Shown piece by piece: positions 1-64,000 of a stretch of DNA of 64,000 bases. Under the pieces are notes generated by a model. It did not search any database. It saw nothing but the letters and a program-made list of their open reading frames with translations, and was not told where the DNA came from. The DNA is taken from assembly GCA_036340075.1 (NCBI GenBank), contig JAYYZJ010000003.1, positions 31,261 through 95,260 of the forward strand, written 5' to 3'. This stretch comes from Thermodesulfobacteriota bacterium (lineage in GTDB: Bacteria; Desulfobacterota_D; UBA1144). The position numbers and the translations under genes were made by a program. Position 1 is the stretch's first letter. The number at the start of each line of letters is the position of its first letter.

Positions 1-917
1 ACTGGTGAAATCTTGTTTTTAGAAGAAAGCCCTGAACCGTCACTGATTACAAAGCTTCCTTCATCAAGTTCAATTTTTTTAATCAAAAAATTCTTCACCA
101 GTCTTCTAGAATTTACCCACGAGCCTTCTGTCCTAAAAAAATTAGCGGATAATTTTTTGAATAGATGCTCTGCATATAGATTGTTGCTTTTTTTGTTTAC
201 TACACTAACAATCGTAGAAAGTTGTGATGAGCTTGTTTCGTATTTTATTTTGAATGGGCTTAATTTTCTAATGGTTGGAATCTTTGAGATTTTAATATTT
301 CCATTAAATTTTATATTTTGTCTCCTAAGTTCTTTTTTAAATTTTACACCCAACAAATATAATGGATTATCTGTTAAGTAGACTGTGGAACCTGAAGAGT
401 AATAATTTCCATCAATGGCTATCGAAGATACATACGGTGCCCACACTAATCCTTTCCATTTCATTTTCCAGTCTCGATTATAGTATGGTTTTTCATAGTA
501 ATTACTGTTCAGCACTATATCTCCATCAATCGATTTAACTCCTTGCTTCTTAAAATAAGCAACTGCTTTCTTTAAGTGACTTCTTTTTAGAGTTGGGTCA
601 CCTTTAGTATCGATAAAAAGATCTTGCTTGTATAAACCTGTTTGATTTTTTTTGACCGCTAGAAAAAAAACAGTCTTAAACCTATAGTTCTTTCCTAATA
701 AATGCAGAGAAGTAATTGTGGTAACTATCTTCTGGTTTGATGCAGGAGTAAATTTTTTCTTCCCTTTATAGCTTGCAATAATTTTTCCGTTCGTAATATT
801 CTTAATATAGATACCTAGATTTGGGCTTATTGAGATTTGTCTTGCTATCAATGAGTCTACCGTTTCTGCCATCGAGCAATTACTTGCAAACAGAAAGAAG
901 AACAAAGTATAAATCAT
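1..917 (-). CDS. dacB: D-alanyl-D-alanine carboxypeptidase/endopeptidase (PBP4, peptidase S13), N-terminal part; ORF runs off the window start; alternative in-frame ATG at 947 would overlap the polA stop
   Basis: Minus-strand translation read by eye (absent from the ORF track because it is open-ended): MIYTLFFFLFASNCS...KFTPASNQKIVTTITSLHLLG... The SxxK active-site motif in the PASNQK context is typical of PBP4/DacB (E. coli PASTQKVIT). A signal-peptide-like N-terminus is present. Confidence 0.6.
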   Translation of the reverse strand, partial: MIYTLFFFLFASNCSMAETVDSLIARQISISPNLGIYIKNITNGKIIASYKGKKKFTPASNQKIVTTITSLHLLGKNYRFKTVFFLAVKKNQTGLYKQDLFIDTKGDPTLKRSHLKKAVAYFKKQGVKSIDGDIVLNSNYYEKPYYNRDWKMKWKGLVWAPYVSSIAIDGNYYSSGSTVYLTDNPLYLLGVKFKKELRRQNIKFNGNIKISKIPTIRKLSPFKIKYETSSSQLSTIVSVVNKKSNNLYAEHLFKKLSANFFRTEGSWVNSRRLVKNFLIKKIELDEGSFVISDGSGLSSKNKISP

Positions 918-928
918 GGATGATTTAT

Positions 929-3592
929 TTAATGTGAATCTGCCCATGTTTTACCACTTTTAAGTTCTACCACTAAAGGGACATTTAACTTAATAGAATT
1001 CTCCATATGACTAATTATACGTTCTGAGACATATTCTATCTTATTTTTTTTCACTTCAAATACTAACTCATCATGAACTTGTATTATCATCTTACAATGT
1101 TTTTCAATTGAAAAATCATCATTGATGCATATCATCGATTGTTTGATTACATCAGATGCTGAACCCTGAATAGGGGTATTTATTGCTGCCCTTTCCGCAG
1201 CTGCTCTAAGGGCAAAATTATTCGAATTGATTGTTTCGATATACCGTCTTCGTTTAAGAATTGTTTCAGCATAACCTTTTTGACGAGTTAAATTTTTTAT
1301 TTTTTCAAAAAATTCTTTTACTCCACTATATCGTTCAAAATACTTTTCAATATATTTTCTTGCTGTTTTTGTATCTTGGTTGATTTGCAAAGCTAAACGT
1401 TTAGCTCCTATTCCGTATAGTATTCCAAAATTTATCGTTTTTGCTATTCTTCTTTGTTCCTCACTTACTAGATGCTTTCTTAAATTAAAAATCTCAGAAG
1501 CTGTCTTAGTATGGATATCCTCTCCGCTTTTAAAACTTTTTATCATTTCTTTGTCTTTCGAAAAGTGAGCTAAGAGTCGAAGCTCAATTTGAGAATAATC
1601 TGCGGAAACAATAATCGAGTCTTTATCACTTGAAACGAAAGCTTCTCTTATCCTTTTTCCCTCAGTTGTTTTTATTGGTATATTTTGTAAATTTGGATTA
1701 CTTGAAGAAAGTCTTCCGGTAGCGGTCCCTACATGATTATAAGACGTATGTATTTTCTTTGTATCAGGGAAAACAAGTTCGGGTAATAAATCAAGATATG
1801 TGGATTTAAGTTTAGAGTAAAATCTAAAAAGTAAAATTTCATTTAATACATCATGTTGATTAATAATATTTTGTATAGATTCAGAGTCAGTCGAAAATTC
1901 TCCTTTTTTTGTTTTTTTAAATGGTTTTAAATTTAATTTTTCAAATAATATCTTTCTTAATTGTAAGGGTGAATTGATATTAAACTCTTCATCTACTTGT
2001 TTATATATTTTTTTTTGCGTTTTTTTAATTGAAGTATTGAATTCTTTTGACAAGCTTTTGAGTTTTTTTTGGTCTATTTTGACCCCTTCTTTCTCCATCT
2101 GTGCTAATACATAAATAAATGGAATTTCATATTTACTAAAAAAACTCATCAACTTATTTTCTTTTAATTTTTTGCTGAACAAATAAAACAATCTTAGAGT
2201 AATATCTGCGTCTTCACATGAATAATTAACTGCTGTATCAATTTTCACATCTGAAAACGGGATACTCTTTTTATCGATAGTTGTAACCTCCTTATAAGTT
2301 ATCATCTGGTGGTTAAGAAATCTTCTAGATAAATTATCTAGACTGTATGTCTGCAAAGAGCTATCAAGGAAATGTGCGGCTATCATTGTATCGAAAAAAA
2401 TACCCTTGAGATTTACGCCATATTTAGAAAAAACTATAATTTCATATTTTATATTTTGACCGATTTTCTTAATTTTTTCGTTCTCAAGTATTGGTTTAAG
2501 ATTTTTAATTATATAATCAATTTTAAGCTGATCTATTTCTTCTTTGTGAGATATAGGTATATAAAAACCAGTCTCTTCAATGAAAGAAAAGGATATTCCC
2601 ACTATTTCTGCCTCTATAGGGTTTGGTGATGTAGTTTCTAAATCTAAGGACACAAAATCCGATTTATTTAAATTGGATAATAATTCTTGAAAATCATCAA
2701 TAGTTAATATTGATTTATAATTAGAATTTTCTACTTTTCTATAATTAGTCTTTTGGTCAACAAACGATTCAAATTCTAGCTCTACAAAAAGGTTGTTTAA
2801 GGCTTCTTCGTCTGGCTCTATTATTTTAAAATCTTCCGTTTGAAGGGAAATATTCAAGTCTGTTTTTATTGTCACCAATTCTTTGCTAAGATTTGCTTCT
2901 TCTTGGTAATCCAGTAGAAGATTCCTTATTCGCTCGTTTTCAACCTTATCTAAGTTCTTATAAAGATTTTCTAAGGTCTTGTGTTTCCCAAGCAATCCTT
3001 CAGCTGTTTTAGGACCTATTCCCTTAACTCCTGGAATATTATCTATCGAGTCTCCAACCAAAGAAAAGAAATCTATCATTTGCTTTGGACTTAATCCATA
3101 TTTTTTTACAACTTCATCGACCGAGGTAGTTCTGTTCCTCATTGTATCAATCATTGTAACTTTTGAATCAATCAATTGAGTAAAATCTTTATCGCCTGAA
3201 AGGATGATAATGTTATGTTTTGACTTAAATTTCTTAACTAGTGAGCCTATTACATCATCAGCCTCATAATTTTCCATGGACAACACTCTAACTCCTTTTG
3301 CTTTCAAGAAATCTATAATTATTGGAAATTGTAAAGAGATGTCTTCAGGTGCTTCTCCTCTATTCGCTTTATATTCATCAAAGATATCATTCCTAAAGGA
3401 TTTACCACCTGAATCAAAGACTGCAGCAAAGTAGTCTGGTTTAGTTTCTTCAAGCAATTTGTTAATCATGGTTACAAAACCAAAAATTGCATTCGTAGGG
3501 AACCCTTTAGAGTTCTCTAGGTAGTTTATTGCATGATATGCTCGGAATACATAAGAGCTAGCATCTAATATAAAAAAGTTTTTTGAGCTCAT
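929..3592 (-). CDS. polA: DNA polymerase I
   Basis: 887 aa. N-terminal 5'-3' exonuclease region and central 3'-5' exonuclease region. Polymerase motif A DYSQIELR, motif [16 protein letters not shown], motif [10 protein letters not shown]. Confidence 0.95.
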
Positions 3593-3903
3593 TCAAGATT
3601 AAGCTTCTTTGCTAATTCCCCATTTTCAAACATTTCAATACAGATATCACATCCTCCTAGAAATTCTCCATCAACATAAAGCTGAGGAAGTGTAGGCCAA
3701 TTAGAAAATTCTTTAATAGATGAGCGAAGCTCTGGATCAGCTAGAACATCAAAAGTCTTATATTCTATGTTGAAAGTATTAAGAATTTGAACAACTTGTG
3801 AAGAAAAGCCACACATGGGCATCTCTGGTGTACCTTTCATAAATAAAACAATTTTATTCTCTGCTATTGATTTAGCTATCAAATCTTTAATCTCTTCGGA
3901 CAT
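3589..3903 (-). CDS. grxD: monothiol glutaredoxin (Grx4/GrxD type)
   Basis: 104 aa with the CGFS active site ([10 protein letters not shown]) and [18 protein letters not shown]. Overlaps the polA start by 4 nt (ATGA). Confidence 0.9.
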
Positions 3904-3912
3904 AATCTCCTC

Positions 3913-4167
3913 TTAAGTATCCAACTCTTTTGGAGAAAGAGTTTTCATTGATAGTGCATGGATATCTTCTGCCATGTCACTGCCTAATACTGAATATATA
4001 ATTTTATGTCTTTCGAGAGTAGATTTTCCTTCAAAAATAGGGCTAATAATCACTGCCTCAAAATGAACACCATCTCCCTTAACATCAGCTTTTGTTTCAG
4101 GAATAGAGGATTCTATTTTCTCTTTTATATACTCAACATCCATCGCAATATAATTATTATAATACAA
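3913..4167 (-). CDS. bolA: BolA-family protein (likely true start at the internal Met MDVEYIKE, about 4143)
   Basis: DGVHFEAVIISPIFEGKSTLERHKIIYSVL matches the BolA fold signature (HF...S..F.G.....RH..VY). Lies immediately upstream of the CGFS glutaredoxin. Confidence 0.75.
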   Translation of the reverse strand: MYYNNYIAMDVEYIKEKIESSIPETKADVKGDGVHFEAVIISPIFEGKSTLERHKIIYSVLGSDMAEDIHALSMKTLSPKELDT

Positions 4168-4184
4168 TTCCGTATGCTATCAAT

Positions 4185-5432
4185 TTAATAAATTAAACCA
4201 AAAAAGTTTAGTAGGAAAAAGATAAGAAAAATACTCAAGAAGAGCAATCCCGATAAAGAGAGAGTCTTTAAAACTTTATTTGGTCTAAATTCTAGAGGAA
4301 AATCTTTGTTGAAAATTAATTTATGATTGAGAAATGCTAAGAAGGGTGCCGTAACAAAGGAAAGAATGGTTGCCAAATCAACTAAATATTTCATTCTTTT
4401 CCCTATATAAAAGATTGTGATTAAGGTCCCAACAACTACAAAAAATAATAAGATTTTTTTGTAATCCTTTTCCTTTGAATTTGAAGTATTTTTAATAACA
4501 TTAATACTTTTGCTTAGAACCCTTGGAAAGGCGTCGAGACAAGTAATAGTAGTGCTAAACATAGTAGTGAATGCTGTAAGTAGAATTATATTTCTAGACC
4601 AATCTCCTAAAGAAGCATAAAGTTGAACAAGTTGATTTACAAATGTTGTTGCACTGGGTGCAAATTCTTCTCCACTTCCATAAAAAACATTCGCTCCTAA
4701 TATTAAAAAAAGAACAGCAAGTAGAGAAGTTGTAATATAAGAAATATTAAAATCTAAAAAATTATCTTTATAAGAAAAGGATTCATTATGATTCCTCTTT
4801 TCCATTATCCAAATTGATGACCAAGCAGATAAGTCAATTGGTGACGGCATCCAGCCAATTAATGCAATAATAAAAGTAAGTCCAACTGATGAGAGAATTT
4901 CGGGTTGGATGAAATCTATCGAAGGGACCACCGTTATTTGATTTGTTAGACACACAGAGACTAAAGTTGATATTACAAGTATTAAAATAAGAAATTTTAC
5001 GAAAATATCAAAGTATTTTCTATTAACAAAGAGTATGATAAAACTGCAAAGAGATAGAATGATTAAAGAAGTTAAAAAGAAATCGGAATCGAGATTTAAC
5101 CAATTTTGAAGAATCGCAGCAGTGACTCTTGTTACTCCTGCTTGAATAGTGAACATAGTAGAAATAGTTAGTGCAACAAACAAATAGATTGCCCACTTTC
5201 CGATCTTTCTATATCCATCCAAGACCGTTTCATTCTTAACGACGGTATATCTTGTAGCAAATTCAAAGAAAGGATATTTAAAAAAGTTAGCCAAAATAAC
5301 GGTGAGAATTAAGATGTAACCATAAGTTGCTCCAGCTCTAGTTGATTGAACTATATGAGAAACACCTATTGCTGCAGATGCCCACAATATACTAGGACCA
5401 AGCCTGTTAATTAATTGTAAAATATTATTCAT
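4185..5432 (-). CDS. NRAMP-family divalent metal cation transporter (MntH-like, short form)
   Basis: 415 aa polytopic membrane protein. The N-terminus GPSILWASAAIGVSHIVQSTRAGATYGY fits the Nramp signature GP.......D.GN......AGA.FGY, followed by EFATRYTVV, which is similar to QELAARLGVVTG. Confidence 0.6.
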   Translation of the reverse strand: MNNILQLINRLGPSILWASAAIGVSHIVQSTRAGATYGYILILTVILANFFKYPFFEFATRYTVVKNETVLDGYRKIGKWAIYLFVALTISTMFTIQAGVTRVTAAILQNWLNLDSDFFLTSLIILSLCSFIILFVNRKYFDIFVKFLILILVISTLVSVCLTNQITVVPSIDFIQPEILSSVGLTFIIALIGWMPSPIDLSAWSSIWIMEKRNHNESFSYKDNFLDFNISYITTSLLAVLFLILGANVFYGSGEEFAPSATTFVNQLVQLYASLGDWSRNIILLTAFTTMFSTTITCLDAFPRVLSKSINVIKNTSNSKEKDYKKILLFFVVVGTLITIFYIGKRMKYLVDLATILSFVTAPFLAFLNHKLIFNKDFPLEFRPNKVLKTLSLSGLLFLSIFLIFFLLNFFGLIY

Positions 5433-5500
5433 AAATCTAGATTATTATATTTTTTTTTAGTTAAAATTAAAGCTATAAATTAATAAAGCAAGGAGGCGGT

Positions 5501-6451
5501 ATGACAGATTGTGCAATAATTGGTTCGGGAATCAGTGGTACATTCGCGGCTTTGTATTTTAAAAGGTTTGGCATAAGTAATATATCAATTTTTGATAAAT
5601 CACGAGGAGTAGGAGGAAGGCTAGCAACTAGAAGAATAGAAAATGGGAAGTTTGATCATGGTGCACAGTATCTCAATATAGAGGAAATAAGACATGTTCC
5701 TGAGATAGTTAGTCTAATAAAAAACAAAATTATTTTTAAATGGGGGGAAATGGATCGATATGTGGCAGAGGAAGGAATGACGAATATAAGCAAATTTTTA
5801 CTCTCTGATTTAGATGTAAAAAAGGAACATAAACTTCTACGTATTAACAACTTAGATGATAAAATTGAATTAGTCTTTGAAAACGGTGAAACTTTTTATT
5901 CGAAATCAATAATTTTTTCATGTCCAATACCCCAAACTATAGAAATCCTTGAAAATAGTAAAATTAAAGTAAAAGAATCCTCCTTTAATAAGCTAAAAAA
6001 GATTGAATACAATCCTTGCATCGTTATTTTAATAGAAGGAAAAACAAGGGCTGATAGTTTGGAAGAAGATTTTGGTCAAAATTTTTCTTCGGGGAATATA
6101 TCCTGGATTGCTGATAATAATAAGAAGAGAATATCGGAACGAAATAATTTTTTTACTGTTCAATGTTCTAGTGATTTTAGTCAATTAAATATTGATAAAA
6201 ATTATGATGAGATTGCTTCTTTAATAGATAAAGATTTAAGAAATATTTTTACAGATGAATATAAGATTTTATCAAACCATAAATGGCGATATTCTACACC
6301 AAAAACATTCTACAAAAATGAACTAAGTATCGATGTTGGGAAAAATATTTTTATTGGAATATGTGGTGATGCTTTCACAAATGGGAAATTTGATGGTGCA
6401 GTAAAATCTGGAATTAATATTGTTACTAAATATTTAGATAGATATCGTTAG
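5501..6451 (+). CDS. FAD/NAD(P)-binding oxidoreductase, renalase-like amine oxidoreductase family
   Basis: N-terminal Rossmann motif IIGSGISGTFAALYF, then DKSRGVGGRLATRR...DHGAQY, which resembles the renalase/flavin amine oxidase N-terminus. AAGGAGG SD sits 6 nt upstream. Its 3' end overlaps convergent umuC by 18 nt. Confidence 0.55.
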   Translation: MTDCAIIGSGISGTFAALYFKRFGISNISIFDKSRGVGGRLATRRIENGKFDHGAQYLNIEEIRHVPEIVSLIKNKIIFKWGEMDRYVAEEGMTNISKFLLSDLDVKKEHKLLRINNLDDKIELVFENGETFYSKSIIFSCPIPQTIEILENSKIKVKESSFNKLKKIEYNPCIVILIEGKTRADSLEEDFGQNFSSGNISWIADNNKKRISERNNFFTVQCSSDFSQLNIDKNYDEIASLIDKDLRNIFTDEYKILSNHKWRYSTPKTFYKNELSIDVGKNIFIGICGDAFTNGKFDGAVKSGINIVTKYLDRYR

Positions 6452-7702
6452 AAGCTCGTTCCAATTTGTAGTAAAATGTTTTGATTTTTTAGTCCTCTTA
6501 GTTATCCAAGCCTGGTTAACACCAGTAATGCTGTATTTAAGAGTATTTTTTCCGTAATGATTATTAATCTTATCAATGACTTTCATTAACCTCTCTTCTT
6601 TGTCTATCAATTCCAAATTATCATTAAATGTGAATTGTTTGAAATTTGAGTCTTGGATTTCAGCTAAAAACACATGTCCTTTTTTATATAAGAGACCTTT
6701 TTTAAAAATCTTCTTAAGTATGTTAATTCCATGATGAATCAATGTAGAAGTAGAGTTAGTCGATTGTTCTAGTAGAATTGTGTCATGCAAAAATATATAT
6801 CCTAAATTGCTATCAAATTTGTTAGTTGAAATAGCAACGGTAATCCTAGAGCATAGTGAATCTTGCTCTCTTAGTTTCTCTGCAGCCCGTGATATATATG
6901 TTGATATTGCTTCTTCAAGTAAATTAAAATCTAGAACTCCTGAAGCAAATGCCCTAGAAGTAATTATTTGTTTCTTGTTAGGTTCTGCATATTTTAATTC
7001 TATACATGGAAAACCGTTTAATTCCATTACTGTCTTGAGCACATTAATACTTGTTTTTTTTCGTATCCATTTATAATCAACCTCCTTTAATTCAAGAGCA
7101 TTGCTTATTCCGTTGCTCGTAAGAAATTCATTTAGTCTATTACCAATTCCCCAAATCTCTCCAACTTCTACGTCTTTCAAGATAGGTTCTATAAGCTTGT
7201 CGTCATTTACTAGAGTGCTAATTCCGGCTTCTTTCTTTGCTATTTTATTTGCAACTTTTGCTAAAGTCTTGGTCGTCGATATCCCTATAGATACTGGGAT
7301 TCCTGTCCATTTCAATATTCTCTCTCTAAGTTTATTGAATTCTTCAATAATAGATTTTTCATTCGAATGTGCAAAATAAACAAATGCTTCATCTATTGAG
7401 TAAATTTCGGTCTTAGGAAAAGAATCTCTTATTATGGTCATTACTCTGCTAGACATATCAGCGTAGAGAGTGTAGTTCGAGGAAAATACTTGTACATTAT
7501 TTTTTTCGATTATTGGCTTACATTTAAAAAATGGCTCGCCCATTCTGATTCCTAGTCTCTTAGCTTCGTTAGACCTTGCGATTATACATCCATCATTATT
7601 GGAAAGAATAATTAATGGCTTATTCCTTAGTGTTGGGTTAAAGACCTGTTCGCAAGAAGCATAAAAATTATTACAATCAATTAAAGCTACATATTGTTTC
7701 AT
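6434..7702 (-). CDS. umuC: Y-family DNA polymerase UmuC (Pol V catalytic subunit); ORF-track start 7741 is over-extended, true start MKQYVAL
   Basis: MKQYVALIDCNNFYASCEQVFNPTLRNKPLIILSNNDGCIIARSNEAKRLGIRMGEPFF...FSSNYTLYADMSSRVM..EIYSIDEAF aligns closely with the E. coli UmuC N-terminus. Confidence 0.85.
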   Translation of the reverse strand: MKQYVALIDCNNFYASCEQVFNPTLRNKPLIILSNNDGCIIARSNEAKRLGIRMGEPFFKCKPIIEKNNVQVFSSNYTLYADMSSRVMTIIRDSFPKTEIYSIDEAFVYFAHSNEKSIIEEFNKLRERILKWTGIPVSIGISTTKTLAKVANKIAKKEAGISTLVNDDKLIEPILKDVEVGEIWGIGNRLNEFLTSNGISNALELKEVDYKWIRKKTSINVLKTVMELNGFPCIELKYAEPNKKQIITSRAFASGVLDFNLLEEAISTYISRAAEKLREQDSLCSRITVAISTNKFDSNLGYIFLHDTILLEQSTNSTSTLIHHGINILKKIFKKGLLYKKGHVFLAEIQDSNFKQFTFNDNLELIDKEERLMKVIDKINNHYGKNTLKYSITGVNQAWITKRTKKSKHFTTNWNELLTISI

Positions 7703-7704
7703 GG

Positions 7705-8163
7705 CTAAGCTTGGTGGATGATGTAGGTAACAACACCCCATGTATCAAAATCCATTTCTTCTGTTATTTCAATCTTCTTGAAACTCTTATTCTCAGGATG
7801 AAGAAATATTCTTTGGTTTCTTATCGAAATTCTTTTTACAGTTAGCTCTCCATTAATTAGTGCTATTACTATGTTTCCATCTTTAACTTCTATAGCCCTA
7901 TCTACAATTAGAGTATCTCCTGATTCGATTCTTGCATTTACCATTGAGTCACCTTCAACCTTAACAAAGAATGTAGCCGCAGGATTCTTTATAAGTAGCT
8001 CATTAAGATCAAGATTTTTTTCTATATAGTCATCTCCTGGTGAAGGAAAACCAGCTTGTACCCTTGCAATAAAAAGTGGCAATTTTTTTGCGCCGTGTCT
8101 TTTTTCTATTGGTCTAATCTCAGATACTAGCAATCCTGATTTTCTGGCAGAAGACATAGACAT
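7705..8163 (-). CDS. umuD: UmuD, LexA-like S24 self-cleaving subunit of Pol V
   Basis: 152 aa. Putative cleavage site VQAGFPSP (Ala-Gly), Ser nucleophile in GDSM and Lys in LTVKRI. The stop lies 2 nt before the umuC start, so the two genes form an operon. Confidence 0.8.
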   Translation of the reverse strand: MSMSSARKSGLLVSEIRPIEKRHGAKKLPLFIARVQAGFPSPGDDYIEKNLDLNELLIKNPAATFFVKVEGDSMVNARIESGDTLIVDRAIEVKDGNIVIALINGELTVKRISIRNQRIFLHPENKSFKKIEITEEMDFDTWGVVTYIIHQA

Positions 8164-8185
8164 AATTATACCGAACTACAGCAAA

Positions 8186-8563
8186 CTATTTTGATAATCG
8201 TGCCTTCACAAAGAAAGTAATAGCAGCAATAAAATATGGGACGAGTATTAATGCCATTAACGCTCTATATAAAGCTGCTAATGGTCTGGCTAGCTTGTCA
8301 CATCCCTCTACAACTTCACATGAAAGAAGTAAAGGTATGGTTGATAGAGAAGTTATACTTCCGGCAAGACCTATTACTACAACAACAATCGCTATGTGAA
8401 TAAATTTTCTTCTTCTTTCTGTTTTTAAAGCAAGTACTCCGCACAAAGTGATTAATAATCCTATGAATGCTGGAATAAGAACAGTAACTGTATTATATGA
8501 TAAGTACCCAGAAGCTCCTAGAAATATTAGCAAGAGTCCTGTCACTATTGTGTATCTTGGCAT
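8186..8563 (-). CDS. small hypothetical membrane protein with 4 predicted TM segments
   Basis: 125 aa, hydrophobic segments throughout, no recognisable motif. Lies immediately upstream of umuD on the same strand. Confidence 0.35.
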   Translation of the reverse strand: MPRYTIVTGLLLIFLGASGYLSYNTVTVLIPAFIGLLITLCGVLALKTERRRKFIHIAIVVVVIGLAGSITSLSTIPLLLSCEVVEGCDKLARPLAALYRALMALILVPYFIAAITFFVKARLSK

Positions 8564-8596
8564 AAATACCTCCTAATTAATCAAGATTATGTTTTG

Positions 8597-8668
8597 CTCC
8601 GGAGGAGGGATTTGAACCCCCGACCAAGTGATTAACAGTCACCTGCTCTGCCGCTGAGCTACTCCGGA
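8597..8668 (-). tRNA. tRNA-Asn (anticodon GTT)
   Basis: Reverse complement TCCGGAGTAGCTCAGCGGCAGAGCAGGTGACTGTTAATCACTTGGTCGGGGGTTCAAATCCCTCCTCCGGAG. Cloverleaf has a 7-bp acceptor stem, D stem GCTC/GAGC, anticodon stem GGTGA/TCACT with loop CTGTTAA, and a TTCAAAT T-loop. Confidence 0.85.
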
Positions 8669-8762
8669 ATATAAGATTATGAATTTAATGTAAATGGGGA
8701 CTACAGTCAAGCAGACTTTAGGGAATTGGAATCATAAAAGTATAAAAGTATAATCAACATTA

Positions 8763-9662
8763 ATGGATAAGAAGAAAAAGAAGAAACCGCAGATTATTAA
8801 TCAAAATTCTAATTTGCCTGTACCAGCCAATTCCCTTGAGAAATATTTAACTGAAATAAGTAATTATCATATTTTATCCAGAGAAGAAGAGTATGATTTT
8901 GCAACTAAATACAGGGAATCCGGGGATATTGAAGCAGCTAGAAAGCTAATTACTTCAAATTTAAGATTTGTTGTAAAAATTGCCACAGAATATAAGAACT
9001 ATGGATTAAATCTTATGGATATAATTCAGGAAGGAAATCTTGGACTAATGCAAGCAGTTACAAAATTTGACCCCACAAAAAGATACAGATTAATTTCCTA
9101 TGGTGTTTGGTGGATTAGAGCATATATTCAGAACTTTATAATGAAAAATTGGAGTCTTGTTAAAATAGGTACAACTCAATCTCAACGAAAATTATTTTAT
9201 AAAATTAGATCTGCAAAAAGCTTATATAATGCCGGAGACATTTCTCAAGATGAATATTATCAAAGATTATCTGAAGACTTAAAAATATCTATAAAAGAGA
9301 TTAAAGAAATGGATATAAGAATGGGAGGAAAAGATTTCTCTTTAGATGAGGAGATTAAAGCAGGGGAACATCAAACAAAAATTGAATTTTTAGAATCAGG
9401 AAATCAAAACCAAGAAGATATTGTTTTAAAACAAGAACAAAATGAAGAATTGAATAGTGCTTTAACTGAAGCATTAGATATCTTAAATGATCGGGAAAAA
9501 TACATAATACAAAATAGAATAATTTCTGAAGACCAACTAACCCTTGAAGAAATAGGAGAAAAATTTAAAATTTCACGTGAAAGAGTAAGACAAATAGAAA
9601 AAACTGCTATAAGTAAAATTAAAAAAATTCTTTTAAAAAGAAATATTAAAGCAGACTTTTGA
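8763..9662 (+). CDS. rpoH: RNA polymerase sigma-32 factor RpoH
   Basis: 299 aa. Region 2 LRFVVKIATEYKNYGL..DIIQEGNLGLMQAVTKFDP, RpoH box QRKLFYKIR, and region 4 LTLEEIGEKFKISRERVRQIE. Confidence 0.9.
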   Translation: MDKKKKKKPQIINQNSNLPVPANSLEKYLTEISNYHILSREEEYDFATKYRESGDIEAARKLITSNLRFVVKIATEYKNYGLNLMDIIQEGNLGLMQAVTKFDPTKRYRLISYGVWWIRAYIQNFIMKNWSLVKIGTTQSQRKLFYKIRSAKSLYNAGDISQDEYYQRLSEDLKISIKEIKEMDIRMGGKDFSLDEEIKAGEHQTKIEFLESGNQNQEDIVLKQEQNEELNSALTEALDILNDREKYIIQNRIISEDQLTLEEIGEKFKISRERVRQIEKTAISKIKKILLKRNIKADF

Positions 9663-12273
9663 TTATCTCAACAGAGGAGTCTATATTCTCAACTCTGTCA
9701 CAACCTGCTTGTGCAAGATTTTTGTTCCCTCCGCCCTTACCATTAAATTGAGCAGATATCTTATTAATAGCTTCTTTACAATCAAAAGACTTTGTCTTAG
9801 AGTTAGAAGCACAAATAATGATTGATTTGTTTTCGTTGTTAGATATAAACAATCCTATAATTTCTTCTTGATTTGTTTTGACATTATCCCACAGTAATTT
9901 TATTTGATTAGCAGTCATATTTTCTCCTAAGAAATAAATAATTCTTGAATCATTAAAAATTTCAGAATTTCTATATATATCTTCTGCTAGTTGATTCAGA
10001 TTCTTTTTATCTATTTTGTTTAAATTCTGTTTAAGTTCATTGTTTTCTTTTTGGATTCGAGCAATCGATGTTGGAATATTCTCTATTGAAGAATTTAGCA
10101 AAGCAGATGAGTCGACTAAATTCTTTTTTAAATTTTCAATGTGATGATAAGCTGAATCTCCTGTGTGTGCTTCTATTCTTCTGATTCCAGAAGAAACAGC
10201 TCCTTCAGAAGAAATATGTAAGAACCCTAGTTCTCCGGTGTTATTTACATGTATTCCCCCGCATAATTCCATACTAAAATCACCTATCTTAACAACCCTA
10301 ACAACATCTCCATATTTTTCTTCAAAGAAAGCCGTGGCTCCTTCTTTAATCGCCCTTTTATATTCGACATTCTCTCTAATTTCTATAGGGAAATTCAATC
10401 TAATACGATCATTACACAATCTTTCTATTTGACTTAAGGTCCCTTGGTCAATATTGGAGAAATGGCTAAAATCGAATCTGAGTCTATTTGATTCTACGAG
10501 CGACCCTGCTTGTCTTACATGCGAACCTAAAATATCCCTTAAGCACGAATTGAGAATATGAGTAGCTGTATGATGAGCCGAAGTAGCATATCTCTTATTT
10601 TTATCTACAGAAAGAGACACCCTCTCTCCTGTTTTAATTTCACCATCTTTAATAATCCCGCTGTGTATATAAAAGCCTTCTTTAGATTTCTGGGTATCAA
10701 GTATATCGATTAAACAAGACTTATTGCTTGCAGCTCCAATATCCCCCACTTGTCCTCCTGACTCTGCATAGAATGGTGTTTCTTCAAAAATTAAATCAAC
10801 CTTCTGCCCTTTTTTAGAGCTAGAAACAACTTCGTTGTCCTGTAAAATTGCAAGAAGTGTAGTCTCTATAGATAAATTTTTATATCCCTGAAAAGTTGTA
10901 CCTGAATCACTCTTCACAATATCTTGAAAATTAATATTATTAAGATTTGATGATTTAAATTTAGATGCTTTTTTCGAAGACTTTTTCTGTTTTATCATCT
11001 CTTCTTCGTATCCTTTTAGATCAAGACTGTAATCACTATCTCTTAGGATGTCTTCAATTAGATCTACAGGAAAGCCAAAAGTATCATAAAGCTTAAAAAC
11101 ATGTTTTCCAGACAGAATCTTAGTTTCTTCGGATTCATTCATCGCCTCTTGTAATTGTTCAAGCCCTTTATCAATGGTAATTAGAAATTTTTCTTCCTCA
11201 TTTTTCACAATTGATACAATATTGTCTTCTTCGTTTTTTAACTCGGGATAAGTATTTTTCATCTCATCTATAACAAGGCTGCATAAATTAAAAAGGTACG
11301 GCTCATTAATACCTAACATCTTGTAATGTCTAACTGCTCTTCTCAATATTCTTCTTAAAACATAACCTCGACCTTCGCTTGATGGGGTTACCCCATCAGC
11401 AATAAGAAATGTTACTGCACGAGAGTGGTCTGCTAATACTCTGATTGAAATATCTTTGCTTTCATCTTTTCCATACTGTATTGACAATGTTTTTGAAACA
11501 CTATCAATTAAATATGTAAATGAATCTGTATCGTAATTACTCTCAACATTTTGTAATACAGAAGCCAGTCTTTCTAATCCCATTCCTGTGTCAATACTTG
11601 GACTTGGCAATTCCGTGAGTTCTCCGTTTTCAGATTTATCAAACTGCATAAAAACTAAATTCCATATCTCTAGATATCTTCCACAATCACACTCCACATT
11701 GCATTTTTTTGGATTTGGACAATTTAGTGATTTTTTACCTAAATCGTAAAGTATTTCCGAACAGGGTCCACAAGGTCCAGTGTCTCCCATCGACCAAAAA
11801 TTATCTTTATCTCCCAATTTATAAATTCTCGATGCTTTCACATTAAGTTTGTTCTTCCAAATCTCCTCAGCTTCTTGGTCATCTTTATGAACAGTTATGT
11901 AAAGTTTTTCCGTTGGTATTTTTAGTTCTTTTGTTAAAAATTCCCATGCAAACTCTATTGCCTCTGTTTTAAAATAATCACCAAAAGAAAAATTCCCTAG
12001 CATTTCAAAAAAGGTATGATGCCTTCTTGTTCTTCCAACATTTTCTAAATCATTATGTTTTCCACCTGCTCTTAAACACTTTTGACAGGACGAAGCCCTA
12101 ATAAAATTCTTCTTTTCGCTTCCCAAAAAAACATCTTTAAACTGAACCATTCCAGCATTTGTAAATAATAAGGTAGGGTCATTAAAAGGAATCAGACTGG
12201 AACTCTTAACAGTTTCGTGTTTATATTTAACAAAAAATTTTGAGAATTTTTCCCTTAAATCAGCTGATTTCAT
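9646..12273 (-). CDS. alaS: alanine--tRNA ligase
   Basis: 875 aa. Class II catalytic core FTNAGMVQFK and FFEMLGNFSFGDYFK, with HxxxH editing-domain motifs SAHHTATHIL. Confidence 0.95.
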   Translation of the reverse strand: MKSADLREKFSKFFVKYKHETVKSSSLIPFNDPTLLFTNAGMVQFKDVFLGSEKKNFIRASSCQKCLRAGGKHNDLENVGRTRRHHTFFEMLGNFSFGDYFKTEAIEFAWEFLTKELKIPTEKLYITVHKDDQEAEEIWKNKLNVKASRIYKLGDKDNFWSMGDTGPCGPCSEILYDLGKKSLNCPNPKKCNVECDCGRYLEIWNLVFMQFDKSENGELTELPSPSIDTGMGLERLASVLQNVESNYDTDSFTYLIDSVSKTLSIQYGKDESKDISIRVLADHSRAVTFLIADGVTPSSEGRGYVLRRILRRAVRHYKMLGINEPYLFNLCSLVIDEMKNTYPELKNEEDNIVSIVKNEEEKFLITIDKGLEQLQEAMNESEETKILSGKHVFKLYDTFGFPVDLIEDILRDSDYSLDLKGYEEEMIKQKKSSKKASKFKSSNLNNINFQDIVKSDSGTTFQGYKNLSIETTLLAILQDNEVVSSSKKGQKVDLIFEETPFYAESGGQVGDIGAASNKSCLIDILDTQKSKEGFYIHSGIIKDGEIKTGERVSLSVDKNKRYATSAHHTATHILNSCLRDILGSHVRQAGSLVESNRLRFDFSHFSNIDQGTLSQIERLCNDRIRLNFPIEIRENVEYKRAIKEGATAFFEEKYGDVVRVVKIGDFSMELCGGIHVNNTGELGFLHISSEGAVSSGIRRIEAHTGDSAYHHIENLKKNLVDSSALLNSSIENIPTSIARIQKENNELKQNLNKIDKKNLNQLAEDIYRNSEIFNDSRIIYFLGENMTANQIKLLWDNVKTNQEEIIGLFISNNENKSIIICASNSKTKSFDCKEAINKISAQFNGKGGGNKNLAQAGCDRVENIDSSVEIIKSLL

Positions 12274-12367
12274 TTGATTATTATAATGTGGATTGAAACA
12301 GATTAAACTACCTAATCTAAATTAAATATTGAATACACTTTAAAGTTATAAATAAAAAGTAAGTATT

Positions 12368-12631
12368 TTATTGGCTGGAAGGAACTTCTACATTCACAAA
12401 TACCTTAGCTTTTCCCCTCTTGTCGAATCTTACAAGACCATTTTGTAAAGCAAAAAGAGTATGGTCTTTTCCCATTCCGACATTTCTTCCTGGCTTATAT
12501 TTAGTTCCTCGTTGTCTGACTATTATTCCTCCGGTGTTTACACTCTGTCCACCAAATAGCTTAACACCTAATCTTCTTCCAATACTATCTCTTCCGTTTT
12601 TACTACTTCCACCGCTTTTTGTTGTAGACAT
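12368..12631 (-). CDS. rpmA: 50S ribosomal protein L27
   Basis: [19 protein letters not shown] matches the L27 N-terminus. The start overlaps the rplU stop by 1 nt (TAATG). Confidence 0.9.
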
Positions 12632-12954
12632 TATTTGCTCCTTCCTTTAGATATAGACGTTATTTCAACAGTTTGATAAGACTGACGATGCCCATTGAGT
12701 GTTTTAGAATCTTTCCTTCTTCTAAACTTAAATACTTTTACTTTTTTTCCTTTATCGTCAGACAGAATCTTTCCTGAGACCTGAAATGATTTTAATTTAT
12801 CTGGATCCGCATATACTTCTTTTGAATCTGAAATCATTAAAATATCATCGAATTTGATTTCAGCACCAACTTCTTGTCCAGTTTTTTCTATCAGGATTTT
12901 ATCTCCCTGTTTTACTAGATATTGTTTTCCACCTGTTCTAACTACAGCTTCCAT
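12631..12954 (-). CDS. rplU: 50S ribosomal protein L21
   Basis: [18 protein letters not shown] is the L21 N-terminal signature. Confidence 0.9.
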
Positions 12955-13011
12955 CGAATCCTCCGAAAGGTTATATTTTCACAAATTATTGCTTTTTGTC
13001 AATATTAAAAG

Positions 13012-13608
13012 TTAGTCTTCTAGTTCCACATTCCAATATGACGCTTCAACAAAGCTCAGGAATGGCTTCCATTCCTGAAACCTAACCGTTTTTATGTATA
13101 AATTTGAGAGCAGTTCCCAAGAAGGCTTTACTGGTTTGTTGATTAATTTCATACTTGTAAGATTTAGCGCCTTACTTCCTTTTTCTCTATTGCATTTAAT
13201 ACAACAACATACAACATTCTCCCAAGCTGTCTTGCCACCCTGTGATTTTGGTATTATATGATCAATAGTTAGTTCGTTCCTTGGAAAAGACAGCCCACAG
13301 TATTGACATTGTGACTTGTCCCTTTTGAAAATATTGTATCTATTGAATTTAACTTCTTTTGATGGAACTTTATCATATCTTACGACCATTATTACCCTTG
13401 GTATTTTTATAACCTTTGATACTGTTTTTATGCAATCTTCATTCTTCATACTTGTAATTTCACTCCAAGAATTAAAATCAAAAGTCTCATAGTTGATATC
13501 TACAGCCTTAGCAGCTCCTCCATACAACATTAAGAATGCTCTACGTACACTGGTCGTATCTATAGGAAGAAAGAATTTGTTTAAAACTAAAACTGGGCTA
13601 TTTAGCAT
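13012..13608 (-). CDS. HNH endonuclease family protein (standalone)
   Basis: C-terminal HNH motif CQYCGLSFPRNELTIDHIIPKSQGGKTAWENVVCCCIKCNREKG. The N-terminal roughly 100 aa have no recognisable domain. Confidence 0.75.
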   Translation of the reverse strand: MLNSPVLVLNKFFLPIDTTSVRRAFLMLYGGAAKAVDINYETFDFNSWSEITSMKNEDCIKTVSKVIKIPRVIMVVRYDKVPSKEVKFNRYNIFKRDKSQCQYCGLSFPRNELTIDHIIPKSQGGKTAWENVVCCCIKCNREKGSKALNLTSMKLINKPVKPSWELLSNLYIKTVRFQEWKPFLSFVEASYWNVELED

Positions 13609-13676
13609 ACTAATAATTTACCTGAATTATAGATAAAAAAATTTACTGACTCTTAAGAAAAGCATATAATTTAATT

Positions 13677-15200
13677 ATGGTGCAGCATCTGCTGATTATT
13701 CTATCCTCAGTTTTATTCGTTATTCCTTTCTTAAATTTTAATTTTTGGCCTCTTTCTTGGGTATGCTTTGTGCCTTTATTTTACCTATTCAAATCATCCA
13801 ATTTAAGTTCTTTAAAAATTGGTTTAGTTTTTGGCACCATAGTAACTTTAATTGGAACATATTGGATACCTGCGACAATTGTGAACCAAACTGGTGCAGA
13901 TTATACAGTTTCAATAGTCACACATTTTTTTTATGCGATATATGAATCTTTATTTTATATAATAGTTTTCTTACTGTTCAAATTTGTCTCAACAAAAAAT
14001 TACAACAAGTCTTACAAATATTGTTTATTTATATTTTTTTACATCGTTTTGGAAAATTATTTCCCAAGAATTTTCCCATACAGACTAGGTAATAGTCAAA
14101 TACTTTTTCAAGAAGGCGCTCAACTCATTTCAATCTTTGGATTAAATATACTAAGTATTTTAGTTCTTATCGGAAACATAGGTATATATGAATTCTTTTT
14201 TGCAAAACGAAATAAAATTCTTATAGGTTTTGTTTTATCTATATTTATTATTTTTATTTATGGTAACTTTGCAATTAGCAAAATAATCAAACTACACTCG
14301 AATAGAGATAAAGTTTCTATATCTATAATACAGCCCAATAATAGTATAGAGAATTTAATTCAGCTTAATAATTCAATTGGACACAAGCCATATCTAATAA
14401 TTTGGCCAGAAAGCTCACTCGACCGTATAGACATGTACCCCATCCGCTTCAAAAAATACCATGAAAAAAAATTCCAGGAAATCTTTAGTAGTAATCATCA
14501 AATATTATTTGGTGCAATTACTGGTTTTTGGCATTCTCGTCAAACACCTGAATATTATGCAAATACTGCAATATTATTTAGTAAGAAGAATGGAGATGAA
14601 TATGGATTTCATGAGACATACAATAAAAACAAGCTCATGATTTTTGGTGAATACTATCCCTTGAAGTCACTTATTTCAAAAATAATTCCAATTTATGAGA
14701 CCTTTGTGGAACTTAAGCCAGGTGAAATAACGCCAATTCGTTCACACATACCTATAAAATACAAAAATAACGAAATTTGGTTCCCTAAGTTTGGTGTAGT
14801 AATTTGTTATGAGGACTTATTCGAAACAAATTCACTTATTCTTTCTAATAGCAATTCTCATGTACTAATTAATATTACTAATGATTGGTGGTATGGGGAT
14901 ACTCTTGCCTCATATCAGCATCTAATGTTATCAATTCCTCGAGCAATAGAAAACAGAAAATATTTACTTAGATCTGCGCAGAATGGAATTAGTGCTATTA
15001 TAAGTCCCACAGGAGAAATTTTGGAAAAAATAGAAAAAAATAAACAAGGAATTATTAATTATAATATTGAATTAATTAGCTCAAAATATCTACCTACTTT
15101 TTCGAAGTATCATGGATATATTAATGCTTTTTATTTGCTGGTTCTTGCTTTGTTAATTTTTCCGCTATTTAGCCACAAAGGAAGAGATGGCTCTGATTAA
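13677..15200 (+). CDS. lnt: apolipoprotein N-acyltransferase
   Basis: 507 aa with an N-terminal multi-TM region and a C-terminal CN-hydrolase domain containing catalytic Cys in VVICYEDLF and the IIWPESS glutamate region. Confidence 0.8.
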   Translation: MVQHLLIILSSVLFVIPFLNFNFWPLSWVCFVPLFYLFKSSNLSSLKIGLVFGTIVTLIGTYWIPATIVNQTGADYTVSIVTHFFYAIYESLFYIIVFLLFKFVSTKNYNKSYKYCLFIFFYIVLENYFPRIFPYRLGNSQILFQEGAQLISIFGLNILSILVLIGNIGIYEFFFAKRNKILIGFVLSIFIIFIYGNFAISKIIKLHSNRDKVSISIIQPNNSIENLIQLNNSIGHKPYLIIWPESSLDRIDMYPIRFKKYHEKKFQEIFSSNHQILFGAITGFWHSRQTPEYYANTAILFSKKNGDEYGFHETYNKNKLMIFGEYYPLKSLISKIIPIYETFVELKPGEITPIRSHIPIKYKNNEIWFPKFGVVICYEDLFETNSLILSNSNSHVLINITNDWWYGDTLASYQHLMLSIPRAIENRKYLLRSAQNGISAIISPTGEILEKIEKNKQGIINYNIELISSKYLPTFSKYHGYINAFYLLVLALLIFPLFSHKGRDGSD

Positions 15201-16241
15201 TTTATTATTCTCTTTTGGTAATCCGATTGTTATTCTTAAGCAATTTTTCAACTTTTCATTCGAATTAAAACTTCTAAGAATAATACTTTTAGTTTTAAGA
15301 AAATTATTTAAAGATTTAGATTGTATTGTTTTAATTAAGACAAAATTAGAATCTGTTGGATAAACATGAAAGTTGGTCTTTTCATTAAGAAATTTTACTA
15401 ATCGAGATCTCTCTCTTTTGATAATCTCAATTTTCTTTTTCATAGTTTTTTGATTATCAAAATAATCACATGCTATTAATTGTGAAAGTGTGGAGATATT
15501 ATATGGCAATCTTATTTTATTTATTTCAGAAATAATTTTACTATTGCCAATTAAATATCCTAGTCTTAAAGAAGCAAATCCAACTTTTGACATTGTCTTC
15601 ATTATTAATAAGTTTTTATTTCTTTTCAGCATAGGCAAATATGAGTAAGAAGAATAATCAGCATATGCTTCATCAATTACTACTATTCCTCTTGATTGTT
15701 TAATAATTTCTTTAATATCGTCATGTTTAAATGAGTTCCCTGTAGGATTATTCGGAGTTGGTATAAATATCAAATCAGGATTATTTTTCTTAATTTTTTT
15801 AATCATATCTCTAATATTGATTTGGAAATTTTTATCTAAATTAACTTTTATAGCTTTATTTCCTGTTGCTAAAGATAGAATTTTATACATTGAGAAACTT
15901 GGCTCTAAGTGGATAATTGTTGATGATTTACCAGTAAGAACTAGAAGCAAATAAAGTATTAACTCATCGGATCCATTACCAAAAATAATTTCATTCTGAT
16001 TGATTCCATGGAATTTGCTAACTTTTTTTCTTAATTGATTCTGTGATGGATCAGGATATCTATTTACAGAATTAGTCTTTAAATAATTTCTATTTTTAGT
16101 CTTTGACAATCTTGCCAATATTGTTTTAGTTTCATCAAATGGCGACTCATTTGCATTCAACCTAAAAAGATAATCAATTTCATCTGGTTCATAAGCAGTA
16201 AAATTTTTTAAATTTTTTTTAATTCTAATCTTTGAGGACAA
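15165..16241 (-). CDS. hisC: histidinol-phosphate aminotransferase
   Basis: LNANESPF, TPNNPTGNSF, VVIDEAYADY, and PLP lysine in MSKVGFASLRLGY. Confidence 0.85.
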   Translation of the reverse strand: MSSKIRIKKNLKNFTAYEPDEIDYLFRLNANESPFDETKTILARLSKTKNRNYLKTNSVNRYPDPSQNQLRKKVSKFHGINQNEIIFGNGSDELILYLLLVLTGKSSTIIHLEPSFSMYKILSLATGNKAIKVNLDKNFQINIRDMIKKIKKNNPDLIFIPTPNNPTGNSFKHDDIKEIIKQSRGIVVIDEAYADYSSYSYLPMLKRNKNLLIMKTMSKVGFASLRLGYLIGNSKIISEINKIRLPYNISTLSQLIACDYFDNQKTMKKKIEIIKRERSRLVKFLNEKTNFHVYPTDSNFVLIKTIQSKSLNNFLKTKSIILRSFNSNEKLKNCLRITIGLPKENNKLIRAISSFVAK

Positions 16242-17543
16242 TTATGACTCTCCTTTGGTCAATCTTAGCAAAGCTGCCATAGCATGGCCATGTAGTCCTT
16301 CTTCCTTAGCAAGAGCTATAACTAAAGGAGCAAGACTATTCGCTCCTTTTTTGGATATTTTTGTAAGACTTGAATATTTTAAAAAATCTAATACCGATAG
16401 TGGGGATGAAAACTTTGCATTTCCTGAAGTTGGAAGAACATGACTTGGACCAGCAATATAATCTCCGAAAGCTTCTGCTGATAATTTTCCTAGAAAAATT
16501 GACCCTGCACTAGTAATTTCTGATGAAAGGCTATTTGCGTTTCTTGCTATTATTTGAAGATGTTCTGGTGCAAATTCGTTTGCTAATTTAACCGATCCTT
16601 TTAGTGAAGAAAGTATGTAAATTCGACCGTTATTTTTCAAAGATGCTTGTATTATATTTTTTCTTGGTAATACCTTAGACTGTCTTACTAATTCTTTCGC
16701 GGTTTCTTTGGCAATCATAGCAGAGTCCGTTGCCAAAATCGCTGAAGATCTAATATCGTGTTCCGCCTGAGCAATCAAATCTGCTGCAATCAATTTTGGA
16801 TCTGATGTTTTATCTGCAATTATTAAAACTTCGCTCGGTCCAGCAATCATATCTATATCTACATCACCAAAAACCTGTTTTTTTGCAGTAGCTACATAAG
16901 CATTTCCTGGGCCTACGATCTTATCAACCTTCGGTATAGTTTTTGTTCCAAAGGCAAGTGCCGCTATAGCTTGTGCACCTCCAACTTTATAAATCTTTTT
17001 AACTCCTGTAACTTTTGCTGCATATAATATTGAGGGGCTAACTTTATTGTTTGAAGGTGGGGTGACAACATAAATCTCCTTTGATCCGGCAACTTGTGCA
17101 AGTGTCGCAGTCATTAATAATGTTGACGGATACGCCGCAGTCCCTCCTGGTACATATATTCCAATTTTTTCAATTGGATTAATTGTCCAACCTAATATGT
17201 TTTCCAGATTATCTTTATATTTAAACGATTTAGGTATTTTTTTTACTTGGTACTCTTTGATTCTTTTGTATGATTTATCTATTGCCGCTTTTACGTCTTT
17301 GGAAATTAAATTAACAGAATTATTTATATCAGTTTTTTCTATCTCAAAATCTTTTGGTCTGATAGTTATTTTGTCAAATTTTTTAGATAGTGATGCAAGT
17401 GCTTTGTCTCCATCCCTCATAACTTGATTTACGATTGAAGCAACTTCTTTCTCTATTCTTCTATTAGATTCTCTTTCTTTTTTTCTAAGTTTTTTTATCT
17501 CTTTGTCTATTTCAGCAGAAGACAAACTAATGATTTTTATCAT
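16242..17543 (-). CDS. hisD: histidinol dehydrogenase
   Basis: 433 aa. VPGGTAAYPSTLLMTA, IAGPSEVLIIAD, AQAEHD. Directly abuts hisC. Confidence 0.9.
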   Translation of the reverse strand: MIKIISLSSAEIDKEIKKLRKKERESNRRIEKEVASIVNQVMRDGDKALASLSKKFDKITIRPKDFEIEKTDINNSVNLISKDVKAAIDKSYKRIKEYQVKKIPKSFKYKDNLENILGWTINPIEKIGIYVPGGTAAYPSTLLMTATLAQVAGSKEIYVVTPPSNNKVSPSILYAAKVTGVKKIYKVGGAQAIAALAFGTKTIPKVDKIVGPGNAYVATAKKQVFGDVDIDMIAGPSEVLIIADKTSDPKLIAADLIAQAEHDIRSSAILATDSAMIAKETAKELVRQSKVLPRKNIIQASLKNNGRIYILSSLKGSVKLANEFAPEHLQIIARNANSLSSEITSAGSIFLGKLSAEAFGDYIAGPSHVLPTSGNAKFSSPLSVLDFLKYSSLTKISKKGANSLAPLVIALAKEEGLHGHAMAALLRLTKGES

Positions 17544-17590
17544 ACTGATAATACAATAAATTTATTCCTTATTTTAATCAATTAGATTTT

Positions 17591-18469
17591 TTAGAAGCTT
17601 CCACTAACGCTAAGAAGGATATCAGCTGCTAACGATAAATTAATTACTAGCATATAAAAGATTGAGAACAGGAATACTAAAATATAATGATTCTTCTTTT
17701 TAAATGAAAGAAATACAGTATAGAGGAAACCTATTCCCATTATTATGGCAATAAATGCGTAAAAGCTTGATGCGACACCAATAATCCAAAAATATAATGA
17801 AATTGGTAGCAAAGCCAAGCTGTAAATTGCAATCAAGTAATTAGTATATTTTTGACCATAGACTAAGGGCATGACAGGAAAACCAGCTTTTTTGTAATCA
17901 TCCGCTAAGTGCTGAGCCAGTGCCCAAAAATGTGGTGGTTGCCAGAGCATCATAAAGATAAAAAGCACTAAAACTTCTATATAATTTTTTGATATATTTG
18001 GTTCTATGGAAGAGAAACCTATTATAACTGGAAGTGCACCAGGAATGCCTCCTAGCACGGTTCCGAAAGGGGAAGATCTTTTTAGAAACAAAGTGTAATA
18101 AACAGTATAAGAAAGAATAGCAATAACAATAAGGATGCAGTTGGTTGTATTAACAAAGAAATAAGAAAGACCTAAAGAAAACGTTATTAACAAAGAAGCG
18201 AAAAACGAAGCAGACTTAATTCCTACCATCTTTAAGGCCTCTACTCGTTTTGCTAGCCTTTCCATTAATTCGTCTTTTTTTCTCTCAATTATATTGTTTA
18301 TAATTGCAGAGCCTGCCGCTGAAAAAATTAATGACAGAAGTGTAAACGTAATTAGTTCAGAATCAGGTAAAGATTTTGAAGCAAGTATCATACCTGTAAA
18401 TCCAGTTAAGCCAACACTAAGAATAATATTTGGCTTACAAAGTGAAAATAGTGCTAATAGATATTTCAT
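17591..18469 (-). CDS. ctaB: protoheme IX farnesyltransferase (heme O synthase)
   Basis: UbiA-family polytopic membrane protein with the N-terminus MKYLLALFSLCKPNII... It lies last in the cta oxidase cluster and overlaps ctaA by 4 nt. Confidence 0.8.
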   Translation of the reverse strand: MKYLLALFSLCKPNIILSVGLTGFTGMILASKSLPDSELITFTLLSLIFSAAGSAIINNIIERKKDELMERLAKRVEALKMVGIKSASFFASLLITFSLGLSYFFVNTTNCILIVIAILSYTVYYTLFLKRSSPFGTVLGGIPGALPVIIGFSSIEPNISKNYIEVLVLFIFMMLWQPPHFWALAQHLADDYKKAGFPVMPLVYGQKYTNYLIAIYSLALLPISLYFWIIGVASSFYAFIAIIMGIGFLYTVFLSFKKKNHYILVFLFSIFYMLVINLSLAADILLSVSGSF

Positions 18470-19329
18470 AAATTAAAAGATTCTTTTTTTTCAAAAATAA
18501 TATTTAATATTACCATTATAATTACTAGGGCTATTAGCAAATGTATTGCTGTCATAGTAAAAGCGAGTCTGGAAATTACCACAAAGATGCCGAGTAAAAC
18601 TTGAAACGATATTAAAAATAATAAATTTTTTATATTTTTTTGAATAGTAGCAGTCATGTTCTTGTATTTTGAAAAGACAAAGAGAAAGATAGAAAATAAA
18701 AAAATAAAAACTCCCAAAAATCTATGAGATAGATGGAAGAGGACAGTTCCACTTAAAAAAGGCGGTATCCAATATCCTAAACATTTTGGAACATCGGGAC
18801 AGGCAAGCCCTGCATTTGAATGTCGGACATATGCTCCCAAAACTAACTGAATGTAAACAACGAGAAACAAAAAAAGATAAGCAATATTTTCTCTACGAAA
18901 AATTCGTGAGTTTTTCAATTCTTCTCCATTAGAAAAAACACACATAACATAAATTAGGATAAAAATTATAATTGCATTTGCGAAATGATAAGTAGTAATA
19001 TTTGTTTCTAGTTGAAGAATTACAACTAATCCACCAACTACTATTTGAATAGCTAATAATATTCCACATAAAATTGGAACTAACTTCTGTTTTCCATGAT
19101 ACGACTTAAATCTTTTTTTAGCTAAAAAAAAGAAAAAGATACTTACTATTAATCCTAATACCCTATGTGTATGCTCCATAAAAATAGCAAAATTCAGCTC
19201 GGGGAAAAATTTTCCAAAACATAGTGGCCAGTCAGGACAGGCAAGCCCTGCACCAAGTCCGCTAACCATGTTACCCCATACGAGCAATAAGATTAAAGAA
19301 AATAACGTTAATTTTTCTAGCTTGCCCAT
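18466..19329 (-). CDS. ctaA: heme A synthase (CtaA/COX15 family)
   Basis: Two pseudo-symmetric halves, each with the loop motif GLACPDWPLCFG / GLACPDVPKCLG, and conserved His in the TM helices. Confidence 0.75.
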   Translation of the reverse strand: MGKLEKLTLFSLILLLVWGNMVSGLGAGLACPDWPLCFGKFFPELNFAIFMEHTHRVLGLIVSIFFFFLAKKRFKSYHGKQKLVPILCGILLAIQIVVGGLVVILQLETNITTYHFANAIIIFILIYVMCVFSNGEELKNSRIFRRENIAYLFLFLVVYIQLVLGAYVRHSNAGLACPDVPKCLGYWIPPFLSGTVLFHLSHRFLGVFIFLFSIFLFVFSKYKNMTATIQKNIKNLLFLISFQVLLGIFVVISRLAFTMTAIHLLIALVIIMVILNIIFEKKESFNL

Positions 19330-19334
19330 TTAAA

Positions 19335-19616
19335 CTAATTCAAAAGGCGGGTAAAGATATCTGTAGCCGAAAAAGTAATGAGCAAAAATAGTAAAAAAAT
19401 TGGATATGTTGCAAAGACCCATGTCATTGCATCTTCATACTTTAGGTGCATAAAGTAAAGAGCAACGAAACTTGCCTTAACCGAAGCTATCAATAATGCT
19501 ATTGGAACATTTAAAATTCCAAAATCAAACTGTGCAGCAGCAACCGTAATTACAGTTAAAAACATTAGGAGTGCTCCAATTTTTATATATAATTTATATC
19601 CTTCTAAACCTTCCAT
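19335..19616 (-). CDS. ctaF: cytochrome c oxidase subunit IV (prokaryotic CtaF/CyoD-like)
   Basis: 93 aa two-TM protein located between ctaE and ctaA. The call rests on size and position. Confidence 0.55.
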   Translation of the reverse strand: MEGLEGYKLYIKIGALLMFLTVITVAAAQFDFGILNVPIALLIASVKASFVALYFMHLKYEDAMTWVFATYPIFLLFLLITFSATDIFTRLLN

Positions 19617-19626
19617 ATCATCTCCC

Positions 19627-20289
19627 TTAGCCGATCAAATATAGTAATGGAAACAGATAAATCCATATTAAATCAACTAAATGCCAATATAAGCCTCCTA
19701 TCTCGATAGCTGTATAATTTTCTTTCGAATAAGCACCCTTTCTCGTTTTATACAAAAGAAAACTTAAAAGTCCCATACCTATAAAAACGTGGAGCATGTG
19801 AATTCCGGTTGCAGCATAGTACAAAGAATAAAATATATCCGTTCCGGGAGTAATACCATGACTAATCTTGTACGAATATTCAAAATATTTATTTATCCCA
19901 AAAATCGCACCACAAATTATAGTTATCCATAACATCCACTCTACTAATTTTATTCGGTTTTCTTGAATACCTTTCACAGCAACAGCAACTGTAAAGCTGC
20001 TGAAAATTAGTATCACAGTATTGACTGTACCAAGTACAACATTCAAGCTTTTTGAACCACTTTCAAACATTTCAGGGTAAATTGCCCTAAAGATTGCATA
20101 GGCCGCAAAAAGACCTCCAAAAAGCAATAACTCCGTAGCCAAAAATAGCCACATTCCAAATTTCGAAGCTTCATGCTCAGTTTGCGGGTCAACAAGCTGA
20201 TGTTCATCATCATGCCCTAGAGATGGAAGCATCTCTGATGGATAAGCAAGTGATTTAATAAATTTTGAAGTTACATCCATTAATCCCAT
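19627..20289 (-). CDS. ctaE: cytochrome c oxidase subunit III
   Basis: 220 aa polytopic protein. GMWLFLATELLLFGGLF and GIHMLHVFIGM are typical of COX3. Confidence 0.85.
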   Translation of the reverse strand: MGLMDVTSKFIKSLAYPSEMLPSLGHDDEHQLVDPQTEHEASKFGMWLFLATELLLFGGLFAAYAIFRAIYPEMFESGSKSLNVVLGTVNTVILIFSSFTVAVAVKGIQENRIKLVEWMLWITIICGAIFGINKYFEYSYKISHGITPGTDIFYSLYYAATGIHMLHVFIGMGLLSFLLYKTRKGAYSKENYTAIEIGGLYWHLVDLIWIYLFPLLYLIG

Positions 20290-20290
20290 T

Positions 20291-21895
20291 TTATCCTTCT
20301 CCCTCTACTTTGTTTCCATAATCATATGTTGAACCTGTTACAGTAGGAATTTCATCAAAATTTAAAGTTGGTGGTGGCGAAGGCATGCTCCATTCCAACG
20401 ACGTTGACTTGTAAGGATTTCCTTCAGCTTTAGACACAGGCTTGAAGAAATTGTATATCATTAAAATAAATCCTACTGCCAAGAACCAAGTTCCATATGT
20501 TGAAAGCTCATGGTAAAAAGTAAATTCAGGATCATAGTTAAAATATCTTCTTGGCATACCAAGTGCTCCCATTATAAATTGAGGGAAAAAAGTAACGTTG
20601 AATCCAACAAAAATAAGAACAAAAGCTATTTTGGCTTTGAATTCATCAAACATCACTCCCCACATTTTGGGATACCAAAAATGAAGTGCTGAAAATATTC
20701 CGAACAGAGTCCCTCCAACCATTACATAGTGCATATGAGCAACGACAAAATATGTATCATGAAGATGGATATCTGCTGCAAGAGCAGCTAAGTGTAAACC
20801 GGTAAGTCCACCAATAGTAAAAAGAAAAATAAATGCTAACGCATATAACATTGCGGCACTTAATTCGACAGAACCTTTATACATAGTCCACAACCAGTTA
20901 AAAACTTTAATAGCAGTTGGTATAGCAACAGCAAATGTAATAGCAGAGAAAATTATATTAATCAACTTAGATTGGCCACTTGTAAACATGTGGTGTCCCC
21001 AAACAAGGAAGCTTATCAAAGCGATAGCAAGGCTTGAATATGCAATAGCTTTGTATCCAAATATTGGTTTTCGTGAGAAAACTGGTATAACTTCGGAAAT
21101 AATTCCCATTGCTGGCAAAATCATTATGTACACAGCAGGATGAGAGTAAAACCAAAAGAAGTGTTGGAAGAGAACAGGGTCTCCTCCTTTCGCTGGATCA
21201 AAGAAACCTAATCCAAAATATCTTTCTCCTATAAGTAAGACCAAAGTAATAGCAACAACTGGTGTAGCTAATACTTGTAAAAGTGATGTCGCATACGCAG
21301 CCCAACAAAAGAGAGGCAATCTGTCCCAAGTAAGCCCCGGGGCTCGCAACTTATGAATAGTAACAATAAAATTAATTCCTGTAAGAATTGATGAAAATCC
21401 TAATATAAAGATTCCAGTTGTAACTAATATAACGTTTGTTCCAGACTCAATCGAATATGGAGTATAAAAAGTCCAGCCTGTATCTACAGGTGCGAATAAA
21501 GCAAACAAGATTACAACTGCACCGAAACAATAAATCCAGAAACTATAGAGATTTAATTTGGGGAAGATAACATCTCTCGCTCCAATCATTAGAGGGATAA
21601 GAAAATTGCCAAAGCTTGCTGCTACCCCAGGAACAATAAAAAGGAACACCATGATTGCTCCATGCAAAGTAAACATAACATTATAAGTGTGAGCACTCAT
21701 AATAGTTTGATCTGGAGTTAAATGCTCTGCTCTTACCAAAAATGATGCTATTGCTGCTATTACAAAGAAGAAGCCAATTCCAGCTAGATACATTACTCCT
21801 AATCTTTTGTGATCATGGGTAAAAAACCATGACTCAAAAGTTTTTCCGTTTTCTAAATAATTTTTTCCGTTATCAGACGACATATTATCTTTCAC
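20291..21895 (-). CDS. ctaD: cytochrome c oxidase subunit I
   Basis: 534 aa. Heme-copper oxidase signatures [29 protein letters not shown] and WGHHMFTSG. Confidence 0.95.
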
Positions 21896-21896
21896 C

Positions 21897-22838
21897 TCAT
21901 TTTAATGATTTAATATACTCAATCAGAGCAGTTATTTGCGAATCATTTAAAACTCCTTTATAAGCTGGCATTACGGGCATATATCCCTTAACAATTTTTG
22001 CTGATGGAATCTCTATAGATTCTCTTAAATAATTTTCATCAGCTGTCCCTGAGCTACCATCATCAAACTCTCTATTCTTTCCAAAAAGTCCTTTCCAAGT
22101 AGGGCCTACTCCGCCTTCGCTTCCATCGATACTATGACAAGCGACACATCCGGCGCTTTGGTATAAGCCTTTACCGACTTCATCTAAGGGTAAATCAGCT
22201 GATGCTTTTACAACATCTTCGTCAGACCCTGCTTCCCAAGATGCATATTTTTCTGCGGACAAAACATGTACTTTGCCACCCATATCCGAATGACCTGCTC
22301 CACAATACTCAGTGCAATAAATTTTATATATTCCTTCTTTAGTAGCAGTAAAGTTTATAAATGTATATCGATTACCTAGTAAATCTTGTTTGACACGAAA
22401 CGCAGGAATAAAAAAACTGTGTAATACATCTTGTGACTGCATAACAAGTCTTATTGGTTTGTTTATTGGTACATATAGTTCATTAAGTGTAGTTTTTCCG
22501 TTTGGGTAATTAAATGTCCACATCCATTTTTGTGCTTTGACATTTATTTCATAGGCATTTTTATCTACAGTTGTATATTCGTCATAATAAATATATCCAT
22601 AAAGAAATATAACAATACACAAAATCGTTGGTATTACGGTCCAAAGTGTTTCTAAAAAACTATCACCCGTAATTGCAGGAGTGGGGTCGTTGTCACTTCT
22701 TCTTCTATATTTGATAACAAAATAAATAAGTAAAAAAGCAATAAGAACACAAGAGGCAACAGATATAACGGTTACAAGTATTAAGACAAAATCTACTTTA
22801 TCAGCAAAAGTCGAAGCAACGGGTGGCAGCCATTCCAT
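21897..22838 (-). CDS. ctaC: cytochrome c oxidase subunit II with fused C-terminal cytochrome c domain (caa3 type)
   Basis: CuA site [12 protein letters not shown], and a C-terminal heme-c site CVACH with downstream Met. Confidence 0.9.
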
Positions 22839-22841
22839 TCT

Positions 22842-23627
22842 CTAACTCCTTTTTCCTTTCCTAAACCACATAAACCCCATAAATAAACTCAGCCCCAACA
22901 ATGTAGCAGCACCTCCCAATTTGATTACATTCAAAGCTTTCAGTGCATACTTTTTACCTACTGGGTCAAAATCATAACAGAAAAGCAAGACTCTGTCTGT
23001 TAATGTTGATTTCCCAATAACTCCACCAGATGCTTCTAGGAGAGCTAATTTAAAATCCTTGGGATCAAAAATTACTCCGGCTAAATATCTAGAAATTCTT
23101 CTGTCTCTGGTGAGAAATATTATACCTGCAGGATGAGCAAAATCATTCCCATCTTTTACAAACTTAAAGCCAACGGAATCTGTTATTGATTTAATGCTAG
23201 TGCTGTTAGCCACAAAGAACTCCCAACTTTCTCCATCGTTAAGTTTATTGCGATATTTTTCCGATTTCCTTTTCGCTAAATCAGGAGTTTCAGAAGGATC
23301 AAAACTAAGAGCTACTAAATTATAGTCAACTCCTGGTCTAATTTCGTTATTTGCAGAAACTGCATCCAAAGCACCATTCAATAAAAATGTGCACATGCGA
23401 GGACAATTGTAATATGCCAGCACAAAAACAGTTGGCTTTTCTGGATCAAGCACTTGATCGAGGTTCTTGTTGGATCCATTTATATCAATTATTTCCGATT
23501 TTAAGTCTATTTTGTTTCCTAGTTTTTCTTCCCATGAGACATCCTTCATTTGTCTTGTATCGTTAATTCCCAATACTAAACTGGGTTGTAAAAATATAAT
23601 AATGAAAAAAAAGGCCCTAAAAATCAT
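22842..23627 (-). CDS. SCO1/SenC-family copper chaperone
   Basis: CPRMC thioredoxin-like Cu-binding motif (TVFVLAYYNCPRMCTF) and downstream conserved His (FAHPAGIIF). First gene of the cta cluster. Confidence 0.7.
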   Translation of the reverse strand: MIFRAFFFIIIFLQPSLVLGINDTRQMKDVSWEEKLGNKIDLKSEIIDINGSNKNLDQVLDPEKPTVFVLAYYNCPRMCTFLLNGALDAVSANNEIRPGVDYNLVALSFDPSETPDLAKRKSEKYRNKLNDGESWEFFVANSTSIKSITDSVGFKFVKDGNDFAHPAGIIFLTRDRRISRYLAGVIFDPKDFKLALLEASGGVIGKSTLTDRVLLFCYDFDPVGKKYALKALNVIKLGGAATLLGLSLFMGFMWFRKGKRS

Positions 23628-23708
23628 ACCACTCTGAGTATAAGTATATCTTTGATAGTGTCAATATTTATAATTAATGTGTAGAATAAAATATATAATG
23701 CATATAAA

Positions 23709-23737
23709 TTGACAAAATGTTTTTAATTAAATAGGAT
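23709..23737 (+). promoter_or_regulatory. sigma-70-like promoter candidate for the downstream tRNA (TTGACA, 17-nt spacer, TAGGAT)
   Basis: TTGACA at 23709-23714 and TAGGAT at 23732-23737, about 25 nt upstream of the tRNA 5' end. Sequence pattern only. Confidence 0.3.
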
Positions 23738-23763
23738 AAGGTTTTTATTATCTATTCTATTAA

Positions 23764-23837
23764 GGGCCCATAGCTCAGCTGGTTAGAGCATCCGGCTCAT
23801 AACCGGGCGGTCACTGGTTCGAATCCAGTTGGGCCCA
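23764..23837 (+). tRNA. tRNA with CAT anticodon (elongator Met or lysidine-modified Ile2)
   Basis: GGGCCCATAGCTCAGCTGGTTAGAGCATCCGGCTCATAACCGGGCGGTCACTGGTTCGAATCCAGTTGGGCCCA. Perfect 7-bp acceptor stem, anticodon loop CTCATAA, T-loop TTCGAAT. Confidence 0.85.
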
Positions 23838-23850
23838 GAGAAATTAAAAG

Positions 23851-24558
23851 ATGAAAGAGAAAATTAAAAATTTACTTGAATTGCAAAAGCTCGACATGAC
23901 AATCCAAGGGATACGTGACAACTTAAAAGAAGTTCCAGAAAAGCTTAGCGAGCTTAATTCTAAAATTAATACTGACGAGGAGAAAATTAATAATCTTAAG
24001 AATGAAATATCTAATCTCGGTAAGGAAGTTAATAACTTACAGACCCAGACTGAGGATATTGATGCAATGGTTGTTAAACTTGAAGAAAAGCTATTTTCAA
24101 TCAACTCCTCTAAAGAATTTGAAGCCTTACAAAAAGAAACAGGTGATTTAAAAAGAAAAAAACTGGAAATAGAAAATGATGAATTAAAAATAATGGAACA
24201 AATAGAATCTGCAAATCAAACCTTAGAAGAATTGGAATCTAAATTCAACGAGGAAGTTGAACCTATAAAGATAGAAATTGATAAATTGGAATCAGAGATT
24301 AAGAACTCGGAATCTGAGATTAGCTCTGTGGAAAGTTCACGAAACGAAATAGCTAAAAATGTGGACGAACAACTCCTAAAGATTTATCAAAAACTGCTTC
24401 TGCATAATCCACCAGTTGCTGTTGAGGCTAAAGATGGAATGTGCGGACATTGCTTTATGAAAATCCCCCCTCAGACCTATATTAAAGTTTTGGAATTAAA
24501 TGAAATAATTTTATGCCCTTCTTGTACAAAAAAAATACTAATACCAGATTTAAGTTGA
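23851..24558 (+). CDS. coiled-coil protein with C-terminal C4 zinc ribbon (DUF164/COG1579-like)
   Basis: About 200 aa of heptad-rich coiled coil, then CGHCFMKIPPQ....CPSC. Ends 5 nt before rnhA. Confidence 0.65.
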   Translation: MKEKIKNLLELQKLDMTIQGIRDNLKEVPEKLSELNSKINTDEEKINNLKNEISNLGKEVNNLQTQTEDIDAMVVKLEEKLFSINSSKEFEALQKETGDLKRKKLEIENDELKIMEQIESANQTLEELESKFNEEVEPIKIEIDKLESEIKNSESEISSVESSRNEIAKNVDEQLLKIYQKLLLHNPPVAVEAKDGMCGHCFMKIPPQTYIKVLELNEIILCPSCTKKILIPDLS

Positions 24559-24562
24559 TTAC

Positions 24563-24970
24563 ATGAGTAATATAGTCAAAATTTTTATAGATGGTGCCTG
24601 TCAACCAAATCCTGGAAATGGCGGGATTGGTATCTATTTAATTACAGATAAAGACAAAGTTGAAATATCGAGAGCATTAGATGGAACAGTAACTAATAAT
24701 ATCGCAGAGTACCGGGCTTTAATTGAATCTTTAAAATTAATTATAGAAAAAAATATATCCGATGGAGAAATACAAATCTTTTCTGATTCAAAATTAGTAT
24801 GCATGCATTTCAATAAGGTCTGGAAATGTAAAGATAAGAAATTAATTCCACTCTTAAGAGAAGCTTTAGAATTAAGTGAAAAGATTGAACTTCCCCTGAC
24901 TATTGCTTTAATTCCACGAGAAGAGAATACAGTTGCGGATAGACTTGCAAAAGATGGAATTCTAACATAG
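24563..24970 (+). CDS. rnhA: ribonuclease HI
   Basis: 135 aa. Catalytic DEDD residues in IFIDGA, AEYRAL, FSDSK and ADRLAK. Confidence 0.8.
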   Translation: MSNIVKIFIDGACQPNPGNGGIGIYLITDKDKVEISRALDGTVTNNIAEYRALIESLKLIIEKNISDGEIQIFSDSKLVCMHFNKVWKCKDKKLIPLLREALELSEKIELPLTIALIPREENTVADRLAKDGILT

Positions 24971-24979
24971 ATTATTAGC

Positions 24980-25327
24980 TTGAGTGAGTTGAGTGATCGC
25001 TTGTTTATACAAGAGGAAAGTCCGAGCTCTTAAGGGAAAAGGTGCTGGGTAACTCCCAGGTGTTGCGAAGCAACGGAAAGTGCCACAGAAAATAACCGCC
25101 ATTAATAAACATATGATATTAATGGTAAGGGTGAAAAGGTGGTGTAAGAGACCACCGCAAGTTTTGGCGACAAAACATGGCAAGGCAAACCCCACCTAGA
25201 GAAAGACCAAGTATAGAAGCTGGTTTCCCTTCCACATGCTTCTGGGTAGGTCGCTTGAGATAATGAGTAATTGTTATCCTAGATGAATGATCGCATAGAA
25301 CAGAACTCGGCTTACTAACTCACTCAT
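24980..25327 (+). ncRNA. rnpB: RNase P RNA, bacterial type A
   Basis: Conserved P4 strands AGGAAAGTCCGAGC (5') and ACAGAACTCGGCTTA (3'), ACAGAAAATAACCGCC, and GGTAAGGGTGAAAAGGTGGTGTAAGAGACCACC (P10-12 region). P1 pairs GAGTGAGTTGAGT with ACTAACTCACTC. About 345 nt. The overlapping minus-strand ORF 24962..25195 is spurious. Confidence 0.85.
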
Positions 25328-26521
25328 TTAAATAAATTTAGCTTTATAAAAATTTCTTTTTCCTATTTTAATTTTCCATCGGGTTTGTTTGTCTGGCAAA
25401 ACATCCAATGAAGTTAATTTTTCTTCATTTATTTCTATTGCTTTGTCTTTTATAAGTCTTTTTAATTCCGATCGTGAAAAGGTCTTTGTGGATATCTCTT
25501 CGAGAAGATCTAAAAGATTTTGGTCTAGCAATTGAATTTCTATCTCTAGAATATCGTCAGGAAAACTTTTTTCACTAAATTTACCTTCAAAATCTTTACG
25601 GGAAGAGTCTGCTAAAGATTTGCTGTAATATTCGGCAACAATTGTGGTTCCTAATGTTTTTTTTCTCTCTAATGGATTGGGGATCTTTTTAAATTCGTCT
25701 TCCTTGTCATGATACAATAGATGAATATACTTATCCATCAACTCGTCTGGTATTGACATAACCTTTCCAAACATTTCTTCTGGAGAATCATTTAAACTAA
25801 TATGGTTATCTAAAGTCTTTGACATTTTCATTTTTCCGTCAAGACCTTCTAAGATTGGTACAAATACTCCAACTTGCTCTGGAACATTATGTGACTTTTG
25901 AATCTGCCTACCAAGTAAAATATTAAACATTTGATCTGTGCCGCCCATCTCGATATCTGATTTCAACATTACCGAATCGTAAGCCTGAAGAAGGGGATAA
26001 AGAAATTCTGTTACTGTAATTCCATCTCCTGCATTATATCTCTTTTTAAAATCATCTCTTTCGAGAAGGCGCGCTACATTTTCTTGCGATGTAAGATTAA
26101 TTAATTCTGCTAAGTTGAACTTATCGAACCATTTAGAATTATAAAAAACTTTTACATTTTTCTTTTTTAGAATTTTATATAATTGGTCTTCATATGTTTG
26201 AGCGTTTTCCTTAATGATTTTTGTATCCAATGCTGGTCTGGTTTTGTCTCTACCTGTAGGATCCCCGATTTTCGCCGTATAATCTCCGATTAAGAATAAT
26301 ATACTATGTCCTAAATCTTGGAAGACTTTTAGCTTTCTTATTAACAAAGAATGTCCTAAATGTAAATTTGAAGTTGTTGGATCGAACCCTGCCTTAATCC
26401 TTAGAGGTGCTTTGTTTTCATAAGAGTCTTTTAGCTTCGAAAGCAATTCATTCTCAGGAATTATATCGCTAACATTTTCCTTGATAATATTTAATTGATC
26501 TTCGGGTTTTAAAAAATCCAT
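25328..26521 (-). CDS. tyrS: tyrosine--tRNA ligase
   Basis: HIGH motif TSNLHLGHS, KMSKS motif KMSKT, and a C-terminal S4-like domain. Confidence 0.95.
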   Translation of the reverse strand: MDFLKPEDQLNIIKENVSDIIPENELLSKLKDSYENKAPLRIKAGFDPTTSNLHLGHSLLIRKLKVFQDLGHSILFLIGDYTAKIGDPTGRDKTRPALDTKIIKENAQTYEDQLYKILKKKNVKVFYNSKWFDKFNLAELINLTSQENVARLLERDDFKKRYNAGDGITVTEFLYPLLQAYDSVMLKSDIEMGGTDQMFNILLGRQIQKSHNVPEQVGVFVPILEGLDGKMKMSKTLDNHISLNDSPEEMFGKVMSIPDELMDKYIHLLYHDKEDEFKKIPNPLERKKTLGTTIVAEYYSKSLADSSRKDFEGKFSEKSFPDDILEIEIQLLDQNLLDLLEEISTKTFSRSELKRLIKDKAIEINEEKLTSLDVLPDKQTRWKIKIGKRNFYKAKFI

Positions 26522-26554
26522 TTTATTTATATTATTATATTTGCAAGATTTTAA

Positions 26555-28192
26555 TCAAGCATCAATAAAACCGTTCGTTATTGGATATCTCCTATCTCGC
26601 CCAAAGGCTTTTGAAGTAATCTTTATACCCGGAGGAGATTGTCTTCTTTTGAATTCGCTATTATTAACTTTCTTGATTATTGAGGAAACAATTGATTTTT
26701 TAATATTGATAGATTTTGCAATATAGGATGCGCTTTTGCCTTCTTCAATATAAAGCTCCAATATTTGGTCCAATATCTTATATGGTGGCAACGTATCTAA
26801 ATCTTTTTGGTTGTCTCTTAACTCAGCAGATGGCTCTCTTTTGAGAATACCCAATGGAATCATTTTCTTTGGATGTATCTTGTTATGAAATTTTGCAAGC
26901 TTATATACCAAGGTTTTTGGTATATCTTTTAAAATTGCAATACCTCCTGCACTATCGCCATACAAAGTAGAATATCCAACACTAATTTCACTCTTATTTC
27001 CTGTAGCTAGTAACAGATGGCCCAATTTGTTTGACGTTGCCATAAGAATATTGGCTCGGATTCTTGATTGAAGATTTTCCTCTGTAACATCCCATTGCTT
27101 TTTTCCATAAGAGTTCACTAGTAATTTATTTGTAGCTTCAAATAAATCTTGAATTGGGGCAACAGATAAATCAAATTGTAGATTTTTTGCAAGCTCTATA
27201 GCTAAATGAAGACTTTTGAATGAATTATATATTGTGGGAAGTGCTAATCCTAATACATTTTTTTTCCCTAGAGTATTTACAGCTATTGCTGATACCAAGG
27301 CAGAATCTATTCCACCAGATACACCTAATACAACTTTGCTAAATCCATTCTTTTCTACGTAATCTTTCAATCCTAGGGACAATGCAGAGTAAATTTGCTC
27401 TGGTTCAGATTCTTCTTTTGTTTTTAAAGTTTTATTCAAAGATTTAGTTTCTTTAAATTTAAGACTTCTAATTAAAATATCTTCTTCAAATTCTTTGCCG
27501 TAGGCCTCTACATTCCCATTTCTATCAAGAATAATACTTTTACCATCAAAAACTAACTCATCCTGACCCCCGACAAGATTGCAGTAACATATCTTTATTC
27601 TATTCTTTGTAGATATTTTTTTAAGTATATTTAGTCTCTTTTTTTGCTTACCAATACTAAAAGGTGATGCTGATAAGTTCACAAGGAGATCGATATCGTT
27701 TCTGGAGATTCTTTCGTTTATTATTTTTAGATCAGTCCATATATCTTCACAAATAGAAATCCCAACAGTCTGATTTTTAATCTTGAAACTTACTCCTTCT
27801 ATACCTTTTTCAAAATAACGATTTTCATCAAAGACTCCATAGTTAGGAAGCTGAAACTTTTTATATTCTCCTTGAAGTTTTCCGTTAAGAAATATTCCTG
27901 CAACATTAAATAGCTTGTCATTAATTTTTTTAGGATAACCAATTATGCAAGTTATCCCTTTACTTAGCTTAGCTATTTTTTTAATAAATGCGTCCGTGGA
28001 TTTAATAAATTTATTATTTAATAACAAATCTTCTGGTGGATAACCGGTTATAGCTAGTTCGGGAAAACATAGTAGGTCAACCTTCTGTTTCTTGGCAATC
28101 TTTATAATTTTGGAAATTTTACTATAATTGTATTCCAAATCTCCTACTTTTGAGTTAATTTGTGCCAATGCTACTTTAATACTGTTTTCCAT
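26555..28192 (-). CDS. nadE: glutamine-dependent NAD+ synthetase
   Basis: 545 aa. N-terminal CN-hydrolase domain and C-terminal NAD synthetase domain with PP-loop GVSGGIDSALV. Confidence 0.9.
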   Translation of the reverse strand: MENSIKVALAQINSKVGDLEYNYSKISKIIKIAKKQKVDLLCFPELAITGYPPEDLLLNNKFIKSTDAFIKKIAKLSKGITCIIGYPKKINDKLFNVAGIFLNGKLQGEYKKFQLPNYGVFDENRYFEKGIEGVSFKIKNQTVGISICEDIWTDLKIINERISRNDIDLLVNLSASPFSIGKQKKRLNILKKISTKNRIKICYCNLVGGQDELVFDGKSIILDRNGNVEAYGKEFEEDILIRSLKFKETKSLNKTLKTKEESEPEQIYSALSLGLKDYVEKNGFSKVVLGVSGGIDSALVSAIAVNTLGKKNVLGLALPTIYNSFKSLHLAIELAKNLQFDLSVAPIQDLFEATNKLLVNSYGKKQWDVTEENLQSRIRANILMATSNKLGHLLLATGNKSEISVGYSTLYGDSAGGIAILKDIPKTLVYKLAKFHNKIHPKKMIPLGILKREPSAELRDNQKDLDTLPPYKILDQILELYIEEGKSASYIAKSINIKKSIVSSIIKKVNNSEFKRRQSPPGIKITSKAFGRDRRYPITNGFIDA

Positions 28193-28228
28193 ATTATAAA
28201 ACTATAAATAATATTCTATACTGTTTTA

Positions 28229-31090
28229 ATGAATTTGATAAAATATTCAATCAAAATAGCACTATCTTTTGTTCTTTTCGCAGCAATTTGCTTCAGTTCT
28301 ATTGCAAGCAACAAAGAAATAATTGATTCGACCATTTACCATGTCAAAAAGAAATCTCATTTTTATGATTCAAGCACATATGAAAAGATTTTTGTTGCTT
28401 CTATAGACGCTGTTAATACTTTTTCTGAAGATATATTCATTCAAATATTAGAATCTACTAAACACAATCTAAAAATAAAAATTAAAAATGCCAAGGTAGA
28501 GGAAGAATTAATTCTTTCAAAAAATAAAAATTTGGTCGATGTGGGTAGAAATTTAAATAAAATAATTAATTTCCTAGAAAAAGAAAATATCTTGAGTGAC
28601 AAAATGCTATCTTATCATGTTGCCAATGCTGTATTGCAAGAAATAGATGAATATTCATCAATTATAGAGCCGGAAGAACTTGAACAATTTATGGCAGAAA
28701 CAAAGGGTAGTTTTGGTGGTATTGGAATTGTAGTAACTTTGAGAGACGAGAAGCTAACTATTATTTCTCCAATCGATGGGACACCCGCATCTAAGGCTGG
28801 AATAAAAGCAAATGATATTATACGAAGAATAGAATCTATTGATACTGCGGGCATGAGCTTACAAAAAGCAGTCACATTGTTGCGTGGTGAAAAAGGAAGT
28901 TCAACGACTCTATATATTGAAAGAGAAAATGTTGAGGACTTGATACAATTTGATGTTGTAAGAGATACGATAAAAATAGACAGTGTCTCCTCAAAAATTT
29001 TAGAAGAAAAAGTTGGGTACATTAAGATAAAAGCATTCCAAGCAAATTCTTTTGAAGATTTCGAGAAAGCTCTTAATTCACTTAGAGATAAAGGAATTGA
29101 ATCGCTTATTTTAGATTTAAGGGGGAACCCTGGTGGTCTGTTTGATCAATCTTTAAAAATATCGAATATATTTTTGAAAAATAAATTGATTGTCTCCACT
29201 AGAGGAAAAAGAGCCAATATAAACAGAGACTTTTTTACAGCTAGAACCGAGGTTGAAAAATTTTTTGGTCCCGTAATAGTATTGGTCGACAGAGGTAGTG
29301 CTAGCGCCGCTGAAATAGTCGCTGGTGCCTTAAAAAATAACAAGAGATCTCTGGTTCTTGGTGAAAAAACATTTGGAAAGGGGACAGTTCAAGAAGTTTA
29401 TGAGCAAGAAGATGGTTCTGCAATTAAGCTTACAATCGCCGAATATCTCAATCCAGAAGAATATAAAGTGCATTTGAATGGAATTGTTCCGGACATACTC
29501 TTTGTACCTGTTGAATTTGAAGATGAAAAATTAATTTTTAATAATGATTCTTCATTTATTCAATTCAATAATGAAAATAAAGGATTAGATGGATTAAGTT
29601 CAGGCAAAACTAGTTTGCAAATTTTGTATAGTAAAAAGGAAGATAAGGAAAAAGATGATGAGCTGATTCAATTTTCTCAATTTCTGTTGAACTCCGAAAG
29701 TTTAAAGAAGGTAGCATTTAATGAAAATACTGAAAATTTTCTTTCTTTAATAGAAGAAGAATTAGAAGTAAGGGTAAGGGATTTAAATTCTTCACTCACA
29801 TCGAAAATAGAAAATTTCTACTTAGGAGATATTGAATCAGGCAAAGATGTCAGAATTAAGAATGAAAAAGTTGGTTTAGATATTCTCAAAACAATAAAAC
29901 TAGAGTCAGGAAAAAGTGAAGAAGTTGAAGCAACAATAGAGAACAATTCTGACAAACAAATTCGCAACTTAGTTATAAGTCTAAATTCTGAAAATAGATC
30001 ATTAAATAATAAATTCTTTTTTGTTGGTCTCCTCGGTGCAGGAGAAAAAAAATCAATTAGTATGAAGATCAATATCCCTAGTTGGGTAGAAAATAGCGAA
30101 GACTTGCTTAATTTTACTCTATCAAGTATCTCGTTAGATGATCCACTCCGTCCCAGATTTCTTGAAATACAAAGAACTAGCTCCAAGGCCTTTATAACCA
30201 AAAACCGGTTTGATTACCCGCAATTTTCTTTCTTTGTATTGCCAAAAGACATTTCTGAAGAGAAAATCGAACTGGATCTAATAATAGAATTGAAAAGGAT
30301 TACTCAAGAAAGAGAATTCTCTCAGGATTGTAGCAAGTGCCAAGTAAAAGTTCTTTCAAAAGATAATGACTTAATTATTAAAGCTAAATATCATAAAATT
30401 CCCGATATCCATAAAAAGGATGCGCTAATTAAAACAACTCTTTCCATTGATACTGATAATATTGAAGATGATATTGAATTTATAATTAGATTCCATGACG
30501 AGGAATCGCATTCCTTCTTTGACAAAATAGTCTCATTACCACTTAGAGAGATGTCTAGTTATAAGAAATATAAAAATGTTTTAGATTATAGGATACAAGA
30601 CAAAAATCTCTTTTTTTCTGATCCTGGAGAAGATGCAATTATTACTGGAAGAATACATAGGGGTGGGTTAATTCAAGCTTCAGGAGAAACAGAGAATTTT
30701 GTACTGATCAATAATAACGATAGTCCCGCATTTTGGATTAAGAAATTAGATGTAGTTCAAACAAATAATGAAGAAAAGAGTAAGTTTATAGATGCAAAAA
30801 TTATTAGTGAATATGAATCACCTCCTACTATGGAAATTAAAACTCAAATATTAGAAGATAAAAATAAAGCAAAAATTGTATCCTTAATTAAGGATGATAC
30901 AAATCTAAGAAGTGTGAACTACTTTATCAACGGGAAGAAGATTAGACTTGTTGCGGAAGGCAAGAGAAACATTAATGAAACATTTGGTATTCAGCTGGAG
31001 CCTGGAAGAAATAAGCTCTCAGTTATGGCGATTGATAAGAAAAATATAAAAGTTTTCGAAGATTTCTTTATAACAAGTTATGAGAAATAA
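28229..31090 (+). CDS. S41 C-terminal processing peptidase with about 520-aa C-terminal extension of unknown function
   Basis: The first roughly 430 aa carry GGIGIVV, a PDZ domain (GTPASKAGIKANDII), LDLRGNPGGL, the Ser in VDRGSASAAEIVAGAL and the Lys in GEKTFGKGTVQ. Residues from about 430 to 953 have no recognisable motif. Confidence 0.8.
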   Translation: MNLIKYSIKIALSFVLFAAICFSSIASNKEIIDSTIYHVKKKSHFYDSSTYEKIFVASIDAVNTFSEDIFIQILESTKHNLKIKIKNAKVEEELILSKNKNLVDVGRNLNKIINFLEKENILSDKMLSYHVANAVLQEIDEYSSIIEPEELEQFMAETKGSFGGIGIVVTLRDEKLTIISPIDGTPASKAGIKANDIIRRIESIDTAGMSLQKAVTLLRGEKGSSTTLYIERENVEDLIQFDVVRDTIKIDSVSSKILEEKVGYIKIKAFQANSFEDFEKALNSLRDKGIESLILDLRGNPGGLFDQSLKISNIFLKNKLIVSTRGKRANINRDFFTARTEVEKFFGPVIVLVDRGSASAAEIVAGALKNNKRSLVLGEKTFGKGTVQEVYEQEDGSAIKLTIAEYLNPEEYKVHLNGIVPDILFVPVEFEDEKLIFNNDSSFIQFNNENKGLDGLSSGKTSLQILYSKKEDKEKDDELIQFSQFLLNSESLKKVAFNENTENFLSLIEEELEVRVRDLNSSLTSKIENFYLGDIESGKDVRIKNEKVGLDILKTIKLESGKSEEVEATIENNSDKQIRNLVISLNSENRSLNNKFFFVGLLGAGEKKSISMKINIPSWVENSEDLLNFTLSSISLDDPLRPRFLEIQRTSSKAFITKNRFDYPQFSFFVLPKDISEEKIELDLIIELKRITQEREFSQDCSKCQVKVLSKDNDLIIKAKYHKIPDIHKKDALIKTTLSIDTDNIEDDIEFIIRFHDEESHSFFDKIVSLPLREMSSYKKYKNVLDYRIQDKNLFFSDPGEDAIITGRIHRGGLIQASGETENFVLINNNDSPAFWIKKLDVVQTNNEEKSKFIDAKIISEYESPPTMEIKTQILEDKNKAKIVSLIKDDTNLRSVNYFINGKKIRLVAEGKRNINETFGIQLEPGRNKLSVMAIDKKNIKVFEDFFITSYEK

Positions 31091-31997
31091 TTATTTCCTA
31101 ACCAAACTAATAAGTTCTTTCCTGGTATTACTTATAGTAACATCTTCGACTTTTGTATTATTAAGAACATTGCCTGGTGGACCTTTTGATAGTGAAAAGA
31201 AACTGCCTCCTGCAATTAAAGAGAACATAGAAAAGAAATATCAATTAGATCAACCTATTCAGACTCAATATTTGTCTTATATGAAAAATATTTTGCGCTT
31301 CGATTTAGGTCCATCTTATTTCTATACAGGAAAAACTGTAAATGAAATTATTAGCAAGAGCTTTCCTTTTTCATTAAAAATTGGCTCGATGTCTTTAATC
31401 TTTACTGTAATTGCATCACTTGGACTGGCAGTTTTTTTGTTCAGAAGAGAAAACCAACTTAGTTCAAAAATAATCAATCTACTTCTCTATGCCTCGGTTG
31501 GTGTTCCTATGTTCCTTTTAGGAGCGGTATTAATAATTTTCTTTTCGGTTCAATTGTCATTATTTCCTGCTGCATTACTTGAAAAACCTACGAGTTATAT
31601 TCTTCCTGTTCTTACATTATCAATCCCTTCTATAGCTTTTCTTACAAAACTTATGGTTGAGACAATGAATGAAACTAATAGTTCTATGTTCGTAAGAAAT
31701 GCAACGATTAACAACATAGACCCTGGAATTATTCTAAATAAATATATTGTTAAGAATTCTCTTATACCTTTTATTACAGCAATTGGTCCAATTGCTGCAT
31801 TTATGATTACAGGCTCATTTGTTGTTGAGAGCATCTATTCAATTCCGGGTATGGGTAGAATGTTTGTCTTATCAATTATCAACAGAGACTATCCACTAAT
31901 CTGTGGTTTAACATTAATCTATACTATGATTTTGATATCAATAAACATGCTTATAGACTTTATCTATCCTTTTCTTGATAAAAGGATAAAGATTTAA
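31080..31997 (+). CDS. ABC transporter permease, OppB/DppB family (no partner subunits nearby)
   Basis: N-terminal LLRTLPGGPFD, which resembles the OppB LLRLLPGDP box; six TM segments; binding-protein-dependent permease core. Overlaps the protease gene by 11 nt. Confidence 0.7.
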   Translation: MRNNYFLTKLISSFLVLLIVTSSTFVLLRTLPGGPFDSEKKLPPAIKENIEKKYQLDQPIQTQYLSYMKNILRFDLGPSYFYTGKTVNEIISKSFPFSLKIGSMSLIFTVIASLGLAVFLFRRENQLSSKIINLLLYASVGVPMFLLGAVLIIFFSVQLSLFPAALLEKPTSYILPVLTLSIPSIAFLTKLMVETMNETNSSMFVRNATINNIDPGIILNKYIVKNSLIPFITAIGPIAAFMITGSFVVESIYSIPGMGRMFVLSIINRDYPLICGLTLIYTMILISINMLIDFIYPFLDKRIKI

Positions 31998-31998
31998 A

Positions 31999-32736
31999 AT
32001 GAATATAAGGATAGATATTGAATATATTGGTACTAATTTTTTTGGTTGGCAAAAACAAAAAAGGCTCAGGACCATACAAGGTGAAATAGAGAAGTCCGTA
32101 AAAAAGATTTTTGGGGAAAAGATTATTGTGTATGGATCAGGAAGAACTGACAGTGGTGTTCATGCTATTAATCAAGTTGCTAATTTTCATGTAAAAGATG
32201 AAAAAAAAATAAATATGATTGGTTTAAAGAATAAGCTGAACTCTATTTTGGATAGTGATATAAAAATTAAATCTTGCAATAAAGTTGATGAGAATTTTCA
32301 TGCACAATATGATTGCAAGGAAAAAGTTTACCTATATAGAATCAAGATAAATGAACCTTGTTCGGTTTTCGAAAAGGGAAGAATGTGGTATTTAAAAAAA
32401 AGTATAAATACAAAGAAATTGGAAAAGATTTCTTCTGTTTTTGTTGGTGAAATAGATTTTATAAATTTTTGTAAAACCGGATACTCTGGAGAAAACACTG
32501 TAAGAAACTTAAGAAAAATATCAATCAAAGAAAAAAAGAATTATATAGATTTCTTCATTACCGGAAATGGTTTTTTAAGAGGAATGGTAAGATTAATAAT
32601 TGGCTGTTTAATTAATTTTGAAAAAGGGGTGATTCAAAAGAAAGATGTAGTTCTTGCTTTGAAAAATAAAAAAAGATTAAAATTAAATTATAGTGTTCCA
32701 GCAGAAGGTCTCTATCTATATAAGGTAAAATACTAG
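31999..32736 (+). CDS. truA: tRNA pseudouridine(38-40) synthase
   Basis: Catalytic Asp motif GSGRTDSGVHA. 245 aa. Confidence 0.9.
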   Translation: MNIRIDIEYIGTNFFGWQKQKRLRTIQGEIEKSVKKIFGEKIIVYGSGRTDSGVHAINQVANFHVKDEKKINMIGLKNKLNSILDSDIKIKSCNKVDENFHAQYDCKEKVYLYRIKINEPCSVFEKGRMWYLKKSINTKKLEKISSVFVGEIDFINFCKTGYSGENTVRNLRKISIKEKKNYIDFFITGNGFLRGMVRLIIGCLINFEKGVIQKKDVVLALKNKKRLKLNYSVPAEGLYLYKVKY

Positions 32737-32737
32737 T

Positions 32738-33382
32738 ATGATATATAAAGGTTTTTCAGAGATTGGATATCCTACCAAGATTATTGCAATAGGTTTAAAT
32801 TATCATGATCACGCAGAGGAAATGAAAAAAAAGCCTCCTGCCGAACCTTTAATGTTTTTAAAGCCTCCATCGTCTCTTATTGCTTGGAATGAGGATATTA
32901 TATATCCGAACCATATGAGCTCTAGAGTAGACTATGAGGGGGAACTTGGAATAGTTATTAAAAAAGAAGCTAAGTGGGTGAGCGTAAATGAAGCTCAAAA
33001 TTACATTTTAGGCGGATTGTGTGTAAATGACGTTACTGCACGAGATTTACAGTCTTTGGATATTCAATTTTCTCGGGCAAAAGGTTTTGATACATTTTGT
33101 CCTGTCGGTCCTTCTGTATCAGATGAAATTGATTATCAAAATGTTAAAATCAAAACTATCGTTAATGGGGAGACAAAACAAGAATCAAGTACTTCGAATA
33201 TGGTTCATAGTGTAAATTTTTTAATTAGTTTTATAAGTAAAATTATGACTTTAAATAGAGGGGATTTAATTCTAACAGGAACACCTGGTGGTATAGGTCA
33301 ATTAAAAGATAAAGATATTGTAAGTGTAAATATTGAGGGCCTCGAAGGAACTAGAAATAAAGTTTCATTGAGGATTAAATAA
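32738..33382 (+). CDS. fumarylacetoacetate hydrolase (FAH) family protein
   Basis: IIAIGLNYHDHAEEM, FLKPPSSLI, DYEGELGIVI, GFDTFCPVGP are FAH-fold metal-binding signatures. Confidence 0.8.
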   Translation: MIYKGFSEIGYPTKIIAIGLNYHDHAEEMKKKPPAEPLMFLKPPSSLIAWNEDIIYPNHMSSRVDYEGELGIVIKKEAKWVSVNEAQNYILGGLCVNDVTARDLQSLDIQFSRAKGFDTFCPVGPSVSDEIDYQNVKIKTIVNGETKQESSTSNMVHSVNFLISFISKIMTLNRGDLILTGTPGGIGQLKDKDIVSVNIEGLEGTRNKVSLRIK

Positions 33383-33398
33383 TATATTAGGAGAAATT

Positions 33399-34484
33399 AT
33401 GTCAAAAATCTTAATTTTGCCAGGCGATGGAATTGGTATAGAGGTTACAGATGAATGTATAAAAATTTTGAATTACTTCAAAGATACATTCGAAATAGAA
33501 TTCGAAAAAGAGATTTTTGGAGGTGCATCAATTGATAAAAATGGACAGCCACTTACTCAAGAAGTTCTTGATAAAGCTTTGACTTCAGATGCTGTACTGC
33601 TAGGAGCAGTAGGGGGCGAGAAGTGGGAGAGCATTGACCATAATTTAAAACCTGAAAAAGGCTTGTTGATGTTGAGAAAAGAACTGGAAACTTTTGCGAA
33701 TTTGCGACCTGGCAAAGTTTTTTCTTCATTATTAAGTGCTTCTTCCTTAAAAGAGGAAATAGTTAACCATACTGATATTCTCGTGATAAGAGAATTAACT
33801 GGTGGGATATATTTTGGTGAGCCACGATTTCTTAAAGATATTAATAATAAAAGAGTTGGTGCTAATACTTTAATATACGATGAGGAAGAAATTGTAAGAG
33901 TCGCGAGAGTAGCTTTTAATTACGCCAGAAAAAGAAAAAACAAAGTCACATCGCTAGATAAGGCAAATGTCTTAGAAGTTATGCAACTCTGGAGAGATGT
34001 AGTTAATGAAGTTCATAAAGCTGAATTTAGTGATGTTGAGCTAGAACATCTTTACATTGATAATGCCGCCATGCAGGTTATTAAAAGACCATCTACCTTC
34101 GATGTTATACTAGCTGGCAATCTTTTTGGAGATATAATTAGTGACGAGATTGCTGAGCTCACTGGATCTTTGGGTATGCTGCCGTCTGCATCAATAGGAG
34201 AGAGCTCTGCAATCTATGAGCCAGTACATGGAAGTGCACCGGATATTGCGGGAAAGAATATAGCCAATCCGATAGCGGCAATTTTATCTCTTTCTATGTT
34301 GTTTAAATACTCCCTTAATTTAGACAAAGTATCTGAATTGATTGATACCGCTGTTTCGAATACTTTAGATTCTGGCATTAGGACTAGGGATATAAACAAC
34401 AATCAATCTGAGCCTGTGAATTGTTCTGAAATGGGTGATAAGATTCTTGCAAACATAGATGAAATCAAGTCAAAATTTATCTAA
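33399..34484 (+). CDS. leuB: 3-isopropylmalate dehydrogenase
   Basis: NLFGDIISDE motif and the general isocitrate/isopropylmalate dehydrogenase fold. 361 aa. Confidence 0.9.
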   Translation: MSKILILPGDGIGIEVTDECIKILNYFKDTFEIEFEKEIFGGASIDKNGQPLTQEVLDKALTSDAVLLGAVGGEKWESIDHNLKPEKGLLMLRKELETFANLRPGKVFSSLLSASSLKEEIVNHTDILVIRELTGGIYFGEPRFLKDINNKRVGANTLIYDEEEIVRVARVAFNYARKRKNKVTSLDKANVLEVMQLWRDVVNEVHKAEFSDVELEHLYIDNAAMQVIKRPSTFDVILAGNLFGDIISDEIAELTGSLGMLPSASIGESSAIYEPVHGSAPDIAGKNIANPIAAILSLSMLFKYSLNLDKVSELIDTAVSNTLDSGIRTRDINNNQSEPVNCSEMGDKILANIDEIKSKFI

Positions 34485-37400
34485 AAATTCTACTGCTTTT
34501 GAGAAAGGAATGATTAAGTCCTTAAATATTGATTTAAACAAAGATACTTCATACGCTATATATGGCTCTAATGATTTTATAAACTCAGCCATCATTGCTG
34601 ATTTATATGAAAAAGAACTCGAGGATATTTTTTTTGTTACGGATAACCCAAAAAGATGCCAAATGTTAATTGAGCATCTAGAACAAAGTTTCAATATTCC
34701 TAGCTTCTATTTAGAAAATGAAATTTTTCATTCTGAAGCTGATTCTAATAACGGTAGAAAATTTTCTTTGAATCTATTTTCATTTCTAGAGCAACATCAA
34801 TACAGAAGAATAAAATTTATTGATACTAAAAATCTGCTTCACAAATTTAAAAGAAGAAGACGGATGGAATGCAAAAAAATTCAAAGAGATGCCTCTTCTT
34901 TTAATAGAGATGGATTAATTAGTCAACTTATTGAATTTGATTACAGAGAAAAAGAATTTATAGAAGAACTTGGAGATTATGCTGTTAGAGGATCGATAAT
35001 TGATTTTTTTTCACCATCAGAACCCTTCCCAATAAGGGTTGAATTTAAAAATGATAATCCATCGTCTTTTCAAATCTTTGATCTTGAAAATGAACGAAGG
35101 ACCGGTGAAATTCTTGATGAAATTACAATAATGAATATTAAATCAGAAGCTGATCCAATGGTAGCTTCTGACATGACACTTTTAGAATTAATTGATTCAA
35201 AATCTATTCTTATTTTTGATTCAGAATCTGATTTCACCTTGTTTGGAAGTAGTAGAAAAAAAATATTTGATTTATTAGGTAAAAAGAAAACACTCTTTCT
35301 AAATCCAACACATCCCATTGATTCTGCAACCAATCTTAATCTGGATTTAGAGCTAATCAGAGAGCCTTATGACCTTTCGTTAGAATTTATAAAGGAAATT
35401 ATCAACGAAAGGGCCGACTTAAAAAAAGTTTATCTAGTAACAGATGCTGCTACCAAGAGGAATCTTATTGGTGATTTAGAGAAAAAAATCTTAGGAAAGA
35501 TAATCTTTGTTGATGGATTTTTGAGAAAATCTTTTTATCTGAAGAACAACAAGAATCTTTATTTATCTTTCAATAAAACGGTCTCCAATAAAGACTCTAA
35601 TACGTATGCTAATCAATCATTTAAATTGTCTAATTTTATGGATTTAGAACTAGGAGACTATGTTGTTCACAGAGACTTTGGTTTAAGTCTCTACAAAGGA
35701 ATAAAAAATAAAACAATAAACGGTTCTGTTGTTGATTTTATTGAATGTCAATTTGATCTAAATGACAAACTTCTTATACCAATTGACAAGATTAGCTTGA
35801 TTCAAAAATATATAGGCGGGAATAAGAGTATTAGACTGGATTCATTAAGAAGCAGAAGCTGGATAGGCAAAGTAAAGAAAGCTAAAAGAGTAGCAGAAAA
35901 TGTAGCAAGAGAAATATTGAGTCTTTATGCTCAAAGGAAATCAGCAGATGGCTTTTCTTATCAAATTAATGAAAAAGAAATCGCTGAATTTGAAGATAGG
36001 TTTGAATATCAAGAAACTAGGGATCAAAAAAATGCAATAATTAGCACATATCAAGACATGCAATCGTCTAAGCCTATGGATAGACTTATTTGCGGTGATG
36101 TAGGCTTTGGGAAAACAGAGGTAGCACTGAGGGCATCTTTCCTTGCCTCAATTAACTCAAAACAGACTGTTATTATAGCTCCAACAACTCCTCTTGTTCA
36201 TCAACATTTAAATACCTTCTTAAAACGATTTAAGGATTTGCCTATAAAGGTGGAGGCTCTCTCTAGATTTGTAAAACCAAAAAAAGTCTTAATGATTCAA
36301 AAAGAATTAGCCGAAGGCAAAATTGATATAGTAGTTGGTACTAACAAAATCTTATCAGATAAAATCAAATTTAAGAATTTAGGATTGATAATAATAGACG
36401 AAGAACATAAATTTGGTGTATCAGCAAAAGAAAAGATTAAAAAGATTAAGGTTGGTATAGACTCTTTGAGTCTTTCTGCCACACCGATACCTCGTACTCT
36501 TCAACTTTCTCTTTCTGGATTAAGAGACATAAGCCTCATTGGGACCCCTCCAAAAGAAAGATTAGGGGTTGAAACTTATATAGATAAATATAATGAAGAA
36601 AAAATCAAAAAAGCAATTGAATATGAAAGAGAAAGGGGCGGAAAAGTGTTCTTTATTCACAATGAAATAAAAACTATAGAAAAAATTTTCCAGGTTCTAA
36701 AAAAATTGCTACCTAATGAAAAAATAGATTATGTACATGGAAGGATGAAAAGTACTGACATCGAAAATCGCTTAAAACAATTTATTGATGGTGACATATC
36801 AATACTAATTACTACTACGATTGTGGAATCTGGTCTTGATATCAAAACAGTTAACACAATGATAATCAATAATGCTCATAATTTCGGATTATCTGATCTT
36901 TACCAGCTTCGTGGGAGAATTGGGCGAGGCTCAGTTAAAGGGATAGCATATCTTATCATTCCGGATAAAGAGATAACTGACAATGCGAAAAAAAGATTGG
37001 CCGCAATGAAAAGACTGACAAAACTTGGCTCTGGTTTTAATTTAGCTCTAGAAGATTTAGAAATAAGAGGAGCAGGAAATTTATTTGGTATAGAGCAATC
37101 AGGAAAAATATATGATGTTGGAATAGAATTTTATCTTGACTTGTTAGAGAAAGAAATTAATCAAATCAGGAACAATACCGCTGAAATCTCATTCAACCCA
37201 GAAGTTGAAGTTAACGAGAGTCTTTTTATTCCTAAAAGTTACATATCGTCAGCAGAGAGAAGGTTGTTTTATTATAAAAGAATTTCCTTAATAGAAAGCG
37301 AAGATGATTCCGTTAGTTTGGTTGATGAATTGTTAGATAAATTTGGTCCCATTCCTTATGAGCTCTTAAATTTAATACATATAGCTGATATAAAAATCCA

Positions 37401-37617
37401 AATGAGACGGTTGGGTGCTTCTAGGTTACAAATTAAAGCAAAGTCTCTAATAATTAAGGCAGTGAAACTAGATGAAATGAAAGATATTGACATGGAACTA
37501 CCAAGAGAAGAGAAAGGACTGTATGAAACAGTACAATTTATTAAAAAAACAAGAAGCCTGGAAGATCTCGTAGGGGATGATTATCAATTCAAAAGTGGTA
37601 GAATTTTAATAAAATAA
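34459..37617 (+). CDS. mfd: transcription-repair coupling factor Mfd (true start may be the internal Met near 34510)
   Basis: 1052 aa. Walker A GDVGFGKTEVALRA, DEEH box IIDEEHKFG, helicase motif VI QLRGRIGRG, and an N-terminal UvrB-homology region. Confidence 0.9.
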   Translation: MKSSQNLSKNSTAFEKGMIKSLNIDLNKDTSYAIYGSNDFINSAIIADLYEKELEDIFFVTDNPKRCQMLIEHLEQSFNIPSFYLENEIFHSEADSNNGRKFSLNLFSFLEQHQYRRIKFIDTKNLLHKFKRRRRMECKKIQRDASSFNRDGLISQLIEFDYREKEFIEELGDYAVRGSIIDFFSPSEPFPIRVEFKNDNPSSFQIFDLENERRTGEILDEITIMNIKSEADPMVASDMTLLELIDSKSILIFDSESDFTLFGSSRKKIFDLLGKKKTLFLNPTHPIDSATNLNLDLELIREPYDLSLEFIKEIINERADLKKVYLVTDAATKRNLIGDLEKKILGKIIFVDGFLRKSFYLKNNKNLYLSFNKTVSNKDSNTYANQSFKLSNFMDLELGDYVVHRDFGLSLYKGIKNKTINGSVVDFIECQFDLNDKLLIPIDKISLIQKYIGGNKSIRLDSLRSRSWIGKVKKAKRVAENVAREILSLYAQRKSADGFSYQINEKEIAEFEDRFEYQETRDQKNAIISTYQDMQSSKPMDRLICGDVGFGKTEVALRASFLASINSKQTVIIAPTTPLVHQHLNTFLKRFKDLPIKVEALSRFVKPKKVLMIQKELAEGKIDIVVGTNKILSDKIKFKNLGLIIIDEEHKFGVSAKEKIKKIKVGIDSLSLSATPIPRTLQLSLSGLRDISLIGTPPKERLGVETYIDKYNEEKIKKAIEYERERGGKVFFIHNEIKTIEKIFQVLKKLLPNEKIDYVHGRMKSTDIENRLKQFIDGDISILITTTIVESGLDIKTVNTMIINNAHNFGLSDLYQLRGRIGRGSVKGIAYLIIPDKEITDNAKKRLAAMKRLTKLGSGFNLALEDLEIRGAGNLFGIEQSGKIYDVGIEFYLDLLEKEINQIRNNTAEISFNPEVEVNESLFIPKSYISSAERRLFYYKRISLIESEDDSVSLVDELLDKFGPIPYELLNLIHIADIKIQMRRLGASRLQIKAKSLIIKAVKLDEMKDIDMELPREEKGLYETVQFIKKTRSLEDLVGDDYQFKSGRILIK

Positions 37618-37627
37618 AAAGGTTCGT

Positions 37628-38533
37628 ATGAAAGCTTATAAAATATTATCTATCTTCTTAATTATAGTATTCTTTTTTTCTGTAACGTCTAAAGCTGAAA
37701 TAAGTGATGGAGTTGCTGCTGTAGTAAACGATGAAGTTATTTTTCTGTCTGATTTACAATCACATATTAAAGAAAGCGGTGACAACCCTTTGAATAAAAA
37801 AGTTTACTCCAAGTATCTAAAAGAGCTAATAGATTTAAAATTGCTACAGCTCCAAGGGTCCAGAATGGGTATCGATGCAAGTGATGAAAAAATAGATCAA
37901 ATAGAAAAAGACGTGAGAAAGAAAAACGGAGACAAAGTCTTTGAAGATGAATTAAAAAAGAATGGTTTAAGTGTATACAGGCTTCGTTTTGGTTGGAAAA
38001 ATCAGATGCTCCAAGAAGGTATTAGATCGGTAGTACTAAGAAATAAAATTGTTATAACAGAGAAAGAAATAATTCAAAAATACAAAAAAACTTATGGGAA
38101 TATTCAAGAAGAAAATCTAGTCAACCTTTCAATGATTTTAATAGACACCAACAAGATAAAAGAGGGTCAAATAAAATCTATAGAAGAGAATTTAAGGGCA
38201 TCAAACAATGTTGATTCTCTAGTTGATGAATTGTTAATAAGTGAACAAATTGAGCCATCATCAGGAAGTTTGGGTTTTGTTAATCCTGAGAACTTAGATA
38301 AAAAAGTAAAATCTGATATTAACTCATCAAAAGAAGGCGATATAATTGGTCCATATGTTTCTGAGAATATAATAAAATTTATTATTGTTGGAAAAAAACA
38401 ATTTGGGGATGTTGATTACATAAAGAATAAAGATAAAATCTATGAAACCATATACCAAGAAAAATCTTTAACTCTGCTTCAGAAGTGGTTCCAAGAGTTA
38501 AGAGACAATGCTTATATATCAATCAGAATATAA
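37628..38533 (+). CDS. SurA-N-domain periplasmic chaperone / peptidyl-prolyl isomerase-like protein
   Basis: Signal peptide, then GVAAVVNDEVIFLSDL, which is typical of the SurA N-terminal chaperone domain. Any PPIase domain is degenerate or truncated. Confidence 0.5.
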   Translation: MKAYKILSIFLIIVFFFSVTSKAEISDGVAAVVNDEVIFLSDLQSHIKESGDNPLNKKVYSKYLKELIDLKLLQLQGSRMGIDASDEKIDQIEKDVRKKNGDKVFEDELKKNGLSVYRLRFGWKNQMLQEGIRSVVLRNKIVITEKEIIQKYKKTYGNIQEENLVNLSMILIDTNKIKEGQIKSIEENLRASNNVDSLVDELLISEQIEPSSGSLGFVNPENLDKKVKSDINSSKEGDIIGPYVSENIIKFIIVGKKQFGDVDYIKNKDKIYETIYQEKSLTLLQKWFQELRDNAYISIRI

Positions 38534-38547
38534 ACCAAGATAAGAAG

Positions 38548-41460
38548 TTAACCGGTTTTGTATTCTTCTATAGGTATGCAGCTACAGACAAAATTTTTGT
38601 CTCCGTATGCATTATTTACTCTTCCTACAGGTGAAATATATCTAACAACATCTTGGGAAGCACTTTGCAAAGGGAAGGCAACGTCGAGCGAATAATTAAA
38701 ATTATTATTCATTATATCAAAAAAAGTATGGGGGGCATTCTTAAGTGGGGAGTCCTTTGCTTCTGAAATATTTGAGTAAGTTATAATTTCTGCATGTATA
38801 GATATTAATGCATTACAGAATCGATCAAGCTCCTTTTGTGACTCACTCTCTGTTGGTTCTATCATTAATGTACCAGCTACTGGGAAGGACATAGTCGGAG
38901 CATGAAATCCATAATCAATAAGTCTTTTTGCTATATCCTCTTCTGTTACCCCATGAGTTTTCCTTATGTCTCTTAAGTCTATTATGCATTCATGTGCAAC
39001 TCTGTCGTTTCTTCCAGAGTAAAGAATTGGGAAGTAGGGTTTTAGTCTTTTTGCTATATAATTGGCATTTAGAATTGCAATTTGCGTTGCTTTTTTAATT
39101 CCTGCTGGTCCCATCATCATGATATACATCAAAGATATTGGCAAAATTGATGCACTTCCCCAAGGAGCAGAAGAAATAGGACCAAAACTCGATGGTGGTC
39201 CTGCATTCTTGATTACACTATGGCCTGGAAGGAAATTTGATAAATGCTCTTTGACTGCTATAGGCCCTACTCCAGGACCTCCTCCTCCATGTGGTATACA
39301 AAATGTTTTATGTAAATTAATGTGGCACAAGTCTGGTCCAAAATGACCTGGTTTTGATATGCCAACTATTGCATTGAGATTGGCTCCATCCATATAAACT
39401 TGTCCTCCTGCATCATGAACCATGCGGCATATTTTACCAATATTCTCTTCAAAGACACCATGAGTAGAGGGATAAGTAATCATTAAAGTAGAGATTTTGT
39501 CTGGATGCTGCTGGATTTTATTTGCTAAGTCAGTCGTGTCTACATTTCCTTTATCGTCGCAATCCACTATTTCAACTTCGAGTCCAGCTAGTACCGCACT
39601 AGCTGGATTTGTTCCATGAGCAGAGCTTGGAATTAGACATATATTTCTTTTTGACTCTCCGGTCGCTTCTTGAAAAGCTCTTATAGTCATTAGGCCAGCA
39701 AGCTCTCCTTGTGCCCCTGCATTTGGTTGAAGTGATACTGAGTCAAAACCTGTAATGTCAGATAACATTTTTTTTAATTTTTCTATTATAAATTCATATC
39801 CTCTAGCTTGAGATTTTGGAACAAATGGATGTATAGAGTTAATTTTTTCCCAACTTATTGGAATCATCTCACTAGTGGAATTCAATTTCATAGTACAGGA
39901 ACCTAAAGGAATCATTGACTTGTTTAAAGCAATGTCTTTGTCTTCTAAATTCTTTATGTATCTAACAAAATCAGTCTCTGATTTATATGAATTAAATACA
40001 GGGTGAAGAAGGTAGTCTTCGAATCTAACAAGATTCTTCGGTATTACTTCCAAATCAGAAGATAAAGAATTGCTTATCTCGTCTAATTCAAAATTTTTAC
40101 CTCCTGAGAAACACCTAAGAATTTTCTTTAAATCATCTCTGGTTGTTTTCTCATCAAGAGATATTGTGATTATTTCATTCGAAAAATATCGAAAATTTAA
40201 TCTGTTTTTTTGTGCTTGAGATTTTATTGATGATATTTTCTTCTTAGAGACTTTGATTGCTATGGTGTCAAAATAAACCTTGTTAAGTAAATCAAAACCT
40301 AATTCTGCCAAACTCTTGCTAAGAATACGAGCAAGATTATGGACTCTCAGCCCTATTCTTCTTATTCCCTTTGGTCCATTGTAGATTGCATATGCAGCTG
40401 CAGTTATTGCCAATAAAGCTTGGGCAGTGCATATATTGCTTGTAGCCTTTTCCCTTCTGATATGCTGCTCTCGAGTTTGGAGAGCCATTCTATATGCAAG
40501 GTTATTGTTTTTATCTACGGATCTTCCTATAATTCTTCCGGGCAGTAGTCTTTTGAATTCTTCTTTGCATGCTATAAAGGCTGCGTGCGGTCCTCCAAAA
40601 CCCATTGGGACTCCAAATCTTTGTGAGTTACCAATTGCAATATCTGCACCCAGCTCTCCGGGGGATTTAATTATAGATAGAGCAAGCAAATCGGATGCTA
40701 ATATTGTAATTACTCCATTAGACTTGGCTTTTTTAATCAAGAATTCGTAATTATCAATCGAGCCAAGGGTGTCTGGGTATTGAGCTATAAATCCAAAAGC
40801 ATTATCGTTTTCTTGTAATAATAAATCTAGATTTCCTATTTTAATTTCTATATTAAGCGGTTTTGCTCTTGTCTCAAGCAAGCTAATTGTTTGAGGGTGA
40901 CATAAATCGGAGACAAGAAAAACATTTCTGTTTTCCTTGCAAGCTCTAAGGGCTACCATCATAGCTTCAACTGCTGATGTACCTTCATCTAGCAAAGATG
41001 CATTAGACACTTCCAGCCCCGTAAAATCCATTATCATTTGTTGATAATTGATTAACATCTCTAATCTGCCCTGTGAAACTTCTGGCTGATAAGGAGTATA
41101 GGCTGTATACCAACCAGGGTTTTCTAATATATTTCTTAAGATAACATTTGGTGTAGTTGTATTATGGTATCCCATTCCGATAAAACTTTTAAAAATTTCG
41201 TTCTCATCTATTTTATCTTTAAGGAAATTAATTGCTTCGGTTTCACTTAGAGGTTCGTCAATTCCCAATGGTACATCAAGCAATATTTGATTTGGAACTG
41301 CAGATAAAATTAAATCTTCTAAGCTTTTATATTCTAAAAAATTTAACATATAGGTGATTTCAGAATCTGAACTTCCTATATGTCTATCAATAAAAGAAAA
41401 ATAATCTTTTCCTTCGGACAAATTAATATCTAATTTTTTATTTTGTTCTTCTTTATTCAT
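38548..41460 (-). CDS. gcvP: glycine dehydrogenase (decarboxylating), single-chain P protein (ORF-track start 41499 is over-extended into gcvH)
   Basis: About 970 aa. Fits the PLP-dependent GcvP family along its length. The predicted start MNKEEQ still overlaps the gcvH stop by 8 nt. Confidence 0.95.
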   Translation of the reverse strand: MNKEEQNKKLDINLSEGKDYFSFIDRHIGSSDSEITYMLNFLEYKSLEDLILSAVPNQILLDVPLGIDEPLSETEAINFLKDKIDENEIFKSFIGMGYHNTTTPNVILRNILENPGWYTAYTPYQPEVSQGRLEMLINYQQMIMDFTGLEVSNASLLDEGTSAVEAMMVALRACKENRNVFLVSDLCHPQTISLLETRAKPLNIEIKIGNLDLLLQENDNAFGFIAQYPDTLGSIDNYEFLIKKAKSNGVITILASDLLALSIIKSPGELGADIAIGNSQRFGVPMGFGGPHAAFIACKEEFKRLLPGRIIGRSVDKNNNLAYRMALQTREQHIRREKATSNICTAQALLAITAAAYAIYNGPKGIRRIGLRVHNLARILSKSLAELGFDLLNKVYFDTIAIKVSKKKISSIKSQAQKNRLNFRYFSNEIITISLDEKTTRDDLKKILRCFSGGKNFELDEISNSLSSDLEVIPKNLVRFEDYLLHPVFNSYKSETDFVRYIKNLEDKDIALNKSMIPLGSCTMKLNSTSEMIPISWEKINSIHPFVPKSQARGYEFIIEKLKKMLSDITGFDSVSLQPNAGAQGELAGLMTIRAFQEATGESKRNICLIPSSAHGTNPASAVLAGLEVEIVDCDDKGNVDTTDLANKIQQHPDKISTLMITYPSTHGVFEENIGKICRMVHDAGGQVYMDGANLNAIVGISKPGHFGPDLCHINLHKTFCIPHGGGGPGVGPIAVKEHLSNFLPGHSVIKNAGPPSSFGPISSAPWGSASILPISLMYIMMMGPAGIKKATQIAILNANYIAKRLKPYFPILYSGRNDRVAHECIIDLRDIRKTHGVTEEDIAKRLIDYGFHAPTMSFPVAGTLMIEPTESESQKELDRFCNALISIHAEIITYSNISEAKDSPLKNAPHTFFDIMNNNFNYSLDVAFPLQSASQDVVRYISPVGRVNNAYGDKNFVCSCIPIEEYKTG

Positions 41461-41848
41461 CAATAAGCTTCTTATAGTCGTTCGGACTAAGCAAGGCATC
41501 TAAATCTTCCAATCTTTTTGGTTTGATTTTTATAATCCACCCTGAATCATAAGGGCTTGTATTAATCAAATCTGGTTCGTTTTCTACTGCATTATTTATT
41601 TCTACTACTTCTCCAGCGATAGGAGAATATAAATCAGAAACTGATTTTGTCGATTCTATTACTCCAAATGTTCCTGATTTGTCTAACATGGTTCCAACTT
41701 TAGGCAACTCAACAAAAACAATCTCACCAAGTGATTCTTGCGCATAATCAGTTATGCCTATTGTTACTAAACCCTCAGATTCTAGAGCCCATTCGTGATC
41801 TTCTGTGTATTTACATTCATCTTTGACTTCTGACAATTTAGACCTCAC
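41453..41848 (-). CDS. gcvH: glycine cleavage system H protein
   Basis: Lipoyl-lysine motif ESTKSVSDLYSPIAGEV. 131 aa. Confidence 0.9.
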   Translation of the reverse strand: MRSKLSEVKDECKYTEDHEWALESEGLVTIGITDYAQESLGEIVFVELPKVGTMLDKSGTFGVIESTKSVSDLYSPIAGEVVEINNAVENEPDLINTSPYDSGWIIKIKPKRLEDLDALLSPNDYKKLIDE

Positions 41849-42960
41849 TTAATAAAAGGATAGGTGACCTTATGTGCATCCTCATATTTTTTCCGAATCT
41901 CGACCTGGAATTCATTAAGATTTGAAAATTTATTTTCTATCAATCCCAAACAAATCCCTCTTTTAAGTATAGGAGAAAATGTTCCACTAGTCACATGTCC
42001 TATTATTTTATTTTCATTAAATATCTTGTATCCATGCCTAGGGATAGCTTTGTCATTCATCTCTAGGCCTATCAAAGTAAATTCTTTTTCTTGAATTTTC
42101 TCTGCTATGCTATCCTTGCCAATAAAGTCCTTTTTTGTCATATCTATAAACTTTTCTAAATCTGAGTCTATGGGAGAAATTTCCTCACTTAGTTCGTTGC
42201 CATAAAGTGGGAAACCCATTTCAATCCTTAAGGTGTCTCTGGAACCTAATCCACAAGGTATTGGTGTCAAGTTTTTGTTCTCAATTAGAGTTTTATATAC
42301 ATCCTTAATCATCTCATTTGGGACAAATAGCTCAAAACCTTCTTCTCCTGTATATCCAGTACGAGCAATTAAGAAATTGTTTCCATTCGGACATTTCCAT
42401 TTAAGATTATCCGCGTAGCTTTCTTCTAGCTCTAGAATAGATGCAATACGATATTTTTTAATTGATTTGATTTCTGACAAAGGAAACAATTCGTCCATGA
42501 AATCAATTGAGTTAGGTCCTTGAATTGCTAATTGCCCATAGAAGTCAGATAGGTTTTTTATCTCTACATTATATGTGTTGGAATTTTCTAACAACCAATC
42601 AAATACTTTGGATACATTACCGGCATTTACACATATGAAATAAGCACCATTAAGCATTTTGTATATAATTACATCGTCAACCACTCCACCTGATTGATTA
42701 CAAATGAATCCATAACGAGCCTGCCCATCGGATAAATTTAAAATTGAATTCGTGAAAATATAGTCAACAAAAACTTCGGAGTCTGTTCCTGAAATCTCTA
42801 TTTCTCCCATATGGCTTACATCAAATATGCCTAAGCTCTCTCTGACACACAGATGCTCTTCTTTCAGTCCTTCAAACCATACGGGCATATGCCATCCGTT
42901 GAATTCTACAAACTTTGCACCCATTTTGTCATGGAATTCATAAAGGGGGGTAGTTTTCAT
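41845..42960 (-). CDS. gcvT: glycine cleavage system T protein (aminomethyltransferase)
   Basis: 371 aa. N-terminus MKTTPLYEFHDKMGAKFVEFNGWHMP is characteristic of GcvT. Confidence 0.9.
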   Translation of the reverse strand: MKTTPLYEFHDKMGAKFVEFNGWHMPVWFEGLKEEHLCVRESLGIFDVSHMGEIEISGTDSEVFVDYIFTNSILNLSDGQARYGFICNQSGGVVDDVIIYKMLNGAYFICVNAGNVSKVFDWLLENSNTYNVEIKNLSDFYGQLAIQGPNSIDFMDELFPLSEIKSIKKYRIASILELEESYADNLKWKCPNGNNFLIARTGYTGEEGFELFVPNEMIKDVYKTLIENKNLTPIPCGLGSRDTLRIEMGFPLYGNELSEEISPIDSDLEKFIDMTKKDFIGKDSIAEKIQEKEFTLIGLEMNDKAIPRHGYKIFNENKIIGHVTSGTFSPILKRGICLGLIENKFSNLNEFQVEIRKKYEDAHKVTYPFIK

Positions 42961-43003
42961 TACTAATTATTTTACCGGATTTTCTTAATATGTTTGATAG
43001 AAT

Positions 43004-43345
43004 TTACTTGATACTTGAAACAAGTTCTTTAAATTTCTCTGGATGCTCCATAGCAAGTTCGGAAAGAATTTTTCTATCTAAATCAATATTCTTTAGTTTT
43101 AGCGAATGTATAAATTTACTGTAAGTCAGTCCCTCTTCTCGTAATGCTGCATTAATTCTAACAATCCACAAAGCGCGTTGTGTTCGCTTCTTCACCCTTC
43201 TATCACGATAAGAATATGCCATTCCTCTCAATATAGTTTCTTTGGCTCGTCTGTAAACATTTTTCCTTTGACCCCAAAAACCCTTAGTTTGTTTGAGCAA
43301 CCTATTCTTTCTTCTTTTTCTAGCAACACTAGTTTTTACTCTCAT
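43004..43345 (-). CDS. rplT: 50S ribosomal protein L20
   Basis: MRVKTSVARKRRKNRLLKQTKGFWGQRKNVYRRAKE. Confidence 0.9.
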   Translation of the reverse strand: MRVKTSVARKRRKNRLLKQTKGFWGQRKNVYRRAKETILRGMAYSYRDRRVKKRTQRALWIVRINAALREEGLTYSKFIHSLKLKNIDLDRKILSELAMEHPEKFKELVSSIK

Positions 43346-43356
43346 TTATCTTTCCT

Positions 43357-43557
43357 TTATGCAAAAATGACTTTTCTTAGATTTCGGGCTTTCTTACCTT
43401 CAACCGTACTTGCTTCTCTCAGTCTTCGTATTCTTGACTCAGCTTTATGGACATTTCCATGATGCTTATTTCCCTTTATTCTCTTGAGCTTGCCATTTGA
43501 TTTAAGTTTAAATCTTTTTGCAGCACTTCTATTGGACTTCATCTTTTGATTTGCCAT
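43357..43557 (-). CDS. rpmI: 50S ribosomal protein L35
   Basis: RSAAKRFKLKSNGKLKRIKGNKHH matches the L35 core. The start may be the internal Met (MKSNR). Confidence 0.85.
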   Translation of the reverse strand: MANQKMKSNRSAAKRFKLKSNGKLKRIKGNKHHGNVHKAESRIRRLREASTVEGKKARNLRKVIFA

Positions 43558-44110
43558 TTGATTTTTTTACCGCCTTTGTCTTTTTTGGGAGAACAATCAT
43601 AGTTAAATTTTTTCCTTCAAATTTTGGATCATTGTCTAGTTCTCCAAACTCAGCTGAGTGCTCAATTATCTTATCAACTAATTGCTGACCTAAATTTTTA
43701 TGAACAATTTCTCTACCTTTGAACCATAGCCTAACTTTGACTTTGTGCCCATCAGTAAGGAACTCTTTGAGTCTGTTAATTTTAACATTAAAATCATTTT
43801 CTCCAATATTTGGTCTAAACTTAATCTCTTTAAGCGCCTGAGTTTTAGTTTTTCTAAGAGATGTTTGCTTCTTCTGATCGTATCTGAACTTTCCATAGTC
43901 CATAATTTTACAAACAGGGGGTTCGGCATCTGGGGATATCTCAACTAAATCTGTGGAATTCTGTTGTGCCATTGCAAGAGCATCGCCGATAGAAAGAATA
44001 CCAACCTGAGAACCATCTAGGCCTATTACTCTAACCTCGGAAGCCCTGATGGATTTGTTAATTCTATTTCCGCTTGGCTTTCTTCTAGAACCAAATACTT
44101 TGTTTCTTAT
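43529..44110 (-). CDS. infC: translation initiation factor IF-3, proposed non-canonical ATA start overlapping the thrS stop
   Basis: The ORF track begins at MAQQN, but the in-frame upstream translation (I)RNKVFGSRRKPSGNRINKSIRASEVRVIGLDGSQVGILSIGDALAMAQQNSTDLVEISPDAEPPVCKIMDYGKF aligns with the IF-3 N-domain (E. coli [23 protein letters not shown]...[21 protein letters not shown]). There is no ATG/GTG/TTG in this frame between the upstream TAG and MAQQN. An ATA lies at 44108-44110. Confidence 0.8.
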   Translation of the reverse strand: MRNKVFGSRRKPSGNRINKSIRASEVRVIGLDGSQVGILSIGDALAMAQQNSTDLVEISPDAEPPVCKIMDYGKFRYDQKKQTSLRKTKTQALKEIKFRPNIGENDFNVKINRLKEFLTDGHKVKVRLWFKGREIVHKNLGQQLVDKIIEHSAEFGELDNDPKFEGKNLTMIVLPKKTKAVKKSNGKSKDEVQ

Positions 44111-46014
44111 AAGCTATCCTCCTGTTGGATCTCTCCATTAATTATTGAGAGAAAATCATCTAATTTTATTTCCCCGATTTGCTCTCCTCCGTATTTCCTT
44201 ACACTAACCGTCTTATTCTCCATCTCTGACTTTCCTATAGTCAGAATATATGGAACCTTTGCAATTTCAGCCTCTCTAATTTTAAGACCTAGTTTTTCAT
44301 TTCTTTGATCAACCTCTGCCCTAAATTTAAGCCTTCGAAAATTTTCCATTAAATTATTCGAATAATCAAATTGCTCTTCAGACACGGTTAGTATCTTTAT
44401 TTGAACTGGGGCTAACCAAAAAGGAAAAGCTCCTCCGTAATGCTCAACTAAGATACCAAAAAATCTTTCAAAGGAGCCAAATATAGCTCTATGAATCATT
44501 ACCGGCTGAAGTCTATCATTATCCCGTGAAATATAATTAAGGTCAAATCTCTTTGGTAAATTAAAATCAACTTGTACGGTTGAGCACTGCCACGATCTCC
44601 CTAAAACATCTTTAATTTTTAAATCAATCTTTGGTCCATAAAAAGCTCCTCCGCCTTCATCTATGCTGAATTCCAATGACTTATTTCTTAGAGCTGCCTT
44701 TAAAGCATTTGTTGCATCGTTCCAGTCTTCTTCAGAGCCAACAAATTTTCCTGGTCTGGTAGAAACAAATATTTCATACTCTTTGAATCCGAACGCCTCG
44801 AGAAATTTAATTGTTAAATCAATTACATCATTAACTTCTGATTCGATTTGATCTAACATGCAAAAAATATGTGCATCATCTTGAGTAAAACCTCGTGCTC
44901 TAAATAGTCCATGTAAAACTCCTGACCTTTCATATCTATAGACCGTTCCTATCTCTGCAAATTTTACAGGTAAATCTCTATAGCTTCTTAACTCACTTTT
45001 ATAAATCATTATATGAAAAGGACAGTTCATTGGTTTTGTTTGATATCTATTTTTATCGATTTCCATTTCGGAGAACATGTTTTCCTTGTAGAATTCTGAG
45101 TGTCCACTTGTCTCCCAAATATCAGCTTTTGCCAAGTGCGGCGTGTAAACGATTTGGTAATCAGCTTTTATATGTTGCTCTCTCCAATAATCTTCTATTA
45201 TATTTCTTACAGTTGCTCCGTTGGGATGCCACATTACAAGTCCTGGGCCTATCTCGTCTGTTATTGAGAATAAATTTAATTCCTTTCCTAGTTTTCTATG
45301 ATCTCTCTTTTTGGCCTCTTCGATTAGTAGTAGATGTTTTTTTAAATCTTTTTTGGTTAAGAAAGCTGTTCCATAAATTCTTTGTAGTGATTCTCTCGTT
45401 TCGTCTCCTCGCCAATAGGCACCCGCGACACTTAACAACTTAAATGCCTTCACATAAGAAGTCCTAGGTGCATGGGGACCTCTGCATAAATCAAACCACT
45501 CACCCTGGAAATAGAGTGAAATTTCTTCGGCTTTATCTAAATCATTAATTATTTCTTCTTTAAAACTTTCACCCATTTTTTTAAATTTATTAAGCGCATC
45601 TTCTCTGGACAAAATCTCTTTCGTCATTGGCTTTTCCTGCTTAATTATTTCCAACATCTTCTTTTCGAAAAGTTCAAGATCTTCCTCAGTAAAGGTTCTC
45701 TCAGTATAAAAATCATAGTAGAATCCATTCTCGATAACTGGGCCTATGGTAACCTTGGTATCTGGATAAACAGATTGAACTGCCTCAGCTAAAATATGTG
45801 CAGCAGTATGACGTATTAAATCCAAAGCAGCTTTAGAGTCCTCTCGAACAACTTCAATTTTTACATCTTTTCTTGGTTGATGCTTCATGTCACGCAATTC
45901 TCCATCAACCAGAGCTCCGATCACTGAATTGTCATACTCTAGCTTGCATAAAATCTCTCCGACGTTCAAAGTATCTTCAAATTCGGAAATGTTGCCTTTA
46001 ATATCTATCTTCAT
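44107..46014 (-). CDS. thrS: threonine--tRNA ligase (start at MKIDIKG; the ORF-track N-terminal extension runs into tRNA-Val)
   Basis: TGS and editing N-domain, HxxxH SAHHTA-like motif (HTAAHIL), class II core FRARGFTQDDAHIF, and a C-terminal anticodon-binding domain. Confidence 0.95.
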   Translation of the reverse strand: MKIDIKGNISEFEDTLNVGEILCKLEYDNSVIGALVDGELRDMKHQPRKDVKIEVVREDSKAALDLIRHTAAHILAEAVQSVYPDTKVTIGPVIENGFYYDFYTERTFTEEDLELFEKKMLEIIKQEKPMTKEILSREDALNKFKKMGESFKEEIINDLDKAEEISLYFQGEWFDLCRGPHAPRTSYVKAFKLLSVAGAYWRGDETRESLQRIYGTAFLTKKDLKKHLLLIEEAKKRDHRKLGKELNLFSITDEIGPGLVMWHPNGATVRNIIEDYWREQHIKADYQIVYTPHLAKADIWETSGHSEFYKENMFSEMEIDKNRYQTKPMNCPFHIMIYKSELRSYRDLPVKFAEIGTVYRYERSGVLHGLFRARGFTQDDAHIFCMLDQIESEVNDVIDLTIKFLEAFGFKEYEIFVSTRPGKFVGSEEDWNDATNALKAALRNKSLEFSIDEGGGAFYGPKIDLKIKDVLGRSWQCSTVQVDFNLPKRFDLNYISRDNDRLQPVMIHRAIFGSFERFFGILVEHYGGAFPFWLAPVQIKILTVSEEQFDYSNNLMENFRRLKFRAEVDQRNEKLGLKIREAEIAKVPYILTIGKSEMENKTVSVRKYGGEQIGEIKLDDFLSIINGEIQQEDSL

Positions 46015-46023
46015 ATATGTACA

Positions 46024-46095
46024 TGAGCACGAGTGGATTTGAACCACCGACCTCTTGCGTGTCAAGCAAGCGCTCTCCCCCTGAGCTACGCGCTC
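46024..46095 (-). tRNA. tRNA-Val (anticodon GAC)
   Basis: Reverse complement GAGCGCGTAGCTCAGGGGGAGAGCGCTTGCTTGACACGCAAGAGGTCGGTGGTTCAAATCCACTCGTGCTCA. Anticodon stem CTTGC/GCAAG with loop TTGACAC, and TTCAAAT T-loop. Confidence 0.85.
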
Positions 46096-46155
46096 AATTA
46101 GCTTAACGAAAATATTGTAAATACATGAAAATATAAATCAAATGCTGTAATATAT

Positions 46156-47055
46156 ATGTATATGATTTCAAATAATAATGTTGTTTTAGAAACAAATCTG
46201 GAAAATCAAAATCTTATAAATAGAGGCAAAGTTAGGGACTTGTACGATATGGGCGATTCCCTATTAATTGTTTCATCTGATAGAATCTCAGCTTACGACT
46301 ATGTTCTTCCTACAGGAATTTTAGGTAAGGGCGAAGTTCTAACTAGACTTTCTAAATTCTGGTTTGCTTTGACATCTGACATAGTAGGAAATCATTTCAT
46401 AACTGAAGATGTATTTTCCCATTATGAATCTTTAAAAGAACACTTTGATGTTCTCAATGGAAGATCAATGATAGTGAAGAAAGCAAAACCTTTACCTGTT
46501 GAATGTATAGTTCGTGGATATATAACCGGATCAGGCTGGGGAGAATATAAGAAGAATGGAACTGTTTGCGGAATCGAATTAAAGCAGGGTTTGGTTGAAT
46601 CAGAGAAACTATCAGAGCCAATCTTTACTCCTTCTACTAAGGCGGAGCAAGGAGAGCACGACGAAAATATAAATTTCGCGCAATGTGTGAATATAATTGG
46701 TGAAGATTTGGCAAACAAAGTTAAAGATTATTCGATTCAGATATATTCTAAAGCACGAGATTATGCAGAATCAAAAGGAATCCTTATCGCTGATACAAAA
46801 TTTGAATTTGGTTTAATTGACAATGATGAGTTAATTTTAATCGATGAAGTTCTTACTCCTGATTCATCACGATTCTGGCCAAAAGATTTATATGAGGCAG
46901 GAAGAGGTCAACAAAGTTATGACAAGCAATTCGTTAGAGACTATCTAACTTCAGTAGGCTGGGATAAGAATCCACCGGCTCCTGATCTTCCGGAAGATAT
47001 TGCAAAGAAAACAAGTGATAAGTACATTGAGGCTCTAAGCTTGCTAACTGCCTAA
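46156..47055 (+). CDS. purC: phosphoribosylaminoimidazole-succinocarboxamide (SAICAR) synthase
   Basis: RGKVRDLYD N-terminal motif; about 300 aa long-form PurC. Confidence 0.9.
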   Translation: MYMISNNNVVLETNLENQNLINRGKVRDLYDMGDSLLIVSSDRISAYDYVLPTGILGKGEVLTRLSKFWFALTSDIVGNHFITEDVFSHYESLKEHFDVLNGRSMIVKKAKPLPVECIVRGYITGSGWGEYKKNGTVCGIELKQGLVESEKLSEPIFTPSTKAEQGEHDENINFAQCVNIIGEDLANKVKDYSIQIYSKARDYAESKGILIADTKFEFGLIDNDELILIDEVLTPDSSRFWPKDLYEAGRGQQSYDKQFVRDYLTSVGWDKNPPAPDLPEDIAKKTSDKYIEALSLLTA

Positions 47056-48038
47056 TGTTTGATTCCATACTTGATATTCTTTTACCTTTTTTGCAACTTG
47101 CATTTGGGATTGGTCTACTTTGGAAAGGTTCTTTTTCGTTAATCGAGTATTCTCTAAAAATAGGTAAACAACTAAACTTGTCAGAACTCTTTATAGGAAT
47201 GACTTTGCTTGCCTGGGCTACTTCTTTGCCTGAAATCTTTGTACTAATAAATTCAATTATATTTATCAAGAGTGATCCTTCATCGGCAATGTATGGGACT
47301 ATCATTGGCAGCAATTTTGCAAATATAAGTTTGGTTCTAGGGCTTGGGGTTTTGTTCTCTAGTAAACATTTTATAGCAAAGGCTGAAAATTTTAGTACTC
47401 GTTTCACAATTATTTTCTTTGCTACTTTGTGTCTGGTTGGATATCCATTAATTAAATCAACCAATAACCAACTTGCTCTTTTATTATCTCTACTAATGAC
47501 GGGGAGCATGATTCTTTATATTTTCACATCATATAATAAATCCTCTGTTGAAAATGTAGCAAAAATAAAACTTAAATACAAACAGTTAGCAAAGGATGCC
47601 GGTGCTTTGATTGCATCAATATGTGTAATATATTTTGGAGCCTTTTGCGTAACCTCACTAGGCAAGATACTTATGGAAACTTTCGAAGTGTCATCTGCTA
47701 CAATAGGAGGACTGTTTTTTGCACTTTCTACTTCTGCCCCTGAAATATTTACATCGCTTGTAGCAATAATAAAATTCAAAAAAAGTACATTGGTTCTTGG
47801 TAATGTTCTTGGGAGCAATATAGCGAATATTTTTGGATTTGGCTTAATAAGTCTATTTTATAATATCAATATAGGTTCTGAGAACACTCTACTCGCTAGC
47901 GGTGGTCTTCTTCTTGGGGCTGAGATTCTTGCCTTCTTGCTTTGTATCTGCTACTTAAAAAACAATGAAGTAAGGATTCCTTATTGGCTTGGACTTTTCT
48001 TGATTGTTATTTACTATTTATTTGTAAGAATTGTATGA
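47055..48038 (+). CDS. Na+/Ca2+ exchanger (CaCA) family membrane protein
   Basis: Two alpha-repeat regions with ATSLPEIF / GSNFANISLVLGLG and STSAPEIF / GSNIANIFGFGL. TAATG overlap with purC. Confidence 0.75.
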   Translation: MFDSILDILLPFLQLAFGIGLLWKGSFSLIEYSLKIGKQLNLSELFIGMTLLAWATSLPEIFVLINSIIFIKSDPSSAMYGTIIGSNFANISLVLGLGVLFSSKHFIAKAENFSTRFTIIFFATLCLVGYPLIKSTNNQLALLLSLLMTGSMILYIFTSYNKSSVENVAKIKLKYKQLAKDAGALIASICVIYFGAFCVTSLGKILMETFEVSSATIGGLFFALSTSAPEIFTSLVAIIKFKKSTLVLGNVLGSNIANIFGFGLISLFYNINIGSENTLLASGGLLLGAEILAFLLCICYLKNNEVRIPYWLGLFLIVIYYLFVRIV

Positions 48039-48991
48039 GCGCTATATTAGATTCAGTAGATGAAAAGAAAATAGAATTTCAAAATATAAGCTTTTTTAAG
48101 CTTCTGTCCGGCATCAATCAAAGCAATTTCTTAAATATAGAAAAAATCTACAAGATTAAAATACATTCAAGAGGATGTGAAATTAAAATTGTTGGTCCAT
48201 CAATAGCAGTAGAAAAAGCGCTAATGCTAATAGAAAGTTTTTATAAAATTATATCTAAAGGATATCTGCCCACTGAAAGCGACTTTGAACTTGGAGCAAA
48301 AATTCTTGAAAAAAAGAGTCATTCAATTGAGGAAATTTTTTTAGATACAGTTTGTTTAACCACGGATAAAAAAACGATAGCTCCAAAAAGTATTAATCAA
48401 AAGCTTTATATAGACTCTATAAGGAAACACGATATAGTTTTTGGTACAGGTCCTGCTGGTACAGGAAAAACTTTTCTTGCTGTTGCTACAGCAGTATCAT
48501 ATCTAAACCAGAAAAAAATTAAAAGAATAGTGCTAACTAGACCAGCAGTAGAAGCTGGGGAAAAATTAGGATTTCTTCCTGGAGATTTAACTGAAAAGAT
48601 TGATCCATACTTAAGGCCTCTATTTGATGCGTTAAACGAAATGATGGATTTTGAAAAAATTTCCCTTCTTATAGAAAAAAATGTTATTGAAATAGCTCCT
48701 CTTGCTTTTATGAGAGGTAGGACTCTTAATGATGCATTTATAATTTTGGATGAAGCTCAGAATACTACTTCTTCACAAATGAAGATGTTTTTAACTCGGC
48801 TTGGTTTCAATTCAAAAACTATAGTTACTGGTGACACTACACAGATTGATCTTGATAAAAATACAAAATCTGGTCTACTCGAAGCTGTTAGCATTCTTGC
48901 AAGCATTGAAGAAATTAGCTTTTGCTCTTTTAATAATGATGATGTGGTAAGGCACCCTCTTACAAAGAAGATAATTGATGCTTATAAATAA
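48035..48991 (+). CDS. phoH: PhoH-like ATPase
   Basis: Walker A GPAGTGKTFLAVA, Walker B IILDEAQN. The ORF-track start 47984 overlaps the preceding gene, so the start is taken as MSAILD. Confidence 0.85.
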   Translation: MSAILDSVDEKKIEFQNISFFKLLSGINQSNFLNIEKIYKIKIHSRGCEIKIVGPSIAVEKALMLIESFYKIISKGYLPTESDFELGAKILEKKSHSIEEIFLDTVCLTTDKKTIAPKSINQKLYIDSIRKHDIVFGTGPAGTGKTFLAVATAVSYLNQKKIKRIVLTRPAVEAGEKLGFLPGDLTEKIDPYLRPLFDALNEMMDFEKISLLIEKNVIEIAPLAFMRGRTLNDAFIILDEAQNTTSSQMKMFLTRLGFNSKTIVTGDTTQIDLDKNTKSGLLEAVSILASIEEISFCSFNNDDVVRHPLTKKIIDAYK

Positions 48992-50259
48992 ATTATCTCG
49001 CCTCTTTCTGGTCCAACAGAAATCATTGTAATTGGTATAGACAAAAATTGTTCAATGAATGTGATGAAAGTTTTCAAATTTTTTGGCACTTTTTTCGATT
49101 TTAATTCATTCAAATCCCATGAATCAAATTCTTTATATATAGGCTCGATACTATTCAAATCTTCTAAATCTTGAGGCATTGAAGTTATTTTCTTATTTTT
49201 AACTTTGTATGCAATACAGACTTTCACAGAGCTAAACATAGAAAGGATATCAATTTTTGTCATAGCTAGTGAACTAATGCCTGATATTTGAATAGAATGT
49301 TTTAGAGCTATTAAGTCCAACCAGCCACATCTTCTAGGACGTCCAGTTGTAGCTCCATATTCTGTTCCAAACTCTCTTAATGATAACCCTTGATCATCGG
49401 ACATTTCGCTCGGAAAAGGGCCATGGCCAACTCTTGTAGTATAGGCTTTTGTAATGCCCACTACATTGCCTAAATCTTTAAATGGAACACCAGTGCCGGA
49501 TGATGCCGACCCAGAAATTGTTGAAGAGGAGGTAACAAAAGGATAAGTTCCAAAGTCTATATCTAACATAACTCCTTGCGCGCCCTCAAATAATATCTTC
49601 TTTTTTTTCTTTATCTCTTTATTTAAATACTCCTGCGTATCACACACAAATTCTTTTATATACTTATAATTCTTCAAAATAAGACTAAGAACATCTGCGG
49701 ATCTAATTCCTTTTTCGTTAAACACTTTTCTTAAAATTCCATTTTTTTCTCTTAGAATAAAATTAATCTTCTTTGTTAGCTCTTTTTTGTTCTTTAAATC
49801 TATCACTCTTATTCCTTGTCTTGATACTTTATCTTCATATGCTGGCCCTATTCCTCTACCTGTAGTTCCTATAGCATCTTTACCTTTTAAAGTCTCTCTT
49901 CCTCGTTCAATAGATTTATGATAGGGAAGAATAATATTTGCCAACGAGCTTATTTTTAGGTTCTTGCTTGTAACACCAAAACCAAGGCGTCTTAAAGCTT
50001 TTATCTCTTGAACTAAGATTTCCAAATCAATAACTGTTCCATTTCCTATTACTGATACTTTTTTCTTTCGTAATACCCCTGAAGGTATGTGATGTAACAC
50101 GATTTTCTTTTTGTCGATTATAATTGTATGACCAGCATTGCTTCCACCTTGAAAACGGGCAATAATATCAAACTTTTCGGAAATCAAATCTATTATTCTT
50201 CCTTTTCCTTCGTCTCCCCATTGAGCTCCAACCACTACAATATTATCTTTGGATTTCAT
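48982..50259 (-). CDS. purA: adenylosuccinate synthetase
   Basis: N-terminal P-loop VVVGAQWGDEGKG and GTTGRGIGPAY. Confidence 0.95.
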   Translation of the reverse strand: MKSKDNIVVVGAQWGDEGKGRIIDLISEKFDIIARFQGGSNAGHTIIIDKKKIVLHHIPSGVLRKKKVSVIGNGTVIDLEILVQEIKALRRLGFGVTSKNLKISSLANIILPYHKSIERGRETLKGKDAIGTTGRGIGPAYEDKVSRQGIRVIDLKNKKELTKKINFILREKNGILRKVFNEKGIRSADVLSLILKNYKYIKEFVCDTQEYLNKEIKKKKKILFEGAQGVMLDIDFGTYPFVTSSSTISGSASSGTGVPFKDLGNVVGITKAYTTRVGHGPFPSEMSDDQGLSLREFGTEYGATTGRPRRCGWLDLIALKHSIQISGISSLAMTKIDILSMFSSVKVCIAYKVKNKKITSMPQDLEDLNSIEPIYKEFDSWDLNELKSKKVPKNLKTFITFIEQFLSIPITMISVGPERGEIIYL

Positions 50260-51476
50260 TACAGCTCCTCTTCTTTAAGTTGAGATAAAGTTTTGTAATT
50301 CCCGGTCTTTTTGTTTGACTTGTTATATAAATCAATTGATTGATTATTGTTGACCTTTACCCGTATATCAAACTCGCCTTTGTATTGATTCTTTTGATTC
50401 GATAAAATGCATACAAATCCTTGGGAATTAAAAAAGTCCCTTGCTTCAAATGACAATGATAAGTTCTTAGGGATTAAATGTTCGATAACAACTACCGGAA
50501 TCCCGAGATCTTTATAATCAATTTTTGCTAGAAGAGGTAAAATGTTTATCCCGAATCCAATTGCCGGCAAATTTTTTCCATATTTTTTAATTAATTCATT
50601 ATATCTACCTCCAGAAACAACTATTTGATTTGCACCTGGTATAGCTATATCAAAAGTAATATTTGAATAATAAGAAAAATCTTTTACGTCTAGAAGATCT
50701 ATTGCTACGTTGAGGTTAGGATTTAATGACTTTAGGGAATCAGATAAGAATTCCACTTTTTTTAATTCGTTTTGTACATTTGCTGGCAAGCCCTTAATGT
50801 TGACGCTTTTTTGAGAAATTAACGGAACCACATAATTTTTTAAAAAATCTCCTTCTTTTTTTGGTAATTTTCTATCTTTAAGAAATTTTTTAATTGAGTC
50901 AAAGTCTTTCTTGTGAAACAGTGGGGCTATCTTCTCTTTAATTGTAGGAAGTTTAGAGAAAATAAAATTTAAAAAAAGTGAGGAATTAAGAGTAATTGTT
51001 TGTCTATCGAATCCCAGCTTGTTAAGAATTCGTGATGGTAATAAAATTATTTCTAAATCTGATTCGATTTCGTCTGATCCAATCAATTCGCATCCTACTT
51101 GGAAAATTTCTCTCTTGTTCCTAATGTCTTTCGATTGGTTTCTAACAACTCTTTCAATATAACAAAGTCTAAAAGGTGAAGATTCTTCCTTGTAGTTGGT
51201 TGCTATATATCTTGCTATTTGCGGAGTCACATCTGACCTGATACCCAATACGTCTCCATTTAAAGGATCTATAAATTTAATAATATTAGGAACTTCTTCT
51301 TGTTTTGTTCCTACCTCTAAAGAGTCTAATTTTTCAAATATTGGGGTAAGTATTTTTTTATATCCCCAAACCTCGGCCTCATCTAAAAAAATGCTTGATA
51401 CAAAGTCTATCTTTTTAACATCTTGGGTTCTGTAATCTTTTAGTCCTACTGGAAGCAAAAACCTTTCTGACATCAA
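50259..51476 (-). CDS. hisZ: ATP phosphoribosyltransferase regulatory subunit (HisRS paralog)
   Basis: LPVGLKDYRTQD...WGYKKILTPIFE...GIRSDVTPQIARY aligns with HisZ/class II aaRS motifs 1-2 and lacks an anticodon-binding domain. Adjacent to purA as in many beta/gamma-proteobacteria. Confidence 0.75.
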   Translation of the reverse strand: MMSERFLLPVGLKDYRTQDVKKIDFVSSIFLDEAEVWGYKKILTPIFEKLDSLEVGTKQEEVPNIIKFIDPLNGDVLGIRSDVTPQIARYIATNYKEESSPFRLCYIERVVRNQSKDIRNKREIFQVGCELIGSDEIESDLEIILLPSRILNKLGFDRQTITLNSSLFLNFIFSKLPTIKEKIAPLFHKKDFDSIKKFLKDRKLPKKEGDFLKNYVVPLISQKSVNIKGLPANVQNELKKVEFLSDSLKSLNPNLNVAIDLLDVKDFSYYSNITFDIAIPGANQIVVSGGRYNELIKKYGKNLPAIGFGINILPLLAKIDYKDLGIPVVVIEHLIPKNLSLSFEARDFFNSQGFVCILSNQKNQYKGEFDIRVKVNNNQSIDLYNKSNKKTGNYKTLSQLKEEEL

Positions 51477-53071
51477 AATATTACCTGCTCGATACTCTTA
51501 ACTTGAGGCAAGTTGGCGATATATTCTAATGTCTCTTCTGATACTGGGGAGTCCACCGAGATAAACGATAGGGCTGAATCTTGATTGGTTGAATCATCTT
51601 TTCTACTTAAATAAAGTCTACCAATATTGATATTCATTTTTCCTAATGCTTCTCCAAGCAATCCTATAACTCCGGGTTTGTCATCATTTTCTATAATTAA
51701 AACATTGCCTTCAGGGGGGACATCAATGGCATGCTGGTTAAGCTTAGTTAGAATAGGTTTCTTCTTACCAAAGATTGATCCGGAAACTGCAAAATTCCCT
51801 GCTTCAGTATTGACAATGAGTGTCATCAAACTGGAAAAGTCTTCTTCTGCTGTCAATTTAACCTCTTTTAGTTTTATTCCTCTTTCTTCTGCAATTAGAG
51901 GTGCATTAACATAAGTTACTGGGGCGCTCATCATTGGAGAGAGATAACCTTTAAGGGCAGAGACAGTTAAAGGGGCAATATTCATTTCCGCAATATTTCC
52001 AGTGTATTCTACTATAATTTCTTTTGCGCTAGTCTTACAAAGCTGACCCATAAAGCTTCCTAATTTTTCAGATAATTCAAGAAAAGGCTTTAATTCTGAT
52101 ATTACTTCTTCACTCATTGAAGGCATATTTACAGCATTAGACACTACTCCTTTGTTTGCATACTCTATTATTTGTTCGGCCATTGCTATACCCACTTTTG
52201 CTTGAGCTTCTTCTGTTGATGCTCCAAGATGCGGTGTGTAAATAATCTTATTGTTATCTTTAAAAATTGGAGATTTAAAATCAGGAGGCTCTTCTTCGAA
52301 TACATCGATTGCGGCTCCAGCAATTTTTCCTGATTTAACTCCATCAACTACATCATGCTCGTTAACAATTCCTCCTCTTGCGCAATTAATAACAATTACT
52401 CCGTCTTTCATTAGACCTATAGTCCCTTTGGAAATTAAATCTTTAGTAGCCCCGGTCAAAGGTGTATGAACGCTAATAATATCAGAGCGTTCAAAAATCT
52501 CATCCATTGCAACTAAATCAATAGGTAGATTAAGATTGGTCTCTTTGGATATATACGGATCATGGGCAATTACTTTCATTTTTAACCCTATTGCTCTTTC
52601 AGCAACTAGCCTTCCTATGTTTCCCATTCCTATAATTCCCATAACTTTTCCATAAAGCTCTTTTCCTTGAAAACTTGATCTTTCCCATTTTTTTTCTTTC
52701 ATTGATGAATAAGCTTGTGGAACATTTCTAGCTAGGGAAAATAAGAGGGCAATTGTATGTTCGGCTGTTGTAATTGCATTTGCAGAAGGAGTATTCATGA
52801 CTACGATTCCTTTTTTAGATGCTTCTTTTACATCTACATTGTCAACACCTATTCCTGCCCTACCAATTAATTTAAAATTCTCCCCCAAATTTTCTATTAT
52901 TTCTTTATCGATTGTAGTTGCACTTCTAATTACTACAGCATCGTAATTATTAATAATTTTTTTTAATTCTTGTCTTTCGGTCTTCTTTCGTAAATCAACA
53001 TCAATGTTTGGGTGTTGGTTTAAGAGCTCAAGCCCTTCTTTGGAAAGACCGTCCGTTATTAAAATTTTCAA
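51473..53071 (-). CDS. serA: D-3-phosphoglycerate dehydrogenase (with C-terminal ACT domain)
   Basis: 532 aa. GRAGIGVDNVD; NAD-binding GIIGMGNIGRLVAERA; catalytic His region; C-terminal ASB/ACT domains. Confidence 0.9.
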   Translation of the reverse strand: MKILITDGLSKEGLELLNQHPNIDVDLRKKTERQELKKIINNYDAVVIRSATTIDKEIIENLGENFKLIGRAGIGVDNVDVKEASKKGIVVMNTPSANAITTAEHTIALLFSLARNVPQAYSSMKEKKWERSSFQGKELYGKVMGIIGMGNIGRLVAERAIGLKMKVIAHDPYISKETNLNLPIDLVAMDEIFERSDIISVHTPLTGATKDLISKGTIGLMKDGVIVINCARGGIVNEHDVVDGVKSGKIAGAAIDVFEEEPPDFKSPIFKDNNKIIYTPHLGASTEEAQAKVGIAMAEQIIEYANKGVVSNAVNMPSMSEEVISELKPFLELSEKLGSFMGQLCKTSAKEIIVEYTGNIAEMNIAPLTVSALKGYLSPMMSAPVTYVNAPLIAEERGIKLKEVKLTAEEDFSSLMTLIVNTEAGNFAVSGSIFGKKKPILTKLNQHAIDVPPEGNVLIIENDDKPGVIGLLGEALGKMNINIGRLYLSRKDDSTNQDSALSFISVDSPVSEETLEYIANLPQVKSIEQVIF

Positions 53072-53194
53072 ATATATCCTCCAAGGCCTACGAAATAAAA
53101 ATATATTTTAGCAATCGATTAATGTCAATTAATAGTAATAATTGTAAAAATTACAGGGTAAGTATAAGATTTATCTGTGAATCAAGAAAGCAAA

Positions 53195-53908
53195 ATGAGT
53201 TTTTTACAGCATTTTGGGATATTACGTAAAAGTTTTATCAAAGTTATTTTATTCTTAGTTATTCTCTTTATCCCAGCGTTTTTTTTCCGCGACCTTCTGA
53301 TGGACTTTGCACTTATGCCAATGAATCAATCTTTACCTCCTGATTCAAATATAATCTTTACAAAACCTGCTGAGGGACTGGCAGCTAATATTAAGATTGC
53401 TTTTTTAGCTAGTTTAATTATGACAATGCCAATAATTATTTATGAAATTTGGAGCTTTATTAAACCCGCTCTTTATGAAAACGAGAGGCTTGTCTCTTCA
53501 ATAGTTATAGTGGTAGGGTCTCTGCTATTCTTTGCTGGAGCGTGTTTTTGCTTCTTTCTTGTTGCACCTGTAGCATTTGATGTACTAATAAATCAATATT
53601 CATCTGAGACAATAACCCCTCTTCCTAATATAAGTGATACTTTGGGATTTTTAACTTCTTTAATACTTAGTTTTGGAATAATTTTTGAGTATCCACTTAT
53701 TATCTTTCTGCTATCCAGGTTTGGTTTAACTTCTGCTGCTTTTTTATCATCAAAAAGAAAATATTCGATTCTATTATGTTGTATTCTTTCTGCAATCCTT
53801 ACTCCCACAACCGATGTAATTTCAATGTTGTTTATGCTTTTACCCCTCTTGTTGTTTTATGAAGTTGGCGTATTAATAGCGTATCTATTTCACAAAGAAG
53901 ATAATTGA
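53195..53908 (+). CDS. tatC: twin-arginine translocase subunit TatC (start taken at MSFLQHFGILRKS)
   Basis: Six-TM protein. The N-terminus FLQHFGILRKSFIKVI matches the TatC L.HL.ELR.RL consensus. Confidence 0.85.
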   Translation: MSFLQHFGILRKSFIKVILFLVILFIPAFFFRDLLMDFALMPMNQSLPPDSNIIFTKPAEGLAANIKIAFLASLIMTMPIIIYEIWSFIKPALYENERLVSSIVIVVGSLLFFAGACFCFFLVAPVAFDVLINQYSSETITPLPNISDTLGFLTSLILSFGIIFEYPLIIFLLSRFGLTSAAFLSSKRKYSILLCCILSAILTPTTDVISMLFMLLPLLLFYEVGVLIAYLFHKEDN

Positions 53909-53958
53909 TAAGGAATCGTAATAATAGTAATCTTAATAAATCAACAAGGGGGCTTAAA

Positions 53959-55191
53959 ATGGATTCACCGCTAGTGGATTTTGTGTCTGGGAATTTGCAA
54001 CTTAATCCGTCATCAAAGCATATTGAGGATTTCGTTAAGGGAGAAATTTTGTATCATGGCTCTATTCAAATTACTCCTTTTAGACATAAAGAATATATTA
54101 AAAAGTTTAATAAAAATTATCTTCTTTCAATAGATCGGTCTGACATGAAAAAAGTTGGCTTGATTGATCCTGACAAAGATTTAAAGAAAAAAAAATTCAA
54201 TATAGATAATCCGGGATTTGTTAGTCAGGGATATTTGTTCAATGTTGGTTTTGGTTTAAGTGTTCATGATATCTCATTTAATGCTATAGCCAACTTGTCT
54301 TATAAGAATTTAAAATATGGGTCACCAGTTTTTGAGGGGGACATACTTTATGCTAAATCAGAAGTACTGGGTATTGAAGTAAAAAAAGATGGTGCTAGCA
54401 ATGGTTCCGTACAAGTTAAAACGGTAATTACTAACCAAAGAGATGAAGTAGTATTGGAGTACGTTAGACAGGTTCTTGTGAGAACGAGAAGAGGAGTAAC
54501 TATTGATGCGCAAACAACTACAGAAGAGCAACCTTCTGGTATTGATATTAATGAAATTAATATTCCCTTACAGTATAAAGATTTAAACAGAGAGTTTAAT
54601 TTTCCTAGAGATACTAAAGTAGGTGGAGATACTGAGGTCATTCCTGGAAAAGTTGTGAACTTTAAAACTTTTGAGGAATTTAAAGAGGGAGAGATTTACG
54701 AAGGAAATTTTTCAAAGGCAATTAATTTAGTTGACTTCAGTTGGCTACAAATTAGTACTCTTAACGACGCAAGCATACATCATACTCCTTCATCAAACTT
54801 TATAGGCTATGGGGGAGCAGTTAAATCATTAGTCGAAGGCGAAGTAAGTCATAACATACCATATGCTTATTTCTTAGGTATGAATTCTGGGTCTCATGAT
54901 GCGCCCACATATCCAATTGACATAGTTCAATCGTCGTTTAATTCAGATGATGATGATGATGAAAAAATTATAGGTAGCTTTGAAGTAAAAGAAAAAATTC
55001 AAATTAAAGATAGAGATGATTGTGGTGTATTAAAAATAGAGTTGCGTGGAGATAAAATTGTAACCAAAGCTGGCTTAAGGGCTTACGAAAAAACTGGATT
55101 TAAAGGTATAACAAAGATTCAGGATAATTTAATAAGAGTTTTAACAATGGAGATGCTGATTGCCGTTCCGACAAAGGGAGCCTATAAATAA
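53959..55191 (+). CDS. double hotdog-fold (MaoC-like) dehydratase/hydratase family protein
   Basis: The first half carries GDILYAKSEVLGIEVKKDG...VQVKTVITNQRDEVVLEYVRQVLV, typical of MaoC-like hotdog domains. The second half repeats a hotdog-like pattern. AAGGGGG SD lies 6 nt upstream of the chosen ATG. Confidence 0.5.
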   Translation: MDSPLVDFVSGNLQLNPSSKHIEDFVKGEILYHGSIQITPFRHKEYIKKFNKNYLLSIDRSDMKKVGLIDPDKDLKKKKFNIDNPGFVSQGYLFNVGFGLSVHDISFNAIANLSYKNLKYGSPVFEGDILYAKSEVLGIEVKKDGASNGSVQVKTVITNQRDEVVLEYVRQVLVRTRRGVTIDAQTTTEEQPSGIDINEINIPLQYKDLNREFNFPRDTKVGGDTEVIPGKVVNFKTFEEFKEGEIYEGNFSKAINLVDFSWLQISTLNDASIHHTPSSNFIGYGGAVKSLVEGEVSHNIPYAYFLGMNSGSHDAPTYPIDIVQSSFNSDDDDDEKIIGSFEVKEKIQIKDRDDCGVLKIELRGDKIVTKAGLRAYEKTGFKGITKIQDNLIRVLTMEMLIAVPTKGAYK

Positions 55192-56885
55192 TGTCCGACG
55201 AGAAATATCCAATTAACGATTTAAACCATCCTGTAACTTACAAATGGATAAATGACTTTGATTATGCTTGGAATACTAAAAGTGACCAGAAGAACTGGGT
55301 TCTGCCTAAAGTATTAAAAGAACAGGCAAAAAAGATTCCTGATAAAGAGTTTCTTCAATTTAGCTACAACAAAGCTCTCACCTTTTCCGAGGTAAACAAA
55401 AAAGCTAATCAAATTGCAAATTCTCTTGAAAGTTTGGGTGTCAAAAAGGGTGACAAGGTTTCGGTTTATATGCCTAACTCTTTGGAAATCTGTTTAGCCT
55501 GGTTCGGAATACTCAAAAATGGGTCTGTAATGGTCCCTATCAATACTGCATATGTTATGGATTTTTTACAATATATAATTGAAAGCTCTGATTCAAAATT
55601 AATTATTATTGCCGAAGAATATATGGAAAGGCTAGCAAACATTCAAACAAGAATACCTCTAATAGATAATGTTGTTGTCTGGACACGAAATGGCAAAGAC
55701 AAATTTGATAGTATGGGCTACAATGCAAAGGAGTGTATTTCTTGGAAGAAGTTTATAGAACAAGGGGAAGACTCAGAACCACAAGTTGAAATTACTCACT
55801 TAGACCATGCAAGACTTATGTACACATCTGGCACTACTGGAAAATCAAAAGGGGTAGTAAGGCCCTGTGCTGCTGATTTTTCATCAGCTCAAAACTATTC
55901 AAGCATAATGGACATCAATCCGGATGATACTGTTTTTACTTGTCTTCCTCTGTTTCATTCCAATGCAATGGTGATGGGAGTCTATCCTGCTATGATTAGG
56001 GGGGCAAAAGTTGTTGTTGAAGAAAAATATTCTGCTAGTAAGTTCTGGAAATGGATGAAAGATTTTGGCATAACAAAATTTAATCTCGTTGGGGTAATGT
56101 CGTATTTTATGTGGAATGCTCCAGAAGTCCCTGAAGAAAAAGAACATAAAGTTAAACTTGTTTTAGGCAGTCCTGCTCCACATGACATAATAGAAAAATT
56201 TATGGATAGATTTAATATACTTTTTATGGAAGGGTACGGTTTAACTGAAGTTGGACAATGTACCTTTATGAGACCAGGCGAACCTTTTAGGGTAGGATCT
56301 TGCGGGAAGGAGTCTCCTGGCTATGAAATTAAGATAGTTAATCCTGATACAGATGAGGAACTACCTCGTAATACACCTGGGGAACTTGTTTTAAGGCCTC
56401 GCATACCAAACATATGCTTGCATTATTATTATAAGATGCCAGAAAAAACTGTTTCTGATTTTAGGAACTTATGGTTTCATACCGGTGATTTATGTCGAAT
56501 GGACCAAGATGGATATATTTTCTTTATGGATAGAGTAAAAGATTATATTCGTAGAAGAGGAGAAAATATTAGCTCCTTTGAAGTAGAAAATCTTATTTCA
56601 ACTCACCCTAAGATTGAAGAATCTGCTGCTATTGCAGTAAAGCTTGACGAACAAGGTAGGCATTCGGAAGACGAATTAATGAGCGTCATTGTTTTAAAAC
56701 AAGGAGAAAAACTTGACCCAAAGGAATTAATAGAATTCTTGGAACCAATAATGCCCAAATTTATGATTCCAAGATTCATTAGATTTAGAGATGCTCTTCC
56801 AAAAACTCCAACTAATCGAGTTCAGAAAGTCAAACTTAGAGAAGAAGGTGTAACCAAAGACACCTGGGACGCATTAAAGAAATAA
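55191..56885 (+). CDS. AMP-dependent synthetase/ligase (acyl-CoA synthetase family)
   Basis: AMP-binding motif YTSGTTGKSKGV, TEVG (GYGLTEVG) and C-terminal lid Lys. 564 aa. The start overlaps the preceding gene's stop. Confidence 0.85.
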   Translation: MSDEKYPINDLNHPVTYKWINDFDYAWNTKSDQKNWVLPKVLKEQAKKIPDKEFLQFSYNKALTFSEVNKKANQIANSLESLGVKKGDKVSVYMPNSLEICLAWFGILKNGSVMVPINTAYVMDFLQYIIESSDSKLIIIAEEYMERLANIQTRIPLIDNVVVWTRNGKDKFDSMGYNAKECISWKKFIEQGEDSEPQVEITHLDHARLMYTSGTTGKSKGVVRPCAADFSSAQNYSSIMDINPDDTVFTCLPLFHSNAMVMGVYPAMIRGAKVVVEEKYSASKFWKWMKDFGITKFNLVGVMSYFMWNAPEVPEEKEHKVKLVLGSPAPHDIIEKFMDRFNILFMEGYGLTEVGQCTFMRPGEPFRVGSCGKESPGYEIKIVNPDTDEELPRNTPGELVLRPRIPNICLHYYYKMPEKTVSDFRNLWFHTGDLCRMDQDGYIFFMDRVKDYIRRRGENISSFEVENLISTHPKIEESAAIAVKLDEQGRHSEDELMSVIVLKQGEKLDPKELIEFLEPIMPKFMIPRFIRFRDALPKTPTNRVQKVKLREEGVTKDTWDALKK

Positions 56886-56939
56886 AGCTTTCTTCTTGTA
56901 TTAGTTGTACCAGCTAATTTAACTCAGCCGCTAGAAATA

Positions 56940-58289
56940 CTACTTATCCCAAGGATACTTTTTTACAGGCTTTTGCTTGTAAGGATTTTTCATATCAGGA
57001 TTAAAATATTTAAATGTATTTACATGCTGATCAGTATATGAACCTGGAGGATAATATTTATCATAAAAATCTAAGTCCAAATTCTGAGCCTGAAAAACTA
57101 ACCTCATATACATAGGGTCGACAAATGCTGGAAATGAACCATATGTTTCATATATGTATTCAGCTACCGACTTCACAATTTCTTTTGTTGTGTCAGTAGG
57201 CTTCGGAGCCTTAACTAAATGCTTATCTGGTTCCTCATATGGAAAAGGCTTTGTATCTTTCCAGGCAGCCCATTTATGCTCATCCATCTTATCAAAAGCT
57301 TCCGACATTGATTTATAATACGGTGGACAATATCCTTCAAATATTCCGTCTTTACCAACTGGTCTTGTTGGTCCAGCTTTTGGCTGCTCGAATCTAAATC
57401 CAAGCCCTTTGAAAAGCTCTGGATTAGAACCAAGGGTAAAACGAGGAATCAGTCCTGTAAAAGTCCATCCGCCTAATCCAAGAGCTTGAAGTGCTAACGA
57501 CATATTTTGACAAATAAATGCTTGTTCAACATTTAAACCTGTCAATATTCTTACTTCAAGATCATAAAGTGACATTTTAACTTCTTCTTTTATTCTTCCT
57601 TTTTCTATCCATTTATCTTGTCCGCAGGAACGGTTATTCTTGTCATCCCAAATATTGAAGGCATAGGTGCTACTACAATACAGGGTTAAGAGGTTTAAAT
57701 ATTCCTCTGTTATGTCAGTTACTGGAATAAATGTTGTTGTTCCGGGCTTATTGGTGTTCCATTGATTAAAATCAAACAAGCCAGGCATTTTGTCAGGTAA
57801 ATTTGCTCTTCCATCTTCTAATTTAACCAGGCCTTCTCTATATAGCTCAAGCAATCTTTCAATTTTATCGTTTCTATCAAGTTGAAAGAACATATCAAGT
57901 TCTTTGTCTTTGGGTAGCATGTGTTTTACATCTACATAGTATAAGCCAGAGTCATTGGTAAAGAACAATTCTGTTCCATGATTGTTACACGCAGACGGCC
58001 AAGTTCTTCCTGTCCATTGACACAATAAATCAATCCCATTTTCTGGAGGCAAGTCTGCTAGACACAAACCTGTTAATCCAGTTCCAGCCCATACCAACAT
58101 TGCTTCTTGAAACTCTGTCAAAGGTATTGGTGGAATATCAGATTTGTGAGCCAAGCTGCTATCGGATGGTAGCTCCATTCCTGTTCCAAATCTTCTTGAT
58201 CTCCTATTAAATATTGCTTCAAACAAAGGATAGTTTAAAGCTGCATCGTAATTAACTTTCCCATTGGTTTTTCCGTTTTTCTTTGCCAT
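56940..58289 (-). CDS. nitroreductase-superfamily (SagB-like) flavoprotein, atypically large (449 aa)
   Basis: N-terminus LFEAIFNRRSRRF (nitroreductase RRS.R.F box), TWPSACNNHGTELFF (resembles the SagB-type PSAG..ELY FMN motif), and QNMSLALQALGLGGW (C-terminal nitroreductase dimer-interface helix). There is also a roughly 160-aa extra C-terminal region. Confidence 0.6.
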   Translation of the reverse strand: MAKKNGKTNGKVNYDAALNYPLFEAIFNRRSRRFGTGMELPSDSSLAHKSDIPPIPLTEFQEAMLVWAGTGLTGLCLADLPPENGIDLLCQWTGRTWPSACNNHGTELFFTNDSGLYYVDVKHMLPKDKELDMFFQLDRNDKIERLLELYREGLVKLEDGRANLPDKMPGLFDFNQWNTNKPGTTTFIPVTDITEEYLNLLTLYCSSTYAFNIWDDKNNRSCGQDKWIEKGRIKEEVKMSLYDLEVRILTGLNVEQAFICQNMSLALQALGLGGWTFTGLIPRFTLGSNPELFKGLGFRFEQPKAGPTRPVGKDGIFEGYCPPYYKSMSEAFDKMDEHKWAAWKDTKPFPYEEPDKHLVKAPKPTDTTKEIVKSVAEYIYETYGSFPAFVDPMYMRLVFQAQNLDLDFYDKYYPPGSYTDQHVNTFKYFNPDMKNPYKQKPVKKYPWDK

Positions 58290-58350
58290 GATAAATCACA
58301 CTCCCTTCTTATATTATTATAGCAAAGGTAAAAACGAGAAAAAAGGCTTT

Positions 58351-58785
58351 TTAAATTTGTTGTTTTAGCTGGTTTCTCTTGATTTCTTTGATAGCGAGCT
58401 TCAAGGTAGAGATGCCCAAAGTAGAACATTTGGGCCTAGAAAGCGTTAATTCTTCTCCTAAAATATCCGACATTAATTCTGGCCCCATATTTAGAACTTC
58501 TTCTATGTCTTTTCCTATAACCATTTCTGATATAATAGATGTTCCAGCCTGACTAACTATGCATCCTTCACCTTCAAACTTGAAGTCTTTTATGACTCCA
58601 TCATCATCTACTTTAAGACAAATGCTAATTATGTCACCACATCCTGGATTGCCTCCCTTCTGGAGCACATCACAGCGACCTGCTTCTACATCTGCATCTT
58701 CAATAGTCCCTGTATTCCTAGGATTTTCATAATGGTCTAGGATGAAGTCCATTAACTCCTGTTTCTCTTGTGATTCGTCGGACAT
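58351..58785 (-). CDS. Fe-S cluster assembly scaffold, NifU/IscU/SufU family
   Basis: HYENPRN box and three scaffold Cys in GCGD, FEGEGC and KCS. It has the Lys-before-Cys and FEGEGC features of SufU, but IscU-like spacing. Confidence 0.8.
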   Translation of the reverse strand: MSDESQEKQELMDFILDHYENPRNTGTIEDADVEAGRCDVLQKGGNPGCGDIISICLKVDDDGVIKDFKFEGEGCIVSQAGTSIISEMVIGKDIEEVLNMGPELMSDILGEELTLSRPKCSTLGISTLKLAIKEIKRNQLKQQI

Positions 58786-58796
58786 TATCTTTCCTG

Positions 58797-59639
58797 CTAC
58801 TTCTCAATTGGTGCTTGAACTAAGTTGCCCCATTCGGTCCACGAGCCATCATAGTTCTTAACATCTTCAAACCCAAGTAGATAAGTTAAAACAAACCAAG
58901 TGTGCGAAGATCTTTCTCCAATTCTGCAATAAGCAATAACATCATCTCCAGTCTTAAGTCCTGCACCGTTTTGATAAATTTCAACTAATTCATCTGCTGA
59001 TTTAAATGTACCGTCTTCATTAGCAGCTGTAGCCCAAGGAACACTAGCAGCATTAGGGATGTGTCCTCCTCTTAATGCTCCTTCTTGTGGATATGCTTCC
59101 ATATGAAGTAGTTCACCAGAATATTCTTTAGGTGAACGAACATCAATCAATGGCTTATTTTGATCGCTATGAGCCCTTACATCATCTCTAAAAGCCCTAA
59201 TTTTAGTGTTTAGGTTGCTTACTTTATAATTTGACGCTGGAAAATCAGGCTTGTCTTTAACTACTGGCTTACCTTCGTCTATCCACTTTTGTCTTCCCCC
59301 ATTCATAATAAGACATTTTTCGTGTCCATAAATTTTAAAGGTCCACAAAGCATAACATGCCCACCAATTACTCTTGTCTCCATAAAAAACAACTGTGTCA
59401 TCGTTAGTAATGCCTTTTGATGACAACAATGCTTCGAAATTTTCTTGATTTACATAGTCTCTTACAAGGCTGTCTTGAAGTTCGGTTTCCCAATCAAGCT
59501 TAATTGCTCCTTCAATATGACTAACTTCATAAAGAAGTATGTCCTCGTTTGATTCTACAATTTTAATTCCATCTTTGTCCTTGTTTTCTAAAACCCAATC
59601 GGTAGTAACAAGAACCTCAGGATGTGCATAATCTGCCAT
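58797..59639 (-). CDS. sseA: two-domain rhodanese sulfurtransferase (thiosulfate/3-mercaptopyruvate sulfurtransferase)
   Basis: 280 aa with tandem rhodanese domains and active-site loop CRIGERSS. The stop lies 11 nt before the scaffold gene start. Confidence 0.8.
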
Positions 59640-59771
59640 TTTTCTTCCCCCCTTTACAATTTTGAGTCTAAATTGACCTAAAAATTGATGATTTAGTATA
59701 AAAAAACGCTAGAAACTAATGATACAACAGTTTTTATTTTTAACAAATTTTTATTTAAAATTCTCATTTTT

Positions 59772-60038
59772 TTGTATATCATTTCAGATATGTCAGACGA
59801 TGGAAACCAAACAGAGCTAGAAGATGGTCTTGAAGCCAAGCAAGCGGATGAAGCTTTTGATAGTGAAGCTTCTACCGAAGATGAATCAAGCGGAATAGAA
59901 GAAGTATTGCCCTATCCTGATAGAGTTCCGAATTCAAAAAAAGGGGTTTCGCATTCACATTCTTATGTGATGATAGGACTTGTTTTATTGATGGTTCTTT
60001 TCAGTTTTATTATTTCGAATTTTACTTTCTCTTATTAA
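59772..60038 (+). CDS. hypothetical small protein with acidic N-terminus and single C-terminal TM helix; doubtful
   Basis: 88-aa ORF (MSDDGNQTELEDGLE...VMIGLVLLMVLFSFII). Preceded by a 130-nt AT-rich spacer. Overlaps the uvrA 3' end by 54 nt. No homology recognised. Confidence 0.25.
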   Translation: MYIISDMSDDGNQTELEDGLEAKQADEAFDSEASTEDESSGIEEVLPYPDRVPNSKKGVSHSHSYVMIGLVLLMVLFSFIISNFTFSY

Positions 60039-62828
60039 CCGATTTACATGCTTCTTTAAATATTTCGCAGTAGCAGAATCTAAACATTTCTCAAAATTTT
60101 TAGTACTCCCCTGGAAAATTACATGCCCGCCTTCTTCTCCACCTTGTGGTCCTAAATCAACAATGTAATCGCTTGCATTTATAATATCTATATTATGCTC
60201 AATTATAATTATAGTATTTCCTGCGTCTCTCAATTTATAAATTACATTCAATAATTTATCTACGTCAGAAAAATGTAAACCGATTGTTGGCTCATCAAGG
60301 ATATAAAGACCTTTGCCGGTATTTTTTTTAATTAATTCTTTTGAAAGCTTAATCCTTTGTGCTTCTCCTCCAGATAAAGTTGTTGCGGGTTGGCCTATTT
60401 TTAAATACCCCAAACCTACTGAATTAATTAAATCTATTTTAGATTTTAATAACGGGAATCCCTTAAAAAAAATTGCGGAATCTTCAAAAGTCATATCTAA
60501 AACATCTGCTATGTTTTTATCCTTATATCTAATCTTTAAAGTTTCAAGATCAAACCTTTTACCCTGGCAGGATTCGCATTGCACTGTAACATCAGGCAAA
60601 AAGTTCATTTCGATTTTAATGCTTCCGCCTCCAGAGCACTCTTCGCAACTTCCTTCCTTAATATTAAAACTAAACCTACCTGGCAAAAATCCCTTCATAC
60701 GTGATTCTTGCAAAGATGAAAAAATTTCTCTTATCGAGGAATAAATTCCCGTATATGTTGCGGGATTGGATCTCGGGGTCCTTCCTATAGGTGACTGATC
60801 GATATTGATTATTTTCTCAAAGTATTCAAAACCTTGAATGGATTCAACAAAGGGAAAGATTTTTTTGTTTAGTTTTTTTGGAGACATAGATAAAATTTTA
60901 AAAATTGTATCTACAGCTAAAGAACTTTTTCCGGAACCCGAGACTCCAGTTATACAGGAAATTTTTCCAATAGGTATTCGAACATCAATTGATTTTAAAT
61001 TGTTAAGACTTGCACCAAATATCTCTAAATGCTCTTCGTTGAAACTATTAGATCGATTTATATTAACTTTTTTCTTTCCTGATAGATATTGTCCCGTAAT
61101 GGATAATTTGTTTTTTACTATGTCAGCAATCATTCCCTTTGCTACAATTTCTCCACCATTGGTTCCGGCTCCGGGTCCAATATCTATAATGTAGTCTCCG
61201 GTCCTAATAGTCTCTTCATCGTGCTCAACCACTATTACGGTATTGCCTCGTTTCTTTAATTCCCTAAGAGATTTTTGCAACATATCATTGTCCCTAGGGT
61301 GTAGGCCAATGGTTGGCTCATCAAGAACATATGTTACACCGGTAAGTTTGGCTCCAAGCTGTGAAGCCAATCGAATTCTTTGTGCTTCACCTCCTGATAA
61401 TGTTGGTGCAGTACGATTTAAAGTTAGATAGTCTAATCCAACATTAGATAAAAATTCTAGCCTGCTTAAGAGTTCGCTTTGAAGTTGGTCCCATATTTTT
61501 TGTTTCTCTTTTTTAAATTTTATTTTCTGGAAAAATTTATAGCAATCTTTTACTGAGAGGGAACAAATATCAAATATGTTTAAATTATCTATAAATACAT
61601 TAAGCGCATAATTGTTCAATCTGCTCCCCTTGCATTCATCACAAGGTTCTGTTTTTTGATAAGTCTTTAAAAAAGTTTTTGTTTCTTCGGACCGTGACGA
61701 ATCATACCATTCTTGTAGAATGTTTATAATTCCATTGAATTTGTTTTTTTCATTTTCATATTCTTTGATAAAGCTTGCTATTGTTTTATTGTAAGCTCCG
61801 TAAAAAATCAAACTTCTGTCTTTCGCTGACAATTCAACAAATGGAATATCATCCTTAATTTTGTTTTTATCAATAAAGTCTTTTAATAATTTTTTATACA
61901 ATTGTGAATCTTTTATTGGTTGAATTGCTCCTTCGTTTATAGATTTATTTAAATCAGGAACAATCAACGCCTCATCAAAATATTCAAACTGACCAATTCC
62001 ATCACACTTCTTGCAGCAACCATAAGGACTATTGAAAGAAAAAAGTCTAGGGGAAACTTCTGGTAAGGAAATCCCGCAATTACTACAAGCTAAACTTTGG
62101 TTAAAAATCTTTCTTTCTAATTCTGTCTCTACAAGAACAATTCCTTCTCCATACTTTAATGCTGTTTCAATTGATTCAGCTAATCTCTTATAGTTTTTCG
62201 ATGCTACTTTAACGCTATCGACGTAGACATGGATATCGTGCTTCTTTTGTTTCTCTAAAACTATATTTTCATTTAGATATCTTATTTGGCCATTAATTCT
62301 TACGCTAGAAAACAACTTAGATACGAAGGAAATCTCATTTTTAAACTCGCCTTTCTTTCCCATAGCAATAGGGAAATAAATCTCTATGGTCTGACCTTGT
62401 AAGTTTTTTGTTAAAGAGTCAAGCATTGATTGTAAAGTTGTTTCTTGAACTGGATTGTTGCATTCGTAGCAATTTATACTTCCCAACCTAGCGAACATTA
62501 ATCTAATAAAATCGTAAATCTCTGTTACAGTTGCAACAGTTGACCGTGGGTTACGCATAAAAGTTTTTTGATCAACTGAAACTGAAGGGGAAAGCCCTGA
62601 TACATATTCCAAGTCTGGTTTTTTAAACCTGTCAACAAATTGTCGTGCATAATTTGATAAGGACTCTAAATATCTTCTTTGGCCTTCAGCAAATATTGTG
62701 TCAAAAGCTAGAGTAGATTTACCCGAGCCGCTTATTCCGGTTAAGATAGTAACCTCGCCTCTGGGAATATCGATATCGATATCTTTTAAATTGTTTTCTT
62801 TTACTCCTTTAAGGGTTATTTGTTTCAC
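59985..62828 (-). CDS. uvrA: excinuclease ABC subunit A
   Basis: 947 aa. Two ABC modules with Walker A GISGSGKST and GVSGSGKSS, zinc-finger Cys clusters, and signature LSGGEAQRI present twice. Confidence 0.95.
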   Translation of the reverse strand: MKQITLKGVKENNLKDIDIDIPRGEVTILTGISGSGKSTLAFDTIFAEGQRRYLESLSNYARQFVDRFKKPDLEYVSGLSPSVSVDQKTFMRNPRSTVATVTEIYDFIRLMFARLGSINCYECNNPVQETTLQSMLDSLTKNLQGQTIEIYFPIAMGKKGEFKNEISFVSKLFSSVRINGQIRYLNENIVLEKQKKHDIHVYVDSVKVASKNYKRLAESIETALKYGEGIVLVETELERKIFNQSLACSNCGISLPEVSPRLFSFNSPYGCCKKCDGIGQFEYFDEALIVPDLNKSINEGAIQPIKDSQLYKKLLKDFIDKNKIKDDIPFVELSAKDRSLIFYGAYNKTIASFIKEYENEKNKFNGIINILQEWYDSSRSEETKTFLKTYQKTEPCDECKGSRLNNYALNVFIDNLNIFDICSLSVKDCYKFFQKIKFKKEKQKIWDQLQSELLSRLEFLSNVGLDYLTLNRTAPTLSGGEAQRIRLASQLGAKLTGVTYVLDEPTIGLHPRDNDMLQKSLRELKKRGNTVIVVEHDEETIRTGDYIIDIGPGAGTNGGEIVAKGMIADIVKNKLSITGQYLSGKKKVNINRSNSFNEEHLEIFGASLNNLKSIDVRIPIGKISCITGVSGSGKSSLAVDTIFKILSMSPKKLNKKIFPFVESIQGFEYFEKIINIDQSPIGRTPRSNPATYTGIYSSIREIFSSLQESRMKGFLPGRFSFNIKEGSCEECSGGGSIKIEMNFLPDVTVQCESCQGKRFDLETLKIRYKDKNIADVLDMTFEDSAIFFKGFPLLKSKIDLINSVGLGYLKIGQPATTLSGGEAQRIKLSKELIKKNTGKGLYILDEPTIGLHFSDVDKLLNVIYKLRDAGNTIIIIEHNIDIINASDYIVDLGPQGGEEGGHVIFQGSTKNFEKCLDSATAKYLKKHVNRLIRESKIRNNKTEKNHQ

Positions 62829-62840
62829 GGCTAGTCCTAA

Positions 62841-63512
62841 TCAATTTTTTCGTATAAGCCATTTGAAGATATCCATATCGAATTTGGACTTTGAGAGCTC
62901 TGGATGCCACTGGACAGCCAAAATTTTTCCATTAGGGCTTTCGATTGCCTCCACAATAGAATCTGAAGTTTGTGCGGATGCTACTAAGGGTCTTGGGATT
63001 TTATCAACTGCTTGATGATGAAAACTATTAACGGATACTTTTTCTTTTTTTACAATTTTTTTCAACAAAGAAGATTTTTCAATCTCTACAACATGTTTTT
63101 TGCCTCCGGCATGTTTGATTGAATTTGGAACTAAGGATTTTATGTCTTGAAAAAGTGTTCCTCCTAAGCATACATTTATAAGTTGCATTCCTCCGCATAT
63201 TCCCAAAATTTTTTTATTTTTTTTCCTTATATTGTTTATAAATAGAATTTCACTTTTTGTCCTATTTAAATCTAGTGGGTTAATTTTTTTAGTTGCCTTT
63301 TGTCTATAAAAGCGAGGGTCAATATCTCGGCTTCCGGATACTATTAGTGCATCAATATTCCTTGCAAGTAATTCAACATCTTTTTTAGAAATAGCCATAG
63401 GAAGATAAAAAGGTACCCCACCTGCTTTAAGAATCATCTCAGAATAAAATTTTTCTGATTCAAAAAATTTTCCTTTAATATCACAGGTTATGCCAACCAC
63501 AGTTTTTCCCAT
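62841..63512 (-). CDS. class I glutamine amidotransferase, peptidase C26 (gamma-glutamyl-GABA hydrolase-like)
   Basis: Catalytic Cys in GICGGMQLIN, with His and Glu in FHHQAV and WHPE. Confidence 0.8.
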   Translation of the reverse strand: MGKTVVGITCDIKGKFFESEKFYSEMILKAGGVPFYLPMAISKKDVELLARNIDALIVSGSRDIDPRFYRQKATKKINPLDLNRTKSEILFINNIRKKNKKILGICGGMQLINVCLGGTLFQDIKSLVPNSIKHAGGKKHVVEIEKSSLLKKIVKKEKVSVNSFHHQAVDKIPRPLVASAQTSDSIVEAIESPNGKILAVQWHPELSKSKFDMDIFKWLIRKN

Positions 63513-63587
63513 ATTACTATTATTGTTTATTTTTAATTAATTGAAAATCTTTTAATTGTTAAATAAATAATATAAGATTAGAAAATT

Positions 63588-64000
63588 ATGAAAGCCGAAA
63601 AGTATGACGTTTTAGTAGTAGGGGGAGGTCATGCTGGATGTGAAGCAGCTCTAGCTTCTGCCAGAATGGGAACAAAAACTCTTCTTATTACCGGAAACTT
63701 AGACACCATAGGAGTTATGTCTTGCAATCCTTCAGTGGGAGGTGTAGGGAAAGGTCACTTGGTAAGAGAAATTGACGCTCTAGGAGGAGAAATGGCAAAG
63801 GCTGCGGATTTTGCTTCAATACAATATAGAAGACTAAATACACGCAAGGGGCCGGCCGTACAAGCAACAAGAATTCAAGCTGATCGTAATTTATATAAAA
63901 ACTACATGAAACAAGTAGTTGAATCTGAGGAAAATCTAATTTTAAAACAAAGATTAATTCATTCGTTAATAGAAAAAGAAGGGAAAATTTTAGGTGTAAG
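63588..64000 (+). CDS. mnmG: tRNA uridine 5-carboxymethylaminomethyl modification enzyme MnmG (GidA), N-terminal part; runs off the window end
   Basis: Translation [35 protein letters not shown]...[22 protein letters not shown] is the canonical MnmG FAD-binding N-terminus. Not in the ORF track because it is open-ended. Confidence 0.9.

Follow-up and report, generated by a model that had tools for sequence, protein, structure and literature searches.

A divergent long C-terminal processing protease of the MXAN_5808 type encoded beside an OppB-type permease in a conserved gene string of Candidatus Dadabacteria

C-terminal processing proteases of the S41 family include short forms. CtpA from Pseudomonas aeruginosa and Helicobacter pylori and CtpB from Bacillus subtilis have about 400-450 aa, organised as a PDZ domain and an S41 core, and P. 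aeruginosa CtpA needs a separate TPR lipoprotein, LbcA (PDB entries 8sxe-8sxh). In Escherichia coli, Prc/Tsp works with the adaptor NlpI and is a periplasmic PDZ S41 protease with extra non-catalytic, helical domains, which influence how substrates reach it (PDB 5wql, 6iqq, 8xud). A longer class is represented by TIGR03900 'prc_long_Delta' (MXAN_5808 family serine peptidase), a hypothetical equivalog with a profile of 973 positions, in which an N-terminal region, a PDZ domain and the S41 domain are followed by a C-terminal module of ~500 aa that contains domains resembling CARDB and SH3; a literature search with the names of this family returned nothing relevant on its function. The closest described relative of the second protein studied here is OppB, a membrane subunit of the oligopeptide and murein tripeptide importer OppABCDF of E. 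coli.

The window analysed here is a 64-kb stretch of DNA from the genome of a streamlined marine Candidatus Dadabacteria (31% GC), and all the features described below lie on its plus strand except nadE. An ATG-start ORF at 28229-31090 encodes a protein of 953 aa that matches TIGR03900 along its whole length, and its full-length relatives have 920-1000 aa. Its front half is an S41 peptidase with a PDZ domain and with the Ser and Lys motifs, as the first-pass annotation had proposed: the protein reached 178.9 bits against PF03572 (threshold 24) and 317.1 bits against TIGR00225 'prc' (cutoff 218.6), with the S41 catalytic domain at aa 261-423 (29009-29497; Pfam Peptidase_S41, E 7e-53) preceded by the PDZ domain at aa 163-237 (28715-28939; Pfam PDZ_2, PDZ_6 and PDZ). 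Both the VDRGSASAAE and the GKGTVQ motifs are found, and residues S357, S359, K384 and Q388 are invariant in an alignment of 36 homologues. The catalytic residues are S359 (nt 29303-29305), K384 (nt 29378-29380) and Q388 (nt 29390-29392); they lie 25 and 4 residues apart, just as do S300, K325 and Q329 of H. pylori CtpA, which are named in PDB entry 9ku3. The PDZ and S41 core shows ~36% identity to CtpA and CtpB and superimposes on CtpA structures with TM values of 0.74-0.79 (Foldseek), whereas similarity to E. coli Prc is much lower (~20% identity, TM about 0.3-0.45). A Kyte-Doolittle scan detected a single hydrophobic segment, which covers aa 3-28, and a lipobox is lacking; aa 1-28 (MNLIKYSIKIALSFVLFAAICFSSIASN, 28229-28312) are predicted to be an export signal or a membrane anchor, with a putative cleavage site after SIA. 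By homology, the gene encodes a C-terminal processing protease like CtpA and CtpB, probably exported, with a PDZ domain that would gate the active site.

Unlike CtpA and CtpB, the protein continues for a further 520 aa. In the AlphaFold models (full-length model: pLDDT 83.1, pTM 0.77), a low-confidence linker (pLDDT below 50 at aa 447-459) leads into a helical bundle (both within aa 432-525, 29522-29803; helices at aa 478-524), followed by a first beta-sandwich similar to CARDB and NPCBM_assoc (aa 548-657, 29870-30199), a second one at the place where the orthologues have CARDB (aa 666-776, 30224-30556), a small SH3-like beta-barrel (aa 779-844, 30563-30760) and a third sandwich of the Big_7 or Ig-like type (aa 867-950, 30827-31078; pLDDT about 90). 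A Pfam search with aa 432-953 gave no significant match, as the sequence of this protein is too diverged for the CARDB, SH3 and Big_7 models to see it. In less diverged orthologues, Pfam scored CARDB above the gathering score at the position aligned with the second sandwich (P0046, P0060 and P0085 in our numbering), SH3_4 above it at the position of the barrel in P0112, SH3_3 exactly at the gathering score there in P0085, and Big_7 above it in the region of the third sandwich, also in P0085. Taken together, the structure models and the orthologue matches show a rigid module, in which a helical linker leads to two Ig sandwiches of the CARDB kind, then to the SH3-like barrel and finally to a further Ig sandwich. 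The earlier view of this half as beta-rich, and perhaps Ig-like or CARDB-like, is borne out by these models and domain scores, and its description as lacking any recognisable motif holds for Pfam and not for NCBIfam, where TIGR03900 matches it.

The match to TIGR03900 is collinear. Residues 30-439 of the protease correspond to profile positions 7-418, and the C-terminal half alone (aa 472-942) corresponds to positions 480-964 of 973 with an E value of 1.3e-18 and aligns end to end with the homologues of 920-1000 aa. As this half is the C-terminal part of TIGR03900, the extension of this Ctp is not an unknown one, and what the first-pass annotation took for uncharacterised sequence is a known module fused to Ctp. 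Strict HMM membership does not hold, because the window protease scores 435.2 bits against a cutoff of 660.95; together with its marine relatives it lies at 416-436 bits, whereas the non-marine Dadabacteria orthologues at the same locus pass the cutoff with 831-870 bits and bear the MXAN_5808 name in NCBI records, and other members reach 967-991 bits. The low scores of the marine proteases are due to the divergence of their C-terminal half, which is only 15-21% identical to that of non-marine members. The length class and the order of parts are those of TIGR03900, and on the basis of sequence the window protease is best described as a marine orthologue that has diverged within the MXAN_5808 family.

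The downstream gene, an ATG-start ORF at 31080-31997, encodes a protein of 305 aa identified as an ABC importer membrane subunit of the OppB/DppB type, TC 3.A.1.5, by Pfam BPD_transp_1 and BPD_transp_1_N (84.8 bits against PF00528 and 32.4 against PF19300). Its best NCBIfam matches are OppB-type models with 210-221 bits, all under their equivalog cutoffs (Opp3B, 220.8, cutoff 480; PRK09471 OppB, 210.3, cutoff 388), which agrees with the OppB-like assignment made at first reading. A hydropathy scan detected six hydrophobic segments, in positions that match the six of E. coli OppB, to which the protein is 32% identical, compared with 41-47% for the non-marine Dadabacteria orthologues. The family is clear, and the protein is probably a genuine membrane-spanning subunit of the OppB type, from an importer of peptides. 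It is under strong purifying selection, with dN/dS values of 0.02-0.12 within the marine clade, similar to those of leuB.

The EAA loop, through which this kind of subunit couples to its ATPase, is at aa 204-230 (31689-31769) by alignment, and here the marine proteins depart from E. coli OppB. In an alignment of the 80 loci surveyed plus E. coli, the canonical RTARAKGL is replaced by RNA(R/K)(I/L)N(N/K)I in all 17 marine copies, with loss of the conserved Gly and of four other residues; in the window the sequence is RNATINNI, and the Gly position is Asn212 (nt 31713-31715). The AKGL core with its Gly is kept in 58/58 non-marine Dadabacteria, in 6/6 outgroup copies and in E. coli. A bias towards AT is not enough to account for this replacement, since other conserved glycines of the marine permeases, in GPIxAFMITGSF and IPGMG, are retained.

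Also unlike E. coli oppB, the gene has no oppA, oppC, oppD or oppF beside it. Reading of all ORFs of at least 150 aa revealed no other Opp component in the window, tblastn with E. coli OppA, OppB, OppC, OppD and OppF against the whole window matched only the permease and, weakly, UvrA, and the next 8 kb past its right end likewise contained no Opp partner. None of 74 Dadabacteria loci has an OppC, OppD, OppF or OppA gene within 8 kb. The earlier description of the permease as an orphan is therefore correct for the neighbourhood, in the window and within 8 kb of all 74 loci, which is the scope of these searches. In the outgroup, oppA-oppB-oppC clusters likewise have no ATPase genes within 7-8 kb, so that opp genes are dispersed in related lineages too, and an oppC-annotated gene has been listed for at least one MAG of non-marine Dadabacteria (GCA-008933205.1_1109; supplement of PMC8115339). 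We assume that the genes for its partners, OppC, the ATPase component and the binding protein, lie in other parts of the genome; the separation of oppB from oppC is nevertheless an unusual arrangement.

The surroundings of the two genes were then compared among genomes. Upstream of the protease gene, and divergent from it, lies nadE (26555-28192, minus strand), separated by only 36 nt (28193-28228); no gene for an LbcA-like TPR partner adjoins the protease gene. The best plus-strand promoter-like match is inside nadE (28101-28128) and is a candidate only, because such matches occur at chance frequency. Downstream, ORF translation identified truA (31999-32736), a FAH-family hydrolase gene (32738-33382), leuB (33399-34484) and mfd (34459-37617), tightly packed on the same strand and in the same order in related loci. 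Across Candidatus Dadabacteria the order is ctp, oppB, truA, FAH-family gene, leuB and mfd, with other genes inserted ahead of leuB in some cases. Our survey covered 80 genome loci, 74 of them from Dadabacteria, and in all 71 of these that are informative a long protease directly precedes the permease, always co-directionally in the Dadabacteria loci and down to protease identities of ~27%. An adjacency that persists at such divergence is also what would be expected of a functional pair. The FAH-family gene is present in 65/74 loci, and truA lies downstream in 73/74, so that the string is phylum-wide and made of mostly unrelated genes. It occurs as well where the protease passes the TIGR03900 cutoff, as in bacterium HR37 (locus L077, protease P0046) and in locus L033 (P0108). 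These data show that throughout Candidatus Dadabacteria ctp and oppB belong to one conserved string of genes and are read in the same direction.

Outside this phylum neither gene keeps the other as a neighbour. The genes downstream of other TIGR03900 members encode AhpC, LonC-like or Usp proteins and no permease, and the closest non-Dadabacteria permeases found belong to oppA-oppB-oppC clusters without any S41 gene. A survey of long Ctp proteins for the protease-permease pair, which had been suggested as a check, gave a divided answer, with the pair kept in 71/71 informative loci of Dadabacteria and absent from the members of the family outside the phylum.

The two ORFs overlap, as first reported, by 11 nt (31080-31090, ATGAGAAATAA), with the protease reading ...AGT TAT GAG AAA TAA and the permease ATG starting at 31080. 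The same overlap was detected in 14 marine loci, and one of 14 nt in two more; non-marine orthologue pairs are mostly separated by gaps of 0 to 123 nt, and two of them overlap by 4-8 nt. In the window, 10 of 22 same-strand neighbour pairs overlap, unrelated genes included, so that gene overlap is routine there. The translational coupling read from this junction at first carries little weight for that reason, and a dedicated system of two genes cannot be deduced from the overlap.

The explanation that we consider probable is that of an exported long Ctp and an ordinary OppB subunit with partners elsewhere, which lie in a conserved gene string and overlap as a result of streamlining. The protease would attack envelope proteins at the C-terminal end, trimming or degrading them, and its extra half may act as a built-in targeting or adaptor module for the cell wall, for partners or for substrates, a role that for the short Ctp and Prc proteases falls to the separate TPR lipoproteins LbcA and NlpI. 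The permease would be the OppB subunit of a peptide importer whose other subunits come from elsewhere in the genome, and the 11-nt overlap would derive from genome streamlining in the marine clade.

A functional module, in which peptides released by the protease from envelope proteins, or from substrates linked to the cell wall, are imported through an Opp-type importer containing this subunit, for recycling or signalling, and adjacency is selected for co-expression, seems unlikely to us, though it is the most serious of the alternatives. It would fit the adjacency in Dadabacteria described above, with co-directional genes that overlap or are at most 123 nt apart, and also the SH3-like domain of the protease indicated by the model and by the Pfam scores of its orthologues. 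Peptidoglycan is the typical ligand of bacterial SH3 domains. Import of murein tripeptide by E. coli OppBCDF, stated in PMC3173086 and likewise in the oppB and oppC product names, and the use of peptidoglycan-derived material proposed for Dadabacteria (PMC8115339) would suit it too. Against it, truA, the FAH-family gene, leuB and mfd are similarly conserved with no plausible link to ctp or oppB, the pairing does not hold outside Dadabacteria on the side of either gene, and the protease is linked to only one of four or five parts of a transporter. Because unrelated housekeeping genes accompany the pair to a similar degree in Dadabacteria, a dedicated protease-permease system is not established. 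The processing and uptake or signalling pair proposed in the first-pass annotation is not supported, and that interpretation as a whole is borne out in part.

Much less probable is that the permease has been repurposed, in the marine clade or possibly in the whole phylum, as an OppB-like protein that has lost canonical ATPase docking, has ceased to function as half of an ATP-driven importer and persists as a homodimeric or stand-alone membrane protein, for instance as a partner, an anchor, a sensor or a passive peptide conduit of the protease. The loss of the canonical Gly from every marine copy while other glycines stay, the strong constraint on these proteins and the absence of partner genes from the window, the adjacent 8 kb and the vicinity of all orthologues surveyed are compatible with this. 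On the other hand, the 58 non-marine orthologues, with their AKGL core and their 41-47% identity to E. coli OppB, argue for a normal transporter ancestrally, and conservation extends to the altered motif, which would be expected of co-evolution with a partner ATPase. To our knowledge, no OppB-type permease acts without an ATPase. A shade more doubtful still is the combined proposal that protease and solitary OppB-like protein form a functional envelope unit throughout the phylum, in which the marine OppB, without a canonical ATPase and possibly without OppC, would be a homodimeric conduit, a sensor or a partner of the protease; if true, this would be a new use for the membrane subunit of an ABC importer. 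Finally, that the C-terminal 520 aa are a new, undescribed domain or enzyme fused to Ctp is effectively ruled out by the collinearity with TIGR03900, the end-to-end alignment with homologues and the common Ig-like and SH3-like folds of the models, even with Pfam blank, a word-indexed search with this half alone giving no matches and an exhaustive phmmer search finding only 24 representatives.

The locus is thus mostly ordinary. What is gained is an annotation, since the marine Dadabacteria protein can be read as a long C-terminal processing protease of the MXAN_5808 type, divergent in sequence and with an extra half of defined architecture. Of interest to specialists are a single oppB kept apart from the other opp genes and beside a long protease in every Dadabacteria genome examined, and a clade-wide replacement of the EAA motif in a strongly constrained marine permease; as they stand, neither changes current understanding. 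If the Opp partners are absent from the genome, an ABC permease would be serving here in an unusual way, and if they are present, the locus would illustrate operon dispersal and co-evolution in a streamlined genome.

The protease gene (ctp) had been noted in the first-pass annotation as an ORF overlapping that of an OppB-type permease (oppB), with no other Opp component in the window, and the overlap had been read as translational coupling that could indicate a dedicated pair. The observation was confirmed: the protease ORF (28229..31090, forward strand, 953 aa, with its frame end reading ...AGT TAT GAG AAA TAA) and the permease ORF (31080..31997, forward strand, 305 aa, with its ATG at 31080) overlap by 11 nt, and no further Opp component was detected in the window when all ORFs of at least 150 aa were inspected. 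A tblastn search of the window with E. coli OppA/B/C/D/F found the permease only, plus a weak match to UvrA. The coupling did not hold as a meaningful signal. Overlaps affect 10 of the 22 same-strand neighbour pairs in the window, by 1-55 nt (for instance at 34459-34484, 47055, 50259, 51473-51476 and 53905-53908), unrelated genes included, and most of the other pairs are 0-4 nt apart; tightly packed unrelated neighbours include leuB/mfd, purC with a membrane protein gene, and purA/hisZ/serA. Given these overlaps and short gaps, and a spacer of 36 nt between the divergent nadE and ctp genes, promoters must lie within coding sequence; promoter and terminator scans gave matches at chance level. 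As overlaps are the norm in the window, this one was ruled out as a sign of specific ctp-oppB coupling, and it is due to streamlining.

Several other features of the window were recorded. A full-length bacterial RNase P RNA of class A (299.6 bits; 24981-25330, forward strand) lies between an RNase H gene and tyrS (25328..26521, minus strand), its 3' end overlapping the stop codon region of the latter by 3 nt. The ThrS ORF as listed (44107..46065, minus strand) opens with a TTG and overlaps tRNA-Val (46023-46096, minus strand) by 43 nt; the opening residues resemble translated tRNA, and the real start is probably an internal ATG (MKIDIKG...). An ORF for a UmuD/LexA-like S24 peptidase (7705..8163, minus strand) overlaps by 37 nt that of a Y-family DNA polymerase (6434..7741, minus strand), and the two look like an umuDC-like pair in a streamlined genome. 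For a conserved 449-aa ORF (56940-58289, minus strand), no Pfam match was recorded for the identical gene (13625-14974) of L094, the locus that extends the window to the right.

The genomic context of the permease was then surveyed by a genome scan based on its alignment, with one genome per species, which yielded 80 loci whose ORFs were called and compared with the genes of the window and with E. coli OppABCDF. Of a single, Dadabacteria type were 74 loci, labelled as Candidatus Dadabacteria, Thermodesulfobacteriota, Deltaproteobacteria or "bacterium", with a few other labels such as Spirochaetia, and including UBA1144, TMED58 and the NAT, SAT and SP MAGs from Tara Oceans. The window, with a GC content of 31%, clusters with the marine pelagic clade, whose genomes have been described as streamlined (PMC8115339). 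The long protease was found directly upstream of the permease in all 71 Dadabacteria-type loci having upstream sequence, and truA directly downstream in 73 of the 74; a FAH-family gene was present in 65, and the string runs on to leuB and mfd in most of them. Individual contig look-ups agreed with the survey. These data show that ctp and oppB are parts of a gene string conserved phylum-wide. The 11-nt overlap itself is confined to marine genomes (14 loci, plus two with a 14-nt overlap), and in non-marine genomes the two genes are mostly separated by gaps of 0 to 123 nt, with two overlaps of 4-8 nt.

Outside Dadabacteria the ctp-oppB link is lost, viewed from either gene. Downstream of two TIGR03900 members, P0095 and P0083, lie AhpC, LonC-like and Usp genes; this set (AhpC/Redoxin, a LonC-like protease, Usp-like) is a conserved, recurrent neighbourhood of the family outside Dadabacteria (L009, 9009-13097; L092, 3528-7478). 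The six non-Dadabacteria permeases of the scan, from Bdellovibrionales, Binatia and a Rifle deltaproteobacterium (L050, L062, L076, L083, L089 and L090), lie in oppA-oppB-oppC clusters. No ABC ATPase gene was found in the 7-8 kb downstream of these clusters in five loci, the sixth (L076) being a 4.4-kb contig whose end falls inside oppC, so split opp loci also occur in these lineages. Within Dadabacteria, the non-marine loci carry genes for large TPR-repeat proteins on the opposite strand, just past the FAH-family gene, and a small Gly-zipper gene (YMGG / Rick_17kDa-type) just upstream of the long protease (11496-15012 and 5288-5746, respectively, in L007; 11348-13123 and 5285-5722 in L010); neither was found in the marine window.

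The first 430 residues of the protease constitute a complete C-terminal processing protease, with Pfam matches to PDZ (residues 163-237) and Peptidase_S41 (residues 261-423, E 7e-53) and 317 bits for TIGR00225 "prc" against a cutoff of 218.6. Its nearest solved relatives are CtpA from H. pylori and P. aeruginosa and CtpB from B. subtilis. No variation was detected at S357, S359, K384 and Q388 across 36 aligned homologues, and the spacing of S359, K384 and Q388 is the same as that of S300, K325 and Q329 in H. pylori CtpA (PDB entry 9ku3). The sole hydrophobic segment is N-terminal (residues 3-28) and no lipobox was found there, a pattern that predicts an exported or membrane-anchored protein. 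These data show an S41 protease of the CtpA/CtpB type with an intact catalytic centre, predicted to be exported.

The C-terminal half had been described as an unrecognised extension, possibly Ig-like or CARDB-like. No match was found for residues 432-953 in Pfam or, with this half alone, in a word-indexed protein search, and an exhaustive phmmer search returned 24 representatives only, mainly marine relatives and fragments, along with a few weak collinear matches to proteins of around 980 aa. It was NCBIfam that tied it to a known family: TIGR03900 "prc_long_Delta" (MXAN_5808 family serine peptidase) was the top match for the whole protease, with 435 bits, and the C-terminal half alone matched positions 480-964 of the 973 in the profile (E 1.3e-18), so that the extension belongs to a known architecture fused to Ctp proteases. 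A full-length search recovered many proteins of 920-1000 aa with 85-100% query coverage, several of them labelled "MXAN_5808 family serine peptidase" in NCBI records. AlphaFold models built from homologue alignments (pLDDT 80.6 for the C-terminal half; pLDDT 83.1 and pTM 0.77 for the full length) showed a low-confidence linker and helical bundle (residues 432-525), followed by two beta-sandwiches (548-657 and 666-776), a small SH3-like barrel (779-844) and a third beta-sandwich (867-950), in agreement with the initial guess about the fold. Foldseek matches in the PDB were confined to the N-terminal core (TM 0.74-0.79 to CtpA), leaving the C-terminal module without a solved structure. Altogether, the C-terminal half is shown to be an Ig/SH3 module of four domains, with its homologue in the MXAN_5808 family, and a new domain is effectively excluded by the TIGR03900 match and the Ig-like and SH3-like models.

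Both the window protease (435 bits) and its marine relatives (416-436 bits) score below the curated TIGR03900 cutoff of 661 bits, whereas the non-marine positional orthologues exceed it (831-870 bits). Therefore, we call the protein a divergent marine branch of the TIGR03900 lineage and not an HMM-called member. It adds a new, divergent member to a family that has a name but no functional characterisation, and a literature search on the family names found no relevant paper.

The downstream gene encodes a protein with BPD_transp_1 and OppB-type N-terminal domains (Pfam). It is 32% identical to E. coli OppB, compared to 41-47% for the non-marine Dadabacteria orthologues, and its six hydrophobic segments are collinear with those of the E. 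coli protein. In its EAA loop (31689-31769, residues 204-230), the canonical coupling motif RTARAKGL appears as RNA(R/K)(I/L)N(N/K)I in all 17 marine copies (the window and loci L011-L026), with its Gly replaced by Asn or Lys, whereas the AKGL core with this Gly is kept in 58/58 non-marine copies, 6/6 outgroup copies and E. coli. As other conserved glycines are still present in the marine permeases, the change cannot be put down to AT bias alone, and it reflects either co-evolution with the ATPase or a switch in how the permease works. All loci surveyed have an intact ORF, whose dN/dS within the marine clade is 0.02-0.12, similar to that of leuB and below that of truA. A decaying gene was thus ruled out, the product is shown to be a constrained OppB-type membrane subunit, and this strong purifying selection indicates that it is functional.

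Regarding its partners, homologues of OppA, OppC, OppD or OppF were found within 8 kb of the permease in none of the 74 Dadabacteria-type loci. The 8 kb beyond the right end of the window, in L094, carry gidA, a DsbH-like gene, a UDG gene and leuS, and no opp genes. The accessible part of the PMC8115339 supplements lists one oppC-annotated gene in a non-marine Dadabacteria MAG, and peptide transporters are not among its entries for marine clades. A literature search on Dadabacteria and peptide transport found nothing useful. The permease belongs to a very well known family, and its dispersed arrangement is unusual though not unprecedented.

We consider it likely that the pair consists of a long Ctp with a targeting module and an ordinary dispersed OppB, neighbours within the conserved gene string. 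Short Ctp and Prc enzymes are known to use TPR lipoproteins as adaptors; the C-terminal module would replace such separate adaptors, targeting the protease to the cell wall or to partners and substrates. OppC, the ATPases and the binding protein would be encoded elsewhere, and ctp-oppB co-transcription would stem from inherited gene order and from streamlining. That protease and importer form a true functional module seems unlikely to us: their adjacency survives while identity drops to around 27% (protease) and 43% (permease), which is unusual for unrelated genes, as is the separation of oppB from oppC, but the same conservation is seen for truA, the FAH-family gene, leuB and mfd, for which a functional connection with a protease or transporter is implausible, overlaps are commonplace even between clearly unrelated genes, and of the four or five components that make up the transporter a single one is linked to the protease. 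It is very improbable that the permease of the marine clade is a repurposed orphan, a change that might account for the altered EAA loop.

A link to the cell wall is conceivable, since the modelled SH3-like domain may point in this direction, adaptors allow short Ctp and Prc enzymes to control peptidoglycan hydrolases (PDB 8sxe, 8xud), E. coli OppBCDF imports murein tripeptide (PMC3173086), and the use of peptidoglycan-derived material has been proposed for Dadabacteria (PMC8115339). What is new here is the ctp-oppB adjacency throughout Dadabacteria, together with the rewriting of the permease EAA loop in the marine clade, and the interest of both is modest unless it turns out that the genomes lack the transporter partners.

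Follow-up and report, generated by a model that had tools for sequence, protein, structure and literature searches.

Among the closest described counterparts of the locus analyzed here are the SufS-SufE and SufS-SufU relays, in which a persulfide-forming enzyme, a PLP desulfurase, is followed by a dedicated cysteine acceptor; SufU is the Bacillus-type zinc-dependent sulfur acceptor of SufS. The other counterparts are the two-domain thiosulfate sulfurtransferases of the CRxGx[R/T] loop type, such as the mycobacterial CysA/SseA-like rhodaneses, and the solved enzymes of the nitroreductase superfamily. Our locus, from a marine Dadabacteria genome, encodes a rhodanese, a NifU-like protein, and a protein of 449 amino acids (aa) that we label X449. 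We think, on balance though not by much, that the locus combines two modules that can occur apart, a putative sulfur-transfer pair and a predicted flavoprotein, which stand side by side in Dadabacteria and are probably co-transcribed.

Gene order and the rhodanese/NifU-like pair

The window (the whole 64-kb stretch of DNA that was analyzed) carries the three genes on the minus strand in the order rhodanese, NifU-like, X449, with gaps of 11 nt (58786-58796) and 61 nt (58290-58350), and the open reading frame (ORF) coordinates agree exactly with those of the operon in the initial annotation:

58797-59639, minus strand: rhodanese gene, ORF of 280 aa
58351-58785, minus strand: NifU-like gene, ORF of 144 aa
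56940-58289, minus strand: X449 gene, ORF of 449 aa
59772..60038, plus strand: gene for a small conserved tail-anchored protein, divergent from the rhodanese gene and directly upstream of it

Cysteine desulfurase, SufBCD, and YcaO genes had been described as missing nearby, and indeed none was found within about 10 kb (Pfam lists, identical TARA contig). The plus-strand gene encodes a protein with an acidic N terminus, a YP[DE]RVPN..KG motif, and a C-terminal transmembrane helix; it has no Pfam match. Its arrangement with the divergent rhodanese gene recurs at 19 Dadabacteria loci, marine and non-marine, and the gene may be accessory to the rhodanese/NifU-like pair.

The rhodanese has two domains, as had been noticed from its sequence: it matches Pfam Rhodanese (PF00581, 1e-30) in two stretches, which correspond to tandem domains, and its catalytic Cys238 lies in the C-terminal domain, within the CRIGERSS loop (residue 238), which is of the thiosulfate-sulfurtransferase type. 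Against the 3-mercaptopyruvate sulfurtransferase model NF008557 (NCBIfam), it scores 106.8 bits, under the cutoff of 250. Identity among Dadabacteria loci is 70 to 92%. Outside Dadabacteria, the rhodanese/NifU-like pair also occurs within standard SUF operons on three contigs (L093-L095, one of them labelled Anaerolineae), whose rhodanese is 60% identical to that of the window over the full length.

The NifU-like protein matches Pfam NifU_N (5.7e-27), contains the motifs GNPGCGD, FEGEGC, and RPKC, and has the conserved ligands C49/D51, C75, and C120 in an alignment with its orthologs. Across 15 aligned Dadabacteria sequences, one of them the window protein, C120 is preceded by K, Q, or R; the window protein has Lys there, and no His. 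Among the profile models, the protein reaches 81.2 bits for SufU (TIGR01994; cutoff, 92.5), in a match that spans only profile positions 6 to 91 of 137, and 79.8 bits for IscU (TIGR01999; cutoff, 192.4), from which it also differs by Lys-Cys instead of His-Cys, and it is under the cutoff of the clostridial NifU equivalog as well. Between Cys2 and Cys3, the window protein and all aligned orthologs lack the stretch of about 19 residues that is inserted in Bacillus SufU, and so do the two NifU_N paralogs encoded in the Anaerolineae SUF operon (L094). The NifU_N match, FEGEGC, Lys-Cys, and the missing insertion together bear out the earlier description of a SufU-like scaffold that lacks the SufU insertion. 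In L093-L095, a 50% identical NifU_N gene sits between the rhodanese gene and SufS, whereas the window gene adjoins no SufS.

The predicted fold of X449

All motifs that had been named for the third protein are found in its translation: the RRSRRF box (residues 29 to 34), WPSAC (97 to 101) followed by ELFF (107 to 110), the C-terminal QNMSLALQALGLGGW helix (261 to 275), YPPGSY, and the terminal KYPWDK. By structure comparison, the predicted structure of X449 has the alpha+beta FMN-binding fold of the nitroreductase superfamily, and the closest solved structures are BT_0217 (8cqs), Reut_A1228 (3hj9), Ava_2154 (3eo7), ThcOx (5lq4), BmdC (7ly4), and McbC (6gos), at sequence identities of 11 to 18%. 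Pfam PF00881 was not matched by X449 even at an E value of ≤10, 4 of 39 family members touch this model (best E value, 0.011), and TIGR03605 and the other NCBIfam models matched none of the 39 at E values of ≤10. Searching a close-family X449 profile against PDB sequences found no nitroreductase, and hhalign comparison with an NfsB sequence was uninformative. A more diverse profile (A3) gave marginal nitroreductase matches and aligned the QN..LGLGG element to Frp, NfrA1, and NfsA. The superfamily assignment of the initial annotation is thus upheld by the fold, but not by any Pfam or TIGR03605 match; judged from its model, X449 falls in a branch of the FMN nitroreductase superfamily that carries no annotation, and its fold is visible only by structure. 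The proposed SagB resemblance fares similarly, with SagB/ThcOx/McbC-type enzymes among the nearest structures but no TIGR03605 match. SagB/TOMM membership was rejected on this ground and on genomic context, since no YcaO, NRPS, or precursor-peptide gene was found in the Pfam-annotated neighborhoods or among the recurrent neighbor families identified by Pfam or by eye.

Only about 165 to 170 residues of X449 superpose on nitroreductase cores. The remainder consists of a central insertion (about residues 120 to 240) and a C-terminal extension (about 325 to 449), with approximate boundaries taken from secondary structure. The extra mass, which had been described as a C-terminal region of about 160 aa, is therefore real but split between the two. 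At least 90% of 77 family representatives share RRSRR (29 to 33), N262, G271, and G273, which are candidate FMN-site residues, mapped by motif only. Residues 73 to 103 have a pLDDT of <50 in the model, yet form a highly conserved segment. C101 is the only Cys of X449 that is invariant in the Dadabacteria clade, where His104 is invariant or nearly so; this WPSAC Cys is kept in 22 of the 77 representatives, and its replacement in the wider family is mostly Asp. An Fe-S cluster site in X449 was set aside, given a single Dadabacteria-invariant Cys that is not conserved family-wide.

The X449 family comprises 1,691 clusters at 50% identity, is covered by no Pfam or NCBIfam model, and is labelled hypothetical in every source; labelled matches include Dadabacteria, Chloroflexi, Acidobacteria, and Tectomicrobia. 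X449 is about 90% identical among marine genomes, and in the 1.2-Mb streamlined ones it is under stronger constraint than UvrA. Nothing relevant on the triad, on rhodanese in suf operons, or on the X449 family was found in the searchable literature, nor was any description of the rhodanese plus SufU-like arrangement.

Synteny, modularity, and candidate transcription signals

The three genes are found together at 41 of the 78 Dadabacteria X449 loci, so the triad does recur in related genomes, with counts that are inflated by shared ancestry because all of these loci belong to one phylum. The adjacency persists while both outer flanks change, is present in each of the two branches that separate first in the ortholog tree, and is kept in the 1.2-Mb streamlined genomes; the gaps are short and uniform (∼50 nt). 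About half of the Dadabacteria X449 loci are without the pair, and in one Dadabacteria genome the pair stands alone, apart from X449. None of the 84 loci outside Dadabacteria has rhodanese/NifU-like neighbors: these are 80 distant-clade metagenome loci, recovered in a scan with the family alignment (A4), in all of which the X449 relative is solitary, and four contigs. X449 paralogs have no such neighbors either. Among the loci examined, adjacency of the pair and X449 was found only in Dadabacteria. Since about half of the Dadabacteria loci and all 84 others are without the pair, X449 does not depend on the sulfur module.

In non-marine Dadabacteria, X449 is part of a same-strand cluster of six genes, Rhd-SufE-SufU'-X449-FAD reductase-polyferredoxin (a membrane polyferredoxin), where it holds a middle position with overlapping neighbors to both sides; the genes for SufE (PF02657) and the NifU-like protein overlap by 4 nt. 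In the 64-kb marine window, tblastn found no SufE, FAD reductase, or polyferredoxin. This fuller cluster, with its SufE, FAD reductase, and membrane polyferredoxin, had been omitted from the initial annotation.

Three features bear on transcription of the marine locus:

59719..59746, minus strand: candidate sigma-70-like promoter, TTGTTA-16-TATCAT, upstream of the rhodanese gene (consensus scan, 9/12 positions)
58290..58350, minus strand: NifU-like/X449 spacer, 61 nt, with the TGCTATAAT -10-like element and an AAGGGAG ribosome-binding site
56846..56865, minus strand: terminator-like hairpin (terminator scan), about 75 nt past the X449 stop codon

The TTGTTA-16-TATCAT match hints, weakly, at a promoter of the rhodanese gene. 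Both strings that had been read as X449's own expression signals are present, the extended -10-like TGCTATAAT at 58316-58324 (minus strand) and AAGGGAG ahead of the ATG, but the former is not enriched in the window (3 occurrences versus 6.5 expected by chance) and by itself is therefore no evidence of a promoter; as proof of a separate X449 promoter, we rejected it as uninformative. The TATAAT-like hexamer of the spacer recurs in most marine relatives, its TG extension in only 2 of 9. Given this -10-like element, the spacer may contain a separate promoter for X449; a scan of the spacer for a terminator-like hairpin found none. The hairpin beyond X449 falls within the 3'-terminal part of the acyl-CoA ligase gene, which is convergent, and is consistent with a unit that ends with X449 in the marine clade.

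A proposed two-module reading, its alternatives, and known systems

In the two-module reading, the rhodanese and the short SufU-like NifU_N protein (with SufE in non-marine relatives) would be an accessory sulfur-entry pair of SUF assembly. Cys238 of the rhodanese would carry a persulfide taken from thiosulfate or another sulfane donor and would pass it to a Cys of the SufU-like acceptor, in parallel to the SufS-to-SufU step. The second module, X449, would be a homodimeric FMN-dependent oxidoreductase that binds FMN in the manner of canonical nitroreductases, through the RRSRR box, R95, and the QN...GLGG helix-strand, and whose two large extensions form a substrate or partner site. Its most likely role in the Dadabacteria lineage, which we put forward tentatively, would be electron transfer in aid of the handling of sulfur or iron when cells face oxidative stress or iron stress; the acceptor could, for instance, be persulfide sulfur, reduced to sulfide, or Fe(III), reduced to Fe(II). 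In the non-marine genomes, the FAD reductase encoded next to X449 and the membrane polyferredoxin may pass on electrons from NAD(P)H, and in the streamlined marine genomes the electrons may come directly from NAD(P)H; such a chain is not general, because the marine window is without SufE, FAD reductase, and polyferredoxin. Acyl-CoA ligase and SSF genes are among the recurrent neighbors of X449 and point to a role other than redox support.

The initial annotation proposed a flavin dehydrogenase wired to a sulfur relay. In such an integrated system, the rhodanese and the SufU-like protein (and SufE) would hand persulfide directly to X449 for FMN-dependent sulfur insertion or persulfide reduction without a cysteine desulfurase. 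The same-strand, short-gap adjacency across the deepest tree split argues for it, as do the lack of a desulfurase near the triad and the (near-)invariance of Cys101 and His104 in Dadabacteria, within a conserved but low-pLDDT segment, as for a site that is ordered by a partner or cofactor. However, outside Dadabacteria the pair is a component of SUF operons, where it adjoins SufS, and in one Dadabacteria genome it is found apart from X449; X449 is without it at all 84 loci outside the phylum, as are the paralogs; and Cys101, the obvious persulfide acceptor, is kept in a minority of the family. The pair thus behaves as an independent module, the wiring is not supported, and direct integration is unlikely. 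More speculative still is that Rhd-(SufE)-short SufU-X449-(FAD reductase-polyferredoxin) constitutes, in Dadabacteria, a self-contained, cysteine-desulfurase-independent line that carries thiosulfate-derived persulfide to X449, as a new FMN-dependent persulfide reductase or sulfur-inserting enzyme, and feeds Fe-S cluster or thio-cofactor synthesis; if true, the wider X449 family would be an unrecognized flavoenzyme class with a core cellular role.

Under chance juxtaposition, X449 would act by itself as a flavin, quinone, or ferric reductase under stress regulation, and neutral inherited gene order would account for its place beside the pair. The solitary relatives in the distant-clade metagenome loci and the four further contigs suit this explanation, as do the ECF sigma/anti-sigma or FUR genes that precede X449 in several lineages, the -10-like element in front of the gene, and synteny evidence that comes from a single phylum. 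It is improbable nonetheless, because the adjacency outlasts the change of both flanks and spans the deepest ortholog-tree split, the gaps are short and uniform, streamlined genomes retain the adjacency, and X449 lies between overlapping neighbors in the middle of the non-marine cluster. It is also doubtful that X449 serves carboxylate or acyl-CoA metabolism as an FMN-dependent dehydrogenase or ene-reductase, acting with an acyl-CoA ligase, a MaoC-like hydratase, and a solute symporter and only incidentally beside the sulfur pair, because the ligase operon in the window is convergent with X449 and not co-transcribed with it, such neighbors are missing at most Dadabacteria loci and at distant loci, and the identity among marine genomes is unusually high for a peripheral catabolic enzyme.

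For a large, strongly constrained family annotated only as hypothetical, the predicted placement of X449 in the nitroreductase superfamily provides a concrete biochemical starting point: FMN, NAD(P)H, and a homodimer. The recurrence of the rhodanese and short SufU-like pair inside SUF operons suggests a second sulfur-entry route into Fe-S assembly, and the six-gene Dadabacteria cluster is a candidate module for the supply of sulfur and electrons that lends itself to testing.

Compared with known systems, the order of a persulfide-forming enzyme and a dedicated Cys acceptor is that of the SufS relays, but the donor encoded at the Dadabacteria locus is a rhodanese instead of a desulfurase, and SufBCD is absent from the Dadabacteria loci examined. 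The acceptor shares with SufU the NifU_N fold family, the three Cys and the CGD Asp, FEGEGC, and the lack of a His before Cys3; it differs from Bacillus-type SufU in lacking the Cys2-Cys3 insertion, and from both SufU and IscU in scoring under their cutoffs and in its rhodanese partner. With the two-domain thiosulfate sulfurtransferases, the rhodanese shares tandem domains and the catalytic Cys in the loop of the C-terminal domain, and it is distinctive in being kept beside a SufU-like gene and in lying, on three contigs from outside Dadabacteria, within SUF operons. X449 is structurally similar to the azoline/peptide oxidases ThcOx, BmdC, and McbC but has no YcaO/cyclodehydratase, NRPS, or precursor-peptide gene nearby, and it is about twice the size of canonical nitroreductases, with a central insertion and a C-terminal extension that are covered by no solved structure.

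Gene organization of the locus

The locus consists of three co-directional genes, the last of which encodes a protein that we call X449:

58797-59639, minus strand: rhodanese, 280 amino acids, two Pfam rhodanese domains (1e-30)
58351-58785, minus strand: NifU-like protein, 144 amino acids, Pfam NifU_N (5.7e-27)
56940-58289, minus strand: X449, 449 amino acids, no Pfam or NCBIfam match

In the window sequence, the gaps are 11 nt (rhodanese/NifU-like) and 61 nt (NifU-like/X449). These positions are exactly those of the initial annotation, and all the motifs that it quoted were found; its observations hold, and its interpretation was borne out in part only. The window belongs to a genome of marine Candidatus Dadabacteria. 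TARA Oceans contigs carry identical copies, and in our genome scan the nearest genomes bear the labels Dadabacteria UBA1144, TMED58 or Thermodesulfobacteriota. Genomes of this marine Dadabacteria group are streamlined, at ∼1.22 Mb (PMC8115339).

No terminator-like hairpins were found between the three genes; one lies ∼75 nt past the X449 stop codon, and upstream of the rhodanese gene there is a site that weakly resembles a promoter. The 61-nt spacer contains TGCTATAAT, and a TATAAT-like hexamer recurs in the spacers of most marine relatives. The extended −10-like element from which separate expression of X449 had been proposed is present, but the motif is not enriched in the AT-rich window (3 observed versus 6.5 expected). 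A single transcript of the three genes, with an internal promoter as an option, is plausible.

Other genes of the window were also noted:

59772-60038, plus strand: small conserved protein, no Pfam match
53905-56885, plus strand: 428-amino-acid protein and 564-amino-acid acyl-CoA ligase, convergent with X449
3589-4167, minus strand: 104-amino-acid ORF with a CGFS motif and adjoining 84-amino-acid ORF

The small protein, whose true start is likely the Met of MSDDGNQ, 6 codons in, has an acidic N terminus, a YP[DE]RVPN..KG..H.Y.M motif and a C-terminal transmembrane helix; in 19 Dadabacteria loci, marine as well as non-marine, its gene lies immediately upstream of the rhodanese gene and divergent from it, and it shares 54 nt with the 3' end of uvrA, which is on the other strand. 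The 428-amino-acid protein has only subthreshold similarity to MaoC/mesaconyl-CoA hydratase; its gene shares base 55191 with the ligase start (start/stop overlap), and the two genes are found beside X449 at every marine locus as well as at loci L022 and L029. By eye, the CGFS ORF is monothiol glutaredoxin-like and the adjoining 84-amino-acid ORF possibly BolA-like; if these identities hold, both are candidate Fe-S trafficking genes.

X449, a conserved family of predicted flavoenzymes

One main interest of the locus lies in X449, which belongs to a large, highly conserved, unannotated family of predicted flavoenzymes, with 1,979 matches in a 90%-identity database; clustering at 50% identity gives 1,691 groups. 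Members are mostly full length (about 420 to 480 amino acids), every one is named "hypothetical," and no precomputed Pfam domains were found for them. Residues conserved across the family are the RRSRR box, G37, R95, D113, R161, G183, P189, D215, N262, L265, G271, G273, PP322-323 and P387. Cys101 of WPSAC is invariant within the Dadabacteria clade; family-wide, position 101 is Cys in 22 and Asp in 30 of 77 representatives. Across the 15 marine relatives, identity is ∼90% for X449 and lower for the products of nearby genes (rhodanese, ∼82%; acyl-CoA ligase, ∼83%; NifU-like protein, ∼73%; UvrA, ∼62%). Judged by sequence identity, the constraint on X449 is unusually strong for an unnamed protein.

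Structure prediction gives X449 a nitroreductase-like fold, suggesting a flavoenzyme of the nitroreductase superfamily. It matched neither the PF00881 nor the SagB-type (TIGR03605) sequence model, and no TOMM or NRPS context was found around it. Of the initial label, "SagB/nitroreductase-like," the fold part is retained: X449 is best classed as a new subgroup within a known superfamily and not, in function, as a SagB/McbC homolog.

The highly conserved residues 73 to 103 (window about 57981-58073, minus strand; GLTGL...QWTGRTWPSACNNH) form the sole internal region that the model fails to place (pLDDT of <50); they are probably ordered by dimerization, a cofactor or a partner. The distant family member P0187 (863 amino acids) carries a fused N-terminal MpaB/Lcp-type oxygenase domain (PF09995, 8e-27), and N-terminal twin-arginine (TAT)-like signal peptides in three members (P0144, P0166 and P0190) suggest that exported variants exist.

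Genomic association of X449 with the rhodanese/NifU-like pair

The genome scan yielded 462 loci with genes for X449 relatives. The best 80, all of the Dadabacteria lineage, were analyzed, with an X449 ORF called in 78 and adjacency scored by tblastn and ORF clustering. Of these 78, 41 have a rhodanese gene and 40 a NifU-like gene upstream of X449 in the same orientation (all 15 marine loci and about 26 others). The triad is syntenic in related genomes, a check that the initial annotation had proposed. In the larger non-marine cluster, the order is rhodanese, SufE (PF02657, 1e-25), NifU-like, X449, Pyr_redox_2 flavoprotein (1e-49) and membrane 4Fe-4S polyferredoxin. The SufE and NifU-like genes overlap by 4 nt and the Pyr_redox and polyferredoxin genes by 1 to 46 nt, forming two tightly coupled pairs; X449 sits between them with gaps of ∼50 nt, overlapping the Pyr_redox gene by 1 to 4 nt in a few loci. 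At two loci, the X449, Pyr_redox and polyferredoxin genes occur in this order but the sulfur genes are missing, and no SufE, FAD reductase or polyferredoxin gene was found within the 64-kb marine window. Pyr_redox_2/Fer4_5 genes lie directly downstream of X449 at L033:7438-10115 and at some 25 further loci of Dadabacteria (L043, L069 and L079, for example); the flavoprotein has a Cys-free N-terminal YSRPAL segment, a motif of ferredoxin/rubredoxin-reductase-type enzymes, and its partner is a multi-transmembrane 4Fe-4S protein with Fer4_5.

Other Dadabacteria clades have an ECF sigma factor and RskA-type anti-sigma factor ahead of X449 (about 16 loci) or unrelated neighbors. In a neighbor-joining ortholog tree, the rhodanese-NifU adjacency occurs in the marine clade at the base and again in a large nested clade, but not in the clades that separate the two; on this distribution, the adjacency was either ancestral and lost at least three times or gained twice.

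Beyond Dadabacteria, no rhodanese or NifU-like gene adjoins X449 relatives on 4 long contigs or at 80 metagenome loci of a 31 to 43%-identity clade (45 with >1.5 kb of upstream flank), where the X449 homolog is mostly alone amid opposite-strand housekeeping genes. That X449 is a stand-alone stress reductase, its adjacency to the pair neutral and inherited, appears unlikely nonetheless. The pair is also absent from a group of X449 paralogs of about 55% identity:

L087:7401-9305: X449 paralog (about 55% identity), directly downstream of a FUR-family regulator gene
L088:1130-6622: two tandem X449 paralogs, closely packed in one operon with genes for an AMP-binding ligase and an SSF symporter

The ligase, MaoC and SSF genes that recur near X449 would fit a function in the metabolism of carboxylates or acyl-CoAs, which we consider improbable. 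At some distant-clade loci (L103:6897-7724, L104 and L120), a 275-amino-acid RRSIRYF-box protein, canonical nitroreductase-like by eye, adjoins the X449 homolog, sometimes in tandem copies. Unrelated lineages have ECF sigma/anti-sigma pairs of two distinct kinds ahead of their X449-family genes (RskA type in Dadabacteria, for example at L036, L037, L042 and L065; Cupin_7, possibly ChrR-like, at L092:4553-7395 in a distant clade), which hints at stress-responsive regulation.

The pair in SUF operons and a composite reading of the locus

The other main interest is the association of the pair with SUF, the iron-sulfur cluster assembly system. All three Cys and the Asp of CGD are retained in the NifU-like protein, which has FEGEGC; it scores under the SufU, IscU and NifU equivalog cutoffs. 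By sequence it is a short SufU-type protein: unlike IscU, it has K before the third Cys (Q or R in orthologs) and not His, and unlike Bacillus-type SufU it lacks the insertion, as aligned with IscU/SufU reference sequences. Its closest relatives beyond Dadabacteria (∼50% identical) lie on three contigs, one labelled Anaerolineae, within canonical SUF operons (regulator-SufC-SufB-SufD-rhodanese-NifU-like-SufS-second NifU_N-Rieske-SufT) that have a two-domain rhodanese and two short SufU-like NifU_N genes flanking SufS:

L093:5114-8685
L094:2213-5929
L095:5073-8686

Their rhodanese is 60% identical to that of the window over its full length. At L094, the stop codon of the NifU-like gene overlaps the start codon of SufS, and both NifU_N paralogs are short Lys-Cys forms. 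This arrangement suggests two parallel sulfur donor-acceptor pairs within one SUF operon. Because such relatives sit in SUF operons, the protein initially described as an IscU/SufU hybrid, whose hybrid features we confirm, is a recurring short-SufU type and not a one-off, and the pair is a SUF-type Fe-S biogenesis module conserved across phyla. In the Dadabacteria genome AH_259_B03_O07, the pair forms a two-gene unit on its own, and both X449 genes (L034 and L044) lie elsewhere without it. A literature search of incomplete coverage found no paper on the SUF-embedded pair, the triad or the X449 family, and earlier descriptions are possible.

The locus is best read as a composite of a SUF sulfur-entry pair and a separable X449 oxidoreductase. 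The pair, with SufE in larger genomes, would be an accessory sulfur-entry unit of SUF assembly. X449 would be an FMN oxidoreductase representing a new subgroup of nitroreductases, kept beside the pair in Dadabacteria and, in larger genomes, also beside an NAD(P)H-FAD reductase and polyferredoxin. Since SUF accessory genes, the reductase chain, ECF sigma/anti-sigma pairs and FUR recur as neighbors, we tentatively favor a mechanism in which X449 would deliver electrons to processes that handle sulfur or iron when cells face oxidative or iron stress. The flavin dehydrogenase wired to a sulfur relay that was originally envisaged is not supported: X449 and the pair are separable and their association is gone outside Dadabacteria, and passage of the persulfide on to X449 is doubtful.

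Within the composite, family knowledge and operon context suggest that the rhodanese would form a persulfide on Cys238 and pass it to the SufU-like acceptor. X449 resembles PF00881 nitroreductases in fold but does not match their sequence model, and the SufS-SufU step serves as the model for the proposed transfer from rhodanese to the SufU-like protein.
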